Of a DNA stretch of 64,000 nt, positions 1-64,000 are shown piece after piece; the first letter of the stretch is position 1; every line of letters starts with the position of its first letter. Source of the DNA: Amphiscolops sp. MND2022 (Eukaryota); NCBI GenBank assembly GCA_964187785.1, contig OZ076409.1, forward strand, positions 45,324,001 to 45,388,000, read 5' to 3'. The notes beneath the pieces were generated by a model. That model did not search any database. It had not been told where the DNA came from and saw only the letters and a program-made list of their open reading frames with translations. The translations under genes were made by a program, and so were the position numbers.

Positions 1-190
1 GTTACAAAAGGGTACCCCTCCGATTTTTAGGATGTTTAGAGTTGATACAAAATCATTCGAAGCCAAGCATTCGTCTTATGCGTATCTCTTGGAATATTTT
101 TGGCACTAAAAAGTTCTTTTTGCATATTTGAAATACTTAACTTTTCTGAACCTTGAGCGGGGCGTCGACTTGGGCCGTTCCCGGCTTGTT
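1..190 (+). mobile_element. End of a non-autonomous HINE/DINE-1-like element
   Basis: Ends in ggcgtcgacttgggccgttcccggcttgtt (subterminal repeat, small hairpin, CTTGTT), the terminus shared with many copies in 3141-10688. Confidence 0.55.
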
Positions 191-399
191 AAAAATGAGT
201 CCTCAGAAGTTTCAGCATTTGCAAAAGTTCCAGTGTAAATATGTCTGTCATTCTTTAGTATCAAAGACGATTTTGGAGTATGGTATGAAAACCCAGATAA
301 ATTTTAAACTATGAATGTTTTCCAGAAAAAAAATCTCGGACGTATTTACTCCCAGTATTGAAACGAGTGACAACAGATCACAAACAACAATAGTCTTAC

Positions 400-3300
400 T
401 TTAATTCCAGCTGCCCACAATTCGGTACACAACTTGAGGCGATGCATGTGAAACTTCTTTTGAGCACTGGCCACTATGACCTGAGTTTCAGTTGTACGCA
501 TACTCTGGAAGCCCTGGCTCTTGGCTGCCGCTAACTCTTTCCTCTCGATGATGGACAGCAGGCGTTCAATGCCGATACTGACACCCACACAAGGTACCTG
601 GCATTAAAGCATTAAGTAATTCAAACGAGCAAATTGTGGCAGTAAATGGGCAGAAACAGTCCATCGGATGGTATGAAAGAACAATTCGTGACTTGAAATC
701 ATTGGTCATATGAAAGTTTCAAGAAATGTTACAGTAATTTGTAAATCCAGTCCTCCATAATTTTGGAGAGTACTGAAAGTTTTTGCGTTCTGGATAGAAC
801 AAAAGATGACGAGCAGCTGATGTCACAAAAGAAGAGTCTACTGAAAAATTTATGGTCTCCAGTAACAAGAGCAATTAACGTCGGCATGCCACCACTGCTG
901 CTGTAGAATTAGAGCACAACAGAACAACAATCTGGGCACTTGAAAGTCGGCACATCCATTAACAGGACCAACAATTAGAATCCCATTAAAGCAAGCAACT
1001 TTGGCTTTTCAACAAAAGCTATTTGTTGCAGCACAGCTTGATTAAAGACAGGAGAAATGCTTCGCATTAATACGACATTCCAATTGCTCATGAACAGAAT
1101 TTTTGGACGCTGCTAAGATTCTTATGAGCCAGAGGGTATAAGAGCTCTATAGAATTTACATTCTCGACACCCCTTATAAACTTGTGAATGACACTGAGCT
1201 GAACTGGGTAACTAAGTTGCTAGTACAACAACAGTAAACAGCATTCCACCGACCGCAAAGTAAAGTGGAACAAATTTCTGAGTAAAAGTGAAATTGACTC
1301 ACTAAAACCATTTTAAATGTCAAATTGTTGTTGTCTTGCTTTCATTCTACAACACAAAATTTCAACTTGGGTCACTAACACAGCAGACGGATATTTAGTT
1401 TGAACAATGAAACACAAGAGTGGCTTTTGGCTGCTATTCGGACTTGGCTATACATTAGATCAGAATGAAACAAAAAGATAATAAAAATCAATATGAAAGT
1501 CCTGACACTGACAAAATTCAAACAATTTAGTCGTTGCTCGCCGAATGACAAACGGAAAGAATTCATGACAAAAGCTGCATTAAAAGGAGTATCGGAAACT
1601 AACTATTCACATGGTTAAAAATTCATCGACAGGACCACTTTGCAAATTCACAAAAAAACAGTGTACCCAAAGAAGGTGCAAGTGATTAATCTAAAAAAGA
1701 ATAACATTCCCAGCACTTTAACTTGCTTAGCTGTAATTTCTCCTAGGATCAACAGTTGATACGGCTGAGATCCTCGACGTCTGCAGCGTTTAGTTGAATT
1801 GAATAAGATCGGATTTTTCGAAACTAATGGCTCCTCAAAGTTTGTATTTCCAATCGAGTACGACCTTTATCGATTCATATCAAAGAAACGACTCAGCAAT
1901 TAACCATTCAATGTCCAATAAAAAAAGCTGACGCGTGTTATCCATACTTGTTTGGTGGAAAACTGAAATACATAATTTCGACCTCTTACACTCATTTATA
2001 CTTACACTACAATCAATAAAATTAGCACAGAATTTCAAAAATGCCATGATTTCCACGTGAGGTATCGTAAAAAATCATCTGATGCATGTAGACAAATGGC
2101 TTCGGTTCAATCAGCATATTGAATATCTGGTTAAAATATTGAACAAATTTTGTGGACCAATTTATAGACACATGTTCCCACGAAATTGCCTACTGATGCT
2201 TTTTACGCTGTTACGCAAAATCTCTGAATATGGAATCATTGCTTATGGTGCAACGGCTAAAACCAACTTGAGCAGAATCGAAATGGCACAACGAAGAATA
2301 ATGAGAGCAATTTTCTTCAAGAAAAAAATTGACTCCAAAACAGATGTTTTGCGGGAAAAAGGGATTTAAACTGTATATGAATTATATTTCGCAGAGCTTT
2401 TGAAAGTTATTCAGACAACTTCGGTCTGGGCTAAAGCCCTTAATAACTATCTGCCGAAAAATTTTGAAAGTAATTCCACTGATACGAGAGGAAAGACTAA
2501 AGGATTACTCCCTTCGATTTACAGTAGAACATTAACCAGGAAAAAGTCACTTGCCAATGGATTACGAAAAGCCTACAATTGGCTTACTGGATTGAAACTG
2601 CTGCCCAAAAACTTGACTAGACCGCAAATAAGACAATATGTCCAAAACAATCTTGTACGTCGTTGACAATAGACATCTCTTTTCAATATATTATTAAAGA
2701 TTATTATTTTCCGACCCCACATTTTAAAAATGGGCGCGGAAAATCATGATATGTGACGCGTTTTTCTCTCCAAATTTTGCCAAATCTCCACCTTTTGATT
2801 ACTTGACTATTTTATATAGCTACTAAAATAGTCAAGTAACTAAAATAGCATACGGTGGGAATAATATCTAAAGTCAAAAAGGGAATAAGATCTAAAGGGA
2901 TTAAGATCTAAAATCACTAAATTTTAGATCTTATTCTTTAGATCCTATTTCCCCTCCCAAAATAGCTATGGCTCAGTTGGTGAAGGCGAACAGGGCGCAA
3001 AATATCCCGGTGCTTAGCGGGCGTCTTGTTTGATTTTGTTCCTTGATGGAAGCTTCCCAATAAGGTTTACAACTGAGCCACATTTGGTTCTTAAGTGTGG
3101 GAACTAGAAGAGCAATATTCCAGTTCACGCGGAAATAATAAACAAGACGGGAACGTCTAAAGTCGGCGCTATATCTAAGGCTCAAAAAGCGCAAAGTTTT
3201 TAAAATTGTAAAGGGGGACCTTTTGGGTGTTTTGAAAATCCAGTCTGTTGAAAAATATCAAAAAAGTGAAGGGGGACCCTTTGGAGACAACAAAAATTTC

Positions 3301-6300
3301 GAAAAGTCGCACAGTGCCGAAAAAAGTTAACGGGACCCTAAAGTCTCGTCCGGTTTTGTATCTCACGTTGAAAATGAAATGAATGAAAGGGGGACCCGTT
3401 GCACAATGCATATCATTATTATTCGGCGAGTATTTCCACTCTATTTCATATTTACGCTGCTTTCAAAAAGCGGATGAGAAAATCCGACTGTTATTTGCGG
3501 TTCTGGAGGTGGTGGCAAATTCAGCGTTAAGTTTTTATGAAAGATACCAACTTTGTGACCTTTGGCATCGAACATGCCCACCAGTTCATCATATCGACCA
3601 CCGCCTGCAACAGAGCCAACGGATCCCCCTGCTTCTTCACCCTCAGCAGCTTCAACGGGGGCAACGTTCTCCAGCAGAACTGCCTCGTAGATAATTCCAG
3701 TATAGTAGTCCAATCCTCGAGCGAGACTCAAGTCGAAAGAAACCTTAAATCAAATACTGTATACAATCTTGTGCTATTTGACTTTTTCAAGTAAAAAAAT
3801 AACAAACCTTGTCGGATATCTGTAGCACTTGGCAAAATTCAAGAACACTTTGCATGTCTTTCAACCCACCCACAGCATTTTTGTTGGCTTTCAAACTTTC
3901 GTCATTTAGAAGCTTTTCCACCAAATCCGTGTCACCTATATCAAGCAACTGGATCCCAGACATTTTCTAACATTTTAATGACACTAAGGCAAAGCTGACC
4001 AAAATGATCAAACTGCACTCATGAAAATGTTACTATAGCAACTTGCTACAAACGACATACTTTTGATTTCATAGAAACGACTCAACGAAGAGATAAACGG
4101 TGAAAAAAAGTAAATTCAAGCAAATAGTAAAAAACAGATCATATTACAGAATCACGATCACGGTCAACTAAAATTATACAGCAATGATCATTACACAGAG
4201 GAGAAGCGGTGCTTCGCAACACATGACGAAGACAACGATTATTTTAATATGCGTATATATATTATTTTAATCGCATGCGTATATATTCAACAGTTCAACT
4301 TTGTTCAATAACGTCCCTATGGCACATTGGTCAACACTTATGCCGTGCAATCGGGAGGCTGCAGGTTCGAATCTTTCTGGGGTTTTGGCTTTTATCTAAA
4401 AGGCGCTCATTATGAAGTTGACTATAGTGGAAAAAAAACTTACTTAGCTGGACTGCAATGCACATTGACTTCGTCATGTGCAATAAATAAAAGCATTCAA
4501 ATGGTAAGATGCATGAGGCCTGATTTTGTCAGTTAGAAAAGATTTCCACAAACTGAAAACAAAGATGTTACGAGGACTTTAGCCTGTCCTTCTGTAAGGC
4601 TATTTTTCGAAACAGGTGAAAAACGGTAAAAGCAAGAACGGCGAGGAATAAGTTTTAATTCAACCACTAAGGGAGCGAGCCGAGCGACATGCAAACAGAA
4701 CAGCATTTTGAGTTTTCAAAATCATCTTAAGGAATTCATTCTACGAGAAGCCTGATACTAAGGCCACTACTTTGGTTCTCAGCACTGAAGTAACACTGAA
4801 CAAGCCGGAAACGGCCCAAGTCGGTACCCCGCTCAATGTTCAAAGTTTTTTAAATATGCAAAAGAACACCATTGTTGAAATTTCATCGATTTTGCAGCGC
4901 CAAAAAACCGAAGGGACATGCAAAAGGCTCGAAAACTATTTTTCCCAACTGGAAACGGCAAAAAACCCATCTTGTGCAGAAAACACCAAAAACTAAAAAT
5001 TGAAGGGCGGTTTCGATAAAAACACTTAGAAAAAAGTCGCATAGTTCCGAAAAAACGCCGGTCTTAAAAACAAGAAACGCTATAATCTGGTATGGGTTGT
5101 GTCGTTATACCGGGTATACGTTATATCCGAAATCCGTTATATCCGGTTTGCGTTAATTCGGGTTTGCGCCAAAAAAAATTATATCCAAAAAAAGTTATAT
5201 CCGGTATACGTTATATCCGGAACTCGTTATAACCGGGTTTGCGCCAAAAAAATTCATAGGGGCCCTTTTGTAACATTGAAAAATTCTCCAAAAAACGTTA
5301 TATCAGTAATTCGTTATATCCGATTTGCGTCAAATCAGGTATGGGTTGTTAATGTCGAAGGGGACTCCTTAGCGCTTTTTACAGCTTTGAAAAATTCTCC
5401 AAGGAACGTTATATCCGGTATACGTTACAGCTTATAAAGCTTATAAAATCTTTCAATTCTCTGGTCTTAAAAAAGTCAGTGCTATAGTCTACGTTTTCTA
5501 CGAAAAGCGCCGTCTAAAAAATCATGGAAGAGTACGAAATAGAAATTCCAGGAGAAACGACGTTGATTTTTAAAGCCTATAAATTATCCTCTCACAACGC
5601 CTAAATTTTGAAACCTCCTGAACTGCGCTCAACTTTCTGCAGAAAGCGGATCTGACACAACCAAATGGTGTGAGCGAACGAATCAATTCAAGAGAAGCGT
5701 TAAGTTGAATTTCATGATCGAATTATTTTCATTTCATATGAACCATTAGAGGTTCACTGACCAAAGACTGAGCATTGAAAACAGGAAATACTTCATACCT
5801 TTTAATTGAACATATTCGCCAATTTTATCTGCCACTGATTCGTCTAAACCCTTTTCAGAGACCATTTCATGTTTAACACATTCCCATTCCATCTTGTCCA
5901 GTTTGTCAATTGCAGAACATATGGCGGTGAATTTCTCGGCTGGAACTCCGCAAATTGACAGTAATCCATCCAGCAACTTTCGGTGGTTCAACTTCACACA
6001 GAACTTGCCAACTTCCAGAGATTCTAAGATCTCGCATACTATTTTTATACATTCAGTGTCCGGTAAAAGACCTTCAAATTGTCCAGCAATGTCGAAGTCC
6101 TAATAAAAAAGAATCAATGATTTTACTGAGACACATAGTAAAGTGAGTAGTTTCTGCAAAGGAGTAGACAATTTGGACATTACACATTGGTAGAATTCGC
6201 GAAACCTTCCCCGGCTCAAAGCTGGTTGATCTCTGCGATACACTTTTCCGATGTGGTATCTCTTGATGGCTTTGATCTTCTTCATTGCACAATATCTAGC

Positions 6301-9300
6301 GAAGGGTACTGTAAGGTCATAGCGCAAGGCAAGCAGTTCCCCGCCCTGGTCAGCTAGTTCGTAGATGAGCTTGGAATCTTCTCCATATTTTCCTGTGAGC
6401 ACTTCCTAAAAGATGCATTGAAAAAAAAACAAAATATAACCATCGCCCCCATCATTTTGGATCAGATGCCAAAGCGAAATAGAGAAAAATAGTATTTATT
6501 TTTGGCACGTGTTTTCCAATTTATTTTTCAAATTGGAAAGCATGTAGTTTGATTTTTCCAGATTAGATAACTTATGAAAAGAGAGGATCTTAAAGTTTTC
6601 CAGCCTAGACCGACGAGAAAGCTAATTCAAGCTATTAATGTTAAATCATCAAAATGCACAAGGATTCTTTTGCAAAAGCACGATTTGTCTTAACGACAAG
6701 GAGCGTCTTTTTGCAGAAAGACCGCTCCAGTCCTGAGACTTAGGCGGCAGTGTGATAAATTGAAGCACAAATACGAGACATTACGTCCCAATTCACAACT
6801 ACTAAACAATGGACACTCTGAAGAGAGTCGCCAAAAAAGAGTCCCTATAGTAGAAAAGAATGCACCAACAACAATGGACACCGAAACAACCCAGGAACTC
6901 AGTGCCACCTTTAAGCGCAATAAGGAGGCACAGAGTGACTGCTTTTTTGAACTCAAAAAATACGTTCAAGAACTACCTACATACTCAAGAAATTCAAACA
7001 AGCCATGACCGGCCCAAGTCGCCGTCCGCTTAAGACTCGACAACAGCAACGTCTTTCAATTATGACAAGGAACAACTATTGTGAAACTTCTTATCAATCT
7101 TAAATTGCCAAAAAATGCCCAAAAGGACATAGATGAGACTCGAAAAGCGGGTTTTCTTAACCGAGATAGAAAGTTCAAACTTGTCGAGAAAAATTATCAT
7201 GAAATTTCTCCAAGAAAAAGTTGCATAGTGCAGAAAACCTCCCAATGGAAACCCATCAGGGTCACAAAACGCAATTGTGGCAATTACAGTGACAGCTGGG
7301 GAAAACCCATTAGTCGGCGCGTTTTTCTTCAAAGGAAAAAACACGACATTTACAGTGACTAGTTTTTTTCGTCAGACAACAGAATGTATGAGTAGTGGAC
7401 ACTTTTTACAGAACTACTAGACCGGCAACCGGAAACGCATCTAAGTTAGTCCAAAGGGTCCCTCCTTTTTAGTCGGCGCATTTTAGTAGCAAATGAGCCC
7501 GACTATTACCGTGGGTAGTTTTTTTTAGACGCGTAAGGTTCACTTTGTTCATTTGTCCAACAACGTCAAACCTCAACAACTCCAACCTCAGAAGCGCGTC
7601 CAAAACGAAAAGAAAAAACAAAACACGTCCAGAGCCTCGAAAACACACTAAAGATCCCCCATAGCCCCACTTTTTTCGGCACTATGAGAATTTTTGTAAC
7701 TTTTTGGATTGCACCAAAGGGTCCACCTTCATTTGTTTCGATATTTTGCAACACAATGGATGTCAAAAAATCGCAAAGGGTCCCCCCTTTTACATTTTTC
7801 GGCACTGTGACACTGTTCAAAAATCTCATTAAAAAAATTTTTTGGGAAATTTTTTTATGTCCCCAAAGGGTCCCCCCTTCAATTTTTTTTTATTTTTTGC
7901 AACCAGCTGGAGTTTCACAAAGCAGGAAGGGTCCTCACTTTTCAATTTTGAGCCTTAGATATGGCGCCGACTTTGGCCGTTCTCGGCTTGTTTTCAATTT
8001 TTAAAACTTTGCGCTTTTTGAGTCTTAGATATAGCGCCGAATTTAGACGTTCCCGTATTGATAGTCAGTGCTTTATGAAGTGAAACGCGACTATAATAGT
8101 GACCTGTTTAAATATTTTTTCAATCCACACGAACTGACCAAAATTTTTCTTCCAAAAGTTCGACAAATTTTCAAGGCACCAAATTGCAGCATTTGGCCCA
8201 ATGAACTGAACTATAATAGTTATTCCTTTTTTAATGGTAACATACCAAACCAGACGAAACGAAAAAGTCCCCCTTTCATTTCTTTCGACACTTGAGACTT
8301 TTTTCAAAAATTTTTAATGTCTCCAAAGGGTCCCTCTTCAACTATTTTGGTATTTTGCGAAAACTTTTGACGATACATCCGAAGTAAATTCAAACTTTAG
8401 ACCCAAAGGGGTTTTTCCGGTACTGTGGAAGAGAATACGCTTTGAAGAGACGCTTTGAAGTACCTGTGCTATTTTTGAGCCTTAAGCGGGGCGCCGACTT
8501 ATGCCATCACGGCTTGTTTCAAAAAAACGCAAGCGATTTTAAAAACAAATTTTAGAAAAACCGTGGTTTTAAAATTGACACTGGATAAATGGGTCATTGA
8601 TTAGAGGCAAAAACTTTTTACATAAAACCGAAGGCTCTGAATTCTTGAAATTGATTGTTTGCCAAAAAATCACGAGCTTCGATTGCGCTTCCCTTGAAAA
8701 GATGATATTTTTAGGGCTCGAGCACAACCATAACACCACAGAAATTGACTTTTTGGTCCTTCCTGTTCTTTTCAGGCGCTTCATTTTTTTCTCAAAATTC
8801 AGATTTCCCTAATAACAATATACCCGCAGGGGCACAGTATTATTTCTGCTTGATGCTTTCATGGTCAATGATAGGAGCATATCTGAAATAACTATACACT
8901 CCTGTTCAATCATTACATAGCGCACAATTATTCACTGTACCAGTTTGAACCGCCTTTAATTCTTCTCGGACTAAAGAAAATATAACTACTAAGCATATTC
9001 GAAGTTTCGCTTCCGCTTTAAATGCAGGCGACGCTCTCGGCGGACGAATAATTAACACTCATTCGCTTCATCAAGAAATCCGGCGTACGAATGCATAATT
9101 ACAACTCGCTCGCTTCATCGCACGAGAATTGAATTGTCGTCGGCTGAATCACGAACACTCTCGGATGAAAAAACTTCGCCTTTCGGTTTTCGCAGAAATA
9201 ATAAGACAGGAACGTCTAAAATCGGCGCTATATCTAAGGCTCAAGTAAAAGAGGAGGGACCCTTTGAGCTCTTGAAAATCCAGTTTGTCGCAAAATATCA

Positions 9301-11765
9301 AAAAAAATTGAAGGGGGATTAAGTACCCTTCGGAGACATTAAAAATGTTTCGAGAAAAAAGTCGCACAGTTCCGAAAAATTCAAAGGGGGACCCTATTTC
9401 GTCCGGTTTTGTATCTTACGTTAAAAATGGAGTAAATGAAAGAGTCGTGTACTAATTTATATGCGTTTGCCGGTCTAGTAGTTCTGTAAAAAGTATCAAC
9501 TACGCAGACATTGTTGTCTGACGAAAAAAACACTAGTAACCGTAATAGTCGGGCTTTTTTTCCTTTGCAGAAAAAGCCGCGGACTAAAAACAGACTCAAT
9601 TTAAATCAGTCTAGTGGTTGTTAACGTTGGATCAAGACAACGGCAGGAAAAATTGAGCGACGAATTGAGAAAAATTCAAGGAAACGACATTCAACAAAAA
9701 TTTCGGCCTTCAATACAGTAACTGGCTCGAAAACCCCAGTAGGTGATACATTCAAAAACACTATAGTGAAAATAGGCACATTATTATTCTGTTTTTAGGG
9801 TTTCATGTTCAATAATAGAAGCATAACTTGATCATTTATATAGCGCACAATTAATCACTGCCAGTTTACACCGCCTTCAATTCTTCTCGGACTAACATTA
9901 AATATAACGTACTCGCATTTGATTACAGGCGAAGCTCTCGGCGAACGAATAATCAACACTCGTTCGCTTCATCTCAAAAACTCGGCGAAAGCATTATTAC
10001 CACTCGCTCGTTCCATCGCACGAGAAACAAATTGTTGTCGGCAGCTTGAGAAATTTAAATCTCATGCTTATATTCACTACCGAACAAGATATCTGATTTT
10101 TTCAGTAGGCACTCGTTATCACGACAAAAATTGATCTGAAAAAAGTTCAATGACTCAGATTTTATTAATATTACTGCTTTCGCAGAAATAATAATAACAA
10201 GCCGGGAACGGCATAAGACGGCGCCATATCTAACGCTCAAAAATGCAAAAGGACATGAAAGTGTAAAAAAACTCAGTCAAACTAACAAAAAGAGCATCGA
10301 ACTCACGAAAAACCCAACGACGGAGCTGGCGCGCCAGGTTCCCGCTAGCGCGGGCCCCTGGCGCGCTAAAAGGGGATCCTTTGGGATTTTCAACATCCAT
10401 TCTGTCGCAAAACATCAAAAAATTGAAGGGGACCCTTTGGGGAAAATTTTTTTCCGAAAAAAGTCTCACAATGCCGAAAAAAACTGAAAGGGGGACCCTT
10501 TAGTCTCCCCCGGTATGTTACGCGGAAAAAGAGGAAAAACCTTTTTGGTTCAGTTTGCTAGGCCAAATGAGCCAATTTGGGACCATAAAATTGTGTAGAA
10601 CTTTTAAGAACTATTTTGGTCAGTTGTGTGGATTGAAAAAGAGTCACTATATTAGTCGCGTTTCACTTCATGAAGCGCCGACCAAAAACGAAACCATCTA
10701 CTGGAAAAACATTAGCGTGCAAAAACGACCTGGACAAGGATCATGAAATGGGAAACGAACCATCAAGTCAACTAGATCTTTTACGACTTACGTTTTGAGT
10801 GCAAGAAATAGATAAAAACTCCAACTTGGGAAATTTTTCTCGTCTCATAGATAATATTAGATTTACAATGCAATCAAAAATTTTCCATAAAACAATTCAG
10901 AAATAATTCGTATAAATTATTGGATATTTAAAGCGTTTTCTAGCCACATAAACTCAGCATGTTCCATATACCAAACGGGTAACTCTTGTTCACAATCAAC
11001 ATGGCTGTGGTTCCCCAAAGAGCGCTACCGATCATTACAGCAGCCATCATTTTCAAACATATGCTAACATACTTCAAAGAACAGGGATATTATACAAAAT
11101 GAACATTTGCTAACCTTCAATTCAAAAACTGGAGTATCAATACATTCAGCGCCGTGTTTCTTGAATACGTCAGTTATTTTGCTCATCACCTTTTCGCGAA
11201 TGACCATCTGATGCGGCTCTACATCACGGGTCCCCTAATTAGAGTTCATTTGAATTAGCAGTTTTGAAAACATCTTCAAACTTTCAAACGGTATAACTTT
11301 TTTTACCTTCGGCTGTTTCAATATTCTTTTGCGTCCAGATTTTTCAGCATCAGGATCCAACTGAGCTTTCAAAGCAAGCAACTTTGCAACTTCTTCGTCG
11401 ATCTAAGCGTAAACTGCAATAAGAACTCGAACAGTTGTCAATTTTCTTACTGTCAACTCTCAACTTTGTTGAAGGACTGGTACCTTAATTAGGTACTTAC
11501 GGCTCAAGAATCATTTGTATGTAAAGAAATGGGAGAAAAACCTGAGATGAAATCATTCGGCAAGACTCCTTGTAAAAATGACCCCTCCCATAATGCCGAA
11601 CCAAACATGACCGTAAAAGAAGGGTGGGTAACCTCAACCTCATAGGATCTGAAAAAAACATACCTGACTTTTATCTGCCTTGGATGCTTTGAGTGACTTC
11701 ACAATGTCACCTTGTTTTGCTATTTGCTCTGCTAAGGAATTGGACGAGGACAAATCATCAGCCAT
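400..11765 (-). CDS. HARS1: Histidyl-tRNA synthetase, spliced, 3'-incomplete. Coding exons (minus): 11664-11765, 11307-11402, 11115-11234, 6184-6405, 5799-6099, 3808-3935, 3552-3743, 400-597
   Basis: Exons join in frame at GT-AG boundaries: [39 protein letters not shown] (WHEP domain)..[80 protein letters not shown]..|..|[59 protein letters not shown]|. These are hallmark class II HisRS motifs; the rest of the anticodon-binding domain must lie before position 1. Confidence 0.97.
2040..2700 (+). pseudogene. 5'-truncated CR1/L2-group LINE ORF2 C-terminal fragment in a HisRS intron
   Basis: [56 protein letters not shown] resembles the post-RT region of CR1/L2-group LINEs; broken by stops and frameshifts. 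Confidence 0.7.
2858..2955. repeat. Short foldback (MITE-like) repeat built from gggaataagatctaaa units
   Basis: Three direct units (gggaataatatctaaa, gggaataagatctaaa, gggattaagatctaaa) followed by two inverted ones (tttagatcttattc, tttagatcctatttccc). The same unit recurs at ~26509-26537. Confidence 0.6.
2964..3075 (+). mobile_element. Internally deleted tRNA-derived SINE copy
   Basis: A-box-like tggctcagttgg followed by aaaatatcccggtgcttagcgggcgtctt..ttgatgga, colinear with the SINE at 22987-23192. Confidence 0.55.
3141..3400 (-). mobile_element. HINE/DINE-1-like element, partial
   Basis: aacaagacgggaacgtctaaagtcggcgctatatctaaggctcaaaa terminus plus aaggggggaccct core motifs shared with other copies. 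Confidence 0.55.
4313..4380 (+). mobile_element. tRNA-like SINE head or tRNA pseudogene
   Basis: A box tggcacattgg and B box ggttcgaatc at tRNA-like spacing; no intact acceptor stem. Confidence 0.5.
4799..5520 (-). mobile_element. HINE/DINE-1-like element containing an array of cgttatatccgg repeats (~5090-5430)
   Basis: aacaagccggaaacggcccaagtcgg at 4799 and the matching end ctatagtctacgttttctacgaaaagcgccgtctaaaaa at ~5482-5520; about ten copies of (c)gttatatccgg / cgttataaccgg in between. Confidence 0.55.
7467..8519 (+). mobile_element. Cluster of HINE/DINE-1-like elements (7467-7992, extra end 7993-8060, 8061-8519)
   Basis: Starts ttttagtcggcgc..cccgactattacc and tagtcagtgctttatgaagtgaaacgcgactataatag; ends ggcgccgactttggccgttctcggcttgtt and ggcgccgacttatgccatcacggcttgtt. 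Confidence 0.6.
8915..10045 (+). repeat. Diverged direct repeat of ~220 bp (about 8915-9145 and 9838-10045)
   Basis: Both copies read atagcgcacaatta.tcactg..ccgcctt.aattcttctcggactaa..actcgctcg...catcgcacgaga..aattgt.gtcggc. Confidence 0.7.
9201..9590 (-). mobile_element. HINE/DINE-1-like element
   Basis: aagacaggaacgtctaaaatcggcgctatatctaaggctc ... aatagtcgggc..gccgcggactaaaaa termini. Confidence 0.55.
10196..10688 (-). mobile_element. HINE/DINE-1-like element, apparently complete
   Basis: aacaagccgggaacggcataagacggcgccatatc at 10196 and attagtcgcgtttcacttcatgaagcgccgaccaaaaa at 10651-10687; inverted subterminal motif cggcgc/gcgccg. Confidence 0.6.
11542..11643 (-). CDS. Candidate alternative first coding exon of HisRS encoding a mitochondrial-targeting-like peptide
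   Basis: ATG at 11643 opens [34 protein letters not shown] (34 aa, Arg-rich, one acidic residue). It ends at CAG|gttttt in phase 0, compatible with exon 11307-11402, and is preceded by the acceptor tttttttcag at 11649-11658. Confidence 0.6.
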
Positions 11766-12619
11766 ATCTAGAAAACGAGACAATTACTAGCAACTTCATG
11801 CAGCATAAGCTTTCTTGGAATATCATTGATGGAGGTGGAAGAAACACTAAGTTCACTTTACTTATGTACATTTTTTAGTTAAAGGCTACACATCGTTTAG
11901 GGCGTGATCGCGTAGTTGAATAGAATTAGGACCGCAAGAAACACAAGGGAAGTAGAATATTTTCAGTTACCTTCGAGAATACACATGGAGTACTAGCGGG
12001 TGGCGAAATATTAGTAGACATCATACCGGGCTTTTAAACAATTAAAGCTAGGTATTGTATGTCGCATTGTTTGGCAGTCTAAAATGATAGGCCTACGGCC
12101 ATGTCTGAATCCATCTTTTAAAATATTCATATCCCTAACTTTTAAAGATTTAGCAAAACACTTTCACGGGCAGATTACTACTTCGCCGAAGTTTTCATAT
12201 AAGAGGACATATTTGATACTAGTATGTTTTACCATCTTTTGCGAACCGTTTTCTGTGATTTGGTGTTTCCACTTCTAAATTATTCATCCAATTGATGTTT
12301 TCTGGGACCATTTTCAACACCAAGGAGGCTCTTCACAGCATCTATTCCTTTACAACAGACAGACCCCCAGCATCTTCCATGGACAAAAAACCTTCACAGA
12401 TTTTTCTGGTTTACAGTGTGTATGGTCATTTTCTAATTTGATAAATTCCAGGAAATGACCAAAACATCGCAGGAGATAAAGACCACTGATTTAAATAATC
12501 TCACTTCAAAAATCACTCGGATAATCGTTTCATTAATAATGAATTTCATCAATTAAGGTACGCTTTCAACTCTTGAATTTCAGAATTACCATTTCATCAA
12601 TTATCATTAAGCATTTCAT

Positions 12620-12960
12620 CTAAACCCAAGATCTACTGAAATCAACCAACAACGGTGAGAGCTTGCGTACTACAGGTAGGGAAACTCTATATATAAACTT
12701 TTGACAAAGATGTTTTTCGACTGCTAGGTTGTTTCAGACACTGATTCGCTTCTGTACGAAATCAAGCACGAAGTGTGAATTGAAGAACAGGCGGAGAAAG
12801 CTGAGCTGAAGAAAAAACCTTCGATCTTTTGAATCACCCTAAAAATTAAGCCCTTTTCAGTGACAGCAATAACATGGTTATACCCTATTCGAAGATGAAA
12901 TGACAGGGAATATTATGAAAGAATCCGTTTTTTTGAAGCCAGATATATATTCTACCAAGT
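12620..12960 (+). pseudogene. Degenerate protein-primed family-B DNA polymerase fragment (Polinton/Maverick-like)
   Basis: Translation across stops and frameshifts gives NQPTTVRACVLQVGKLYI..SDTDSLLYEIKH..FDLLNHPKN*ALFSDSNNMVI/LFEDEMTGNIMKESVFLKPDIYS, matching the YxDTDS motif and downstream FKDE..LxPKxYS segment of Polinton pPolB. Confidence 0.7.
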
Positions 12961-13404
12961 TTGATGATGAAAAGGCAGGATTACCCAAAAAATTATTGCA
13001 ATAAAATTTACTGGACAAACAATTGATTGATTGATCAATTATTAAGTTGATTAATAAGTTGAATTATTGATTTTCAATTATTAAGTCGATACGAACCAAT
13101 AATTGGGTTAGTTTTATGATCCAAAAAGTCTCGAGGATATTTGGGAAAATTATTTTCACCGCACCGTGAAAAACGATCAATGGAAAAGTCAGTGCAGAGC
13201 CAATCTGCTGTGAAAAAAGGAACCGGTTGGTCAAACTTCTACAATCATTTACGGTCCAACACCAAGTAGAAGATACAGCTGCAAAAAGTAAGCAAGCGAG
13301 TTTGTCCAACCCATCGTTTGGTATCATCAACCAAAAAGCGGAAAGCACTTTTGGTTGGATAGGCTAGACTTGTTGAAACCCTTCAACTTTGTTTAGAGCA
13401 ATTA

Positions 13405-16346
13405 AACAAAAAAGTATGTTCGGATAACTGGCGGAAGTGCGGCTTTGCCTCTGGTGATGATTGCAACATAGCCTCCTTTTTCAATGCGAGCACTAGCTGG
13501 CCCATCTGTGTAGATGACTAAGGGGCTGTTGTAGGAATCTATCAGGGCATCTTCTTCGTTAACACACGGTTTTGTTTTGGCCGTAGACGTTGTTCGCTAC
13601 CTTCCACTTGTTGTGTTTACCGGACCGGGGCGGTGGAAGAGGTTAGCTGGCGTTACTCGCTGACTGAACATGGGCAGGAAGGGAGTCGCAGAGTTCTTTA
13701 GTTTTCGTGACCCAGTTACCTCTTTAGCCTGTGGTGACGAGCTACATTGACCAGTATTAGCTCGGCGCTTTGTTCTGGGCAGTTTCCAGTTTCTGAAACT
13801 GTGTGTTGCTTAGGTAGGGTTGCAAAGCAGCTCCTGCGTAGTTCAGGACATTACGATGTGTGGCGACGTACGCTTTTCGAAGTGTTTTCTTCGAACCCTC
13901 CTCACGGGATCCCACTGCCGTCAGGATGTTATGTTAGTCCTCTTGCCAACCTTCTGCGTAACATCATGAACATGCGGTCCGAAGCTGAGGGTTCTGTCCA
14001 GTTTAACTTCAACGAGTGTCGGTGTCCGGTTAAACGGTACTGTCCGGAGCGAGTCTGTGTTGCCCATTCACATCAAAGCTTCCTGACGAGTAAGTTGTTT
14101 CACATTTTGACAGGTTCAATCCTACTTTATTCTTCCTGCTCCAACATGCTTCATGGTCGATTGCGTCTTGAGCGGCCTCAATAGTCTTGTGCTTGTCATG
14201 TTCGGAAGTCCAGATCGACAAATCGTCTATGAACAGTGCATGGTTAGCTGGAGTCCTTGAAGAGTAGGAACAGTAGTGGGGCAATGACAGAGTCCTGAGG
14301 GACTCCTTGTTCGATCTAAAAACTCTTACTCTTCGTGCTACTGAAAAACTTTAGCTTGCCGGTTAGTTGGGAAGGAGGCAAACCACTTAACAAACTTTTC
14401 TGGTAGGCCTCTGTCCGCGAGTCGAATTAGCAACTGTTGTCTCCAGACGGTGTCAAAGCTTTTGGAAGTCAAACAAGACCATCAGCGGTTTTTTAAGTTT
14501 CTTGCTCTGGAAGCCGTTGCTAATAGCTTGCGCGATTTTTAGGATCGGGTTTCGCAGCATCTGCTCTTCCTATCTCCGCGTTGCACGTTGCTGAGCAATT
14601 TGCTTGACTTGACTATGTGCATCAGCCTAGTGGCGATGAGACGCTCCATTAGTTTTGCTATGCAAGACGTCAAACTAGTGGGTCGGAAGGAGGACATTTC
14701 AGATGCCTGTTTCAGAAGGGGAATTATCGTGGCGTTACGCCTAACTTGGGGGCAGACACTTCCGTTCCACGAGCGATTGAAAATGGCGAGGAGTTCTGTC
14801 CTGGCGGCCAGAACGAATGCCGTGGTAATTTCGTCAGGTCCTGCGGTGCCCGTTGGACGCATTCGCCTAATCCCTCTCTTCAGCTCTGCTTCAGTGAAGC
14901 CTTGTGAGCTTTCGTCGATCACGGTGGTTGCATTCAGGAGTTTTTTGGACTGTCCGTTGGTGTCTTTCCTCTTTGGTGAAGACCAGTTACACTGTTTAGC
15001 ATAATGCTTTTGGCGGTCGCTGTGGAGCAACTTAGAGTTTACCAAGAGGGCCTCGTACGGCTGCGTAGGAGGCGAATAATCAATCACCAATGGTGTGGAA
15101 CACTCACCATAGCTTGCATGGATCGTAACTGAATTCAATTTCTTGGAGAAATGTCCAGCTCCTGTCTTTCGTCTGCGATAGCTTGTTGAACGTCTGTGCA
15201 AGCTTCAAGCCATTCTTTTCTGTGGGTGGGATGGTTTCGAGTTTTGACTCGAGTCTTGATATTCGCTGAGAGGTAACGTCGGTTTTTTGCTTGGGCGGTC
15301 TCTGGGAGTTTCAGCCGCTACGACTGCATCATGAAACGCTTTAATCCGGACGATCGTTTTCTGTGGTTCCAGTAACTCGACTTTTTCTCCCAAAGCTTGA
15401 CTCTGTACGGCTATTCTCCATCTGCAGCGGATGGTGGCCATTCCAGCGATGTGGTCGGATCCCCCAATGTGCTCCAGTTTTCTCCATCCCACTTTGTTTA
15501 GCCACTGAGACGGCGCAAGGAAGACGCCTGGAGTGCAGTGATAGCGTGTTCCCCTGTCTGTTGTGGTCAGGGATCCATCGTTAACACAGTGCAGGTTGCA
15601 GTCACATAGCCACTCCTCGAATAGTTCAAACCTGCTTTCGGGTCGGATGCAGGGATGTGGTACGTGTTTATGTTCTCATCGCCGCCCTGCCGATTAGGGG
15701 CAATGTACACGTTAGAGATGGTGATCCAATTTCTTCTCTCGAGCCGTACTGTAAAAGAGATGGACTCCACACCTACTGTTTGCTTGCAGTAATAGGGTTT
15801 GTACAAAAGAATATTGAGGTTGATCAGGCATAGGAAGCCACCACCGTCGCAATCTCTCAAAACGGATGAGGGCGTAGCTTGGAAATGAATGAAGCTTGGC
15901 GTTGGTCTTGTACTTTGTTTTCTGATTAAGTGCAAAGTCAATGTCTGCTTTCGCTTTTTGAGGCATACGTTGAGCTGAGGCCCTGTGGTCGACAGGCCAT
16001 CGGCGTTCCAATGTAATACCTCCAGTGTTTCTCTGTGTCTTCCTTTGAAGGGTTGACTTTCAACAACGTCATCCAACGCTGAAGATGTCGATGGCAGAGC
16101 ATGGGAGCATTTGTCGCCGATTCACTTTTCTTATCTGCTCATGGGATCTACGGCATCCCTTAAATGTCCTTGCTTTGTTGACAAGATTATTTGTGGAAGC
16201 AGCGTTGGCACTCGTGACACTGCACCGGCCTGATATTGGTTGTGGTTTTGCACATGTTACATTTTGTGGCTAGACTCCGGCAAAGCGTGTGTAAAGGGCG
16301 TCCAGCAATAGTTAAAAAATGGCGGACACTTTCATGGGGCGTTACT
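13405..16346 (-). mobile_element. Decayed I-group (Ingi-like) LINE: PHD-like zinc finger, APE, RT, start of RNase H
   Basis: KCNMCKTT..VQCHECQRCFHK (~16170-16265); LEVLHWNADGL, ISNVYIAP and GGSDH (APE); FRPTSLTSCIAKLMERL, GVPQDSV, LFIDDL (RT); LVIYTDGPAS..GG (RNase H, ~13470-13525). Many frameshifts. Confidence 0.8.
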
Positions 16347-19300
16347 GAGAGAGAGAAAAAAAACATTGTATTATTGTATAGGGATAGCTGATGCCAGTAT
16401 ACAATAAGTGTAGATTGATTTATGCTGAAGCATAAATGATTTTTTCAAGTTTTACAGGGCGATAAATCAAGTGAAGCGGAAATCACGCCAAGTATGAGAT
16501 GTATGGATAGGCATACGACTACTTTCCATAGTTAGATGCTTTCTGAGACGACTATTGAATGTGTGTAGACTTATACTAGTGTCACTCAAGTACAACGGTA
16601 GTGAGTTCCACTTCGAAGAAGAATGATGAAAGAAAGAACTGAAGAGAGATACATGACTTCCCACGTATATCATCTGATTAGTGCGATTGTTCCACCTAAA
16701 AATCGCCGTAGGTAATTTTAAAGTGCTCTGGAAGGCTTTTTAAAGTATTTTTGAGATATTGGAACTCGATAAGTTGCTTTATTCCAATTATTTTCTGTTT
16801 TTCTCTCAGATCACTCGACGATTCAAAGCTCGAACGGAAGTAGACAGATTTTAATGCCCAGTTCATCTGTTTCTCAAGGGAAAGTAGTAAAGGAGGGGAT
16901 ATTTGAGTGAAAAAAATCACAGAGTATTCGAAATGACTGATTATTAGCGCGTGGAAAAGCATGACTAAGATTGAGGTCGGAAATTTGTGTTGTATAGATT
17001 CAATAGTTTTTATTCCAACTGCCATGTTTTTTAGAACCTTTTTTACCTAGGTTTGGATAGTCAAGTGTTGATCCAAGATATTCACATTCACAATTCTTTT
17101 TGACATCTGAGGAGCACACGACAACTGTTTCGGAGTCTAGTTACCTCTTGTCACTTTTACGGGAAAAAAATTACGAATTCTGTTTTACTGCCATTCAAAT
17201 TTAGTCGATGGCAGTTAGGGTAACTTTCAAGTTTCAAAATAATTGTTTGCAAACATTGCAAAGCAATGTCAGGGTCCTAGTGAATACAAAAAAGCAAACA
17301 ATCATCGGCGTACTGGATAATGCGAGCATCCTCCGTTATCTGTCCAGTCAGGTCATTGACATATAGGTTTAAGAGCAGTGGTCCTAAAATTGCCCTGGGG
17401 AACGCCTTGCTTCAGTTCTATCCAATCCGATTTGACACCATTCAATGAAACCTGCTGCAGTCTATCACTGAGGAAACTTTTTATAAAGCTGATGGCCGAA
17501 GATGAGGAACTACGAGACTTGAGTTTAGACAAAAGGATTTCATGTGAAAGTGAGTCAAAAGCTTTTGATAAATCCAGCAAGACTGCATGAACTATTTTTC
17601 CATCCTGAATTTCCTGTTGAACCGATTCGGTGAAAAACGAAACAGCATCTTCTACTGATACTTTTTTTCCTAAAACCAAATTGGAGTGGAGCGAGATTTT
17701 TTTCTTCAATGTAAGCTGTAATTTGCCTATGAATATTCAAGGACTTTGGAGAATGTTGTTGTAATCGAAATGGGACGATAATTTTTGGGATCTAGAACGT
17801 CATCGTTTTTGAAAATGGGGGTTAGAGTCGCTCTCTTTAACATCGTAGGAAAGACACTTTCATTAATGCACTCATTCAATATGAATGTTAAGTGAGAAGT
17901 CAAAATTTGCTTTCCATCCATTATAGCCCAAGCGGGCACCTTACAAGGACCGGTAGGTTTGTTCGGTTTCAACTCAGTGATGATAGCGTAACAATCTTTC
18001 ACTGTGATTGGACTAAGAGAACGAAGAATCACCGGGAAGGAAGGATGGAACTTCTTCAATGATATTACCAAAACATTGACCAAGGTTTGAAAAAATCAGG
18101 TTGAAATGATCGGCCATTTCCTTGTCATCAACTATCATTTTACCGAATGAATTTCTCACTGTTGCAAGATTGACCGACTTTTTATTTTGACCTCGAGCAT
18201 TATTTATGAAATTCCATCTCTCCTTACCCGTGCACAGAGGAAAAACAGCTCCAGGCAAATTTCTCTTGCTTTTCTGTTAATACCTTAGAAAGTTGATTTC
18301 TAAGTTTTGAGTACGTAGACCAGGTTTGAGCAGAGGTATTATTACAGTATTCGTAGTAAGCTGCTTGGCGTGCCTGGGTTAAGGTTTTGCACTCGCAGTT
18401 ATACCAGGGTTCTTTGAAAAGTTAAGGGGTCCTTTTTCGGAGAAATATTTTTTGACGGGTGCATGCTTTTCCACAACACTAGCTAACAAATAGACAAACA
18501 GATAGAACATATCGGTAGCATTCGAACAATTATAGATTCTAAACAAACCATGGGATATTTGATAGTGACAGACAGAAAGCGGCTTTTTGGTAGGTACTCA
18601 AATCGAACTTTTGCAAGATTGTGCACTTGTTTTTCAGGTAAAACGTTTGTGAAAACTACTGAGCCAAAATGATATGTTTCAAAAGGACTATTAAACACAA
18701 AGCATTTACCCTCGATGATGTTTTCAGCTATTATATAGTCAATGTGGGTTTTTGTAGTTTTACAGACACGCGTAGGTAAATTTGGGCTAGCTACGAAGAA
18801 CCCATATGTTAATATGACCCGTTTCTAGGTTTTCCCGTTCAAGTGGGGTGAGGTAGTCTAAATTGTAATCACCCATCATTGTGATGCTTGCAGTTTCACA
18901 TGTGGAGTTGTCTATATTTGTTTATGATTGTTCAAGAAAATCATTTTGAAATTGTTTCAAAGGATTATAAGTTACGTTAATCAACATGGTTTTCTTGCAA
19001 TTTTTTGAGAAATCATTCCCACATTCTACCCAGATGGAGTCGAATTTAGTTTAGTCAAAAAGGTTTAGATCTTTTCGTTCCCTCGGTGCAAGTTTCAAAG
19101 GTACAAAGAGCATTACACCACCGCCCTTTTTTCGAATTTGCAGAACTTCGGTCACATCTTAAAAGGTCGTGTGTGTTTGAAGCTACATTCCAAAAAACCA
19201 TGTCATCACTAGGAGTTAACCAACTTTCTGAGATACCCACAATTGCGTTTGATCCCATGTCGTTCACAAAAGATTTCAACTGAGTACGTTTTCTAGATAC

Positions 19301-19381
19301 ATCTTGAAAGTTCATGTGCACTATGCAAAAATTTTATTTATTTTTGTCGGACAACTTGGAAAAATTATCATAGCTAATTAC

Positions 19382-19426
19382 AGGACCTGGATTTTGCTCA
19401 ATATCTCCACATAATTTCAAAAGAGC
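19382..19426 (-). other. 2A-like (StopGo) peptide upstream of the LINE APE domain; duplicate at 21385-21429
   Basis: ALLKLCGDIEQNPGP fits the D(V/I)ExNPGP consensus and is in frame with the APE domain. Confidence 0.85.
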
Positions 19427-19480
19427 TCAAGCGAATGTTAGAAAATCGAATGAACAAAATGCATCAGATATCCCAAGGTT

Positions 19481-20206
19481 TCAGATAAATTTTTTAACAC
19501 TTTCACATGCACTGGCAAGTAGCTCTTTATCCCATTTTTGCAGTTTATATAGGTTTTCAAATACGAGTTTTTCATTATCTTGCATAAACACAATTATTTT
19601 TTCATTAACAGTATGCACTCTAGCAACATCATCCCGTTTCCTCAATTCACGAGTTACTTTAGCTCTGATTGGGGCAAGATCATCATTCACAAAAACGTTG
19701 GTATTTTTGAGATTGCGCTTGTTTTTCATTAGCTGATATTTCGTGTCACGTCTCACAAATTTGGCTATCAGAGGCTTGGGGCCAGACCCTTTGCCAGGTA
19801 AACGGTGGCAGGTACTTACGTCATTGGTAGTAATTTGGACACCGGCCTCTTCAGCAACACTAACCACCTTCGCATAGACGTCCTCGCCTGGCTCCTCTTG
19901 CACTCCGAAAATGCGCACATTCTCCCTTCGCACATACTGCTCTATGCTGTTAGCCTCGATAATTGGCGCCAGGTCCTCCGTGGTACACCGACTGGCTTTG
20001 TTCAGCCCCTCAAATGCACAGAATCCACACAGGAAAGGCCTCGCAAAGATATTCTTGGGAATTTGTGTGGGTACCCATACATTTGTCCAGATGACACATC
20101 CATTGCCATCCACACCAGGTCCAGTGCATTCAATCAGGTTGTTGCTACCTTCTTCCCTTTTGCCCTGATTGGTGGAGGATGTTGATGGGTTTCGCGCAGA
20201 CGGCAT
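19481..20206 (-). CDS. LINE ORF1 protein (L1 ORF1p-like RRM/CTD type), 241 aa, copy 1
   Basis: Uninterrupted ORF with EQYVRRENVRIFGVQEEPGED..DVSTCHRL..PLIAKFVRR..VFVNDDL, typical of this ORF1 class. Confidence 0.85.
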   Translation of the reverse strand: MPSARNPSTSSTNQGKREEGSNNLIECTGPGVDGNGCVIWTNVWVPTQIPKNIFARPFLCGFCAFEGLNKASRCTTEDLAPIIEANSIEQYVRRENVRIFGVQEEPGEDVYAKVVSVAEEAGVQITTNDVSTCHRLPGKGSGPKPLIAKFVRRDTKYQLMKNKRNLKNTNVFVNDDLAPIRAKVTRELRKRDDVARVHTVNEKIIVFMQDNEKLVFENLYKLQKWDKELLASACESVKKFI

Positions 20207-21483
20207 TTCGTCGGGCCTTCTGTTTTATCAGTTAATCTATTTAATAAGTTTATCACAACAATTAGGCTAATGTACCTGATAACGATTGAAACTAACCCCG
20301 GCCCTAAACGTCCGACGCCGCTACATGGTCTTCTTTGAAGCGCAGAGCGATGCAATCCATCGCAGAGCACTGAAGTGCTGGTTGACCCACGCGAAGAGGT
20401 TGATTGCATCGGGAGAGGCAATCACCGTATTTTACTGATGTTTGCGGCAAGTTAACCTCGGGAATCTTTGCATCATGCACAAGGCAGGTCCAAGTATTCA
20501 AGCAACCGTATCTGGAGATTTTGCTGCATTTTTCCTCCCTTTCGCAGCAATTCTCACACTTAGGGCCTAGTAGGTTAGGCTGTTTTTTCCTGAACTTGAG
20601 TTTGCAGCTGTAACAGTGGGAGCAAGAGAGCTTCGGGGAGGAACAGCTAAGGCCAGGTCCTCCTCGACTTCCGCACTGTCTGAGTTTACGGAGGCGGTGA
20701 GCTTTTCAGGAGCAGCAGCTAAGGCCAGGTCCTAATCGGCTCGCACATGTGGCTTGCGTCAAACAGTAGTTGAAAAAGTCCGCAGAAAGTCAGCATGTCG
20801 CTTTTTTGCAATTTCCAGTTTCGTGCAGTTCCAGTGTACCCAACCCCCGTAGATTCACCAAACGCATGTAATCACCCATCATTGTGATGCTTGCAGTTTC
20901 ACATGTGGAGTTGTCTATATTTGTTTATGATTGTTCAAGAAAATCATTTTGAAATTGTTTCAAAGGATTATAAGTTACGTTAATCAACATGGTTTTCTTG
21001 CAATTTTTTGAGAAATCATTCCCACATTCTACCCAGATGGAGTCGAATTTAGTTTAGTCAAAAAGGTTTAGATCTTTTCGTTCCCTCGGTGCAAGTTTCA
21101 AAGGTACAAAGAGCATTACACCACCGCCCTTTTTTCGAATTTGCAGAACTTCGGTCACATCTTAAAAGGTCGTGTGTGTTTGAAGCTACATTCCAAAAAA
21201 CCATGTCATCACTAGGAGTTAACCAACTTTCTGAGATACCCACAATTGCGTTTGATCCCATGTCGTTCACAAAAGATTTCAACTGAGTACGTTTTCTAGA
21301 TACATCTTGAAAGTTCATGTGCACTATGCAAAAATTTTATTTATTTTTGTCGGACAACTTGGAAAAATTATCATAGCTAATTACAGGACCTGGATTTTGC
21401 TCAATATCTCCACATAATTTCAAAAGAGCTCAAGCGAATGTTAGAAAATCGAATGAACAAAATGCATCAGATATCCCAAGGTT

Positions 21484-22209
21484 TCAGATAAATTTTTTAA
21501 CACTTTCACATGCACTGGCAAGTAGCTCTTTATCCCATTTTTGCAGTTTATATAGGTTTTCAAATACGAGTTTTTCATTATCTTGCATAAACACAATTAT
21601 TTTTTCATTAACAGTATGCACTCTAGCAACATCATCCCGTTTCCTCAATTCACGAGTTACTTTAGCTCTGATTGGGGCAAGATCATCATTCACAAAAACG
21701 TTGGTATTTTTGAGATTGCGCTTGTTTTTCATTAGCTGATATTTCGTGTCACGTCTCACAAATTTGGCTATCAGAGGCTTGGGGCCAGACCCTTTGCCAG
21801 GTAAACGGTGGCAGGTACTTACGTCATTGGTAGTAATTTGGACACCGGCCTCTTCAGCAACACTAACCACCTTCGCATAGACGTCCTCGCCTGGCTCCTC
21901 TTGCACTCCGAAAATGCGCACATTCTCCCTTCGCACATACTGCTCTATGCTGTTAGCCTCGATAATTGGCGCCAAGTCCTCCGTGGTACACCGACTGGCT
22001 TTGTTCAGCCCCTCAAATGCACAGAATCCACACAGGAAAGGCCTCGCAAAGATATTCTTGGGAATTTGTGTGGGTACCCATACATTTGTCCAGATGACAC
22101 ATCCATTGCCATCCACACCAGGTCCAGTGCATTCAATCAGGTTGTTGCTACCTTCTTCCCTTTTGCCCTGATTGGTGGAGGATGTTGATGGGTTTCGCGC
22201 AGACGGCAT
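21484..22209 (-). CDS. LINE ORF1 protein, 241 aa, copy 2
   Basis: Protein identical to 19481-20206. Confidence 0.85.
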   Translation of the reverse strand: MPSARNPSTSSTNQGKREEGSNNLIECTGPGVDGNGCVIWTNVWVPTQIPKNIFARPFLCGFCAFEGLNKASRCTTEDLAPIIEANSIEQYVRRENVRIFGVQEEPGEDVYAKVVSVAEEAGVQITTNDVSTCHRLPGKGSGPKPLIAKFVRRDTKYQLMKNKRNLKNTNVFVNDDLAPIRAKVTRELRKRDDVARVHTVNEKIIVFMQDNEKLVFENLYKLQKWDKELLASACESVKKFI

Positions 22210-22310
22210 TTCGTCGGGCCTTCTGTTTTATCAGTTAATCTATTTAATAAGTTTATCACAACAATTAGGCTAATGTACCTGATAACGATTGAAACTAACC
22301 CCGGCCCTAA

Positions 22311-23300
22311 ACGTCCGACGCCGCTACATGGTCTTCTTTGAAGCGCAGAGCGATGCAATCCATCGCAGAGCACTGAAGTGCTGGTTGACCCACGCGAAGA
22401 GGTTGATTGCATCGGGAGAGGCAATCACCGTATTTTACTGATGTTTGCGGCAAGTTAACCTCGGGAATCTTTGCATCATGCTCAAGGCAGGTCCAAGTAT
22501 TCAAGCAACCGTATCTGGAGATTTTGCTGCATTTTTCCTCCCTTTCGCAGCAATTCTCACACTTAGGGCCTAGTAGGTTAGGCTGTTTTTTCCTGAACTT
22601 GAGTTTGCAGCTGTAACAGTGGGAGCAAGAGAGCTTCGGGGAGGAACAGCTAAGGCCAGGTCCTCCTCGACTTCCGCACTGTCTGAGTTTACGGAGGCGG
22701 TGAGCTTTTCAGGAGCAGCAGCTAAGGCCAGGTCCTAATCGGCTCGCACATGTGGCTTGCGTCAAACAGTAGTTGAAAAAGTCCGCAGAAAGTCAGCATG
22801 TCGCTTTTTTGCAATTTCCAGTTTCGTGCAGTTCCAGTGTACCCAACCCCCGTAGATTCGCCAAACGCTTGTTGTTTCCCGCACCCACATTTCATTGTGT
22901 AGGGCAGAAAAATGATAATCCGTGTTGCGTTTTTTTGCAAATTCTGCCAAATCTTCATCAATCGCTTTCTGTTAGTGACTATTTGAGGAACGACGGCTCA
23001 GTTGGTAGGGCGCATCTGCCCATGAATCAGATAGTGGTTTCGAATCTCGGCTCCGGGTGATTTTTTTGACAAGGCGGAAAATATTCCGGTATTTAGCGGG
23101 CGTCTTATTTCCTTTCGGTCGTTGATGGATCTCATGCATATAGGGCATACGACAGGTTTAGGGCCGGGGTTAGTTTCAATCGTTATCAGGTAAATTAATC
23201 GCAAGCTGGACTGCATGTGTCTTTTGTTGTATGTTGCCCGCGGCGGAGCATTGGGGAAACAGCAGCTAAGGCCAGTGTCCCTTGCTACCACACCACGGGC
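22311..23300 (-). mobile_element. N-terminal Cys-rich (multi-PHD-like) region of the Ingi-like LINE; partly duplicated at 20308-20866
   Basis: SVW..GGWVHWNCTKL, CYSCKLKF..CSKISRYG..WTCL.H, CLSRCNQPL..LQC..C..CSGVGR, and a repeated GLSC(C/S) motif (cagctaaggccag on plus, three times). The finger resumes as SNAP*KCP at 16346. Confidence 0.6.
22987..23192 (+). mobile_element. tRNA-derived SINE (head with CAT in the anticodon-like loop)
   Basis: ggctcagttggtagggcgc A box, tctg-cccatgaat-caga arm, B-box-like ggtttcgaatc; body homologous to 2964-3075. The 3' boundary is uncertain. Confidence 0.65.
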
Positions 23301-23315
23301 CGCACCATCAAAGGT

Positions 23316-24330
23316 TCAATTTCCACAAGATCTTTGCAAGGCGTCAGTGGAGTTAAGATGCACACCATCTTTGCCGTAGTAAGACCTGGAGCAGATGTAA
23401 CCAACGCCGACAAAGTTGTACTCGTGCACTTCTCCGTTTTGTCTCAAGGCATCGTTGACCATTCGAAGGCTGTCGTTTTCGCCAGGCTTACATGCGTCTC
23501 TTTGCTTGCTCGACGATGTGCGTCGACGAGGCTTGAGATTCGACAATGGGGGTGTCGATTTCTGTTGGCTGGAACCGCGTTTACAATTCCGCTTCGGGAT
23601 ACCCAGCACCTTCACAGATTGGATCCCACGCTGCTTTAGGACATTGACGAGTACGAAAATTGCTTCCACGGTTAGTTTTGGAGTTGATCTCGGTTTGTCT
23701 TGATTCCACCTACTGCAGACTGAGTTACCTCTGACAAGTATAGCAACATTCTTGATTCCTTTCAGAAAATTTGGTTTGTGTTTAACCCATTCAAGTAGAT
23801 GCTAGGGTTCCACCACTAACAGAACGGACATTCCAATTTTCATTCTTGACAGCGCTTATGATGTAATCTCCCATCAGTAAATTAGACGTCGGTCTGATTT
23901 TCGTGTTTTTGTTTGAGGTAGCTGAGAGTTTAAACGTTTCTCGGTGGGACACTAAGGGATCTAGGTCCAGGGTTTGTTTTAATGACGCCGACCAAAAGGA
24001 GAAGGGAAGTGGAGGCCGGATTAGCACTCCCCTTTACCGAAAACCCGACTGGGCTGTCCGCACTGAGGATTGGCCTTGACAGTGTCCACATTGGTCTAAT
24101 GTTTGTCCCGAACACTGTCCTCACACATGCATGGCGTTTGGGTCCAGTGCCCGAGTCGTTTTGTCGCCACAGTGAGGCCATTCCATTTTTGACCAAGATG
24201 CTGCTGTTGAATCAGGATTTCACCGCATTGTCGTTTGTCACTCGAAGAGATGACATTGATATGGCCAATTCCCGAATTTTGTTTGATGAAATGTTCAAAA
24301 AGATGCGGATGATGTTATTGCCCAATCCGA
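23316..24330 (-). pseudogene. Decayed LINE ORF1-like gene with SGNH esterase domain and a degenerate 2A motif
   Basis: LLLLVGVIKTNPGP (~23963-24004), LLMGDYII..VRSVSGGT (GDS-like block) and YGKDGVHLN (DxxH block); esterase-type ORF1s are known from CR1-group LINEs. Confidence 0.65.
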
Positions 24331-25852
24331 AAATTTCGCTACGGCAATTTTGAACAATCGAAAGAAAAAAGGCTCCTCATTTACATGACTTGTTTTTTTT
24401 GTTCCTACAGCTAACAAAATCGAACAGTTCAGTAAAGCTAACTTTGCCTTAGTCGATTATCGAAAAGCGATTACAAATGATCACCTTGAACAACAATTGT
24501 TAATCACTAATATCGGGAAGTGAAAGATGTTCTGCGCCTTTTGAATGATCATTGAGTTTGGGATGGATTTTGCAACAGTAATTTTCTCTTAGCAATTAAT
24601 TGGTAACTTTGTAGCAATTTTCCAATAGTAATTTTCCAGCAATTAATTGGTAACCCCTGGGGTCAAGCCAGAAGGTAAATTCAGCAGTGACCTTTTGAAC
24701 TTTTCGCGATATTTTCATTCATTTTTAAACCTAAAAGGTCCCCTTGGAAATGTTCTGATGCCACGGTATACCAAAAAATCGCAACGCCACTGTGTCTCTT
24801 ATCACAACATTTAAGCTTACATAAACAACCCGGTATACAGACGTGCAGTTGGTTGAGAAAAAGCTCAAGTCCGAAAAAATTTATCGCATTTCTAATATTA
24901 GACATATTAAAAACATATTAAAGGACATGCTAAATATACTCTATCGAAATTTGTCAGCTTCAAGTAAACGCATTTCGTGAATTCTTCCCATTTTTTCAGG
25001 TGAGTACCTGAAAGAGCCATTTTTTGCGGATACTTCAGCGAGCAGGAATAGCATCTAAGGAATAAATCTAAATGCAAAACGCAACGTGGAAAACGCCTCA
25101 AGCCAAGTCATGCCTTTTCCCAACCCTAAAACATTGAATTTTAGACGATATCCCTTTAGAAGTTATTCCCGAAACATTTTTAGACGTTATTTGCGCCCCT
25201 ATGATATTTCTAGGTAGTAGTGCGACGTAGAACGTCGGCTATGTTCTGTTTTCCCGCCCACCACCAAAATTTTTGAAAATAACTTTCCTTAAAAACTTTA
25301 TACTAGCCTAATTAAAAGTAAAACCTTTCATAACAGGAAGCTAACTTCTATTACAGAAGTTTTCCGCTTGAACAAAACATTGTTCACACATTTTGACTAT
25401 AATTATATTCGTATTTAGTGTTTATTGATGACTCAAAACAGGAAGCTGTTGATTTCTTCATCAAAAATGCGTAATTACATAGGGGAAAAGTGTGAACAAA
25501 GTTTGTATCGGAATCCTAAACAATCACCCTGAAAATAAATTTTAAAATGTAGCTTCCTGGTTTGTATTCAAGTCTATCAAGTTATAAGATTTTCAATAAT
25601 GGTGGGGGACAGAAAAGAGCCATAACGTCTAGAAATGCTTCGGGAACGTCTAAAATTCACTTTTTCAACATAGGGAATGTGCATGTCTTAGCTTTAGACC
25701 TTATTCCTGTCTTGCATGCAGACGTTATTCCCGCTCCCCATTTCTAGGCAACTGATAGATGTTTGCTGAAAACAATATCGCACGCAAGTTTATTTCATTT
25801 AAATAAAAACCTCCGAGTTATCATCTACTGCAGCTTTTAAATATATAAGACT

Positions 25853-26284
25853 TCAGTAAGGCCAGCCTCTGTAAAATCGATCCGTTTGGATTCGGGCAAC
25901 ACGGTCACTGTTAATGTAATTGAGAATCCTTCCAACAGAGCTACCATGAGCATATCTTGAATTCAATCTGGAAGGAAGTCCGCCATAGGACTCGGCTATT
26001 GCACGTTCCGCAGTGTCATATCTGATTTGGTTATATAACGGACTTAACCAGACGTTTCCGGGTGGATTTGAAGATCTCGGAGGAAGTCCACTGAGCGGAG
26101 CATTAAAATATTGACCAGAGTACGGAGCATAATCAGGCGACCTATGTCTCGGACGGGAGTAACCTCTTTGGATCCGAGGGCTATTCATTGACCAAAGTGG
26201 GTTTCCGGGAACCCAATAACAATTCACAATTTCACAGACAAAAACAAAAAAGATAAAACAAATTGATTTGACAAAGGAAGCCAT
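25853..26284 (-). CDS. Orphan secreted protein, 143 aa, rich in Y/P/G/R/S/N
   Basis: Intact ORF with signal-peptide-like N-terminus MASFVKSICFIFFVFVCEIVNC; splice acceptor tatgtttcag 7 nt before the ATG; AATAAA at 25789-25794 (minus) ~60 nt after the stop. Confidence 0.7.
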   Translation of the reverse strand: MASFVKSICFIFFVFVCEIVNCYWVPGNPLWSMNSPRIQRGYSRPRHRSPDYAPYSGQYFNAPLSGLPPRSSNPPGNVWLSPLYNQIRYDTAERAIAESYGGLPSRLNSRYAHGSSVGRILNYINSDRVARIQTDRFYRGWPY

Positions 26285-26350
26285 TATCTTCCTGAAACAT
26301 ACAGCAGCGTGTAGTACTCGTTACACAGAAGTTAATTTTCTTTGGTGTAG

Positions 26351-26392
26351 TATATATATATATATATATAATATAATATATATATAATATAA
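26351..26392. repeat. (TA)n microsatellite
   Basis: tatatatata run with taa interruptions. Confidence 0.9.
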
Positions 26393-26639
26393 TATTTGTT
26401 ACGGGAATTGGAACTAAAAACAGGAATTAGAACTAATTTGTTACGGGAATTGGAACTAAAAAAGTGAGAATAGGACCTGAAATGCGGAATGAGACCCAAG
26501 GGGAGAACGGAATAATATCTAAAGGAATAATATCTAAATTTTTTCAAAGTATAAAACGTGCCTCTGATATTTCCTCATTTCCTCTAGTGCCCCGCGGCCC
26601 CTTGGGTCCGCTTATGTTACCATCTTGCTAAGCGAGGTC

Positions 26640-26935
26640 GAACAGGAGCAAAGAGTTCAGAATAGAGCAGCATGCCTCCTTTTTCACCAGAGAAATTCCA
26701 ATGTTAACTTACTTTTGAATGAACTTCATTGGCTTCCTGTTGAAAAAAGAAATAAGTACAAAATCTTATGCTTCGTATACCGTCTTTATAATGACTTGCC
26801 TGTGCCTATTTATCTGTCGATACCGTTTTTCAGGTAACAGCAACTTGATCAGTACGATCTGAGAAGTTCCAGAGAACGAAAATGGACTCTCAGAATTACC
26901 AACAAGGGTGGCTGTAAATAGGTGGAATTTTTCTG
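26640..26935 (+). pseudogene. L2-like LINE ORF2 3' fragment
   Basis: QRVQNRAACLLF..LLNELHWLPVEKR.KYKILCFVYR is the characteristic post-RT L2 segment. Confidence 0.75.
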
Positions 26936-27363
26936 GTCGAAAGGACAGAGGTTGAACTTTTTTGATCGAATTGCAGGGATCGAATGGAATGCGGTCGAAT
27001 TTTATCGTATTTGTTGTATGGCTCGGTCGCTTCGCTCCCTTCGCCAAGTAGCAACATTGAGGCATGGCCATATTGCACGTCGCTCCGCTTCGCTTCGCTC
27101 CTGCATTCAGGGCACTAGGGGTATGTGAACATATCTGACCACGTTTTAAAAATTTCGATCTGAGTTGTTTCGATCATATTCAAAAATTTGGTATGTCGGC
27201 CTGGGGACTAACTCTGATTTTCGATCCCGTTCATTCGACCTACTTCTGCCCACCCCATCGCACATGCCCCACATATTTTCGCTTTCAGAACACATATTAG
27301 ATCATAAGGTTAACAGTCACTTAGCTTAATACCTTTTGGCTTAATTTTTTTCTTGAGTCACTT

Positions 27364-30300
27364 GAGTCTTGAAATATATTTATCACCAATATAAAGATGA
27401 AAGGAAGAGAAGCCGACAGTTTTACGGAAAGGGAGACATTGATTGTAACTTGTTTGTGGTAATTGACTTTCTATTTACCCTCTGTCTTATTAAATTTGAT
27501 TTCGGCTACTTAAAACGTAAGTGGAAGTTCCAACTCTCGGAATAAATAAATCAAGAGGCCGCAGGGCACTGGAGGATATGGGGGAATATCCGAGGGGTAC
27601 TTGATATGACATGTTATAATAATATGCTGACTACTTTATAATGATAAATTCGACAAAATCTGCCACTAAGTGGTCTTAAGTCAAATCACTTTAAGCCAAG
27701 TGACCAATACTCGAGACACTTAGCTTAAAAAAATTAAGCCAAGTGACTAATGTCATTAAGCCAAGTGACTTTAAGCCAAATGGTATCAAACCAAGTGACC
27801 ATTTGTCGATCATAAAGGGGTTAGACCTAAGTATTTTAGATAAAATTAGATCTGAAAGTTAGACCTAACAGTTAGATCTAATTCCATTAGACCCAAGCAA
27901 TTAGATCAAAGGCGTACACTCCAAGTAATACTAGGCCTATGTCAAATTGGGTAGTCAGTCAACGTATAAATTGGTGTTCATATAAATGACGACGCAATAA
28001 TTAATACATGCGGTATCTGCACTGGTACAGGTACCGGTACCGTACGTACTGGAGCCTTGTCAACCCTATACCGTACGTACCGGAGCCTTGCCTACCCTAG
28101 TAATATGGCCCAAAACTAAGCGAAACGAGATGAACCTTTGTCAATTTGATTAATTTATTATGATCAAAGTGATTGGTTGCTGTATTTACAATGTATATGA
28201 GTGTATAGAATAGTACGAGTAACCTGAATCTTTTCTGTTGCATTCTAATTGACTATATCAATGAAACTTTCATTTTTACTGATCTAAAAAGCTTCACGAT
28301 TCGACCCACGATTGGAACCAAAATCTCCCGATTTCCACTCTAAATTAAAAAAATCATTTAAAAAAAAATTTATTCCAGTTGGTGTAAATGTATTTCACTA
28401 TTGTATATCACTATTTACAATCAGTATAAACATTTTCCACTATAGTATAATATAGTGTCAATTAAAGTATAGTATAGTACAAGTATCCTGAATCGTTTCT
28501 AGTGCATTCTAGTTGACTTTTTCAATCAAATTTTCATTGTCATAGTATGTTCCATCATACTATAGTAAAGTATTGAAAAATTCTTCTTATTCATTTTTTT
28601 CAAATTCCTTTTCAAATATCATTTTTTCAAATTCAAATGCAGTTGGTACAATTGTAGTACCATAGTATAGAAGAGTCTTGAAATATATTTATCACCAATA
28701 TAAAGATGAAAGGAAGAGAAGCCGACAGTTTTACGGAAAGGGAGACATTGATTGTAACTTGTTTGTGGTAATTGACTTTCTATTTACCCTCTGTCTTATT
28801 AAATTTGATTTCGGCTACTTAAAACGTAAGTGGAAGTTTCAACTCTCGGAATAAATAAATCAAGAGGCCGCAGGGCACTGGAGGATATGGGGGAATATCC
28901 GAGGGGTACTTGATATGACATGTTATAATAATATGCTGACTACTTTATAATGATAAATTCGACAAAATCTGCCACTAAGTGGTCTTAAGTCAAATCACTT
29001 TAAGCCAAGTGACCAATACTCGAGACACTTAGCTTTAAAAAAATAAGCCAAGTGACTAATGTCATTAAACCAAGTGACTTTAAGCCAAATGGTATTAAGC
29101 CAAATGACCATTTGTCGATCATAAAGGGATTAGACGTAAGAATTTTAGATAAAATTAGATCTGAAAGTTAGACCTAACAGTTAGATCTAATTCCATTAGC
29201 CCAAACCATTAGATCAAAGGCGTACACTCCAAGTAATACTAGGCCAATGTCCAATTGGGTAGTCAGTCAACGTATAAATTGGTGTTCATATAAATGACGA
29301 CGCAATAATTAATACATGCGGTATCTGCACTGGTACAGGTACCGGTACCGTACGTACTGGAGCCTTGTCAACCCTATACCGTACGTACCGGAGCCTTGCC
29401 TACCCTAGTAATATGGCCCAAAACTAAGCGAAACGAGATGAACCTTTGTCAATTTGATTAATTTATTATGATCAAAGTGATTGGTTGCTGTATATACAAT
29501 GTATATGAGTGTATAGAATAGTACGAGTAACCTGAATCTTTTCTGTTGCATTCTAATTGACTATATCAATGAAACTTTCATTTTTACTGATCTAAAAACT
29601 TCACGATTCGACCCACGATTGGAACCAAAATCTCCCGATTTCCACTCTAAATTAAAAATATCATTTAAAAAAAATTTATTCCAGTTGGTGTAAATGTATT
29701 TCACTATTGTATATCACTATTTACAATCAGTATAAACATTTTCCACTATAGTATAATATAGTGTCAATTAAAGTATAGTATAGTACAAGTATCCTGAATC
29801 GTTTCTAGTGCATTCTAGATGACTTTTTCAATCAAATTTTCATTGTCATAGTATGTTCCATCATACTATAGTAAAGTATTGAAAAATTCTTCTTATTCAT
29901 TTTTTTCAAATTCCTTTTCAAATATCATTTTTTCAAATTCAAATGCAGTTGGTACAATTGTAGTACCATAGTATAGAAGAGTCTTGAAATATATTTATCA
30001 CCAATATAAAGATGAAAGGAAGAGAAGCCGACAGTTTTACGGAAAGGGAGACATTGATTGTAACTTGTTTGTGGTAATTGACTTTCTATTTACCCTCTGT
30101 CTTATTAAATTTGATTTCGGCTACTTAAAACGTAAGTGGAAGTTCCAACTCTCGGAATAAATGAATCAAGAGGCCGCAGGGCACTGGAGGATATGGGGGA
30201 ATATCCGAGGGGTACTTGATATGACATGTTATAATAATATGCTGACTACTTTATAATGATAAATTCGACAAAATCTGCCACTAAGTGGTCTTAAGTCAAA

Positions 30301-31061
30301 TCACTTTAAGCCAAGTGACCAATACTCGAGACACTTAGCCTAAAAAAAAAATAAGCCAAGTGACTAATGTCATTAAACCAAGTGACTTTAAGCCAAATGG
30401 TATTAAGCCAAATGACCATTTGTCGATCATAAAGGGATTAGACGTAAGAATTTTAGATAAAATTAGATCAGAAAGTTAGACCTAACAGTTAGATCTAATT
30501 CCATTAGCCCCAAGCCATTAGATCAAAGGCGTACACTCCAAGTAATACTAGGCCTATGTCCAATTGGGTAGTCACTCAACGTATAAATTGATGTGCATAT
30601 AAATGACGACGCAATAATTAATACATGCGGTAACTGCACTAGTACAGGTACCGGTACCGTTGGTACTGGAGCCTTGTCAACCCTATACCGTACGTACCGG
30701 AACCTTGCCTACCCTAGTAATATGGCCCAAAACTAAGCGAAAAGAGATGAACCTTTGTCATTTCGATTACTTTATTATGATCAAAGTGATTGGTTGCTGT
30801 ATATACAATGTATATGAGTGTATAGAATAATACAAGTAACCTGAATCTTTTCTGTTGCCTTCTAATTGACTATTTCAATGAAATTTTCCTTTTTTTTATC
30901 TAAAAAGCTTCACGATTCGAGCCACGATTGGAACCCAAAATCTCCCGATTTCACTCTAATTTTAAAAAAGAAATCATTTTAAAAATAATTTATTCCAGTT
31001 GGTAAAAATGTATTTTACTATTGTATATCACTATTTACAATCAGTATAAACAATTTCCACT
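27364..31061. repeat. Tandem array of a ~1.31-kb non-coding unit, 2.8 copies (starts 27364, 28673, 29979)
   Basis: Each unit begins gagtcttgaaatatatttatcacc; periods 1309 and 1306; internal ttaagccaagtgac and ttagatctaa sub-repeats; no ORFs in the track. Confidence 0.97.
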
Positions 31062-34000
31062 GTGACCGATTACCACAAGTATACAAATCTGATTGGTCTT
31101 CTTTTCTACAAATATTTAAAAAACAATTCTACTCACAGAAACAAGCCTATCATGCTCAAATTGAAGCTCTCTCATTTGTCAAAAAAATAATAAAAAAGTT
31201 CGTCACTTTGCTTCAAAAGTAGAAACTCTTGTTGAACAAGGATGGTGTAATGAATAACCTTCAACCATAAATCTTGAATGTAATGAATTTTTCACTCGTT
31301 GTCTTCCCAAAAAGTTGAAAGATTTCGCCAACAAACGCCAAGTTAAACATATCTCTAGCTCACTTGAACCTTCAAAACCATTCCACACTCTTTTCAACAT
31401 GGTTGACTCTGAAGACATCACCCTTGAAAAAATCAAAACTCATGAACTCTCTCTTGAACTCTTGAAATTAACTTCCTCTCAGAAAACCTTAAAGATACCG
31501 TCACCCTTAATGATACAACTTCTCCTCCAGTCAATCAATTAAGCCAAAATGATCCCAACAAAAAAACAAAACCTCAGTTCAAAAAATAATCTGTCACAAA
31601 AATAACCACTCTGTATCTACATGTTTTTGTCGTCTCAATCTATTAAATTACCGTTCATCCCAATCTAAATCTCCCACTCCATCATTTTATCAACACATTA
31701 AAAACTCTCGTCCAAATTCGTTCACCCGAAGTTCTTATAGAAACTGTAGTCGAAGTTTGAGTAACTCTCTTCATAATCACTCTCACTCAAAACCTACTTA
31801 TTTTCGTTCTCGTTCACCCTCTCACCATTGAAATAGTCAATACTTTTATAAAAAAGATCACCATTCCCACAAACACAATTACTTTTCTTCTAATACTGAC
31901 TCTAATCGCCGTACCCGGTATAACCAAAATTATAAAAATTCACACTCTTATTCTAAATCCTACCACACTTCTTGTCGCCCTTCTTCTAGACAAAACTCCC
32001 ACTCTCGTCATCGTTCTCATAGTAGTCATTCTAGAAATAACTCTAACTCTTTCAGATCCTAGGAAACTCCATATCGCCCCCTTCCCAACCACACTATCAT
32101 AGATCACATTCTCACTCTAACTCTAAACCACAATATCAACCTGTTATCAATCATATTGAACCTACTCCTTCTGATGACAATCCGTTTGAAATTAATATGA
32201 ACTACCCTACAATTACTGATGCTATAACCCCCTCTAGTTGGTTTTTTAATCCATAAATTTCAAAATCTAAAACTGACACTTCTACTCCATCAAAATTAGA
32301 GATCCTCTTTCTTTTGGATAGTGGTGATTCCATTTCTGTTCTTAATTTACCCACATACACTATTTTGGCTGAAAAATTTGTACAGTGCTCCTCTCAAATC
32401 CAGTTTCCGCCTTCAAAAACTATCACTGTTGCTGATAAAGCCCAAGTTCCTATTCTCTTTAACATTAACCTCACCTGCCATACTTCTGTCAACAATGACT
32501 CTCATACATTTATAATACCTTTTGCTGTTGCCAATATCAAATATAATATTCTTGGCACTCCATTTTTTGAACAATATGTTAAATCTCTTGATATTGAAAA
32601 CCTGACTTTTTTATTTGAAGGTACTCCAACCTCTCGTACACATAGCATTCCTTTCGCTGCTCACAAAGAAAAAGATTACCCCTTCTTTTCATATATTTAC
32701 ACTATCAACGTCTCAAAAAAACTTTTTTACAACCGAACTCTTCTAAAGCGGTCCACTTTCCCATTAAATCCTCTTCGTCCCTCTCATTTCAAACCACTGA
32801 AAACGAAACTATATTTCCCTCTACTCCGCATACATATTTTCATAAATGTCTCAACTCTACATTTAGTTTCCTTCAACTCCACGATCCAACCAAAACCACA
32901 CTTTCACCCTCATCCTGTTCAGTAGTAATTCAAAATATTACCAACCACTCTGCCACCCTTCCTTTTGGGTGCATTGGGTATATTGAAATTCCCGCTACCC
33001 TTGATCTTCCCACTGCTTACCACGTTCACGATATAAACTCCCTTGTTAATTCTGTTTTTAATTCCTATTATCCCACTCTTGTGGAACCTATGCCACCTTC
33101 ACGTTCAACATCACTACCATCAAACATATCATCATCCTTTGAACTCCATAACTTACAACCAACACAAATAATACAAAATTCCTTTCCTAAACCTCCCTAT
33201 TCAAAACAAACACTTTCAATTTTGCAGAACTTCAAATTTCAATACTCTGATATTACTAATGAAGAATATCTCAAAACTTGCGAAATCCTTGTTAATTATC
33301 AAAACTGTTATGCCACCCACCGTAATGACGTCGGTCATATCTCAACTCCCTTTGTATACGATTGAAACCAAACGCAAAACTTCAAACTCAACGCCCTACT
33401 AATGTTCCCCTACACTACCGCGAAATAGTAAAAAATCTCATCCAAGAAATAGAAACACTTTATATCAATCGCCAAATTGGTTCTAACTCTTCCGACACTC
33501 TTTATTACGAAACCACATTTTTGAATGCTCTCATCATTATCACCAAGGGAGATACAATAAAAGTTGTCCTCGACGCACACCACTTAAACTCAAATACCGA
33601 CCAAGCCTACGAATCTTGGCCTTTTGAAAAAACTTGCTCCTCACTTAGCTCGCGCCAATAAAAATATTATATCTGCCATTGACTTAATGTACGCTTATGC
33701 ACATGCTCCTCTCGACGAAGAAACCTTTCGCCTAACGAGTTTTTCATCTGGTGACAAACTTTACGCCTTTATCAAAGGTTTTCATGCTCTGAAAGGACTC
33801 TCCATTTTTTTTACAAAACAAATGTACACCTTTTTTCAAAAACTCATTGACCAAGGTTTTGCCTTAGCCTATATTGATGACATACTATTACTCTCTCATA
33901 CAAAATCTCATATGATTGAACTTATTGAACAACTTCACCGAATTTGCCAAAAAAACAATCTTTAAATTGCCCCTGAAAAATCCTTCTACGTACTCCTGAC

Positions 34001-37000
34001 CGTCAAATTTCTTGGACATGAAATTGGCAATTAAACAATTAAACCAATTCACTCTAAAGTGGGTGGCATCCAATAACTTAAAACTCCCTCTTCTAAACGT
34101 GAATTGATGCCTTTCATTGGTTCAATGAATTTCTATTCCAAATTCATTCAAAATATACAAACTCTCTCAAACCTTCTTACACCCTCCTCCTTGATGATGT
34201 CTCTTTTAACTGGACACCAGAACTTAACAAATTATTCGAAAGAAGTTAAACTCTCACTCAAAAACGACGCTGATTTAGCTATCCCTAATATTTCAAAGCC
34301 ATTCTACATAACTGTAGATGCCTCTCTTTTTGGCCTTGGTGCTGTTTTATTTCAACCAAATTCAAATAATAAAATGCAAATTATTTCATATAACTCGCGT
34401 ATCCTCAACACCCAAAAACAAAAACTTTCCACTTATGATAGAGAACTTTGCCCTGTAACATTTGCCCTCACTGTTTACGAATTCAGAGTAATAGGCTCAA
34501 AGTTTCCGATCACTCTTTTCACTGACCATAATCCACTCTTATTTCTCTTTACTCGTAAAGGCAATCTTACTCCACGAGAATACAAAACCCAATTGCTCCT
34601 TACAGAATTCTCCAATCTCCGTATCATGCATACAGGTGGTACAAACTTAGCTGTCGCTGACATGCTCAGTCGCAATTTTTCTTCTATTAACTCAAACTCT
34701 TGTGAATTACAACATAAAACTCTACCCCATACTGAATTTGCTCAAAGAACTCCAAACAATACTCTTACTGAAATTCATTATTTAGTGCAACACGAAGAAG
34801 TTTTACCAACTCAAAAAATGGCTCCCACCCTTTTCTTGGTGACTATGGCTCACAAAATTATACTCTTCGTATTAATGACAATGGTAATACCATTAAATAC
34901 ACTCCTCTTAACTCTTTTTCATTTAAATCCGTACTCCCTTTCAATCATAAATATAAACGTCCAGTCAAAAAACAAACCAACACTCTTTTACAACAAAACC
35001 CTCTTTTAAATGAAACGGATCTTGATAGTGATCATAATCCTATCTTTAAACGCATCCCCAAAGTATCAAAACCACAATCTTTCGAAATTAATGAACCAAT
35101 AGTTTCCAAGCCCCTTGACCCTCATTTACAGCAAGAACTTGTCTATGATATTTCTGTTGCCAAACACCACTTTTAGCTATAACTCCGACTCCAATTAAAT
35201 CAATCTCTAAACATAGTGTTATACCTTACTTCGATCCTTCATTCTTTAAACTACCAAAAAAATTTGAAAACTTTTTCTTGCCTCCAAACACACCTCTTAC
35301 AATACAAGTTATTGAAGAACAACGGAAATACAATCCTGTCCTTTCTATCGTTTACGATTGGATCAAAAATAAAACATAACCAGACACCCTTAACCGCTCT
35401 ATTAAAGGCAATTCCTTTCTCCACTTTTATTATAAACCATTCTCTCATTTATGCATTGACCCTACCTCACATCTTATTCACTACCTTCTTGATAACCCCC
35501 TTTCCTTTGAAGAATTAACTACTCCATGTTCTCAACCCAAAATTAACAAAACTCGCATTTGATTACCTTTTACACTCTTTTACGTGGCCTTCATGAAAAC
35601 CCACTCTCATGGACATTCTAAAGAAAAACTCTCAATAAAAACATTTAACCAGTTTTACTATGTACCTCAATTTCCACTTTGGTTTTCAATAATCATTCAT
35701 GACTGTCTTGAATGTCAAACCAACAAACATTTCCCTCTTAAACATAACATTGCTCTTCCTTTACTGTCTTATAAAAATGCTACTCATTTCAATTATCTTA
35801 ACTCAATGAATACAAAAGGTCCAACCTCTCCCACTTCATATGGTAACAATTACAATTTTGTCATTATTGATGCTTTCACCCATTATTACAAATCCCACTC
35901 GAAACGTGACTTCCAAACACGCGATTAACACCCTTCTCTACCACTGGATTACAAATTTTGGCCCCGCTCAATACTTACTCACTGATCGTGGCACTGAATA
36001 TATTAACCAAGACATTGCTCACCTACGTTCACTCTTTCATATTAAACACTCCCCACGTAGTCCGTCTTCTCCATGGACTAATGGCCTCGTTGAAAATCAA
36101 AACCGCAACCTCGGAACTCATCTTCGTTCATTTTTACTAGACCCTCCTAATAACTGGTCAATTAAACTCAAATGTATGCTTACGTACATAACACTACTCC
36201 TCTCTCAACTTTGAAATTGTCCCCTCATCAAACTGTTTTTCATACTCATCCTCGCATACCTCTTTCATTCAATTTAAATTTAACTCGAGACTCTGAACAA
36301 AAATGCACTTCATCCTTCTTTTCGACCTTACCTGCATTTTTTCATTATCAATCCACTGACCTTAATCCGTTCTTTTCCACCCTACTTTCAAAACCAATCT
36401 CTATTTGGCTCCTTGCCGTAGAATCAGCAATGCTCGAAATTGACTCCACCGTACACAAACATCCTAATCATAAATTAACCTCTTCCACTTCCACATTGGA
36501 ACAAATCTTCAAAAACAACTTCCTCTCAATACCTTTGTCCCTCACAAGAATTTTACACCTATTCACTTCTCTACCAAACTTAAACCCCTGCGAATTGGTC
36601 CATATAAAATAATCCGTCAACTTTCTGATGTTACATATGAACTCCTCTCCCGATCCGGTGAAACTTTTCATACTCACTGTAACCATATTTTCATTTACAA
36701 CTCAGAAGAACCCATTATTTTCCCTCACATCAATAATTACCAACTCCTCTCTCCGTCATTATTAAATAATCCTGACTCCATATCATCCAAAAAAAACCTC
36801 TCTGATACAGATATCACACCTCTTTCTTCCCCACAATCCGATACTAATAACAACGCTCCTCCTAACTATGAAGATCCGTCTCTCCTCTCTTCAAACTATA
36901 ATGTATCTCAACCTCTTGACGATTCACGATGTGACACTTCTCACTATGGTGATATGCAAGATAATCCTCTTTATCTTTCTACCTCACAAGTTACACAATC

Positions 37001-40000
37001 TCAACCCACGACTCCAATTCAAATTTTCCCTCGTGTTGCTGACTCAGCTCACACCTTTTTTCCTCAATGCCCTCGTCGTAATAGTACTCCATTAAATCGT
37101 CGCCGTAACAGTACACCCTATACGCTCCGCCATCTTCCTCACACCGATTTTCATGAATCTCAAACCCGTATCAACTTTCCCTCTGAGTGACATTCTCCAC
37201 TTCCGCCAAGTTATTTCTTTGTGTTGATTTCTTGTTTTTCAATCATTCTACCTTTTGGTATCGTCATATACAGTTGCTTGTAACAAATTTTACAAGTTGT
37301 CTAACTTGTCCAAAACCGTAGTCACACCTTTCCAACTCTAATCCCATCATCATCTCAATTTAACAATCTCTCGGATTTTGCAAAAACTCTAACTATCTAA
37401 CACAACCTTCCACCTTAGATTCCTTACCTCTCATCTTGGATTCCCAACCCTCTTCCTCTACTTCATCACATTCCAGACCCTAGTGATATTGACCCCTCTG
37501 TTTTTCAACGACTTCAAGCTCATGCTCTACCTACTGCTCGAAAAACTATTCGCCGTCACTCTCAAATTGATACCTCTCACCCTCTCCGTTCTTTTGAACT
37601 CCCTACTTTAGAACCTCTTGAGACCGCTCCTCTAAACTTGATTCTTGTACTCTCTCGCTAATATATCGTCGCCTTCCTCCTTCTACCCACTCCTCTTCGT
37701 TAGATAACTTACTTGACCCTCCCTCAGAATCATCTTCTTCTGTTTCTCTTTTCAAACCATCTCGGAAGAGATACCATCTTCGTTCAAATGAATTTCAAAA
37801 TTTGGAACCAACTCGATATAATTTACGATCTCAATCTCCAGCTCAACCCTTAGAATCAACCACCACCCAATCCCCATCTCTATCTCTTGCAAGTACCGCC
37901 GCTAATTTAGAAAGACATCACGCGCAATCTGTTTCTTCGGTTATATTATCCCCACATAGAATAACTGCTACCTCCGGTATTGATACTGAATTTTCTCAAA
38001 GCTCTTCACTCTCACCTAACTCTGCTTCTGGAAACTTATTCTCTCGTTCACCATCTCGTGTTAGTACTTTAACCTCAGGCTCTCAACTCATAATCATTGA
38101 CCTTGACATTGACCAATACTCAACTCCACCAACTCCTAATAGAATCGATTATCCCTTAATAGTAGACAATACCGTCATTCAAAGTCCTCGATTAGATCCT
38201 CGTTTCCGTTTTTTAGCTATACACAAAAGTACCAACCGTCCTTCTATCTCTGCAACACGTAAAAATACTGACCTCCAAAGATTAGATACTAACTCTCTCC
38301 ATTTTAAAGTTGAAATCACTGTAGAATTTGAAAATCTTAATCCTCATCCTATTTCCACCCACGCTCAAGTTCATTTTAAAACTACTCCACATCCATTTAT
38401 AACTACAAACTTGAATCTCTTTGTTAGTGATTCCTCCTTTTCCCCTTATCAATGGCTCCATCACCTTTTTAACACCATTTCCGGTCTTAAATATACCACT
38501 CAATTTTTATAGTTTACTCATCCTTTTAACTCTTCTCTGCTTATGCAAGCACTAAGAAAATAGTTGAACACAATGATCTCCATATCTCTGATCTTTTAGT
38601 CTCTCACCATGCTGACTACCATATTAATACCATGGAACGTCCGTTACAATTAGACCCCAGCGATTGTAAACTTGCTATCCGTCGACTCAATGGAACAAAT
38701 ACTTAACTCCTATAATTATAACAACTCTTTTACATTCTTTGATGGTGGTAAAAAACAACAACTTCTTGAAAGATTTCAATCTCGTTTTCAAATAACCCGA
38801 CTTAAAACTAACCATTATGGTACCTTTGCCCATGACCATAAATCTGATCTCGTTTTAAATATGAAATATGGTGCAACAAATGTCCGCAAAGACAAACACG
38901 AATATATCATTGAAAAAGACAGTTGGTCTTTTATTGTTCGTGAAGTAGAACTCACCTATGATGGAAAAGAAAACACCCTTATATATAATCGCCATACACT
39001 TCTCTGCTTACATGATGATGGTTTCTGTCATCCAACAATATTAACATCATACACTATCGTCTGGTTCCCAGATGATCTCTGTTTATTATTTTAAATCCAC
39101 TCCTTTATTGGACGATGGTCTAAAATAGGTAATCGATACTGGTTAGAAACCGAACACTTTTTAATGAATCTTATAACACTCACACTCCCCCTTCAGACAT
39201 AAACTCAGATAAAAATCGCCTCTCTCGTTTTGAAAAATATCCTGAACAAAGAACTTTTTGCAACAAACACACTCCAATACATACTACTCAATACCCTGAC
39301 CTCCTTTTTGCATTCAAAGAAGGCTTTTATCTAAACACTGGTAAACGCAACCCTCTTCACCTTCCTGAAGGTGACCAATTCATTCGATACTCTTCTCAAA
39401 ATCAACAGATCACTATCAGTCTTGTTAAAGACAAAGCTAAATTTCTCTTTCCCCTATTAAACTCAACTAACAACTTTGCAACCATTGACTATGATGCCCA
39501 CGTAAATACAAAAATTGATTACGCTATTAATCATGTTTTTAAAACTATGACTGTTTCAGAATTAAAACCCTCCACACTGTATGTGAATTAGAACGAACTC
39601 AACTCTTAACAATCCTCGCAAGGTCTGTTAAAAACCCTCAACTCGCTGGCTTCTTATTACCTCAAAATCGTAATAACTTTCTATATGTGGAAGGCTCAAC
39701 TGCCTGGGTTTTTGATTGCCCTCACCATCTCTCTCCATTATATATACCTGAAAAATGCTATGATAAAATACCTATTATCTACTTAGACACTGTTAAATAT
39801 GTTGATCCAATTACTCGTCAGACTTTTGATTATGCTACTCCTATACCTTGAGAAAACAACCCTCAAAACATAGTTGCTCTTGATCCTGATACCGATCAAT
39901 ATTATATTCTCACTCCTAAACCTATTAAAAGAGACCCTCCGCTCTTATTCGAACCTCGTCAAGTTAAAACAGCTCTTAGCCCTAACACTTTTACAGCACA

Positions 40001-43000
40001 AGATGCTGGCATATATTCAAAACAAGACCTCATACTTTTTGGGACCGCGTCTTTTTGCCACAAACTCCGACAATACTCTTCAACTTCTTGGCAAAGCAAT
40101 TAGCTATGAATTCATGTCACAAACAGATACTCTTACTTTTGCCACAAACAGATACTCTTACAAAAATTCCGACAATACTCTTCAACTTCTTGGCAAAGCA
40201 ATTAGCTATGAATTCATGTCACAAACAGATACTCTTTTTTAAACCCAAAACCCGAAAATCCCTATACAACTCTCCGTATTGGTCTGAGCGACTATATACT
40301 TAACATTGCCCCATTCTTAGATACTGGTTGGTTCAAATCCCAATTTATAGAAATTTTCGGCTACCCTGAATACATTCTTACTCAATGTGAAATTTGTTTC
40401 TCCACCGCATTTGTTCTCAATTTCACTTTCCAAACAGTTGTTCATGCATACAAAACCTTTAATGCAAAAAAAAATATTAAAACGACAATTTACATTTTGG
40501 TCCGCACTTAGTCACGGACTCCACAGAACCGTTTCTAAATCTATGATAAATGCAGTTGAATCTAATTATGACTCTGATGATAATAATACCAACACCAACT
40601 CTACCAAAATTAAAACATCCCCTTCTAAAAAATCCACTTCACATTATTCATCAATTAAAATTTCACACACTCCAAAATTTCAGATTAGATCATAATTCAA
40701 CTTCCGCCAATATTATACAACCCACTGCACTTAACAATTCTCCTGAACTTCCATTAACCATTCCACCATTTTCTGTTACCTCCAATCCATTATCATCAAC
40801 TCCCATTACAGCCGATTCAATTAATACTTCCTCAAAAAACAATTTTAACAATCCCTCTTCAAACTCGAATTTCTCCACACCTCCGCCAAGTTATAAAGTG
40901 ACATCTTTTGGCCCTCCTTAATTATTCAAACTTCCCTCTTTAAAAAATCTTACTCAACTTTCAAACGCTCCTTTTTCTCAATCAACTTCTTCACAAACAA
41001 TTAATACTCTTCCACTTAATACCTCACCTCCTGAATTAAACATTTCACTGTCCCCCAAAAAATTCTCCTCCTGATAGTCCACCCAATACTTCTTCCACAA
41101 CCCGCGTTCATACAACTCAGCCGACTTAAAAAGCTACAACTTCCAAACTAGATAACTTCGTTCTTTCTTACTAACCTACCCATATTTATTTCATCATAAT
41201 ATTACAAGTAAATAATTTCGTCATGTTAACTAATATTGTTCTACCAACTCATAATATTGATATTGATCAAGAACTTGAACATTTTAATCCTTCTTTGTCC
41301 TAACTCAATCTCTTCTGAAATCCTTGAAGCATCTCTACCAACTGTTTTTGACCCTCCGCATCTAAACTTAAACCAAACCATTATCAAGGAATCATGTGAA
41401 GACTCATTCTCATCACAAATCCCCCCTGTTCCATATCCAAATGCATTAAAAAGTCCTTGCTCTGCTACTTCTCCAGATACTCTTCAAGTCACTATTAATA
41501 ATGATGTCACGCCCCCGAAAAAACGATACGACATGATGCAAGATCCTGTTTTTCTAAACTCTGGCCTCATGCCACCAAATTTGCAACCTTCCAAAACTCC
41601 TTCCAAAATGACAAACATTCCTGATGATTATATCCTTACTCACACTGAATTTAAACCAAACCTCCCTGCTTTATGTATGACTCCTACTGACTATAATTTC
41701 CAAATTCCTCTTGATCGTACTACCGATCACTATGTATCCTATGCCTCCCGAAATTCAACACAATTTCAATATTGGCAAGAAAAAAAGTTGAAATTTTTTC
41801 CTCCAGTACAACTTCTCCTAAACCAACTGCTGCTGATCTTGGTTCAAACCCAAACGATACTACTCCCGCCTCTGTCAAACGCCTCCACCATCGCACATAC
41901 CAAATTTTCCTTCAACTCAAAATTCCTCAAATTTTCATCTTTCAAAATCCTAAATTCACTTCTCCCTTCACATTTTTGGGACACTACTATCTCGATCATC
42001 ATGCCCATGTTAGCACTATACGCAATTTTGATCTTCTCAAACAAGCATTCCTCTTCATGTTATACGAAAATCTAAATCGTCCCTTGATAATACCACAAGA
42101 ATACCTTATACTTAATGATTACCTCACACCCGCCAATAAACCAACACATGTACAAGAACTCTCACCTTATTTTCAAAAAGTCCTCTCGGGTCCATTAACT
42201 GACAATGAACGATCGTACTACCATACCCTTGTTCAAAAAAGATATACTAACGCAGAAATAATGTATATCATTGCTAAATTATCTACCTTCCTCTTCAATA
42301 ATCAATATAAATAAGGCCCCCTTTCTTCAAAAACAACTCGAAATTCTACTGATTCATCATTCACTCTCATCACCCCATCCATAACACTCCTCCTGTTGTT
42401 ACAATTAATGCTTTCACTTTTCCAACAGACCTCTTTATAAACAAAATATTAACACTTCTTAGACCACATGTAGGCTCTGATCCACATGCTAATCCAATGG
42501 ACCTCATCAAAAACATTTTCGGTATCTATCAAACATTAAAAGACTTCTCTTCAGATATTTCACAGATACACTAAATACTCCGTAGATTCAGGCATCCTCA
42601 TTTGATGCCTCCTCAACCAATTAAAACTCTCCTCTCAGGTTCATATTATCTGTATTTAAATTCACTTAAATTTAACACTTAATCTGATAATTGCTTAACA
42701 CACTCTATATAATTGCTCAAAATTTCTCACTACCTAAATAAAGCCTATTACTTGAAATTCTCATTTTCTTTCTCCTGGCACAACTTATATTACACTTTGC
42801 TTCTCTTTTTCACTCATTTTTCCCAAGCATTTTGATATGCTAGTCACATCATATAACATACATTCACATTTACTTAAAAAAATCTCTCAATCAAATTAAA
42901 ACAAATTCACATCACAAAATATAAAAGCTTTTGCATTCTTCCTCTCTTTCATTCTTCTCTGTTTCAGCTTCCCAAACACTCGCTCTTGTAATTTCTGCTC

Positions 43001-44700
43001 TTCTGCTTCTCCATACCCATCATGAACTCCTACCCCATTCTTCGCCAGTTGCTAGATGCTCCCATCACTGACACTCCCAATCCGACTTTCACAACTACTC
43101 CCATCACTGACACTTCCAATTCAACTCCGTTCACAGCCGTCATTCACACGATTCCACTTCAGCTATTCCACCCGTCTCCGAAGCCAACCCTCATCGTCCG
43201 CCCAAGAAACTTCTGCCGCCACCGGGCAAGTTCTGGCCACCAAAAGACTGAAACACAACAATGAACTCTACTACAAAACTCTTCATCAGTATAATGAACT
43301 CTTTAAATCTCATGAAACCTATTTAGACACTTTTTTACTAGCAAATTCATTTCATAACTTGTTTCTTAACACTTCAACATCTAAATCACGTAATCTTTTC
43401 GCATATAAAAAACTATCCTCCCAAATTTCCGTACTTCAGCCCTATAAAATTGCTTTTAATCAACCTTTAGATGCTAATAAACTTTTACACCCACCTCAAA
43501 CGATGGCCCCCAGTTCTCCATCATGTGCTTCTCCATCTTTGGATAATTGTGACACTTCCATCACTGATGATCCTTTGGATAATCCGGATAATGATGCTAT
43601 TTCTGATATGTCAATCAATGATAACAATGATGCTATTTCTGAAACGTCCATCGATGATAATAATGATGACCCTATTCCTATTGATGAAATAGAGGAACCC
43701 TTTACACTAATAATATTTCGGATGCTTCCGATACTTCTTCCATTTTTGATGATGCACCCCCAATTCGTATTATCGATCGCTACCCCGATCCTTTTCCTTT
43801 TTTTCATCTTTCTCCCCTTCATCAACCCCCTTCCTCCCTTGAAGATGTTGACTAATTTTTGTCATTCAACTCTTCCTTTATTATTTTTGCCGCTCTTAAA
43901 ATTTTTGTTATCAGCCTTGTATATTTACACTTTTCAAATTTTTCAAAAACGGCCCGGAAATAATTCATCAAAATTAAACCCACACCCAAAAATAAACTTC
44001 AAACATTCCACTTTAAAATTCAAATCCAACTCTGAAAACTTTCTTTTCTTACCTCTTGTTATCACTTCTCAACCATCTAATTGCACTGAAAATGAACTCT
44101 TAAAAAAGTTGAAACTCATAAAAATTTCAAGAACCAAATAGCCCGCTAAAATGTTTTTCTCAATGACTCGTTTCTGTCTGAACAAATTCTTTTCACTCTT
44201 TTAACCTTGATCTCGACTCAAATCTTCACATGTTGATCACACTCTATTTAAAGATAACTCAAACTTCAATCTGTCAGTCAATCAAAATATTGAATGTTGA
44301 CCAACACTTCAAACTCATGCTCGAACTCCGACCTAAAATAAGGAACGATAATTAAACCATGTTTCTAAGAAAACACTTGAAACAAAACTGATCATCTCTA
44401 GGAAAGATTTCGGAACTCGCTCAAAAAACCTTTTAAACTACAACCTCTCACAAATTTTGCCAATCCCGCTCGGAAGAAATACTTCAAATTTTGATTCATA
44501 ATATCTCACCCTTTGACCTAAAAGGCAACTCCATTTTGTTAATTGTCATTTATATACCGACCCCTCTTAACATCCTCTATTTGATTGAAGTACTTCCCTT
44601 TCATAATTGATGTAATCTTACTATTTTCCAAATTCTATACTCATTCGTAATTATATATTGTGTCAATCACTGTAAACCACTTTTGATTTGTATAACCCAC
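31062..44700 (+). mobile_element. Large decayed Ty3/Gypsy-type LTR retrotransposon (gag-pol, accessory ORFs, env-like gene); 5'-truncated, ends approximate
   Basis: Gag fragment (31150-31560) and knuckle remnant CHKNNHSVSTC; protease LFLLDSG (~32300); RT IDLMYAY..AYIDDILL (33620-33960); RNase H TVDAS..YDREL..TDHNPL..ADMLSR (34300-34680); integrase H..H..C..C, LLTDRGTEY, WTNGLVENQN (35590-36250); IGPYKI (~36595). Order PR-RT-RH-IN; uniform G-poor strand to ~44.7 kb. Confidence 0.9.
38535..40600 (+). pseudogene. env-like gene remnant resembling class III viral fusion glycoproteins (chuvirus G / herpesvirus gB type)
   Basis: Translation across a few lesions: ..TLLCLHDDGFCHPT..YTIVWFPDDLCL..IDYDAHVNTKIDY..TLHTVCELERTQLLTILA.SVKNPQLAGFLL..FLYVEGSTAWVFDC..CYDKIPIIYLDTVKYVDPITRQ..IP(C>stop)..DAGIYSKQDL..WFKSQFIEIFG plus a hydrophobic segment. 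It lies 3' of pol. Confidence 0.75.
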
Positions 44701-45147
44701 TTTAGAAAAATAGATTCCCCAGAAAACAGTTTTGCTTAGATTGTCATCTGCAGCTCTGACTCTCTACCAGGTACTATCAAATAATGTTGAAGTATTTGAC
44801 AAGATTCTAAACTGGACCCCAAATAAAAAATAGTTCACTATTCTGGTCAACAGACAGTTCATGCTTGAGAAAAGATAGAAAGGAAGGTAGGTAATATAGA
44901 TTCGGCCATCATGGCCGGGGATTTCCTCCCCCTCAATGTTCGTCGCAGTTGGTCAGATTTTCCACGTGTTACTGACATCTCCTTGTATTTGTTATTGAAA
45001 TACCACCACAAGTAGCCCAGGAGTCGTTGTTTCAATACTTGAGGGTTTTTGAAATTGATTGATTTCGGAAGTCTGTTTATGAGTGCACCAGTCTTGTAGA
45101 AGAAGCTGTCTCGACATATTTGCTACTTGGGTTTCTTGTTATCAAAT

Positions 45148-45922
45148 TGTTTCCACCAAAATCTCCTGAGGGGTTGTCGTTTTAATTCGATAGCTCTTAC
45201 GATGAGCTTTTAACTTCGCTACTACGATGAGCGACAATAGAACGCTTTCATAGATCTTAGCCCTACTACGCCTAATAATGCTACTTCGAGAACTTTTCTA
45301 ATTAATTTGGACGCCTAGAACAGCTGATCGTTTACTTTTTTGATCGTTTAGCAGTGCAATGCTACCCTCCCGGTCCCAACTTGTCTAAACCCTAACCGGT
45401 TAGCCACTCAACAGCTGTCAAAGACATTTAGGTTTCAAGTATTTTTTAAATAGCGTTCTGAATATGATATCAAAATCCATCAAACTTATACTCTACTCAG
45501 CGAAGGTACAATTGATAACCTTTACAATCACAGAATATTCAAATAACAAAATTGCATAAGGTTTTTCCATCACGTTTTCTGACAATTCACTTCTCCAAGT
45601 TCGAAATGCTTTCCAAAAATTTCCATAAAGATGTAAATCTATCAATGAAACTAATATGAACGGCTATTTGATCGATAGGTTGGTTAGATAACATTTGACT
45701 CAAATCACGCCACCCTTCTCGTTCGAAAAGAGTCAAAGTACATTGAACTTAGGAACAAACATTTAGCGCCATTACCAAATTGATCATTTGACTTCAAATT
45801 GTCACAGCAGCACAGGTTAGTGAATTGTGGTTTTGAGTTTCGAGTGTTTTGGAATGTTTTGAAACTCAAGATTTCAACTATCTCAATTTATCTAAGTTAG
45901 TTCTCGATCTCTGGGGCCAACA
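45148..45922 (-). repeat. 3' LTR of the BEL/Pao element
   Basis: Begins TGTTGG directly after the purine-rich GAAAACAGGGCCGGCTA at the end of integrase and ends GGAAACA; its last ~266 bp match 52323-52590. Confidence 0.75.
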
Positions 45923-48900
45923 TAGCCGGCCCTGTTTTCTGAAAACAATCGTCAAATAGTGCCACCAGCTTCACAGTGGGTCGAACGAAAATCCCATTTG
46001 AATTCTGGATCTTTGCTCATCGAACCACTCCCTCACTGCCCCGGAAGACATCCAAAACTCTAGCCATCTGATTTTTGTACCGCTTGAATGACTCATCAAC
46101 GACCCACATCAGATCACCTAATCTGGGGGCACGTGAATCATTGCTCTCCCTTTTTGGTCGCACGTTCCATTTCGGCAAATAATCGCAAGACCGTCTTTTT
46201 CATATCATATCATGATAGGCTTGAGACACTCTAAAGAACATTCGTCAGTTCACATATCTTGATGCTTCCGGAAAAAGTGGCTCAGAAAATGCCGGTCTGC
46301 CCAGTAGAAAATGATTAGTCGTTAATGCCTCCAGATCCTCTGGATCATCACTGACAGGCGACAAAGCTTTTGAATTTAGCGTCTCATCAACCAGACACAT
46401 CGTTGTGGTGAGTACTGGTAGAGTCATGCGTCGACTTCCCAAGATAGCAATCATAGACTTTTTGCAACATCTCACAAGTCGCTCCCATATACCACCGATA
46501 TTGTGGCGCTGCAAAAAGATTGAATTGCCAAGCGACGCGCTGCTTTGGGACATTCCGAAATAGCATCTTGGTTCCATTCGCCGAAGCACACTTCGAACTC
46601 CCGTGCAGCTCTAACGAACTTGGTACCGTTGTCACTGATAGTTTTCAACGGTTTGCCCCTCATCGCTTTGAACCGCGTGATTGCCATCATGCACGCGTCT
46701 CTGTCCAAGCCGTTCACGACTTTGATGTGAACTGCCCTGGTGACTAGGCAAGTGAAGAGACAACACCAGTACTTGGCTGTCTTCCTGAAGAATGTCACTT
46801 CGAAGGGTCCGAAGTAGTCGACCCTGTGTTGCTGAAAGGCTACACGTTCTGCTGGGCTCGCTCCTTAGGCAAGTCTGCCATGTGAGGTTGAAATGGTTGT
46901 CACGCAGTTTTCCGACATTGTACACAGTTGTACTGGATACGTCTCAAAGCGTTCCTGAGTCCAGTTATCCAGTTTTGTTGTTGCATTTTGTTTCTGACAT
47001 GTTCGGTTCCTTCATGATGATTGTCCACGTGAGCTTGTCTCAAGAAAAGAAAGATCGCAGGGTGTTGAGCTGAAAGAAGAAATGGATGCTTCGTCTCATC
47101 AGGAAGCATTGACTTGTTCAGCCGTTTTTTCAGTATTATTGTGGCCTGCTTGTCTAGAAAAGAACACCATTTAGCATCTCAGTCTTGGTAGGCTCTCAGT
47201 TTTTTTGATGAGCTTCTCATACAACTCAGGGTAGCTCTCCCGCTGTGAGAGTTGCAGGATCGTCAATTCTGCTGCATTTAGCTCATCAGGCATCAAGGGT
47301 CCTCTCCGTTTGGTTTTGATTCTTCCACAGTGGACAAGCATATTGAGTAATCGCTTAAATTGAAAGAATCTAGTCCAACCACGAATACTTTCCCTGGTGG
47401 CTATGGTGCATACTTGTTCGTCCTCGGTTTCGACTAACTGCTGTTATGGCCAGTTCTCCGGTTCATCTTGCAACAAAACCGGCCCGTTTAGCCACTCACT
47501 TTCTCGCAATTGCTCAACAGTGACACTTCGAGTTCCAATATCCGCAGGATAGTTTGTTGTTTCATTGGGGCTATTTGGCACTTTCCCGTCACGAAGTAAA
47601 GTTCTGTTCCGTTTGATGTCAGAGCTCTAATGTACACCACAATGCACATTAATTCCAAGGAGGCGTCTGAAAATATGTCAAATTGGCTCATGAAGTATCT
47701 GCGTCTCAGTAGAGAACTTGGCAACTAATTCAACACGTCAGCCCATGTTAGGAAGACGGTTTGATTGTCATCGTCAATTTATTGATCCCATTGTTGACCT
47801 GTCTTCGCCCATCCAGTCTTCAACAGCATCCTCATCCTCATTCTGAAAGGTGCAAATAGTCCAAGTGGGTCGACGACAGAAGCTACGAAAGAGAGTACTG
47901 CTCTCTAAGTGATTTTCAGTGGCACTTTTTTGTCAGCTCCACGGCAAACTTCAAATTCGTTAGTTTATACATTCCATTTAAGTCCCAAAAGCGAAGAGGT
48001 TTGCGTCTCGGCCTCAAAAGTCTTGTTTATTGCGTGTGATCTAACTTTTCCCAGTATCGAGGTAAACACAGCTTCATTGTTGCATATCCATTTCAACAAG
48101 TTGAACCCTCCGAACTTCAATGTCCCTCCCACTCCTTGGTACAGAAAACGCGCTTCTTCTTCAGTGTTTACTGATTTTGCGAAGTCGTCCATATAAAAGT
48201 TTCTTTGGATGGTTTTTGTTGCCACGGGATGGTCCTTTCCGTTGACCTTCGCACTTCTCTGCAGCGCAAATTTAGCACAAGTTGCCTTACCCTTTTGCTC
48301 CAAAAATGTGACGGGTGAATTCATACACGGAGATCGGATCTTCCGTATGATTCCTTCATAAGAAACGTAACACCTTGCGGTCTTGTCATAGCACTTTCAC
48401 TTGCAAGAACATCGCTTCTATGTCAGCTGTCAGGGCGATTTGATGCTCCCGGAACCTGAAGGTGATACACTATGTTTTGCAAGAGGTTATGTTCGTGATA
48501 AGCATATCGTTCAGAGAAGTTACTCGAAAATTCGCTGCAACATCACAAACCCTTCGGACTTTCTCTGCTCTGTGAGGTTTTATCACTGGATGGTGAGGCA
48601 CATAGGACTGAGTCTCATCTTTCGTTTCTCTAAGTTCTTCTTCATCCAGTTTCTCGACATAATCATTCTCCACGTCTACTTTGATTGTCTCTTGATATTT
48701 ATCTTTCGATGATAGAGACTTTTCCAGGCGTCTTTTCAAAGAGCAAACTGTAAATGGGCTGAGAAGGAGTTGTTTTTGATCTTCGGGTTGTCTTCTGCCC
48801 ATGCTAGGCCGACTTCATATCTACCATCGACCAGTTTAGTTGTTTGTTCCAACTGCGCCAAAGCTCTTTCATCTTCCTTTGACTGTCCGCTGACATTCAC

Positions 48901-51900
48901 TCTCGTCGTATGGTGCCAAACTGAACCACGACTTCAGTTGTGCGCTCATTTCACCATCTTCTGATGCAAGATGACTTTTAGCTGATGCAACATTTGCCTT
49001 TCATGTTTCGGTAGAGGGCAACTGAGAGTCCATCTCAGTTTATCTTAGGGCTCATTTTTGTGGCCTTTCTTGTATTTCTTTGGACAGAGCAAATAGTAGT
49101 TATGTTGCTCAAGAACCACCTTGACTTTGCTCACATCGAAAACTGCATTTGGTAGGATATCTAAATGTTTGTAGTTTTTTTTGATAGAGTGATAATCGTA
49201 ATACTTCTTGCCCAGAAACATGCTTGGATGCACATGAAACAAAACAGTTTCTCGAGCTGTAGGAGTTGTATTTTCCAACTTCACTTTCTTACATTGAATT
49301 TGTTTCGTGCCATTGATTCCTGCAATGTTGAGAGTCAAGCCAGTACCTTGTGCTTGAAGTTCTTTCTTCAGTGTTGAATCATTGAAGAATAGCGTAGAAC
49401 CCGTGTCACAAAAAGCCAAAGTGTCACACGGTTTGTTTCTATGTGACAATCTCAAAGCCACAAACTGCAGACTCCCACTGCATGAGTTCGCGGTAGCTAC
49501 TTGATTCGCTTGCTCAACTTTCTCCTTCTTTGATTCCGATTTGGGGCTATCAGGGTTTTCTTCACTTTTCAACAGGCAATTGTGGTGTTCACTGCACCCA
49601 TTCTTGTCACGAACTCTGTTGCTTTTGCACTATCAAATTCGATGACCGGAACTGAGACAAGAAAAACACAAGTTTTATTTCTCCACCGTACCGTATGGTT
49701 CATCTAGTGTCATATTTTTGAAAGGTTCACATTGCTACAACTTATGTTCCCCATCTTTCAATGGACACGAGGTTTTGTTTTTGGCGGAGGAGTCCGTGGT
49801 AGCAGCAAAAGTGGTTGTTTTTGGTTTGTCTCTGTTTGTTGTTGGTTTTGTCTTGTCGCTTGCCGGATGTTCTCTTGTACCTGAGCAATGTTTTTCAACC
49901 AGGCGCTGAGCACCCTCAAGCTCTTGTATGTCGGGTCAAATCGTTGCAGGTAAAAGAGCCTTTTGTTTTCAAGCTCGATTGGTAGTTTCCTCACTGCACT
50001 GTAACGAACTGACTCCGAAGCAATGTCACTTTCATACCCATAATGAGTCAGGACATTGACAAGTTGGGGTCGAGCAAAATCTTGCTCAAGTGTTGGCCAA
50101 GCCAGTTGATACATGCCACCAGAGTAGCCCATATCGTCTTATTAATGATTTCGCTCTTCTCGTTACAAAAGTTTTCAAGTAGTTCATCTTGACACTGTCC
50201 GGTACTCCAGCTTGATCCACAGGTGCTAGAAACTGTCCAGACCACTCAGGCCACTCAAGAGGATCTCCAGCGAACTTTGTAGAACCAGTTTCGGTAGTTT
50301 CATTGGTGACATTACTGATGGAAGAGCTCTGAATGATGTCGTTCTCACCGATTGATTATGTTGCCATTGTTTTGGTGGGCTGTTGCTCGCAGCAGGCGTT
50401 GATATTATCTGAGGTACGAATATCTTCTCGTGGATGAACTCAATCGTTTTCCCTTTGACGCCTGTTTGTTTTTCGGGCAACGATGGCTCCTTGGTAAGAC
50501 ACTGTTGATCATCTTTGAAGTCGTGTGCTGTGCCTTGATCTTCATTCTTCACATGTAAGTTCGGTTTTCTTTTGTCGTCGTTTGAGTGATTGAAAAAATT
50601 CCTTGACGAATCCAACCAATCTTTTGCAGTCGCGGTTTTGTCAGTCTCAGAATGATCCATACTGCAAATGCTAGATCTCGATAAAGCTTGCTCCTTTTTT
50701 CAACTTCTTCATTTTCAGATGAAGTTGTATCTTGTGGGTCATCTCTTCCAATTCTAGGGCCTGCTTTGATATTGCCAATTCCATCTCTCGCTTCTTCTCT
50801 GTCGGTTCTGTTTCCAGCTCGCGTCGCTTACGTTTCAACTCAACCTTCTGCTGCTTATTTTTGACCTCAGCCAGCTTCTGTTTGTTCTTTGAAGAGTTGT
50901 GCTTCAAGCGCCACACGTCTTCGAGACGATCGAGACAAAAGACTTGATCCCAATAGTTTTCTTGCGCTGCCCATGATATCCTCTGCCTCTTCTGTGATCG
51001 GCATTTCCTTTTGACGGGATACAACGCTGACTTCAGCTGCCCCTACATTAGAGTTGGTATCCTCTACGGGAGCATCCGCTGCTGGACTTCCTTCAGTGGC
51101 TCCAGCAATTCCTTGACCGGCAGAGGACTCAGTGTCTTCATTTTCATTGTCTGACAGTATCATTGTTGTCTCCACATTTTCGGCGCGTTCTTTGACTTCC
51201 CTCAATGCCACCGGTAAGTCAAAATTTTGATGAACCATTTGATTTTAACCATCTCTGGCATTTTCTCCTGGCGTTCGTTCAAATAGCTCAGCCAGCCAAG
51301 TAGAGCAAGCTTCTCCTGTGCAAGCTCATCAGCTTCCTCGTTTTGCAAAGTTACCAAGAGAGGTTTGATTAGTCGTCGCTCCTGTTGATGAAGCATTCTA
51401 TGTTCATCTAGTCGATGAGTGAACCTTTGAAGAAGTTGCCGTATCTTTGGCAATCTGTCCTTTTGTCGGATCAAAGCATTTATCTCTCGTTTCAACTCAG
51501 CTTGATATTTAAGATTGTATCGCTGTTTGTCTTCCAACTTCCCAAATTCCACAATAGAAGCTTTGATTATGAGGAGCTCTAATTTCTTGACAATCAACTT
51601 GAAGCGTTTTTTGTCGTCCATAGCTCCACCGCTTTGTCCAGTCCGAAAAAAGTTTGTTTTTGGTGAGCTAAAAGCTCTTGCTGTGCCTTTGTGTTCAACA
51701 TTGATGTGATCGATGTCACCAAGTCCATGAACTTCTGCTTTTCAGTAGAGAATTCACTGCAGAATTTCCCTAAGATGACAAGTTTGATATCTAGAGTCCA
51801 GTTAGTTTTCTTGCTGAATTGATCTTTTGAGACAATCTCCTTTAAAGTTTTGAAGCTTTTGTCAAAAACCTCAACGTCAGCTTTCCACTTGTTAAGATCA

Positions 51901-52322
51901 CATGACTTCTTCAACTCTTTCAACCTTTTTTCGTCTTTGAACCATGTTATATCGAGCTCCGGTATCATGTTCGGAACCATCTTTCTCGTGGCTTTCTTAA
52001 TTTCTAATCAAATTATCCGAACAAGTAGTGCTCGAGTCGGCTGACTAAATGTAACGGCCGTTGAAATCTTCCAGCGGAATTGAGCTTCCTCCGGTCCCTG
52101 GTCCTTAACGCTTTTCCGACAAAAAAGCAGGAACAAACTTTCAAAAGGACTGTATCTGTTCAATGAGTTCTCAGCTGCTATCGACCTTGTGTTTTTCAAC
52201 TCCAGACTCTTCAGGCTGAGCAATACTTCGATCTCGATACTTCTTTTGACTGGAAATCGGCTTCGCCTCTTGTTGTGCGGAGGTTGTACGCTCAACCACA
52301 GCAACTGACCGTCCTCAAGAAA

Positions 52323-52590
52323 TGTTTCCATCAAAATCTCCCGAGGGGGTTGTCGTTCCAATTCAATAGCACTTACGATGAGCTTTTAACATCGCTACTA
52401 CGATGAGCGACAAAAGAACGCTTTCCTAGATCTTAGCCCTACTACGCCTAATAATGTTACTTCAAGAACTTCTCTGATTGATTTGGATTCTAGAACAGCT
52501 GATCGTTTATTTTGCCGATCGTTGAGCAATGCAATGCTACCCTCCCAGTCCCAACCTGTCTAAGCCCTAACCGGGTAGCTACTCAACAGC
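52323..52590 (-). repeat. Truncated 5' LTR of the BEL/Pao element
   Basis: Colinear with 45148-45415; about 29 differences by manual alignment (~89% identity). Confidence 0.85.
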
Positions 52591-52666
52591 GTCTCGGGGT
52601 CATTGCACCGGCCCGCACTAAGTCACGTAAGCTGTGTTTAGGTAAGTGACTTCTCCATTAGGGGTA

Positions 52667-52786
52667 CTACGGTACGTCCTTAAATTCCTCGTAGCTACCG
52701 ATTATGCTGCAACTACGGTACTTTCTTAGGTTCCTCGTAGCTATCGATTATCCTGCTACTACGATACGTTCTTAAGTTCCTCGTAA
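52667..52786. repeat. ~46-bp tandem repeat, ~2.6 copies
   Basis: ctacggtac..cttaa.ttcctcgtagcta.cgattat.ctgc.a repeated. Confidence 0.8.
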
Positions 52787-52899
52787 TAACTGTCAATGCA
52801 ATGTATTCCTTCTTCTCTGTCTGACGTTTAAACCACCGACTTGCCGTCACATCCTTCTCTCGAGAAATGGAAATCTCGAGATAGAAGAAATTTTTACGT

Positions 52900-55800
52900 G
52901 TCAATGGCGAACCGAAAATGCTGACAAATTAAGTTTTCTCCGTACTATTGTCGCCTCCGACTATTTCACACTCCTGGAAAGATCCACAAGACGCACTGAT
53001 AACGTTCAACAGGCAATTTCTGAAGCCCACGAGAGTGCTCTTTGCTCGTCAATAAATGCTCAGTGCCAGTCAAAAATGCTGACGAAACCATCGTACAGTT
53101 TTCTGGAAAGCTGAAACGACTTGTTGAAGACTGCGATTGCACCAGTTTGAACGTCCAAGCACTTAAAACAATCAAGTACGAGACGTTTTAATTTCAGGGC
53201 TCAGATATGACGACATTCGGGTGAGACTGTTGGAGCTGGAAACCTCCAAGGCCCACATCGGTAGCTGCATGTCGCTTGCACGTGCTATCGAACTATCAAG
53301 TGACTTTCGAAATCTTTTCGCACCGCTGCTCCTTAAAAAATAGCTGCGGTCAAGCCGTTTTTACAGACAACTCAGACAACCCTGCAGCAGCCTGATCAAC
53401 CTGGTACACCGATGCCCGACAGGTCTCGAACAAGCCTCGTTCGCGCTGTCAGTTCTGCGGTATAAAACTGCACCCACGCTCAAAGTGCCCCGACAAAAAT
53501 TGCACATGTCAAAAAGGCTCCAAAGCAGGACACTGTGCGTCGGTATGTAGATCGATTGCTGCTGTCTTGCAAACGTCACCTGACGACGAACTCGAGACTG
53601 CTGTTTTGTGTAGTACTGGCCTGCTGCCTGTCAGTTTAAATATCAGCTTCAATTTCCGCGTAAGCAATCAACCAGTTCCAGCAATGATTCATAACGGGTT
53701 CACGAGCTATTTCATCAGCTTCTTAACAACTGCCAAATATGGTTTGGAGGTCTGCGCGAAACAAAAGATTGGCCAGTGGCGACTCCGTGGTTACGTCAGG
53801 TACCACTCAAGCTAAAAATGAGGAAAACAAAAAAGACATACTAAGTCACATTTTCATTTTCGCAAAACACCTTGTTGCCAATGTTTTTTTCGGACTTGAC
53901 TTTCTCCGACAACATCACCCTGTCAAAATGGAGTTAGGCGGTGATCGACCAAAGAATGGTATATGTGCCGGGCGCAAGGAATTGGTGTTCACGGAATTGG
54001 AAATAGCCCCTACGACCACACTCTCCAGATCAGTGTGTAGTGCAAAACCGATCGCCGGAAAATAGTCCGAGGTCACCCGTATGCTCACTGAAGACATAAT
54101 TCAAGTTTTCACGTCTCTCTAGCGGGCACAAACCTTTGTCGTTAGGGACACTCCCACGCCACGGATGGTGATCGACTATTCGCAGACATTTAATCGTCAT
54201 ACGTCCAAAGACGTGTTTCTCATACCAAATAAGTTAGACCTGCTTTATCAAGCAGCTGAGAAGACTATTTTTTCCAAGATCCGTTTAAAGTCTGTGTATC
54301 TAGAAATCACACTGCATCGCAAGGACCCGCCATCCACTGCATTGGAGGCTAACGGACGTTTTTTTGAGTTCACAATACTTCCTTTTCTGGGGTCACAAAC
54401 GCTGTACCGGCATTGCAACAAGAACCTGAGCAGTAGCGGCGCCGATACAACCTGGAACGAACGCTCCGATATCTTGATGATGTAATCATTGGAGGCAGAT
54501 ACGAGGAGGAACGCCAAGAAAAACTGAAGAACTTCTTGAAATCGGAAAACTCATCCCAGTCTTTTTGGACTCTTTGCGCACATTGCAAAGTGGGTTACAG
54601 ATTACTCAATTAAGGTTGCTCTTCTGCTTGCAGGACAGAAATAACAGGCTTTTCCGCTCAATCAAGCTTCTTGCCTAGCTATCACAACTCTCAAGAAGGC
54701 AGATGTTTCCGATGTACCCTAACTTCTTGGGCAAACGAACCCCTCGTTCTCCAAACCGACGCGTGCGGAACTGGTATCGGAACGACACTCAGTCAGGGCG
54801 ACAAACAAGTCGTCTTCTTCTCGAGAACTTTGAAACATAGCGAAATTGGGTACTCGGTTGTCGAACGGGAAGCTATGGCTATCTTGGAAGGCGTCTTTTG
54901 CCGTTTCGCAGACGCTTTACGTACGTCACGGGTTCTAGTTCGCACTGACCAAAAGGCGCTCTCGTTCATATTTGGACCCAACTCTTCCAGAGTGAAAAAT
55001 GACAAGTTGATTCGCTGGCTATTGGAATATAACTTCAAAATAAGATATCAGAGGGGTTCTCAAAAAGTGCCAGTTGACGCCATGTCTCGAATACCGACCA
55101 TACAGCCCTTTTATAAAACTATACACGAGACACTTGCGCATCCGGGAGTGACCCGATTGTACGAGTACATTCAAATACACAAAGTTCCAATATCCTAACA
55201 TGAGGCAAACAGGGTTACCGAGATCTGGAAAACGTGCTCGCTATGGCAATCGCGCTTTTTGCGGCCGCCCGGCAACGATCTTATGCAATCCTCCACACCT
55301 TGGGAGCGACTATCAATCGACATTGTTGGCCCCAAACCAATGACACGAAGCAAAATCCAATACAGTGGTGGATGAGTTTAGTAGGTTTCCGTTCGCTTTC
55401 TCTCTCAGGAACATTGCGTCTAGTAGCGTCATCGAATATCTTGCGACACTTTTCGCCATCTTCGGATCCCCCTGGTTCTTTCATTTCGACCGGGCACACA
55501 GTTCCAAAACTTCCGCTGCCAAAATGGAGTTAGGACCTCCAAAACTACGCGCTACCGTCCACAGGGTAATAGTCAAAATGAGCGTTACAACGAAATTGTG
55601 TGGAACGCCGTTCAGTGCCTGTTACACTCAGCAAACCGCCCACTCTCTGACTGGGAATGAGTCCTACCATCGGCGCTCTCGCCGATCAGAACACTCATCA
55701 ATACCGTCACAAAGGAGATTCCCCTTGACCGCTTCTCTGCAGACGGTCACTGCAGAGACAAGGTGACCAACTTGGACCCTGACATTGGAACCCTGTGTGA

Positions 55801-55940
55801 GCCACCTGAATCTGTGGGACCAGTACAAGAATTTCAAGTCAATCCGCACACTCCTGCTCCCACCTTGCGACGCTCGGCAAGGAACAGGAAGTCACCTACC
55901 TGCCTGGGTGGCTTTGTGTTGGCTACGAACTAGACTCTTT
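52900..55940 (+). mobile_element. Decayed Ty3/Gypsy element (gag-pol remnant)
   Basis: Gag LKRLVEDCDC, VRDVLISGLRYDDIRVRLLE and Cys/His knuckles; RT RMVIDYSQTFN..YLDDVII; RNase H LQTDACGTGIG..YSVVEREA..TDQKAL; integrase PWERLSIDIVGP, VDEFSRFPFA. Confidence 0.88.
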
Positions 55941-55984
55941 CGAAGCGTGAAGGAGTGTTATGAAAGTAATATATATCCAACTCC

Positions 55985-56250
55985 CAATAACTATGATAAT
56001 CCAGTCTTTCCATATCCTACTCCAATTCTAAGCCACATCCTCCGAGAAACAGATGATCTTGAGCAAATCCAAAAACTCAACCCACAGAAAATCTGAGGCT
56101 TGAGCGTCTTTGGCAACAAATTTCATTGAGATGACTCCTAATTAAACGATTAACACCAAGCCGAACTCTAAGACATCCTTATAGATTACAACGGCACCTT
56201 CGCAAGAGGCCGTCTTGACATCGGAATGAACAAAAAATTAAAGTTTGAAC
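55985..56250 (+). pseudogene. Short Gypsy pol fragment related to the element at 58846-64000
   Basis: HILRETDDLEQIQKLNPQ..DILIDYNGTFARGRLDIGMN parallels HILKEIRELEQKENLNPT..DVIIEYNDIFARHRLDIGIN at 61075-61280. Confidence 0.7.
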
Positions 56251-56879
56251 AAAATGACGCCCAAAACACTTATAGATTAATTGATATTTATATCAAAATT
56301 TATATTTATTTTTATATTTATTTACAACGTTTGTAACGAAAAAAGAAAGATTATATATACCAAAGCTTAAAACTGTACTTTTAAGCTGTATCTGTTGGTT
56401 CTTCCTAACAACCCTCTTACGATTGCGCGTACACATCCATTTTATGCTGAAGATGATTTTTTGAAGGACGTCCCAAGAAAACAAATGAGTCCTTTGCAGA
56501 AATAATAACACAATCAATACCATTGCAATTCTCCTTGAAGTCTTTGTAAGATTTGTGAGTCATAACCCTCCATTCTTATGTAACCTCCTCTGTCGCCGCC
56601 AAAAGGTTCAACAAATCGGTGTCACTGACAGACTGTGATTCCGGTTCCGCATCACTCACAGATTCCGCCAATTCGCCACCACCTTTCAGGTGAAATTCTG
56701 TCCGAACACCATAAACAACTGCATTTTACGCCAAGACGAAATTGCCAACGTTTTACAATCAAAAAACAACTAATCAATTTTTTTTGCGAAAATCGAAATA
56801 AGAAAAACCTCCCAATTTTTGCTACTTTTCTTTGTTTTCTTAAGAAAAACATCAATATCACTATCAATATTGAAATCTC

Positions 56880-57330
56880 TGTCCGAAAATCTCCATATCG
56901 CTATCGATTATCGTTATATCAGTAAAATATTGATACAAAATCAAAATCCTTGATCACCACTAGGTGTACAACCAGCAGGACACTCATAAGAAAACTGATG
57001 AAATAATAAATTAGGGAGATATCAGATGCGCATCACAATATTTGCTTTTCAAAAACTTGTTTCAGGTTACCAAAATTTCTGTACTTCTTAGTAACTAGCA
57101 CGTATTTAGTTCATGTCCAAAAATATCCATATCATTATCGATTTTCGATATTAAGAAAATATTGATATATTATCAAAATCCTTGATCACCACTATGTGTA
57201 AAAGCAGAAGCAGTCTTAAAAAAACTGATGAACAAAAATTGAGGCGAGATATCAGATGCGCAGCGCTGATTTTATTTTTAAAAACTTGTTTCAGGCTAAT
57301 AAAACTTCTCTACTTCCTAGTAACCGCCGC
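56880..57330. repeat. Diverged tandem repeat, ~233 bp x2
   Basis: aaaatattgata..atcaaaatccttgatcaccacta.gtgta..aaaactgatgaa..gagatatcagatgcgca..aaaaacttgtttcagg present twice. Confidence 0.85.
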
Positions 57331-57399
57331 GTATTCCATTCATGAAATGCATTTGGAGAAAATTGCCACAACCATGCCAGATCGACTTTCCAAAATGTG

Positions 57400-58360
57400 C
57401 AACGTAAACTTTGACGACTGTTCGAGTGTTCAACTAAAGCTGCCGGCTGAATCGGGGGTCAAGGCGTGTCATCTACATCTTTGTTAGAATTTTTCCGCAT
57501 CGGATTTTAGTGCGAGCGATTTTCTAACGACTATATTTAAGGAAACTTGCATATCAGTTTCGTTCACCACAACGAACAGGGGATTCTTTTCGTTTTGATA
57601 TAGAGAAACTGGACCTAACCCGTCTTTCAGCGTGTTCATAAGATCTAGATATCTATGATGGACGAAACTCGATCGAAAAGTCTCGAAGGTCTTCGACGTA
57701 AATTCGGCTCACAGTACTTGAACGTTGTTCCCGGTAAAGACTTGCAGCGTGATGATCAGCAGCTAAGTAATTCTATTGGTCTACGTTTTGTAGCGCACAC
57801 TTCCCACTGTGGCGAAAATGTCGAAAGAGACGGTTTACACAGTCCTTCTCGCTGCAGAAGTTAGTGTTGCTTGACGTGTTACGATAATTTGAACTCACTT
57901 AATGAGCAGACACTGGGAACTCTTGTTTTTTCTTCAATACTGGAACCCTGTTGGCTGTAACAAACAGAGGACAAAAGGCCAGACGGTTGTTTTGTGATTT
58001 CTTAGGAAATTTGTAAACAGTTGGTATGAGATGTCACTGCTTTTGATGACCTTGCATCGAGTCGCTTGAATCAAGGCTAACTGGGTAACCCTCGAACCAT
58101 CGTCACCGATGCAGAATCACAGAAGCTTAGAGAGAAGTATCACGGATTGATATAACACGAATACATCTTCCAGTCGGTGGCAGTGTAAAAACAGGGTTCT
58201 TCATATGAAAGTAGTGAATGAATAATAGCGCGCATCTGTAAAGTGCTGTCGTTCGCACAATTATCAGCCAGCTTGTAGTTTTTCGAAGCAACGTAACTTA
58301 TTGCCACTACAAGTTGGCGATGCGACAGATATTCTAGAAACATCAAGCTACAGAGATGCT
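57400..58360 (+). pseudogene. CRE-like non-LTR retrotransposon 3' remnant with restriction-like endonuclease
   Basis: DDQQLSNSIGLR..HTSHCGENVERDGLH (zinc-binding), then LNSL..ILEP..DKRPDG..KQLV*DVT..AE..K..KY..YIFQSVAV.KQG, the RPD..D..AExxKxxKY pattern of REL endonucleases; multiple stops. Confidence 0.75.
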
Positions 58361-58845
58361 TCTTCTGGAACAACTCCTTACATATAGTGATGTTTGTGGG
58401 GACCGGCATTCATCTTTGCAACTCGATCATCAGTATTTGCTTCATTTTTTCCTGGTTGTTTTGGCTTTGTCGGCCTACTGGGACAGCGTCTTGCAAAAAA
58501 ACAGCGTATCTTCAACGTTGATTTAGATTCCTTTTGTTTGCAGACTACCTATTGTCACAGTCCGCTCCAGGACTGGCATGTTCCTGCCGAAGAATACAGT
58601 TTGAAAGAGGACATGGTTGTCTAATGTCAGCTAAGTACTGTTGGAATTAAAACAACGCTAACTCAATAACAATGGAATAAACGGTGACCAAGAAAAGCGC
58701 GTTCATAGAGGAAAATACTCCGCCTATTAAAAGATAACAACATGAAAAACTATAGATGACTCGAACTTTTTTTCAATAACCTCTGATGACCACGTGTCGT
58801 AAGCTTATCGCTGAGAGAAATGAAACCTAAAATTTAACACTAAAA

Positions 58846-61800
58846 TTGAATATGCACACTTTTCCACTACCAACCTTCAATGGTAAGTGCGAAAAGTTCA
58901 AATTATTTGAAGACCTTTTCCGGAACAACCTCATAATGTATCCCCACCTCTCGGAAATACAAAAAACAAACTATTTCCATTCCCTCCTGCGGGGTGAAGC
59001 ACTACAAGCTTTCCGCAAGCTTGATGACACCAAAAAAGATAGTTTGGAGGACATAATAACAACTTTCAAACGCCGATTTGGAGATTATTTATCCATGGCA
59101 AAAGCCCGGTGTGAATGGGACACACTTAAATTGGACCCATCCACACAAAAACTGCAAGAATTCCTCAACTCATTACACAAAACAGCAAAAGAAGCGTTCG
59201 GAGTCGAAGCCCAACAATTCATTGACAAGGCAATATACGTCAAAATGCCCGATCACGTGAAAAAGATACTCAACCGAGCGTACCTAGAGGACAAACCTTA
59301 TAACGACATCGTCCTCCACCTCGAAAGAGAGATGAGACTCAACGGTCTGGGTGATCCCGATGACGTTACCTTAGTCCCACTAAACCATATTGAAACAACA
59401 ACGACACCAACTACAAAAAGTGAACCAAAACGAGGTTTATGCTTTTACTGCAACAAATATGGACACTATAAACCCAATGCCGAAAGCTTAAGAGAGACAA
59501 ATGGCAGGAAACGAAAAGACAAAATGGACAATTCAACCCAAACCGATCACTCAAACCAAAATGTGACACCTGTGGGAAACCCCACCAGACAGAGGATTGA
59601 TGGAATGGCGCCAATGCAGCCAATGACCCGCGCCCCAAACGACACACTGCTGCACCCCCAAAAGCTGACAAAACCACCAACATCACTACAACCGAAGAAG
59701 CAAAAAACTCAAATTGCCGCGACTACGATTCGGGGACAATGTAGACGCGAGGGTATACTCAATCGAAGATACCCCGACACAATACAATCACGATTCAAGC
59801 CAAATTTTTAATGGACACCCAACACAAGATTGGCAAAGGAGACAGGAAATAGCAGCAATTAAAAAATATAATTCCAGACACCCCGATCAAAGAGAATACC
59901 CATCGTGGATAACAGAAGCAGAAGACAAATACATGACAACTAAACGTCCCCTTCCCCTGACATCAGAACAAAAGGACGATCACCAAACTAAAAAACCAAA
60001 ACTCACACCGTCGAGCACTCCAAATGCAAATATTCAACGCCAATATAACGAACCAGTCACTGCCGAAAGCTTTGAACAAAATACAACATTCGATCAACAA
60101 CACACCAACAACATTGACCTCCCGGTATCACTTGACTCCATAAAGGAGTTCATCATCCACAAGGACAATGACAGCTACATACCGCTGATGTCCACGATCC
60201 CCCTCAAAAAGAAGAGACGCATGCTCTATTTACCTCTCGAGTTTGGAGAAATAACAATTGACGGCCTAGTGGACTCAGGCGCATACATCAACGCATTTCA
60301 TGGTCAGACTATATCATTATCAAAAATACCACTGAAAATTGCATCATAAAAGAGTACCCCCAACCCCCTTTCTGATTAGAGTGCGCAAATGCACAAATGG
60401 AACAAGCGATTGCAACAGCAGATGTACAATTCAACATCGGAACATACACCTTCACAGACACATTCGTCGTACTGTCCCGAACATCATTCCCAATAATGGA
60501 CTCAATTTCATGAGAAACCACCAAGCACTGCTCGACACAGCAAACGGAACCATAACGTTCCCACACGTCAAAATGACACTAGCCATGAAGGACGAAATGA
60601 AAAAATGCAACCCTCACCCTATCCAAATAAAGACCAACGGAACACAGACAGTGCCAGCGCAAAAAACTCTAACCGTTAATGCCGTAGCTATAACCAATAT
60701 TGTACACCCTATCACTGGTACAAAACAACCACAACCCCAATTTGACGAAGACGCTTTAAATCATAGTAGCTTCCGCACTAGCCACTGCTGATATTAAGAA
60801 AATTAAAATAAGGGTTGTGAACTCCACAGATACCCCCTTCACAATACCCACCAAAACAAAAATAGCTGAACTACAAATGCTCAAACCAGATGACACAAAA
60901 AACATACGCCCAATAGACGTTGCAGCACTCAAAGTACTAGAAGACCCTAATGACACAATCTCCTACGTGAATGAAATAATGAAAGCCGATTCTGACCTTT
61001 CTGAAACAGACCGATTCTGGTTCCCGACCCCAGAGAACCCAGGAAATGAAGCCGAACACACGCCCATCCAAAAACACATCCTCAAGGAAATCAGAGAACT
61101 GGAACAAAAAGAAAATTTAAACCCCACTGAAGACAGCGCGTCACGCGAACGTTTCCTCAAGATCTTTCAATGGGAAGATTCCCTCATACAAGGAAAAGAA
61201 AAACAACAACTCGAGGACGTAATAATAGAATACAACGATATTTTTGCACGTCACCGCCTTGACATAGGCATCAACAATGAGTTCAAATTGAAGTTAACTC
61301 CGAAAAACGAGAATCCAGTATACACACAATGCCTACCAGTGCCGATCAACGTCAAAGAAGACCTCACAGTTGAACTAGCTTAAATGCACAGATACGGAAT
61401 AATAACAACACTACCTTTCTCTGAATACGCAAGTCCAATCTTCGCGCAACGCAAACCTAAGGGCAAATCACGACTACTTGTAGACCTCAGGGAAATAAAT
61501 GCACTGATATCAGATTATTACATAAACAACAACCATCCCATCAGCACACTCTCCGACGCCGCCCAACATCTAGCATGGAAAAAACGATTCTGCAAACTTG
61601 ATTGCTCCCAAGCATACCATTGCCTCCAGATGGCTGACCAGCGATCAGTCGAACTCTTAGCATTCAACTTTGCCAGCAGAACCTTTGCCTATAAACGACT
61701 AGCGCAAGGGCTCAGCAGAGCACTTTCAGCATTTTCCAGCTTCTTGAGAGAATATCTGAACAAAGTAATAAAAGCAGACCAATGTGCCCATTACGTCGAC

Positions 61801-64000
61801 GACATTGGCATCGCAGCCAACTCGGTCACTCAGCTAATACACAATATCAGAGCAGTTTTTTAATGCATCCGCAATGCAGGCCTGAAACTGACAATAGAAA
61901 AATGTCATTTTGGGGTGATCAGAGTAGAGTTCCTTTGAAGAACAATCACCCTCCTCAGAATAGCCCCTCAAGATCACAAAATCAAGAAATTCCTTGCCAA
62001 CGTCCGCTTCCCTTAAACACGCAAACAAATCCAAAGATACATTGGATTCATCAACTACTACCGAAATAATATACCGCGGCTATCAGAAAAATTGAGACAA
62101 TATTAAGAGCTCCTCAAAACTGAAACACAACTAACAATCACAGAAGAGCTACTGGATGACTACAACACCGCATTAGCAGACGCCTGTGGACTAGCACTTA
62201 AACAACCTATCACAGGACGACAATACGTCATCATGGCAGACGCCAGCTTCAGAACATCGGGATACGCACTAATGATAGAAGAACAGGATGAGAAAAAATT
62301 AACTTCCAGAAAGAAAACTTTCGCCCCAGTAGCAATTGGTTCAAAAGTATTTTTGCCTGCACAACTCAAAACGTCTATATACTGCAAGGAATTCCTAGCA
62401 ATTTACCATGCATTCCTCGAGTATAGCCATATACTATGGGAAACCACCTTACCTACATTAAACATGACGGATAACAGATCAGTCACTGGGTTTTTCCAAA
62501 CAAAAGCAATACCACCGACTCTACGAAACGCCTGTGACTACGTCCTCCAATTCAACTTCAGGATCACACACGTAGCAGGAACGCTCAACACGGCAGCAGA
62601 TTTCCTGTCCAGACTGGAGCTCACCCCAAAAGAAAAATTGAACTCAGCATCCGAGAAAACATACAAACCATCCCCATACAAATAAACATGCAATCAACCA
62701 ATGTAGCAGAAGAAGAACAACAGTTCTTCTTACCGGACGAAACAATAGAAACTGACGAAGAAATCTTATCCAGAAAACAACGTGCCAAAGAGCGCGCACA
62801 AGCAGAGGCCCAGGTTCTAATCACAGCGACAATCCAGGAAGCCAATATAATCCCTATCAACACAACGTCCTATGCACTAGGAGCCATTAAAGAAAACGCA
62901 CGAATCAGAAACGAACAAGATGCAGACATCATCCTAAAGGCAATCAAAGCTAAATTAGCAAACGAAGAACATGATGAACACTTACTAAAAACCAATCCGA
63001 TAGCACAGAAATTATTCAAACACGAAACCCGAATAATCATCAAAGACGGAGTGCTAATGCGCAAATATTACGGAGAATGTTTCCAAATTACCCACTACCA
63101 AATAACACTACCAACCCGAATCATTCCCGAGCTACTAAAAACCTTACATGGAGCAACAGCCAAACACCCAGGAATCCCAAAGACGATACAGGAGTGCCGA
63201 GCGAAACATTACCATCCAGGGTTAGCCAAACACATCAAAATATGGGTAACAAGCTGCCAGGAATGCATCAAATACAAGAGGATCAACACACGCCAAATAC
63301 GCCCAAAAATGATCAACCCCACAGACTTCTCAATGGGACCAGAAGACATACTCGAGATTGATATACTGCCCAACTTACCAAGCTCAGCAGGATATCAACA
63401 CATCATCACGATGATAGATGTATTCTCACGTTACCTTTTCGCATACCCAACGCAAAACATGACGGCACAAACAGTGGGAAAATGCATCATTGACGTTTTG
63501 ACGAGACACGCCTACCTTCCCAGCACAATAATTTCAGACAAAGGATCGCAGTTCACAGCAGAAGTAGTACAAGAGATAAGCAAGATACTAGACATAGAAA
63601 TTAGACACGCAACCACAAAACATGCGCAAACAATCGGCATCCTCGAAAGGACCCATGCCTCAATCAAAACTGCATTAAAAATCTCAAAAAGAGAAAGAAA
63701 ATCAGTGTGGCACAATTATGTACAAATTGCGGTTATGAATCACAACACAACGTAACACGAAAGCATTGGTTGTGAACCACAAACCGTTTTTCACGGACGC
63801 ATTCCCTACAACGCACTGGATCTCAAATTAGGGATCAAACCACAATGGCAGCATTAACGCAACACAGAGGTGGCAGACCAACTACAGAAACAGCTCAATG
63901 AGATGCAAAATGGAGTCAAGGAAAACCTAATGTTGTCATACATCAAATACGTGCGCTACTACGACAGAAAGGCGGACGCAACCCCTTTGAAGGTCAACGA
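58846..64000 (+). mobile_element. Ty3/Gypsy element (gag, pol), lightly decayed, running off the window end
   Basis: Gag PTFNGK..CFYCNKYGH and CDTCGKPH knuckles; protease GLVDSGA; RT RLLVDLREIN, LDCSQAY, YVDDI; RNase H MADAS..KEFLA..TDNRS..ADFLSR; integrase HPG, C..C, IDVFSRY, IISDKGSQF, GILERTH. Confidence 0.95.

Follow-up and report, generated by a model that had tools for sequence, protein, structure and literature searches.

A 64,000-nt stretch of Amphiscolops sp. MND2022 DNA (the window) contains, at 31,063-44,837 on the + strand, a decayed Ty3/gypsy copy with a gene for a predicted gB-type envelope protein (Env). The combination of Gypsy with a gB-type envelope is already published. What is unusual here is the presence of three accessory open reading frames (ORFs), together with the form of one of them, ORF2, which lies before env, is opened by CUG and is nearly AUG-free. 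We consider it quite likely that the window holds an old broken copy of an 18-19 kb Gypsy element that would produce ORF2 and Env from one leaky-scanned subgenomic RNA.

The window copy and its unbroken relatives

The region is almost certainly an env-bearing Gypsy element, whose parts are located in Table 1. The window copy is without its 5' end (5' LTR, primer site and the first ~530 gag codons), and its pol is riddled with stops and frameshifts. By Pfam, RT is followed by RNase H and by an integrase with zinc finger, core and SH3-like end, all upstream of env. The protease is recognised by its DSG motif alone; window pol gave no Pfam protease match, and among the families such a match was found in F3 only. 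A 320-codon alternative frame inside integrase has no Pfam match. In ORF2, a TTG at 37,436 occupies the site of the relatives' conserved CTG, and the open part (37,622-38,512) is in frame with it, with a stop in between. The copy is old and, as the first-pass annotation of this DNA had claimed, dead: stops, frameshifts and a tandem duplication in env confirm it. In the relatives of the window's subfamily that match its 3' LTR, LTR pairs are 85-90% identical.

Table 1. Features of the Gypsy copy in the window
Feature	Position	Strand	Basis
gag, C-terminal part only	31063..32095	+	tblastn/blastn comparison with unbroken copies
pol: protease DSG motif, RT, RNase H, integrase	32077..37190	+	Pfam on window pieces; tblastn, 43-58% identity to unbroken gag-pol
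ORF2, without Met	37436..38512	+	50% identity to unbroken ORF2 over open part
env, broken	38515..41075	+	Pfam, tblastn, alignment; fold from natural unbroken relative; 3' end placed by position
Env piece of highest conservation (by the model, end of central helix plus crown domain)	39543..39851	+	PF24664, E 1.5e-7; 81% identical to unbroken copies
102-bp tandem duplication within env	40059..40251	+	repeat family D14
ORF4, broken here (~495 aa in unbroken copies)	41230..42570	+	tblastn, 42-50% identity, E 2e-78
361-aa open frame at ORF5 position	43056..44141	+	BLASTP to unbroken ORF5, 23% over 120 aa, E 0.015 (weak likeness)
3' LTR of the window's subfamily	44475..44837	+	matches both ends of 4/8 relatives

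All ten copies retrieved via their env match are LTR elements of 18.7-18.9 kb with the gene order gag-pol / ORF2 / env / ORF4 / ORF5. Their LTR pairs are identical in seven cases and show 1-3 differences in the remaining three; a 4-bp target duplication is present in nine. In seven of the ten, gag-pol is a single frame of 2,636-2,658 codons and the env frame is unbroken. The element family has been active recently, and this genome carries many copies of it that are young and unbroken. Each of the ten copies has a primer site, which agrees with the 3' ends of host tRNA-Met(CAU) over 11-12 nt. The primer pattern is also matched by tRNA-Val and tRNA-Leu genes; we chose tRNA-Met because related primer sites continue through tRNA-Met T-arm sequence.

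The Gypsy pol claimed at first pass is borne out by the Pfam set of unbroken gag-pol (RVT_1, RT_RNaseH, RT_RNaseH_2, Integrase_H2C2, rve and SH3_Tf2-1, with Retrotrans_gag in gag). Among solved structures, Ty3 is nearest in RT-RH (E 6e-35), with caulimovirus (2e-21) and retroviruses behind. DUF1759 and Peptidase_A17 are marker domains of BEL/Pao elements; membership in that group was considered and rejected, as unbroken gag-pol matches neither and carries Gypsy-type domains instead.

The envelope gene, its predicted fold and its linkage to pol

The env peptides noted earlier are real. On the + strand, CELERTQLLTILA.SVKNPQLAGFLL, VEGSTAWVFDC, CYDKIPIIY, YVDPITRQ and AGIYSKQDL share one frame at ~39,585-40,035, and the WF..F..IFG stretch and hydrophobic segment lie at ~40,330-40,450. 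A 102-aa piece (39,543-39,848) matches PF24664 with 30.2 bits (cut-off 27; E 1.5e-7), the Pfam Monjiviricetes_fusion match of the window copy falls in the 38.5-41.1 kb region, and unbroken env matches PF24664 with E 1.7e-27. The limits of the gene required revision. The range first given was 38535..40600; by position, the gene would continue past this end through a Ser/Pro/Thr-rich tail to ~41,075. The N-terminus, described as apparently missing, is lost only in part: residues to ~45 align at 38,491-38,610 and residue 119 onward from 38,614, with an internal deletion of ~190-220 nt at ~38,610 that appears as a gap against 8/8 closest relatives. Likewise, env does lie downstream of pol as stated, but is not adjacent to it, with ORF2 between the two.

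Fold searches used an AlphaFold monomer model of the natural env from an unbroken relative (pLDDT 78.9). Foldseek matched it to HSV-1 gB with E 4e-13, and 35 of the 35 matches listed were herpesvirus gB. VIA-align of the model against gB gave Z 10.9 (446 aligned, rmsd 17.8); for domain IV by itself, Z was 9.0 (156 aligned, rmsd 3.5). Over the full model, TM-scores to gB are low, at 0.26-0.29, and rmsd is high, so that the gB match depends on the order of domains and on local folds. A viral structure library returned chuvirus-, xinmovirus- and qinvirus-like glycoproteins, with a best E of 4e-27. In sequence searches of solved structures, neither the single env protein nor a profile of 100 sequences had a match, and gB was reached by fold search only. 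Hydrophobic segments at residues 2-20 and 679-697 are predicted to be a signal peptide and a membrane anchor. Env is thereby predicted to have a class III, gB-type fusogen fold, and Pfam and the fold searches agree on the chuvirus/gB-like class proposed at first pass.

Purifying selection acts on all five ORFs. In a comparison of subfamilies A and B (dS ~0.9-1.3), along the lines the first-pass annotation had suggested for the copies, dN/dS is 0.087 for gag-pol, 0.089 for ORF2, 0.072 for env (0.032 for its ectodomain), 0.056 for ORF4 and 0.27 for ORF5. Judged from these sequences, env has probably been kept as a working, putative fusogen.

Linkage of env to the same pol, which the first-pass annotation had proposed to look for in other genomic copies, was found in such copies. 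In an integrase-side search, 127/150 matches have an env match 2.5-5.8 kb downstream; 20 of the remaining matches were retrieved, and in 16 of these env lies no more than 7 kb away. Of the 147 places examined (best integrase matches), 143 have env after integrase, and env sits inside the LTRs at a fixed position in 10/10 full copies and 2/2 F2 copies. In arthropods, chuvirus-like endogenous fragments often have Gypsy pieces at their flanks, as described in PMC10084718. A chance neighbour of this kind is, however, refuted here by both the fixed site between LTRs and the integrase-side linkage, and we give it practically no credence.

The first-pass annotation also treated env captures of this type as known from BEL/Pao and suggested that this fusogen may have been independently acquired. 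Restriction of such captures to BEL/Pao and independent acquisition are both unsupported. HSV/gB-type env is reported in Ty3/gypsy elements of many invertebrate phyla (PMC13524379), and env and RT trees, which comprise the three Gypsy families of this genome without an outgroup, agree in yielding the same three groups, with envs 28-55% identical. These sequence comparisons lend no support to a new or independent capture, because gB-type env was already described in invertebrate Gypsy and env tracks RT across the three families. In our estimate it is very unlikely that this family took env from a chuvirus-like RNA virus in a recent, independent event. In structure, env is matched more closely by chuvirus-like glycoproteins than by herpes gB, and the Pfam family bears the name Monjiviricetes_fusion; yet identity to those viral glycoproteins is just 12-14%, the env tree follows the RT tree, and gB-type env in Gypsy is reported as old and widespread (PMC13524379).

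If Env functions as a fusogen, particles would bud carrying it and pass between host cells, and the element could spread from soma to germline by analogy with Drosophila gypsy. We place the chances of such putative cell-to-cell infection today at about even. It is rather unlikely, in our view, that transposition is intracellular only, with Env retained for another job such as cell-cell fusion, receptor blocking or particle trafficking. Purifying selection and linkage are equally expected under a non-infectious role, the entry mechanism of gB-bearing elements is given as unknown, and herpes gB requires partner glycoproteins (PMC13524379). On the other side, an ectodomain dN/dS of 0.03, the kept signal peptide and membrane segment, and the retention of env in 143/147 places, such that env-less derivatives are not dominant among top integrase matches, speak against this reading.

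The CUG-opened frame before env and the accessory ORFs

ORF2 contains 0 Met in 442, 442, 442 and 410 aa. At its head, ATC-CTG-GAT is found in 10/10 F1 copies, 2/2 F2 copies, 5/5 window-subfamily relatives retaining the region and 15/16 further env-bearing copies; one env-bearing copy (L105) yielded no match to the motif. The A-x-x-CUG-G codon context of the ORF2 opening is common to three lineages, and CTG is rare among Leu codons in gag-pol and env (2/344 and 3/346, <1%). Between this CTG and the env start, four elements hold 0, 1, 0 and 2 ATGs against 6.6, 7.5, 6.8 and 8.6 expected. Of the 52-55 trinucleotides tested over this stretch, ATG shows the strongest depletion in all four, and the stretch is also the longest ATG-free run in each. 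The loss covers all frames over 1.2-1.6 kb and stops exactly at the env start. Taken by itself, the depletion of out-of-frame ATG is significant in subfamilies A and C (0 vs 3.8, p 0.0015) and in F2 (p 0.03), while it is not significant in subfamily B (1 vs 1.9, p 0.30); subfamilies A to C are closely related and do not count as independent. The pol-env interval of F3, a more distant family, has neither ORF2 nor ATG depletion; thus the CUG/AUG-free design is unnecessary for env as such. Readthrough or frameshifting from pol into ORF2 was rejected, since the frame relation varies between families and stops intervene.

These features suggest that ORF2 is reasonably probably initiated at CUG, with leaky scanning to env. 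A subgenomic RNA would begin just 3' of pol, where a candidate pyrimidine-rich CTAG acceptor, chosen by eye, lies 35-55 nt past the pol stop and is followed by 1-3 short upstream ORFs. ORF2 translation would start at CUG, and ribosomes scanning past this leaky start would traverse the AUG-poor ORF2 to the first AUG, that of Env. One RNA run gave 13 short contigs, without joints.

Errantiviruses usually make env from a spliced mRNA. By this route, ORF2 would be spliced to an upstream AUG exon, env would be made from a separate spliced mRNA in the manner of Drosophila gypsy, and the CTG would belong to an RNA signal instead of serving as a start codon. The pyrimidine-rich run directly before CTG in F1 and the window's subfamily would fit this route; however, the conserved motif has no AG, F2 keeps A-x-x-CTG-G without the run, and splicing leaves unexplained an all-frame ATG loss that ends exactly at the env start. 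We regard splicing as unlikely and favour CUG initiation with leaky scanning.

The three accessory ORFs are conserved, under purifying selection and without Pfam or PDB match. ORF2, ORF4 and ORF5 gave no Pfam match below E 0.07. Profile searches of the PDB returned 0 rows for ORF2 and 4 for ORF4, none significant, and ORF4 had no usable Atlas match. The idea that ORF2 might be a matrix protein of negative-strand virus type was considered: an ORF2 model (pLDDT 57) reached a best Z of 3.6 among 48,161 chains, with no matrix protein among the matches listed, a result that speaks neither for nor against it. A pattern scan of metagenome contigs for ORF2 gave 40 pattern matches, 0 confirmed. The accessory ORFs and the CUG/AUG-free feature were absent from the first-pass annotation.

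Comparison with known systems

Ty3/gypsy elements carrying an HSV/gB-type env are known across invertebrate phyla, some of them found with a mosquito chuvirus-like glycoprotein as bait (PMC13524379, Chary and Hayashi). These 'errantiviruses' share with the element here a Gypsy pol, gag-pol-env order, LTRs, a tRNA primer site, many near-identical copies, and a gB-type env that has a signal peptide and a membrane segment but no furin site. In contrast, the element here is 18-19 kb, encodes gag and pol in a single frame of 2,640 aa, has 1.3-1.7 kb of inserted coding sequence separating pol from env, and carries 1-2 more ORFs past env. The initial filter of that study took <=1,000 nt between pol and env in 10 kb regions, and later manual steps extended 3-5 kb downstream. 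Neither the primer site (7 supplementary files) nor peptide searches gave a match in its supplementary files, which may carry no sequences.

Mosquito BEL/Pao elements (Anakin; PMC7642597) have the same glycoprotein type in an LTR retroelement, whereas pol here is Ty3/gypsy. Burro of planarians (PMC6431247) is likewise an oversized animal Gypsy with an env-like region and accessory domains (F3 here has a MATH domain); it exceeds 30 kb and places env in a polyprotein between gag and pol, whereas env here is a separate ORF past pol. A parallel in translation is offered by rice tungro bacilliform virus and badnaviruses, with their polycistronic translation. For rice tungro bacilliform virus a leaky-scanning non-AUG design is demonstrated: its first ORF has a non-AUG start and no internal AUGs, and ribosomes scan on to the next gene (PMC5902531). 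That virus is a plant pararetrovirus without envelope that uses an AUU start on pregenomic RNA, whereas the CUG design here is predicted and concerns an internal part of the genome. In a literature search at the level of listings, we found no CUG-started AUG-free gene before env for any LTR retrotransposon; if true, it would be a translation design new to that literature.

More tentatively, and at less than even odds, the family may represent a 'complex' invertebrate retrovirus lineage: Gypsy-derived, 18-19 kb, still spreading, equipped with a gB-type fusogen plus three accessory proteins without known family, and making a CUG-initiated protein and Env in fixed ratio from one leaky-scanned RNA. 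If true, this would correspond to the messages of complex vertebrate retroviruses that combine an accessory gene with env. By which means retroelements with a gB-type env get into cells in the absence of the herpesvirus partner proteins is posed as a question in PMC13524379, and it can be studied here because three conserved accessory proteins accompany env and many young copies exist.

A decayed window copy and its young relatives

The envelope gene in the window belongs to a decayed Ty3/gypsy element whose open pieces match RT, RNase H and integrase families by Pfam, arranged in Gypsy order. The first-pass annotation had quoted envelope peptides from this copy and called it dead. The peptides are found in the window sequence, and the copy has stops, frameshifts, a 102-bp env duplication, an internal env deletion (apparent against 8/8 closest relatives) and no 5' end. 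It falls in an older subfamily with ~70% DNA identity to young copies, and LTR pairs in four relatives are 85-90% identical.

A search of the same genome with the env piece gave 6,209 candidates, 150 of which were scored; open frames of at least 900 codons surround 69 of these (a hand count that may include some assembly duplicates from small contigs). From the 18-19 kb family F1 we fetched ten copies with long open frames on large contigs. All are 18,734-18,911 bp long with TG...TA-bounded LTRs of 319-339 bp and share the gene order gag-pol, ORF2, env, ORF4, ORF5, with gag-pol a single frame of ~2,640 codons in seven. LTR pairs are identical in seven copies, differ once in two and three times in one; nine copies have a 4-bp target duplication, and the primer site matches host tRNA-Met(CAU) genes over 11-12 nt. 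These copies display transposition anatomy and are recent insertions. At least five of the ten are embedded in tandem repeats or simple satellites (flanks of L033, L034, L036 and L039), possibly through target preference or survival bias.

Features of the window and of loci from the same genome (L numbers)
Feature	Location	Remarks
C-rich sequence	window ~31 to 45 kb	strongly C-rich
Tandem array	window 27364-31061	1.3-kb unit x3, head-to-tail, 94-100% in parts; abuts the element's truncated 5' end
Gypsy element	window 31,063-44,837 (+)	decayed, env broken
Internal env deletion	window 38,610	~190-220 nt
Monjiviricetes_fusion (PF24664)	window 39,543-39,848	above Pfam cut-off
3' LTR	window ~44,475-44,837	comparison with relatives
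Minus-strand element	window 45170-52590 (-)	decayed; terminal repeats 7.2 kb apart; integrase text presumably BEL/Pao-like, by its motifs
Gypsy-type pieces	window 54614-63755	RNase H, gag, integrase; no env seen among them
Region before gag capsid domain	L013:88-1500	~500 gag-pol residues, no Pfam match; dN/dS 0.155 across first 450
Alternative open frame over integrase	L013:6194-7153	320 codons in 6/10 copies, 276 in a seventh, broken in subfamily B; probably a codon-bias by-product
Young F1 LTR	L032:2680-2999	TG...TA; window subfamily and F2 end in CA
Host tRNA-Met genes	L088:158-231; L091:135-207; L044	GCGAC acceptor stem
tRNA-Met matches with CCA	L090	some genomic matches; look like related elements' primer sites copied through the T-arm or further
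MATH/TRAF-domain ORF	L079:2635-3615	directly after env in F3; Pfam E 1e-11 (1 of 4 F3 copies scanned)

Envelope protein and linkage to pol

Because the F1 copies had been selected by env, linkage was tested from the integrase side. An env match lies 2.5-5.8 kb downstream for 127 of 150 scored integrase matches, and 16 of the 20 fetched from the remaining 23 have env within 7 kb; among the four fetched loci without env, one has ORF2 displaced to the stretch end and three are cut short. Thus env is linked to the same pol elsewhere in the genome, a check the first-pass annotation had proposed.

In a natural env of 923 aa, residues 2-20 and 679-697 form hydrophobic segments, 14 cysteines precede residue 540, and there is no R-x-K/R-R site. 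Its Ser/Pro-rich tail holds two PPxY motifs, which we take to be putative budding motifs. The protein matches PF24664 at E 1.7e-27. An ectodomain model (100-row alignment, pLDDT 78.9, pTM 0.62) matches herpesvirus gB in Foldseek (E 4e-13, TM 0.27) and in VIA-align (Z 10.9, 446 residues, rmsd 17.8), where domain IV gives Z 9.0 over 156 residues at rmsd 3.5. Chuvirus-, xinmovirus- and qinvirus-like glycoprotein models fit better than gB (E 4e-27 to 2e-25, 13-14% identity), and an Atlas search pointed, as a lead, to these families too. Between F1 subfamilies A and B, ectodomain dN/dS is 0.032 at dS 0.94. The class III envelope claimed at first pass agrees with these family and model matches, from which env is predicted to be a gB-type membrane fusogen.

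Two further Gypsy families also carry env. F2 (env 54-55% identical) is 18.1 kb long and follows the F1 order through ORF4, with LTR pairs 99.5-100% identical in the two copies fetched; 49 of its 50 scored env matches are stop-free. F3 (env 27-29% identical; four copies fetched) has pol then env, without ORF2. RT-RH and env trees contain the same three groups (10 rows, midpoint root, no outgroup).

Accessory genes and the ORF2 start

Purifying selection acts on ORF2, ORF4 and ORF5 (dN/dS 0.089, 0.056 and 0.27, A vs B). Family and fold searches gave no identification; the homologues recovered, 186 for ORF2 and 30 for ORF4, all come from one source type.

ORF2 lacks Met. Its head, ATC-CTG-GAT, gives the CTG an A at -3 and a G at +4, described in PMC5902531 as a favourable non-AUG context. 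This head occurs in all ten young copies, 2/2 F2 copies, 15/16 further env-bearing copies and five of eight window-subfamily relatives, the other three being without the region; the window has TTG at the CTG position, in frame with the open part of ORF2. Across gag-pol and env, CTG encodes <1% of leucines. Between this CTG and the point where env begins, four elements contain 0, 1, 0 and 2 ATGs in any frame vs 6.6-8.6 expected, and each element has its longest ATG-free run here. When the protein sequence is kept constant, A, C and F2 show a significant shortage of out-of-frame ATGs and B does not; there is no such depletion in env, ORF4 and ORF5. F3 likewise lacks it.

One to three short upstream ORFs precede ORF2. 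We infer that a subgenomic RNA would open just after pol and that, past these ORFs, some ribosomes would initiate ORF2 at the CUG while the rest continue scanning as far as the AUG of env. The Env protein would then be delivered to membranes, and particles may bud off and gain entry to further cells, probably those of the germline.

Comparison with published systems

The Gypsy element with a class III env proposed at first pass is real, but the combination was already known: PMC13524379 reports Gypsy elements with a gB-type env from across the invertebrates, superseding the earlier PMC10084718, which saw no clear case of a Gypsy element having captured such a glycoprotein in arthropods. The main text of PMC13524379 does not use 'accessory' and has 'additional ORF' twice, incidentally. 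Additional ORFs in themselves have precedent, since PMC6431247 reports that LTR elements may have them either in the pol-env interval or downstream of env; the same source describes Burro elements as larger, and these share MATH domains with F3. A literature search, mostly without subscription papers, returned no paper reporting an LTR retrotransposon that uses CUG initiation, or leaky scanning to reach env. What sets this family apart is the five-gene layout together with the predicted CUG-initiated ORF2-env message, whose proposed scanning design is the one employed by rice tungro bacilliform virus, as outlined in PMC5902531.
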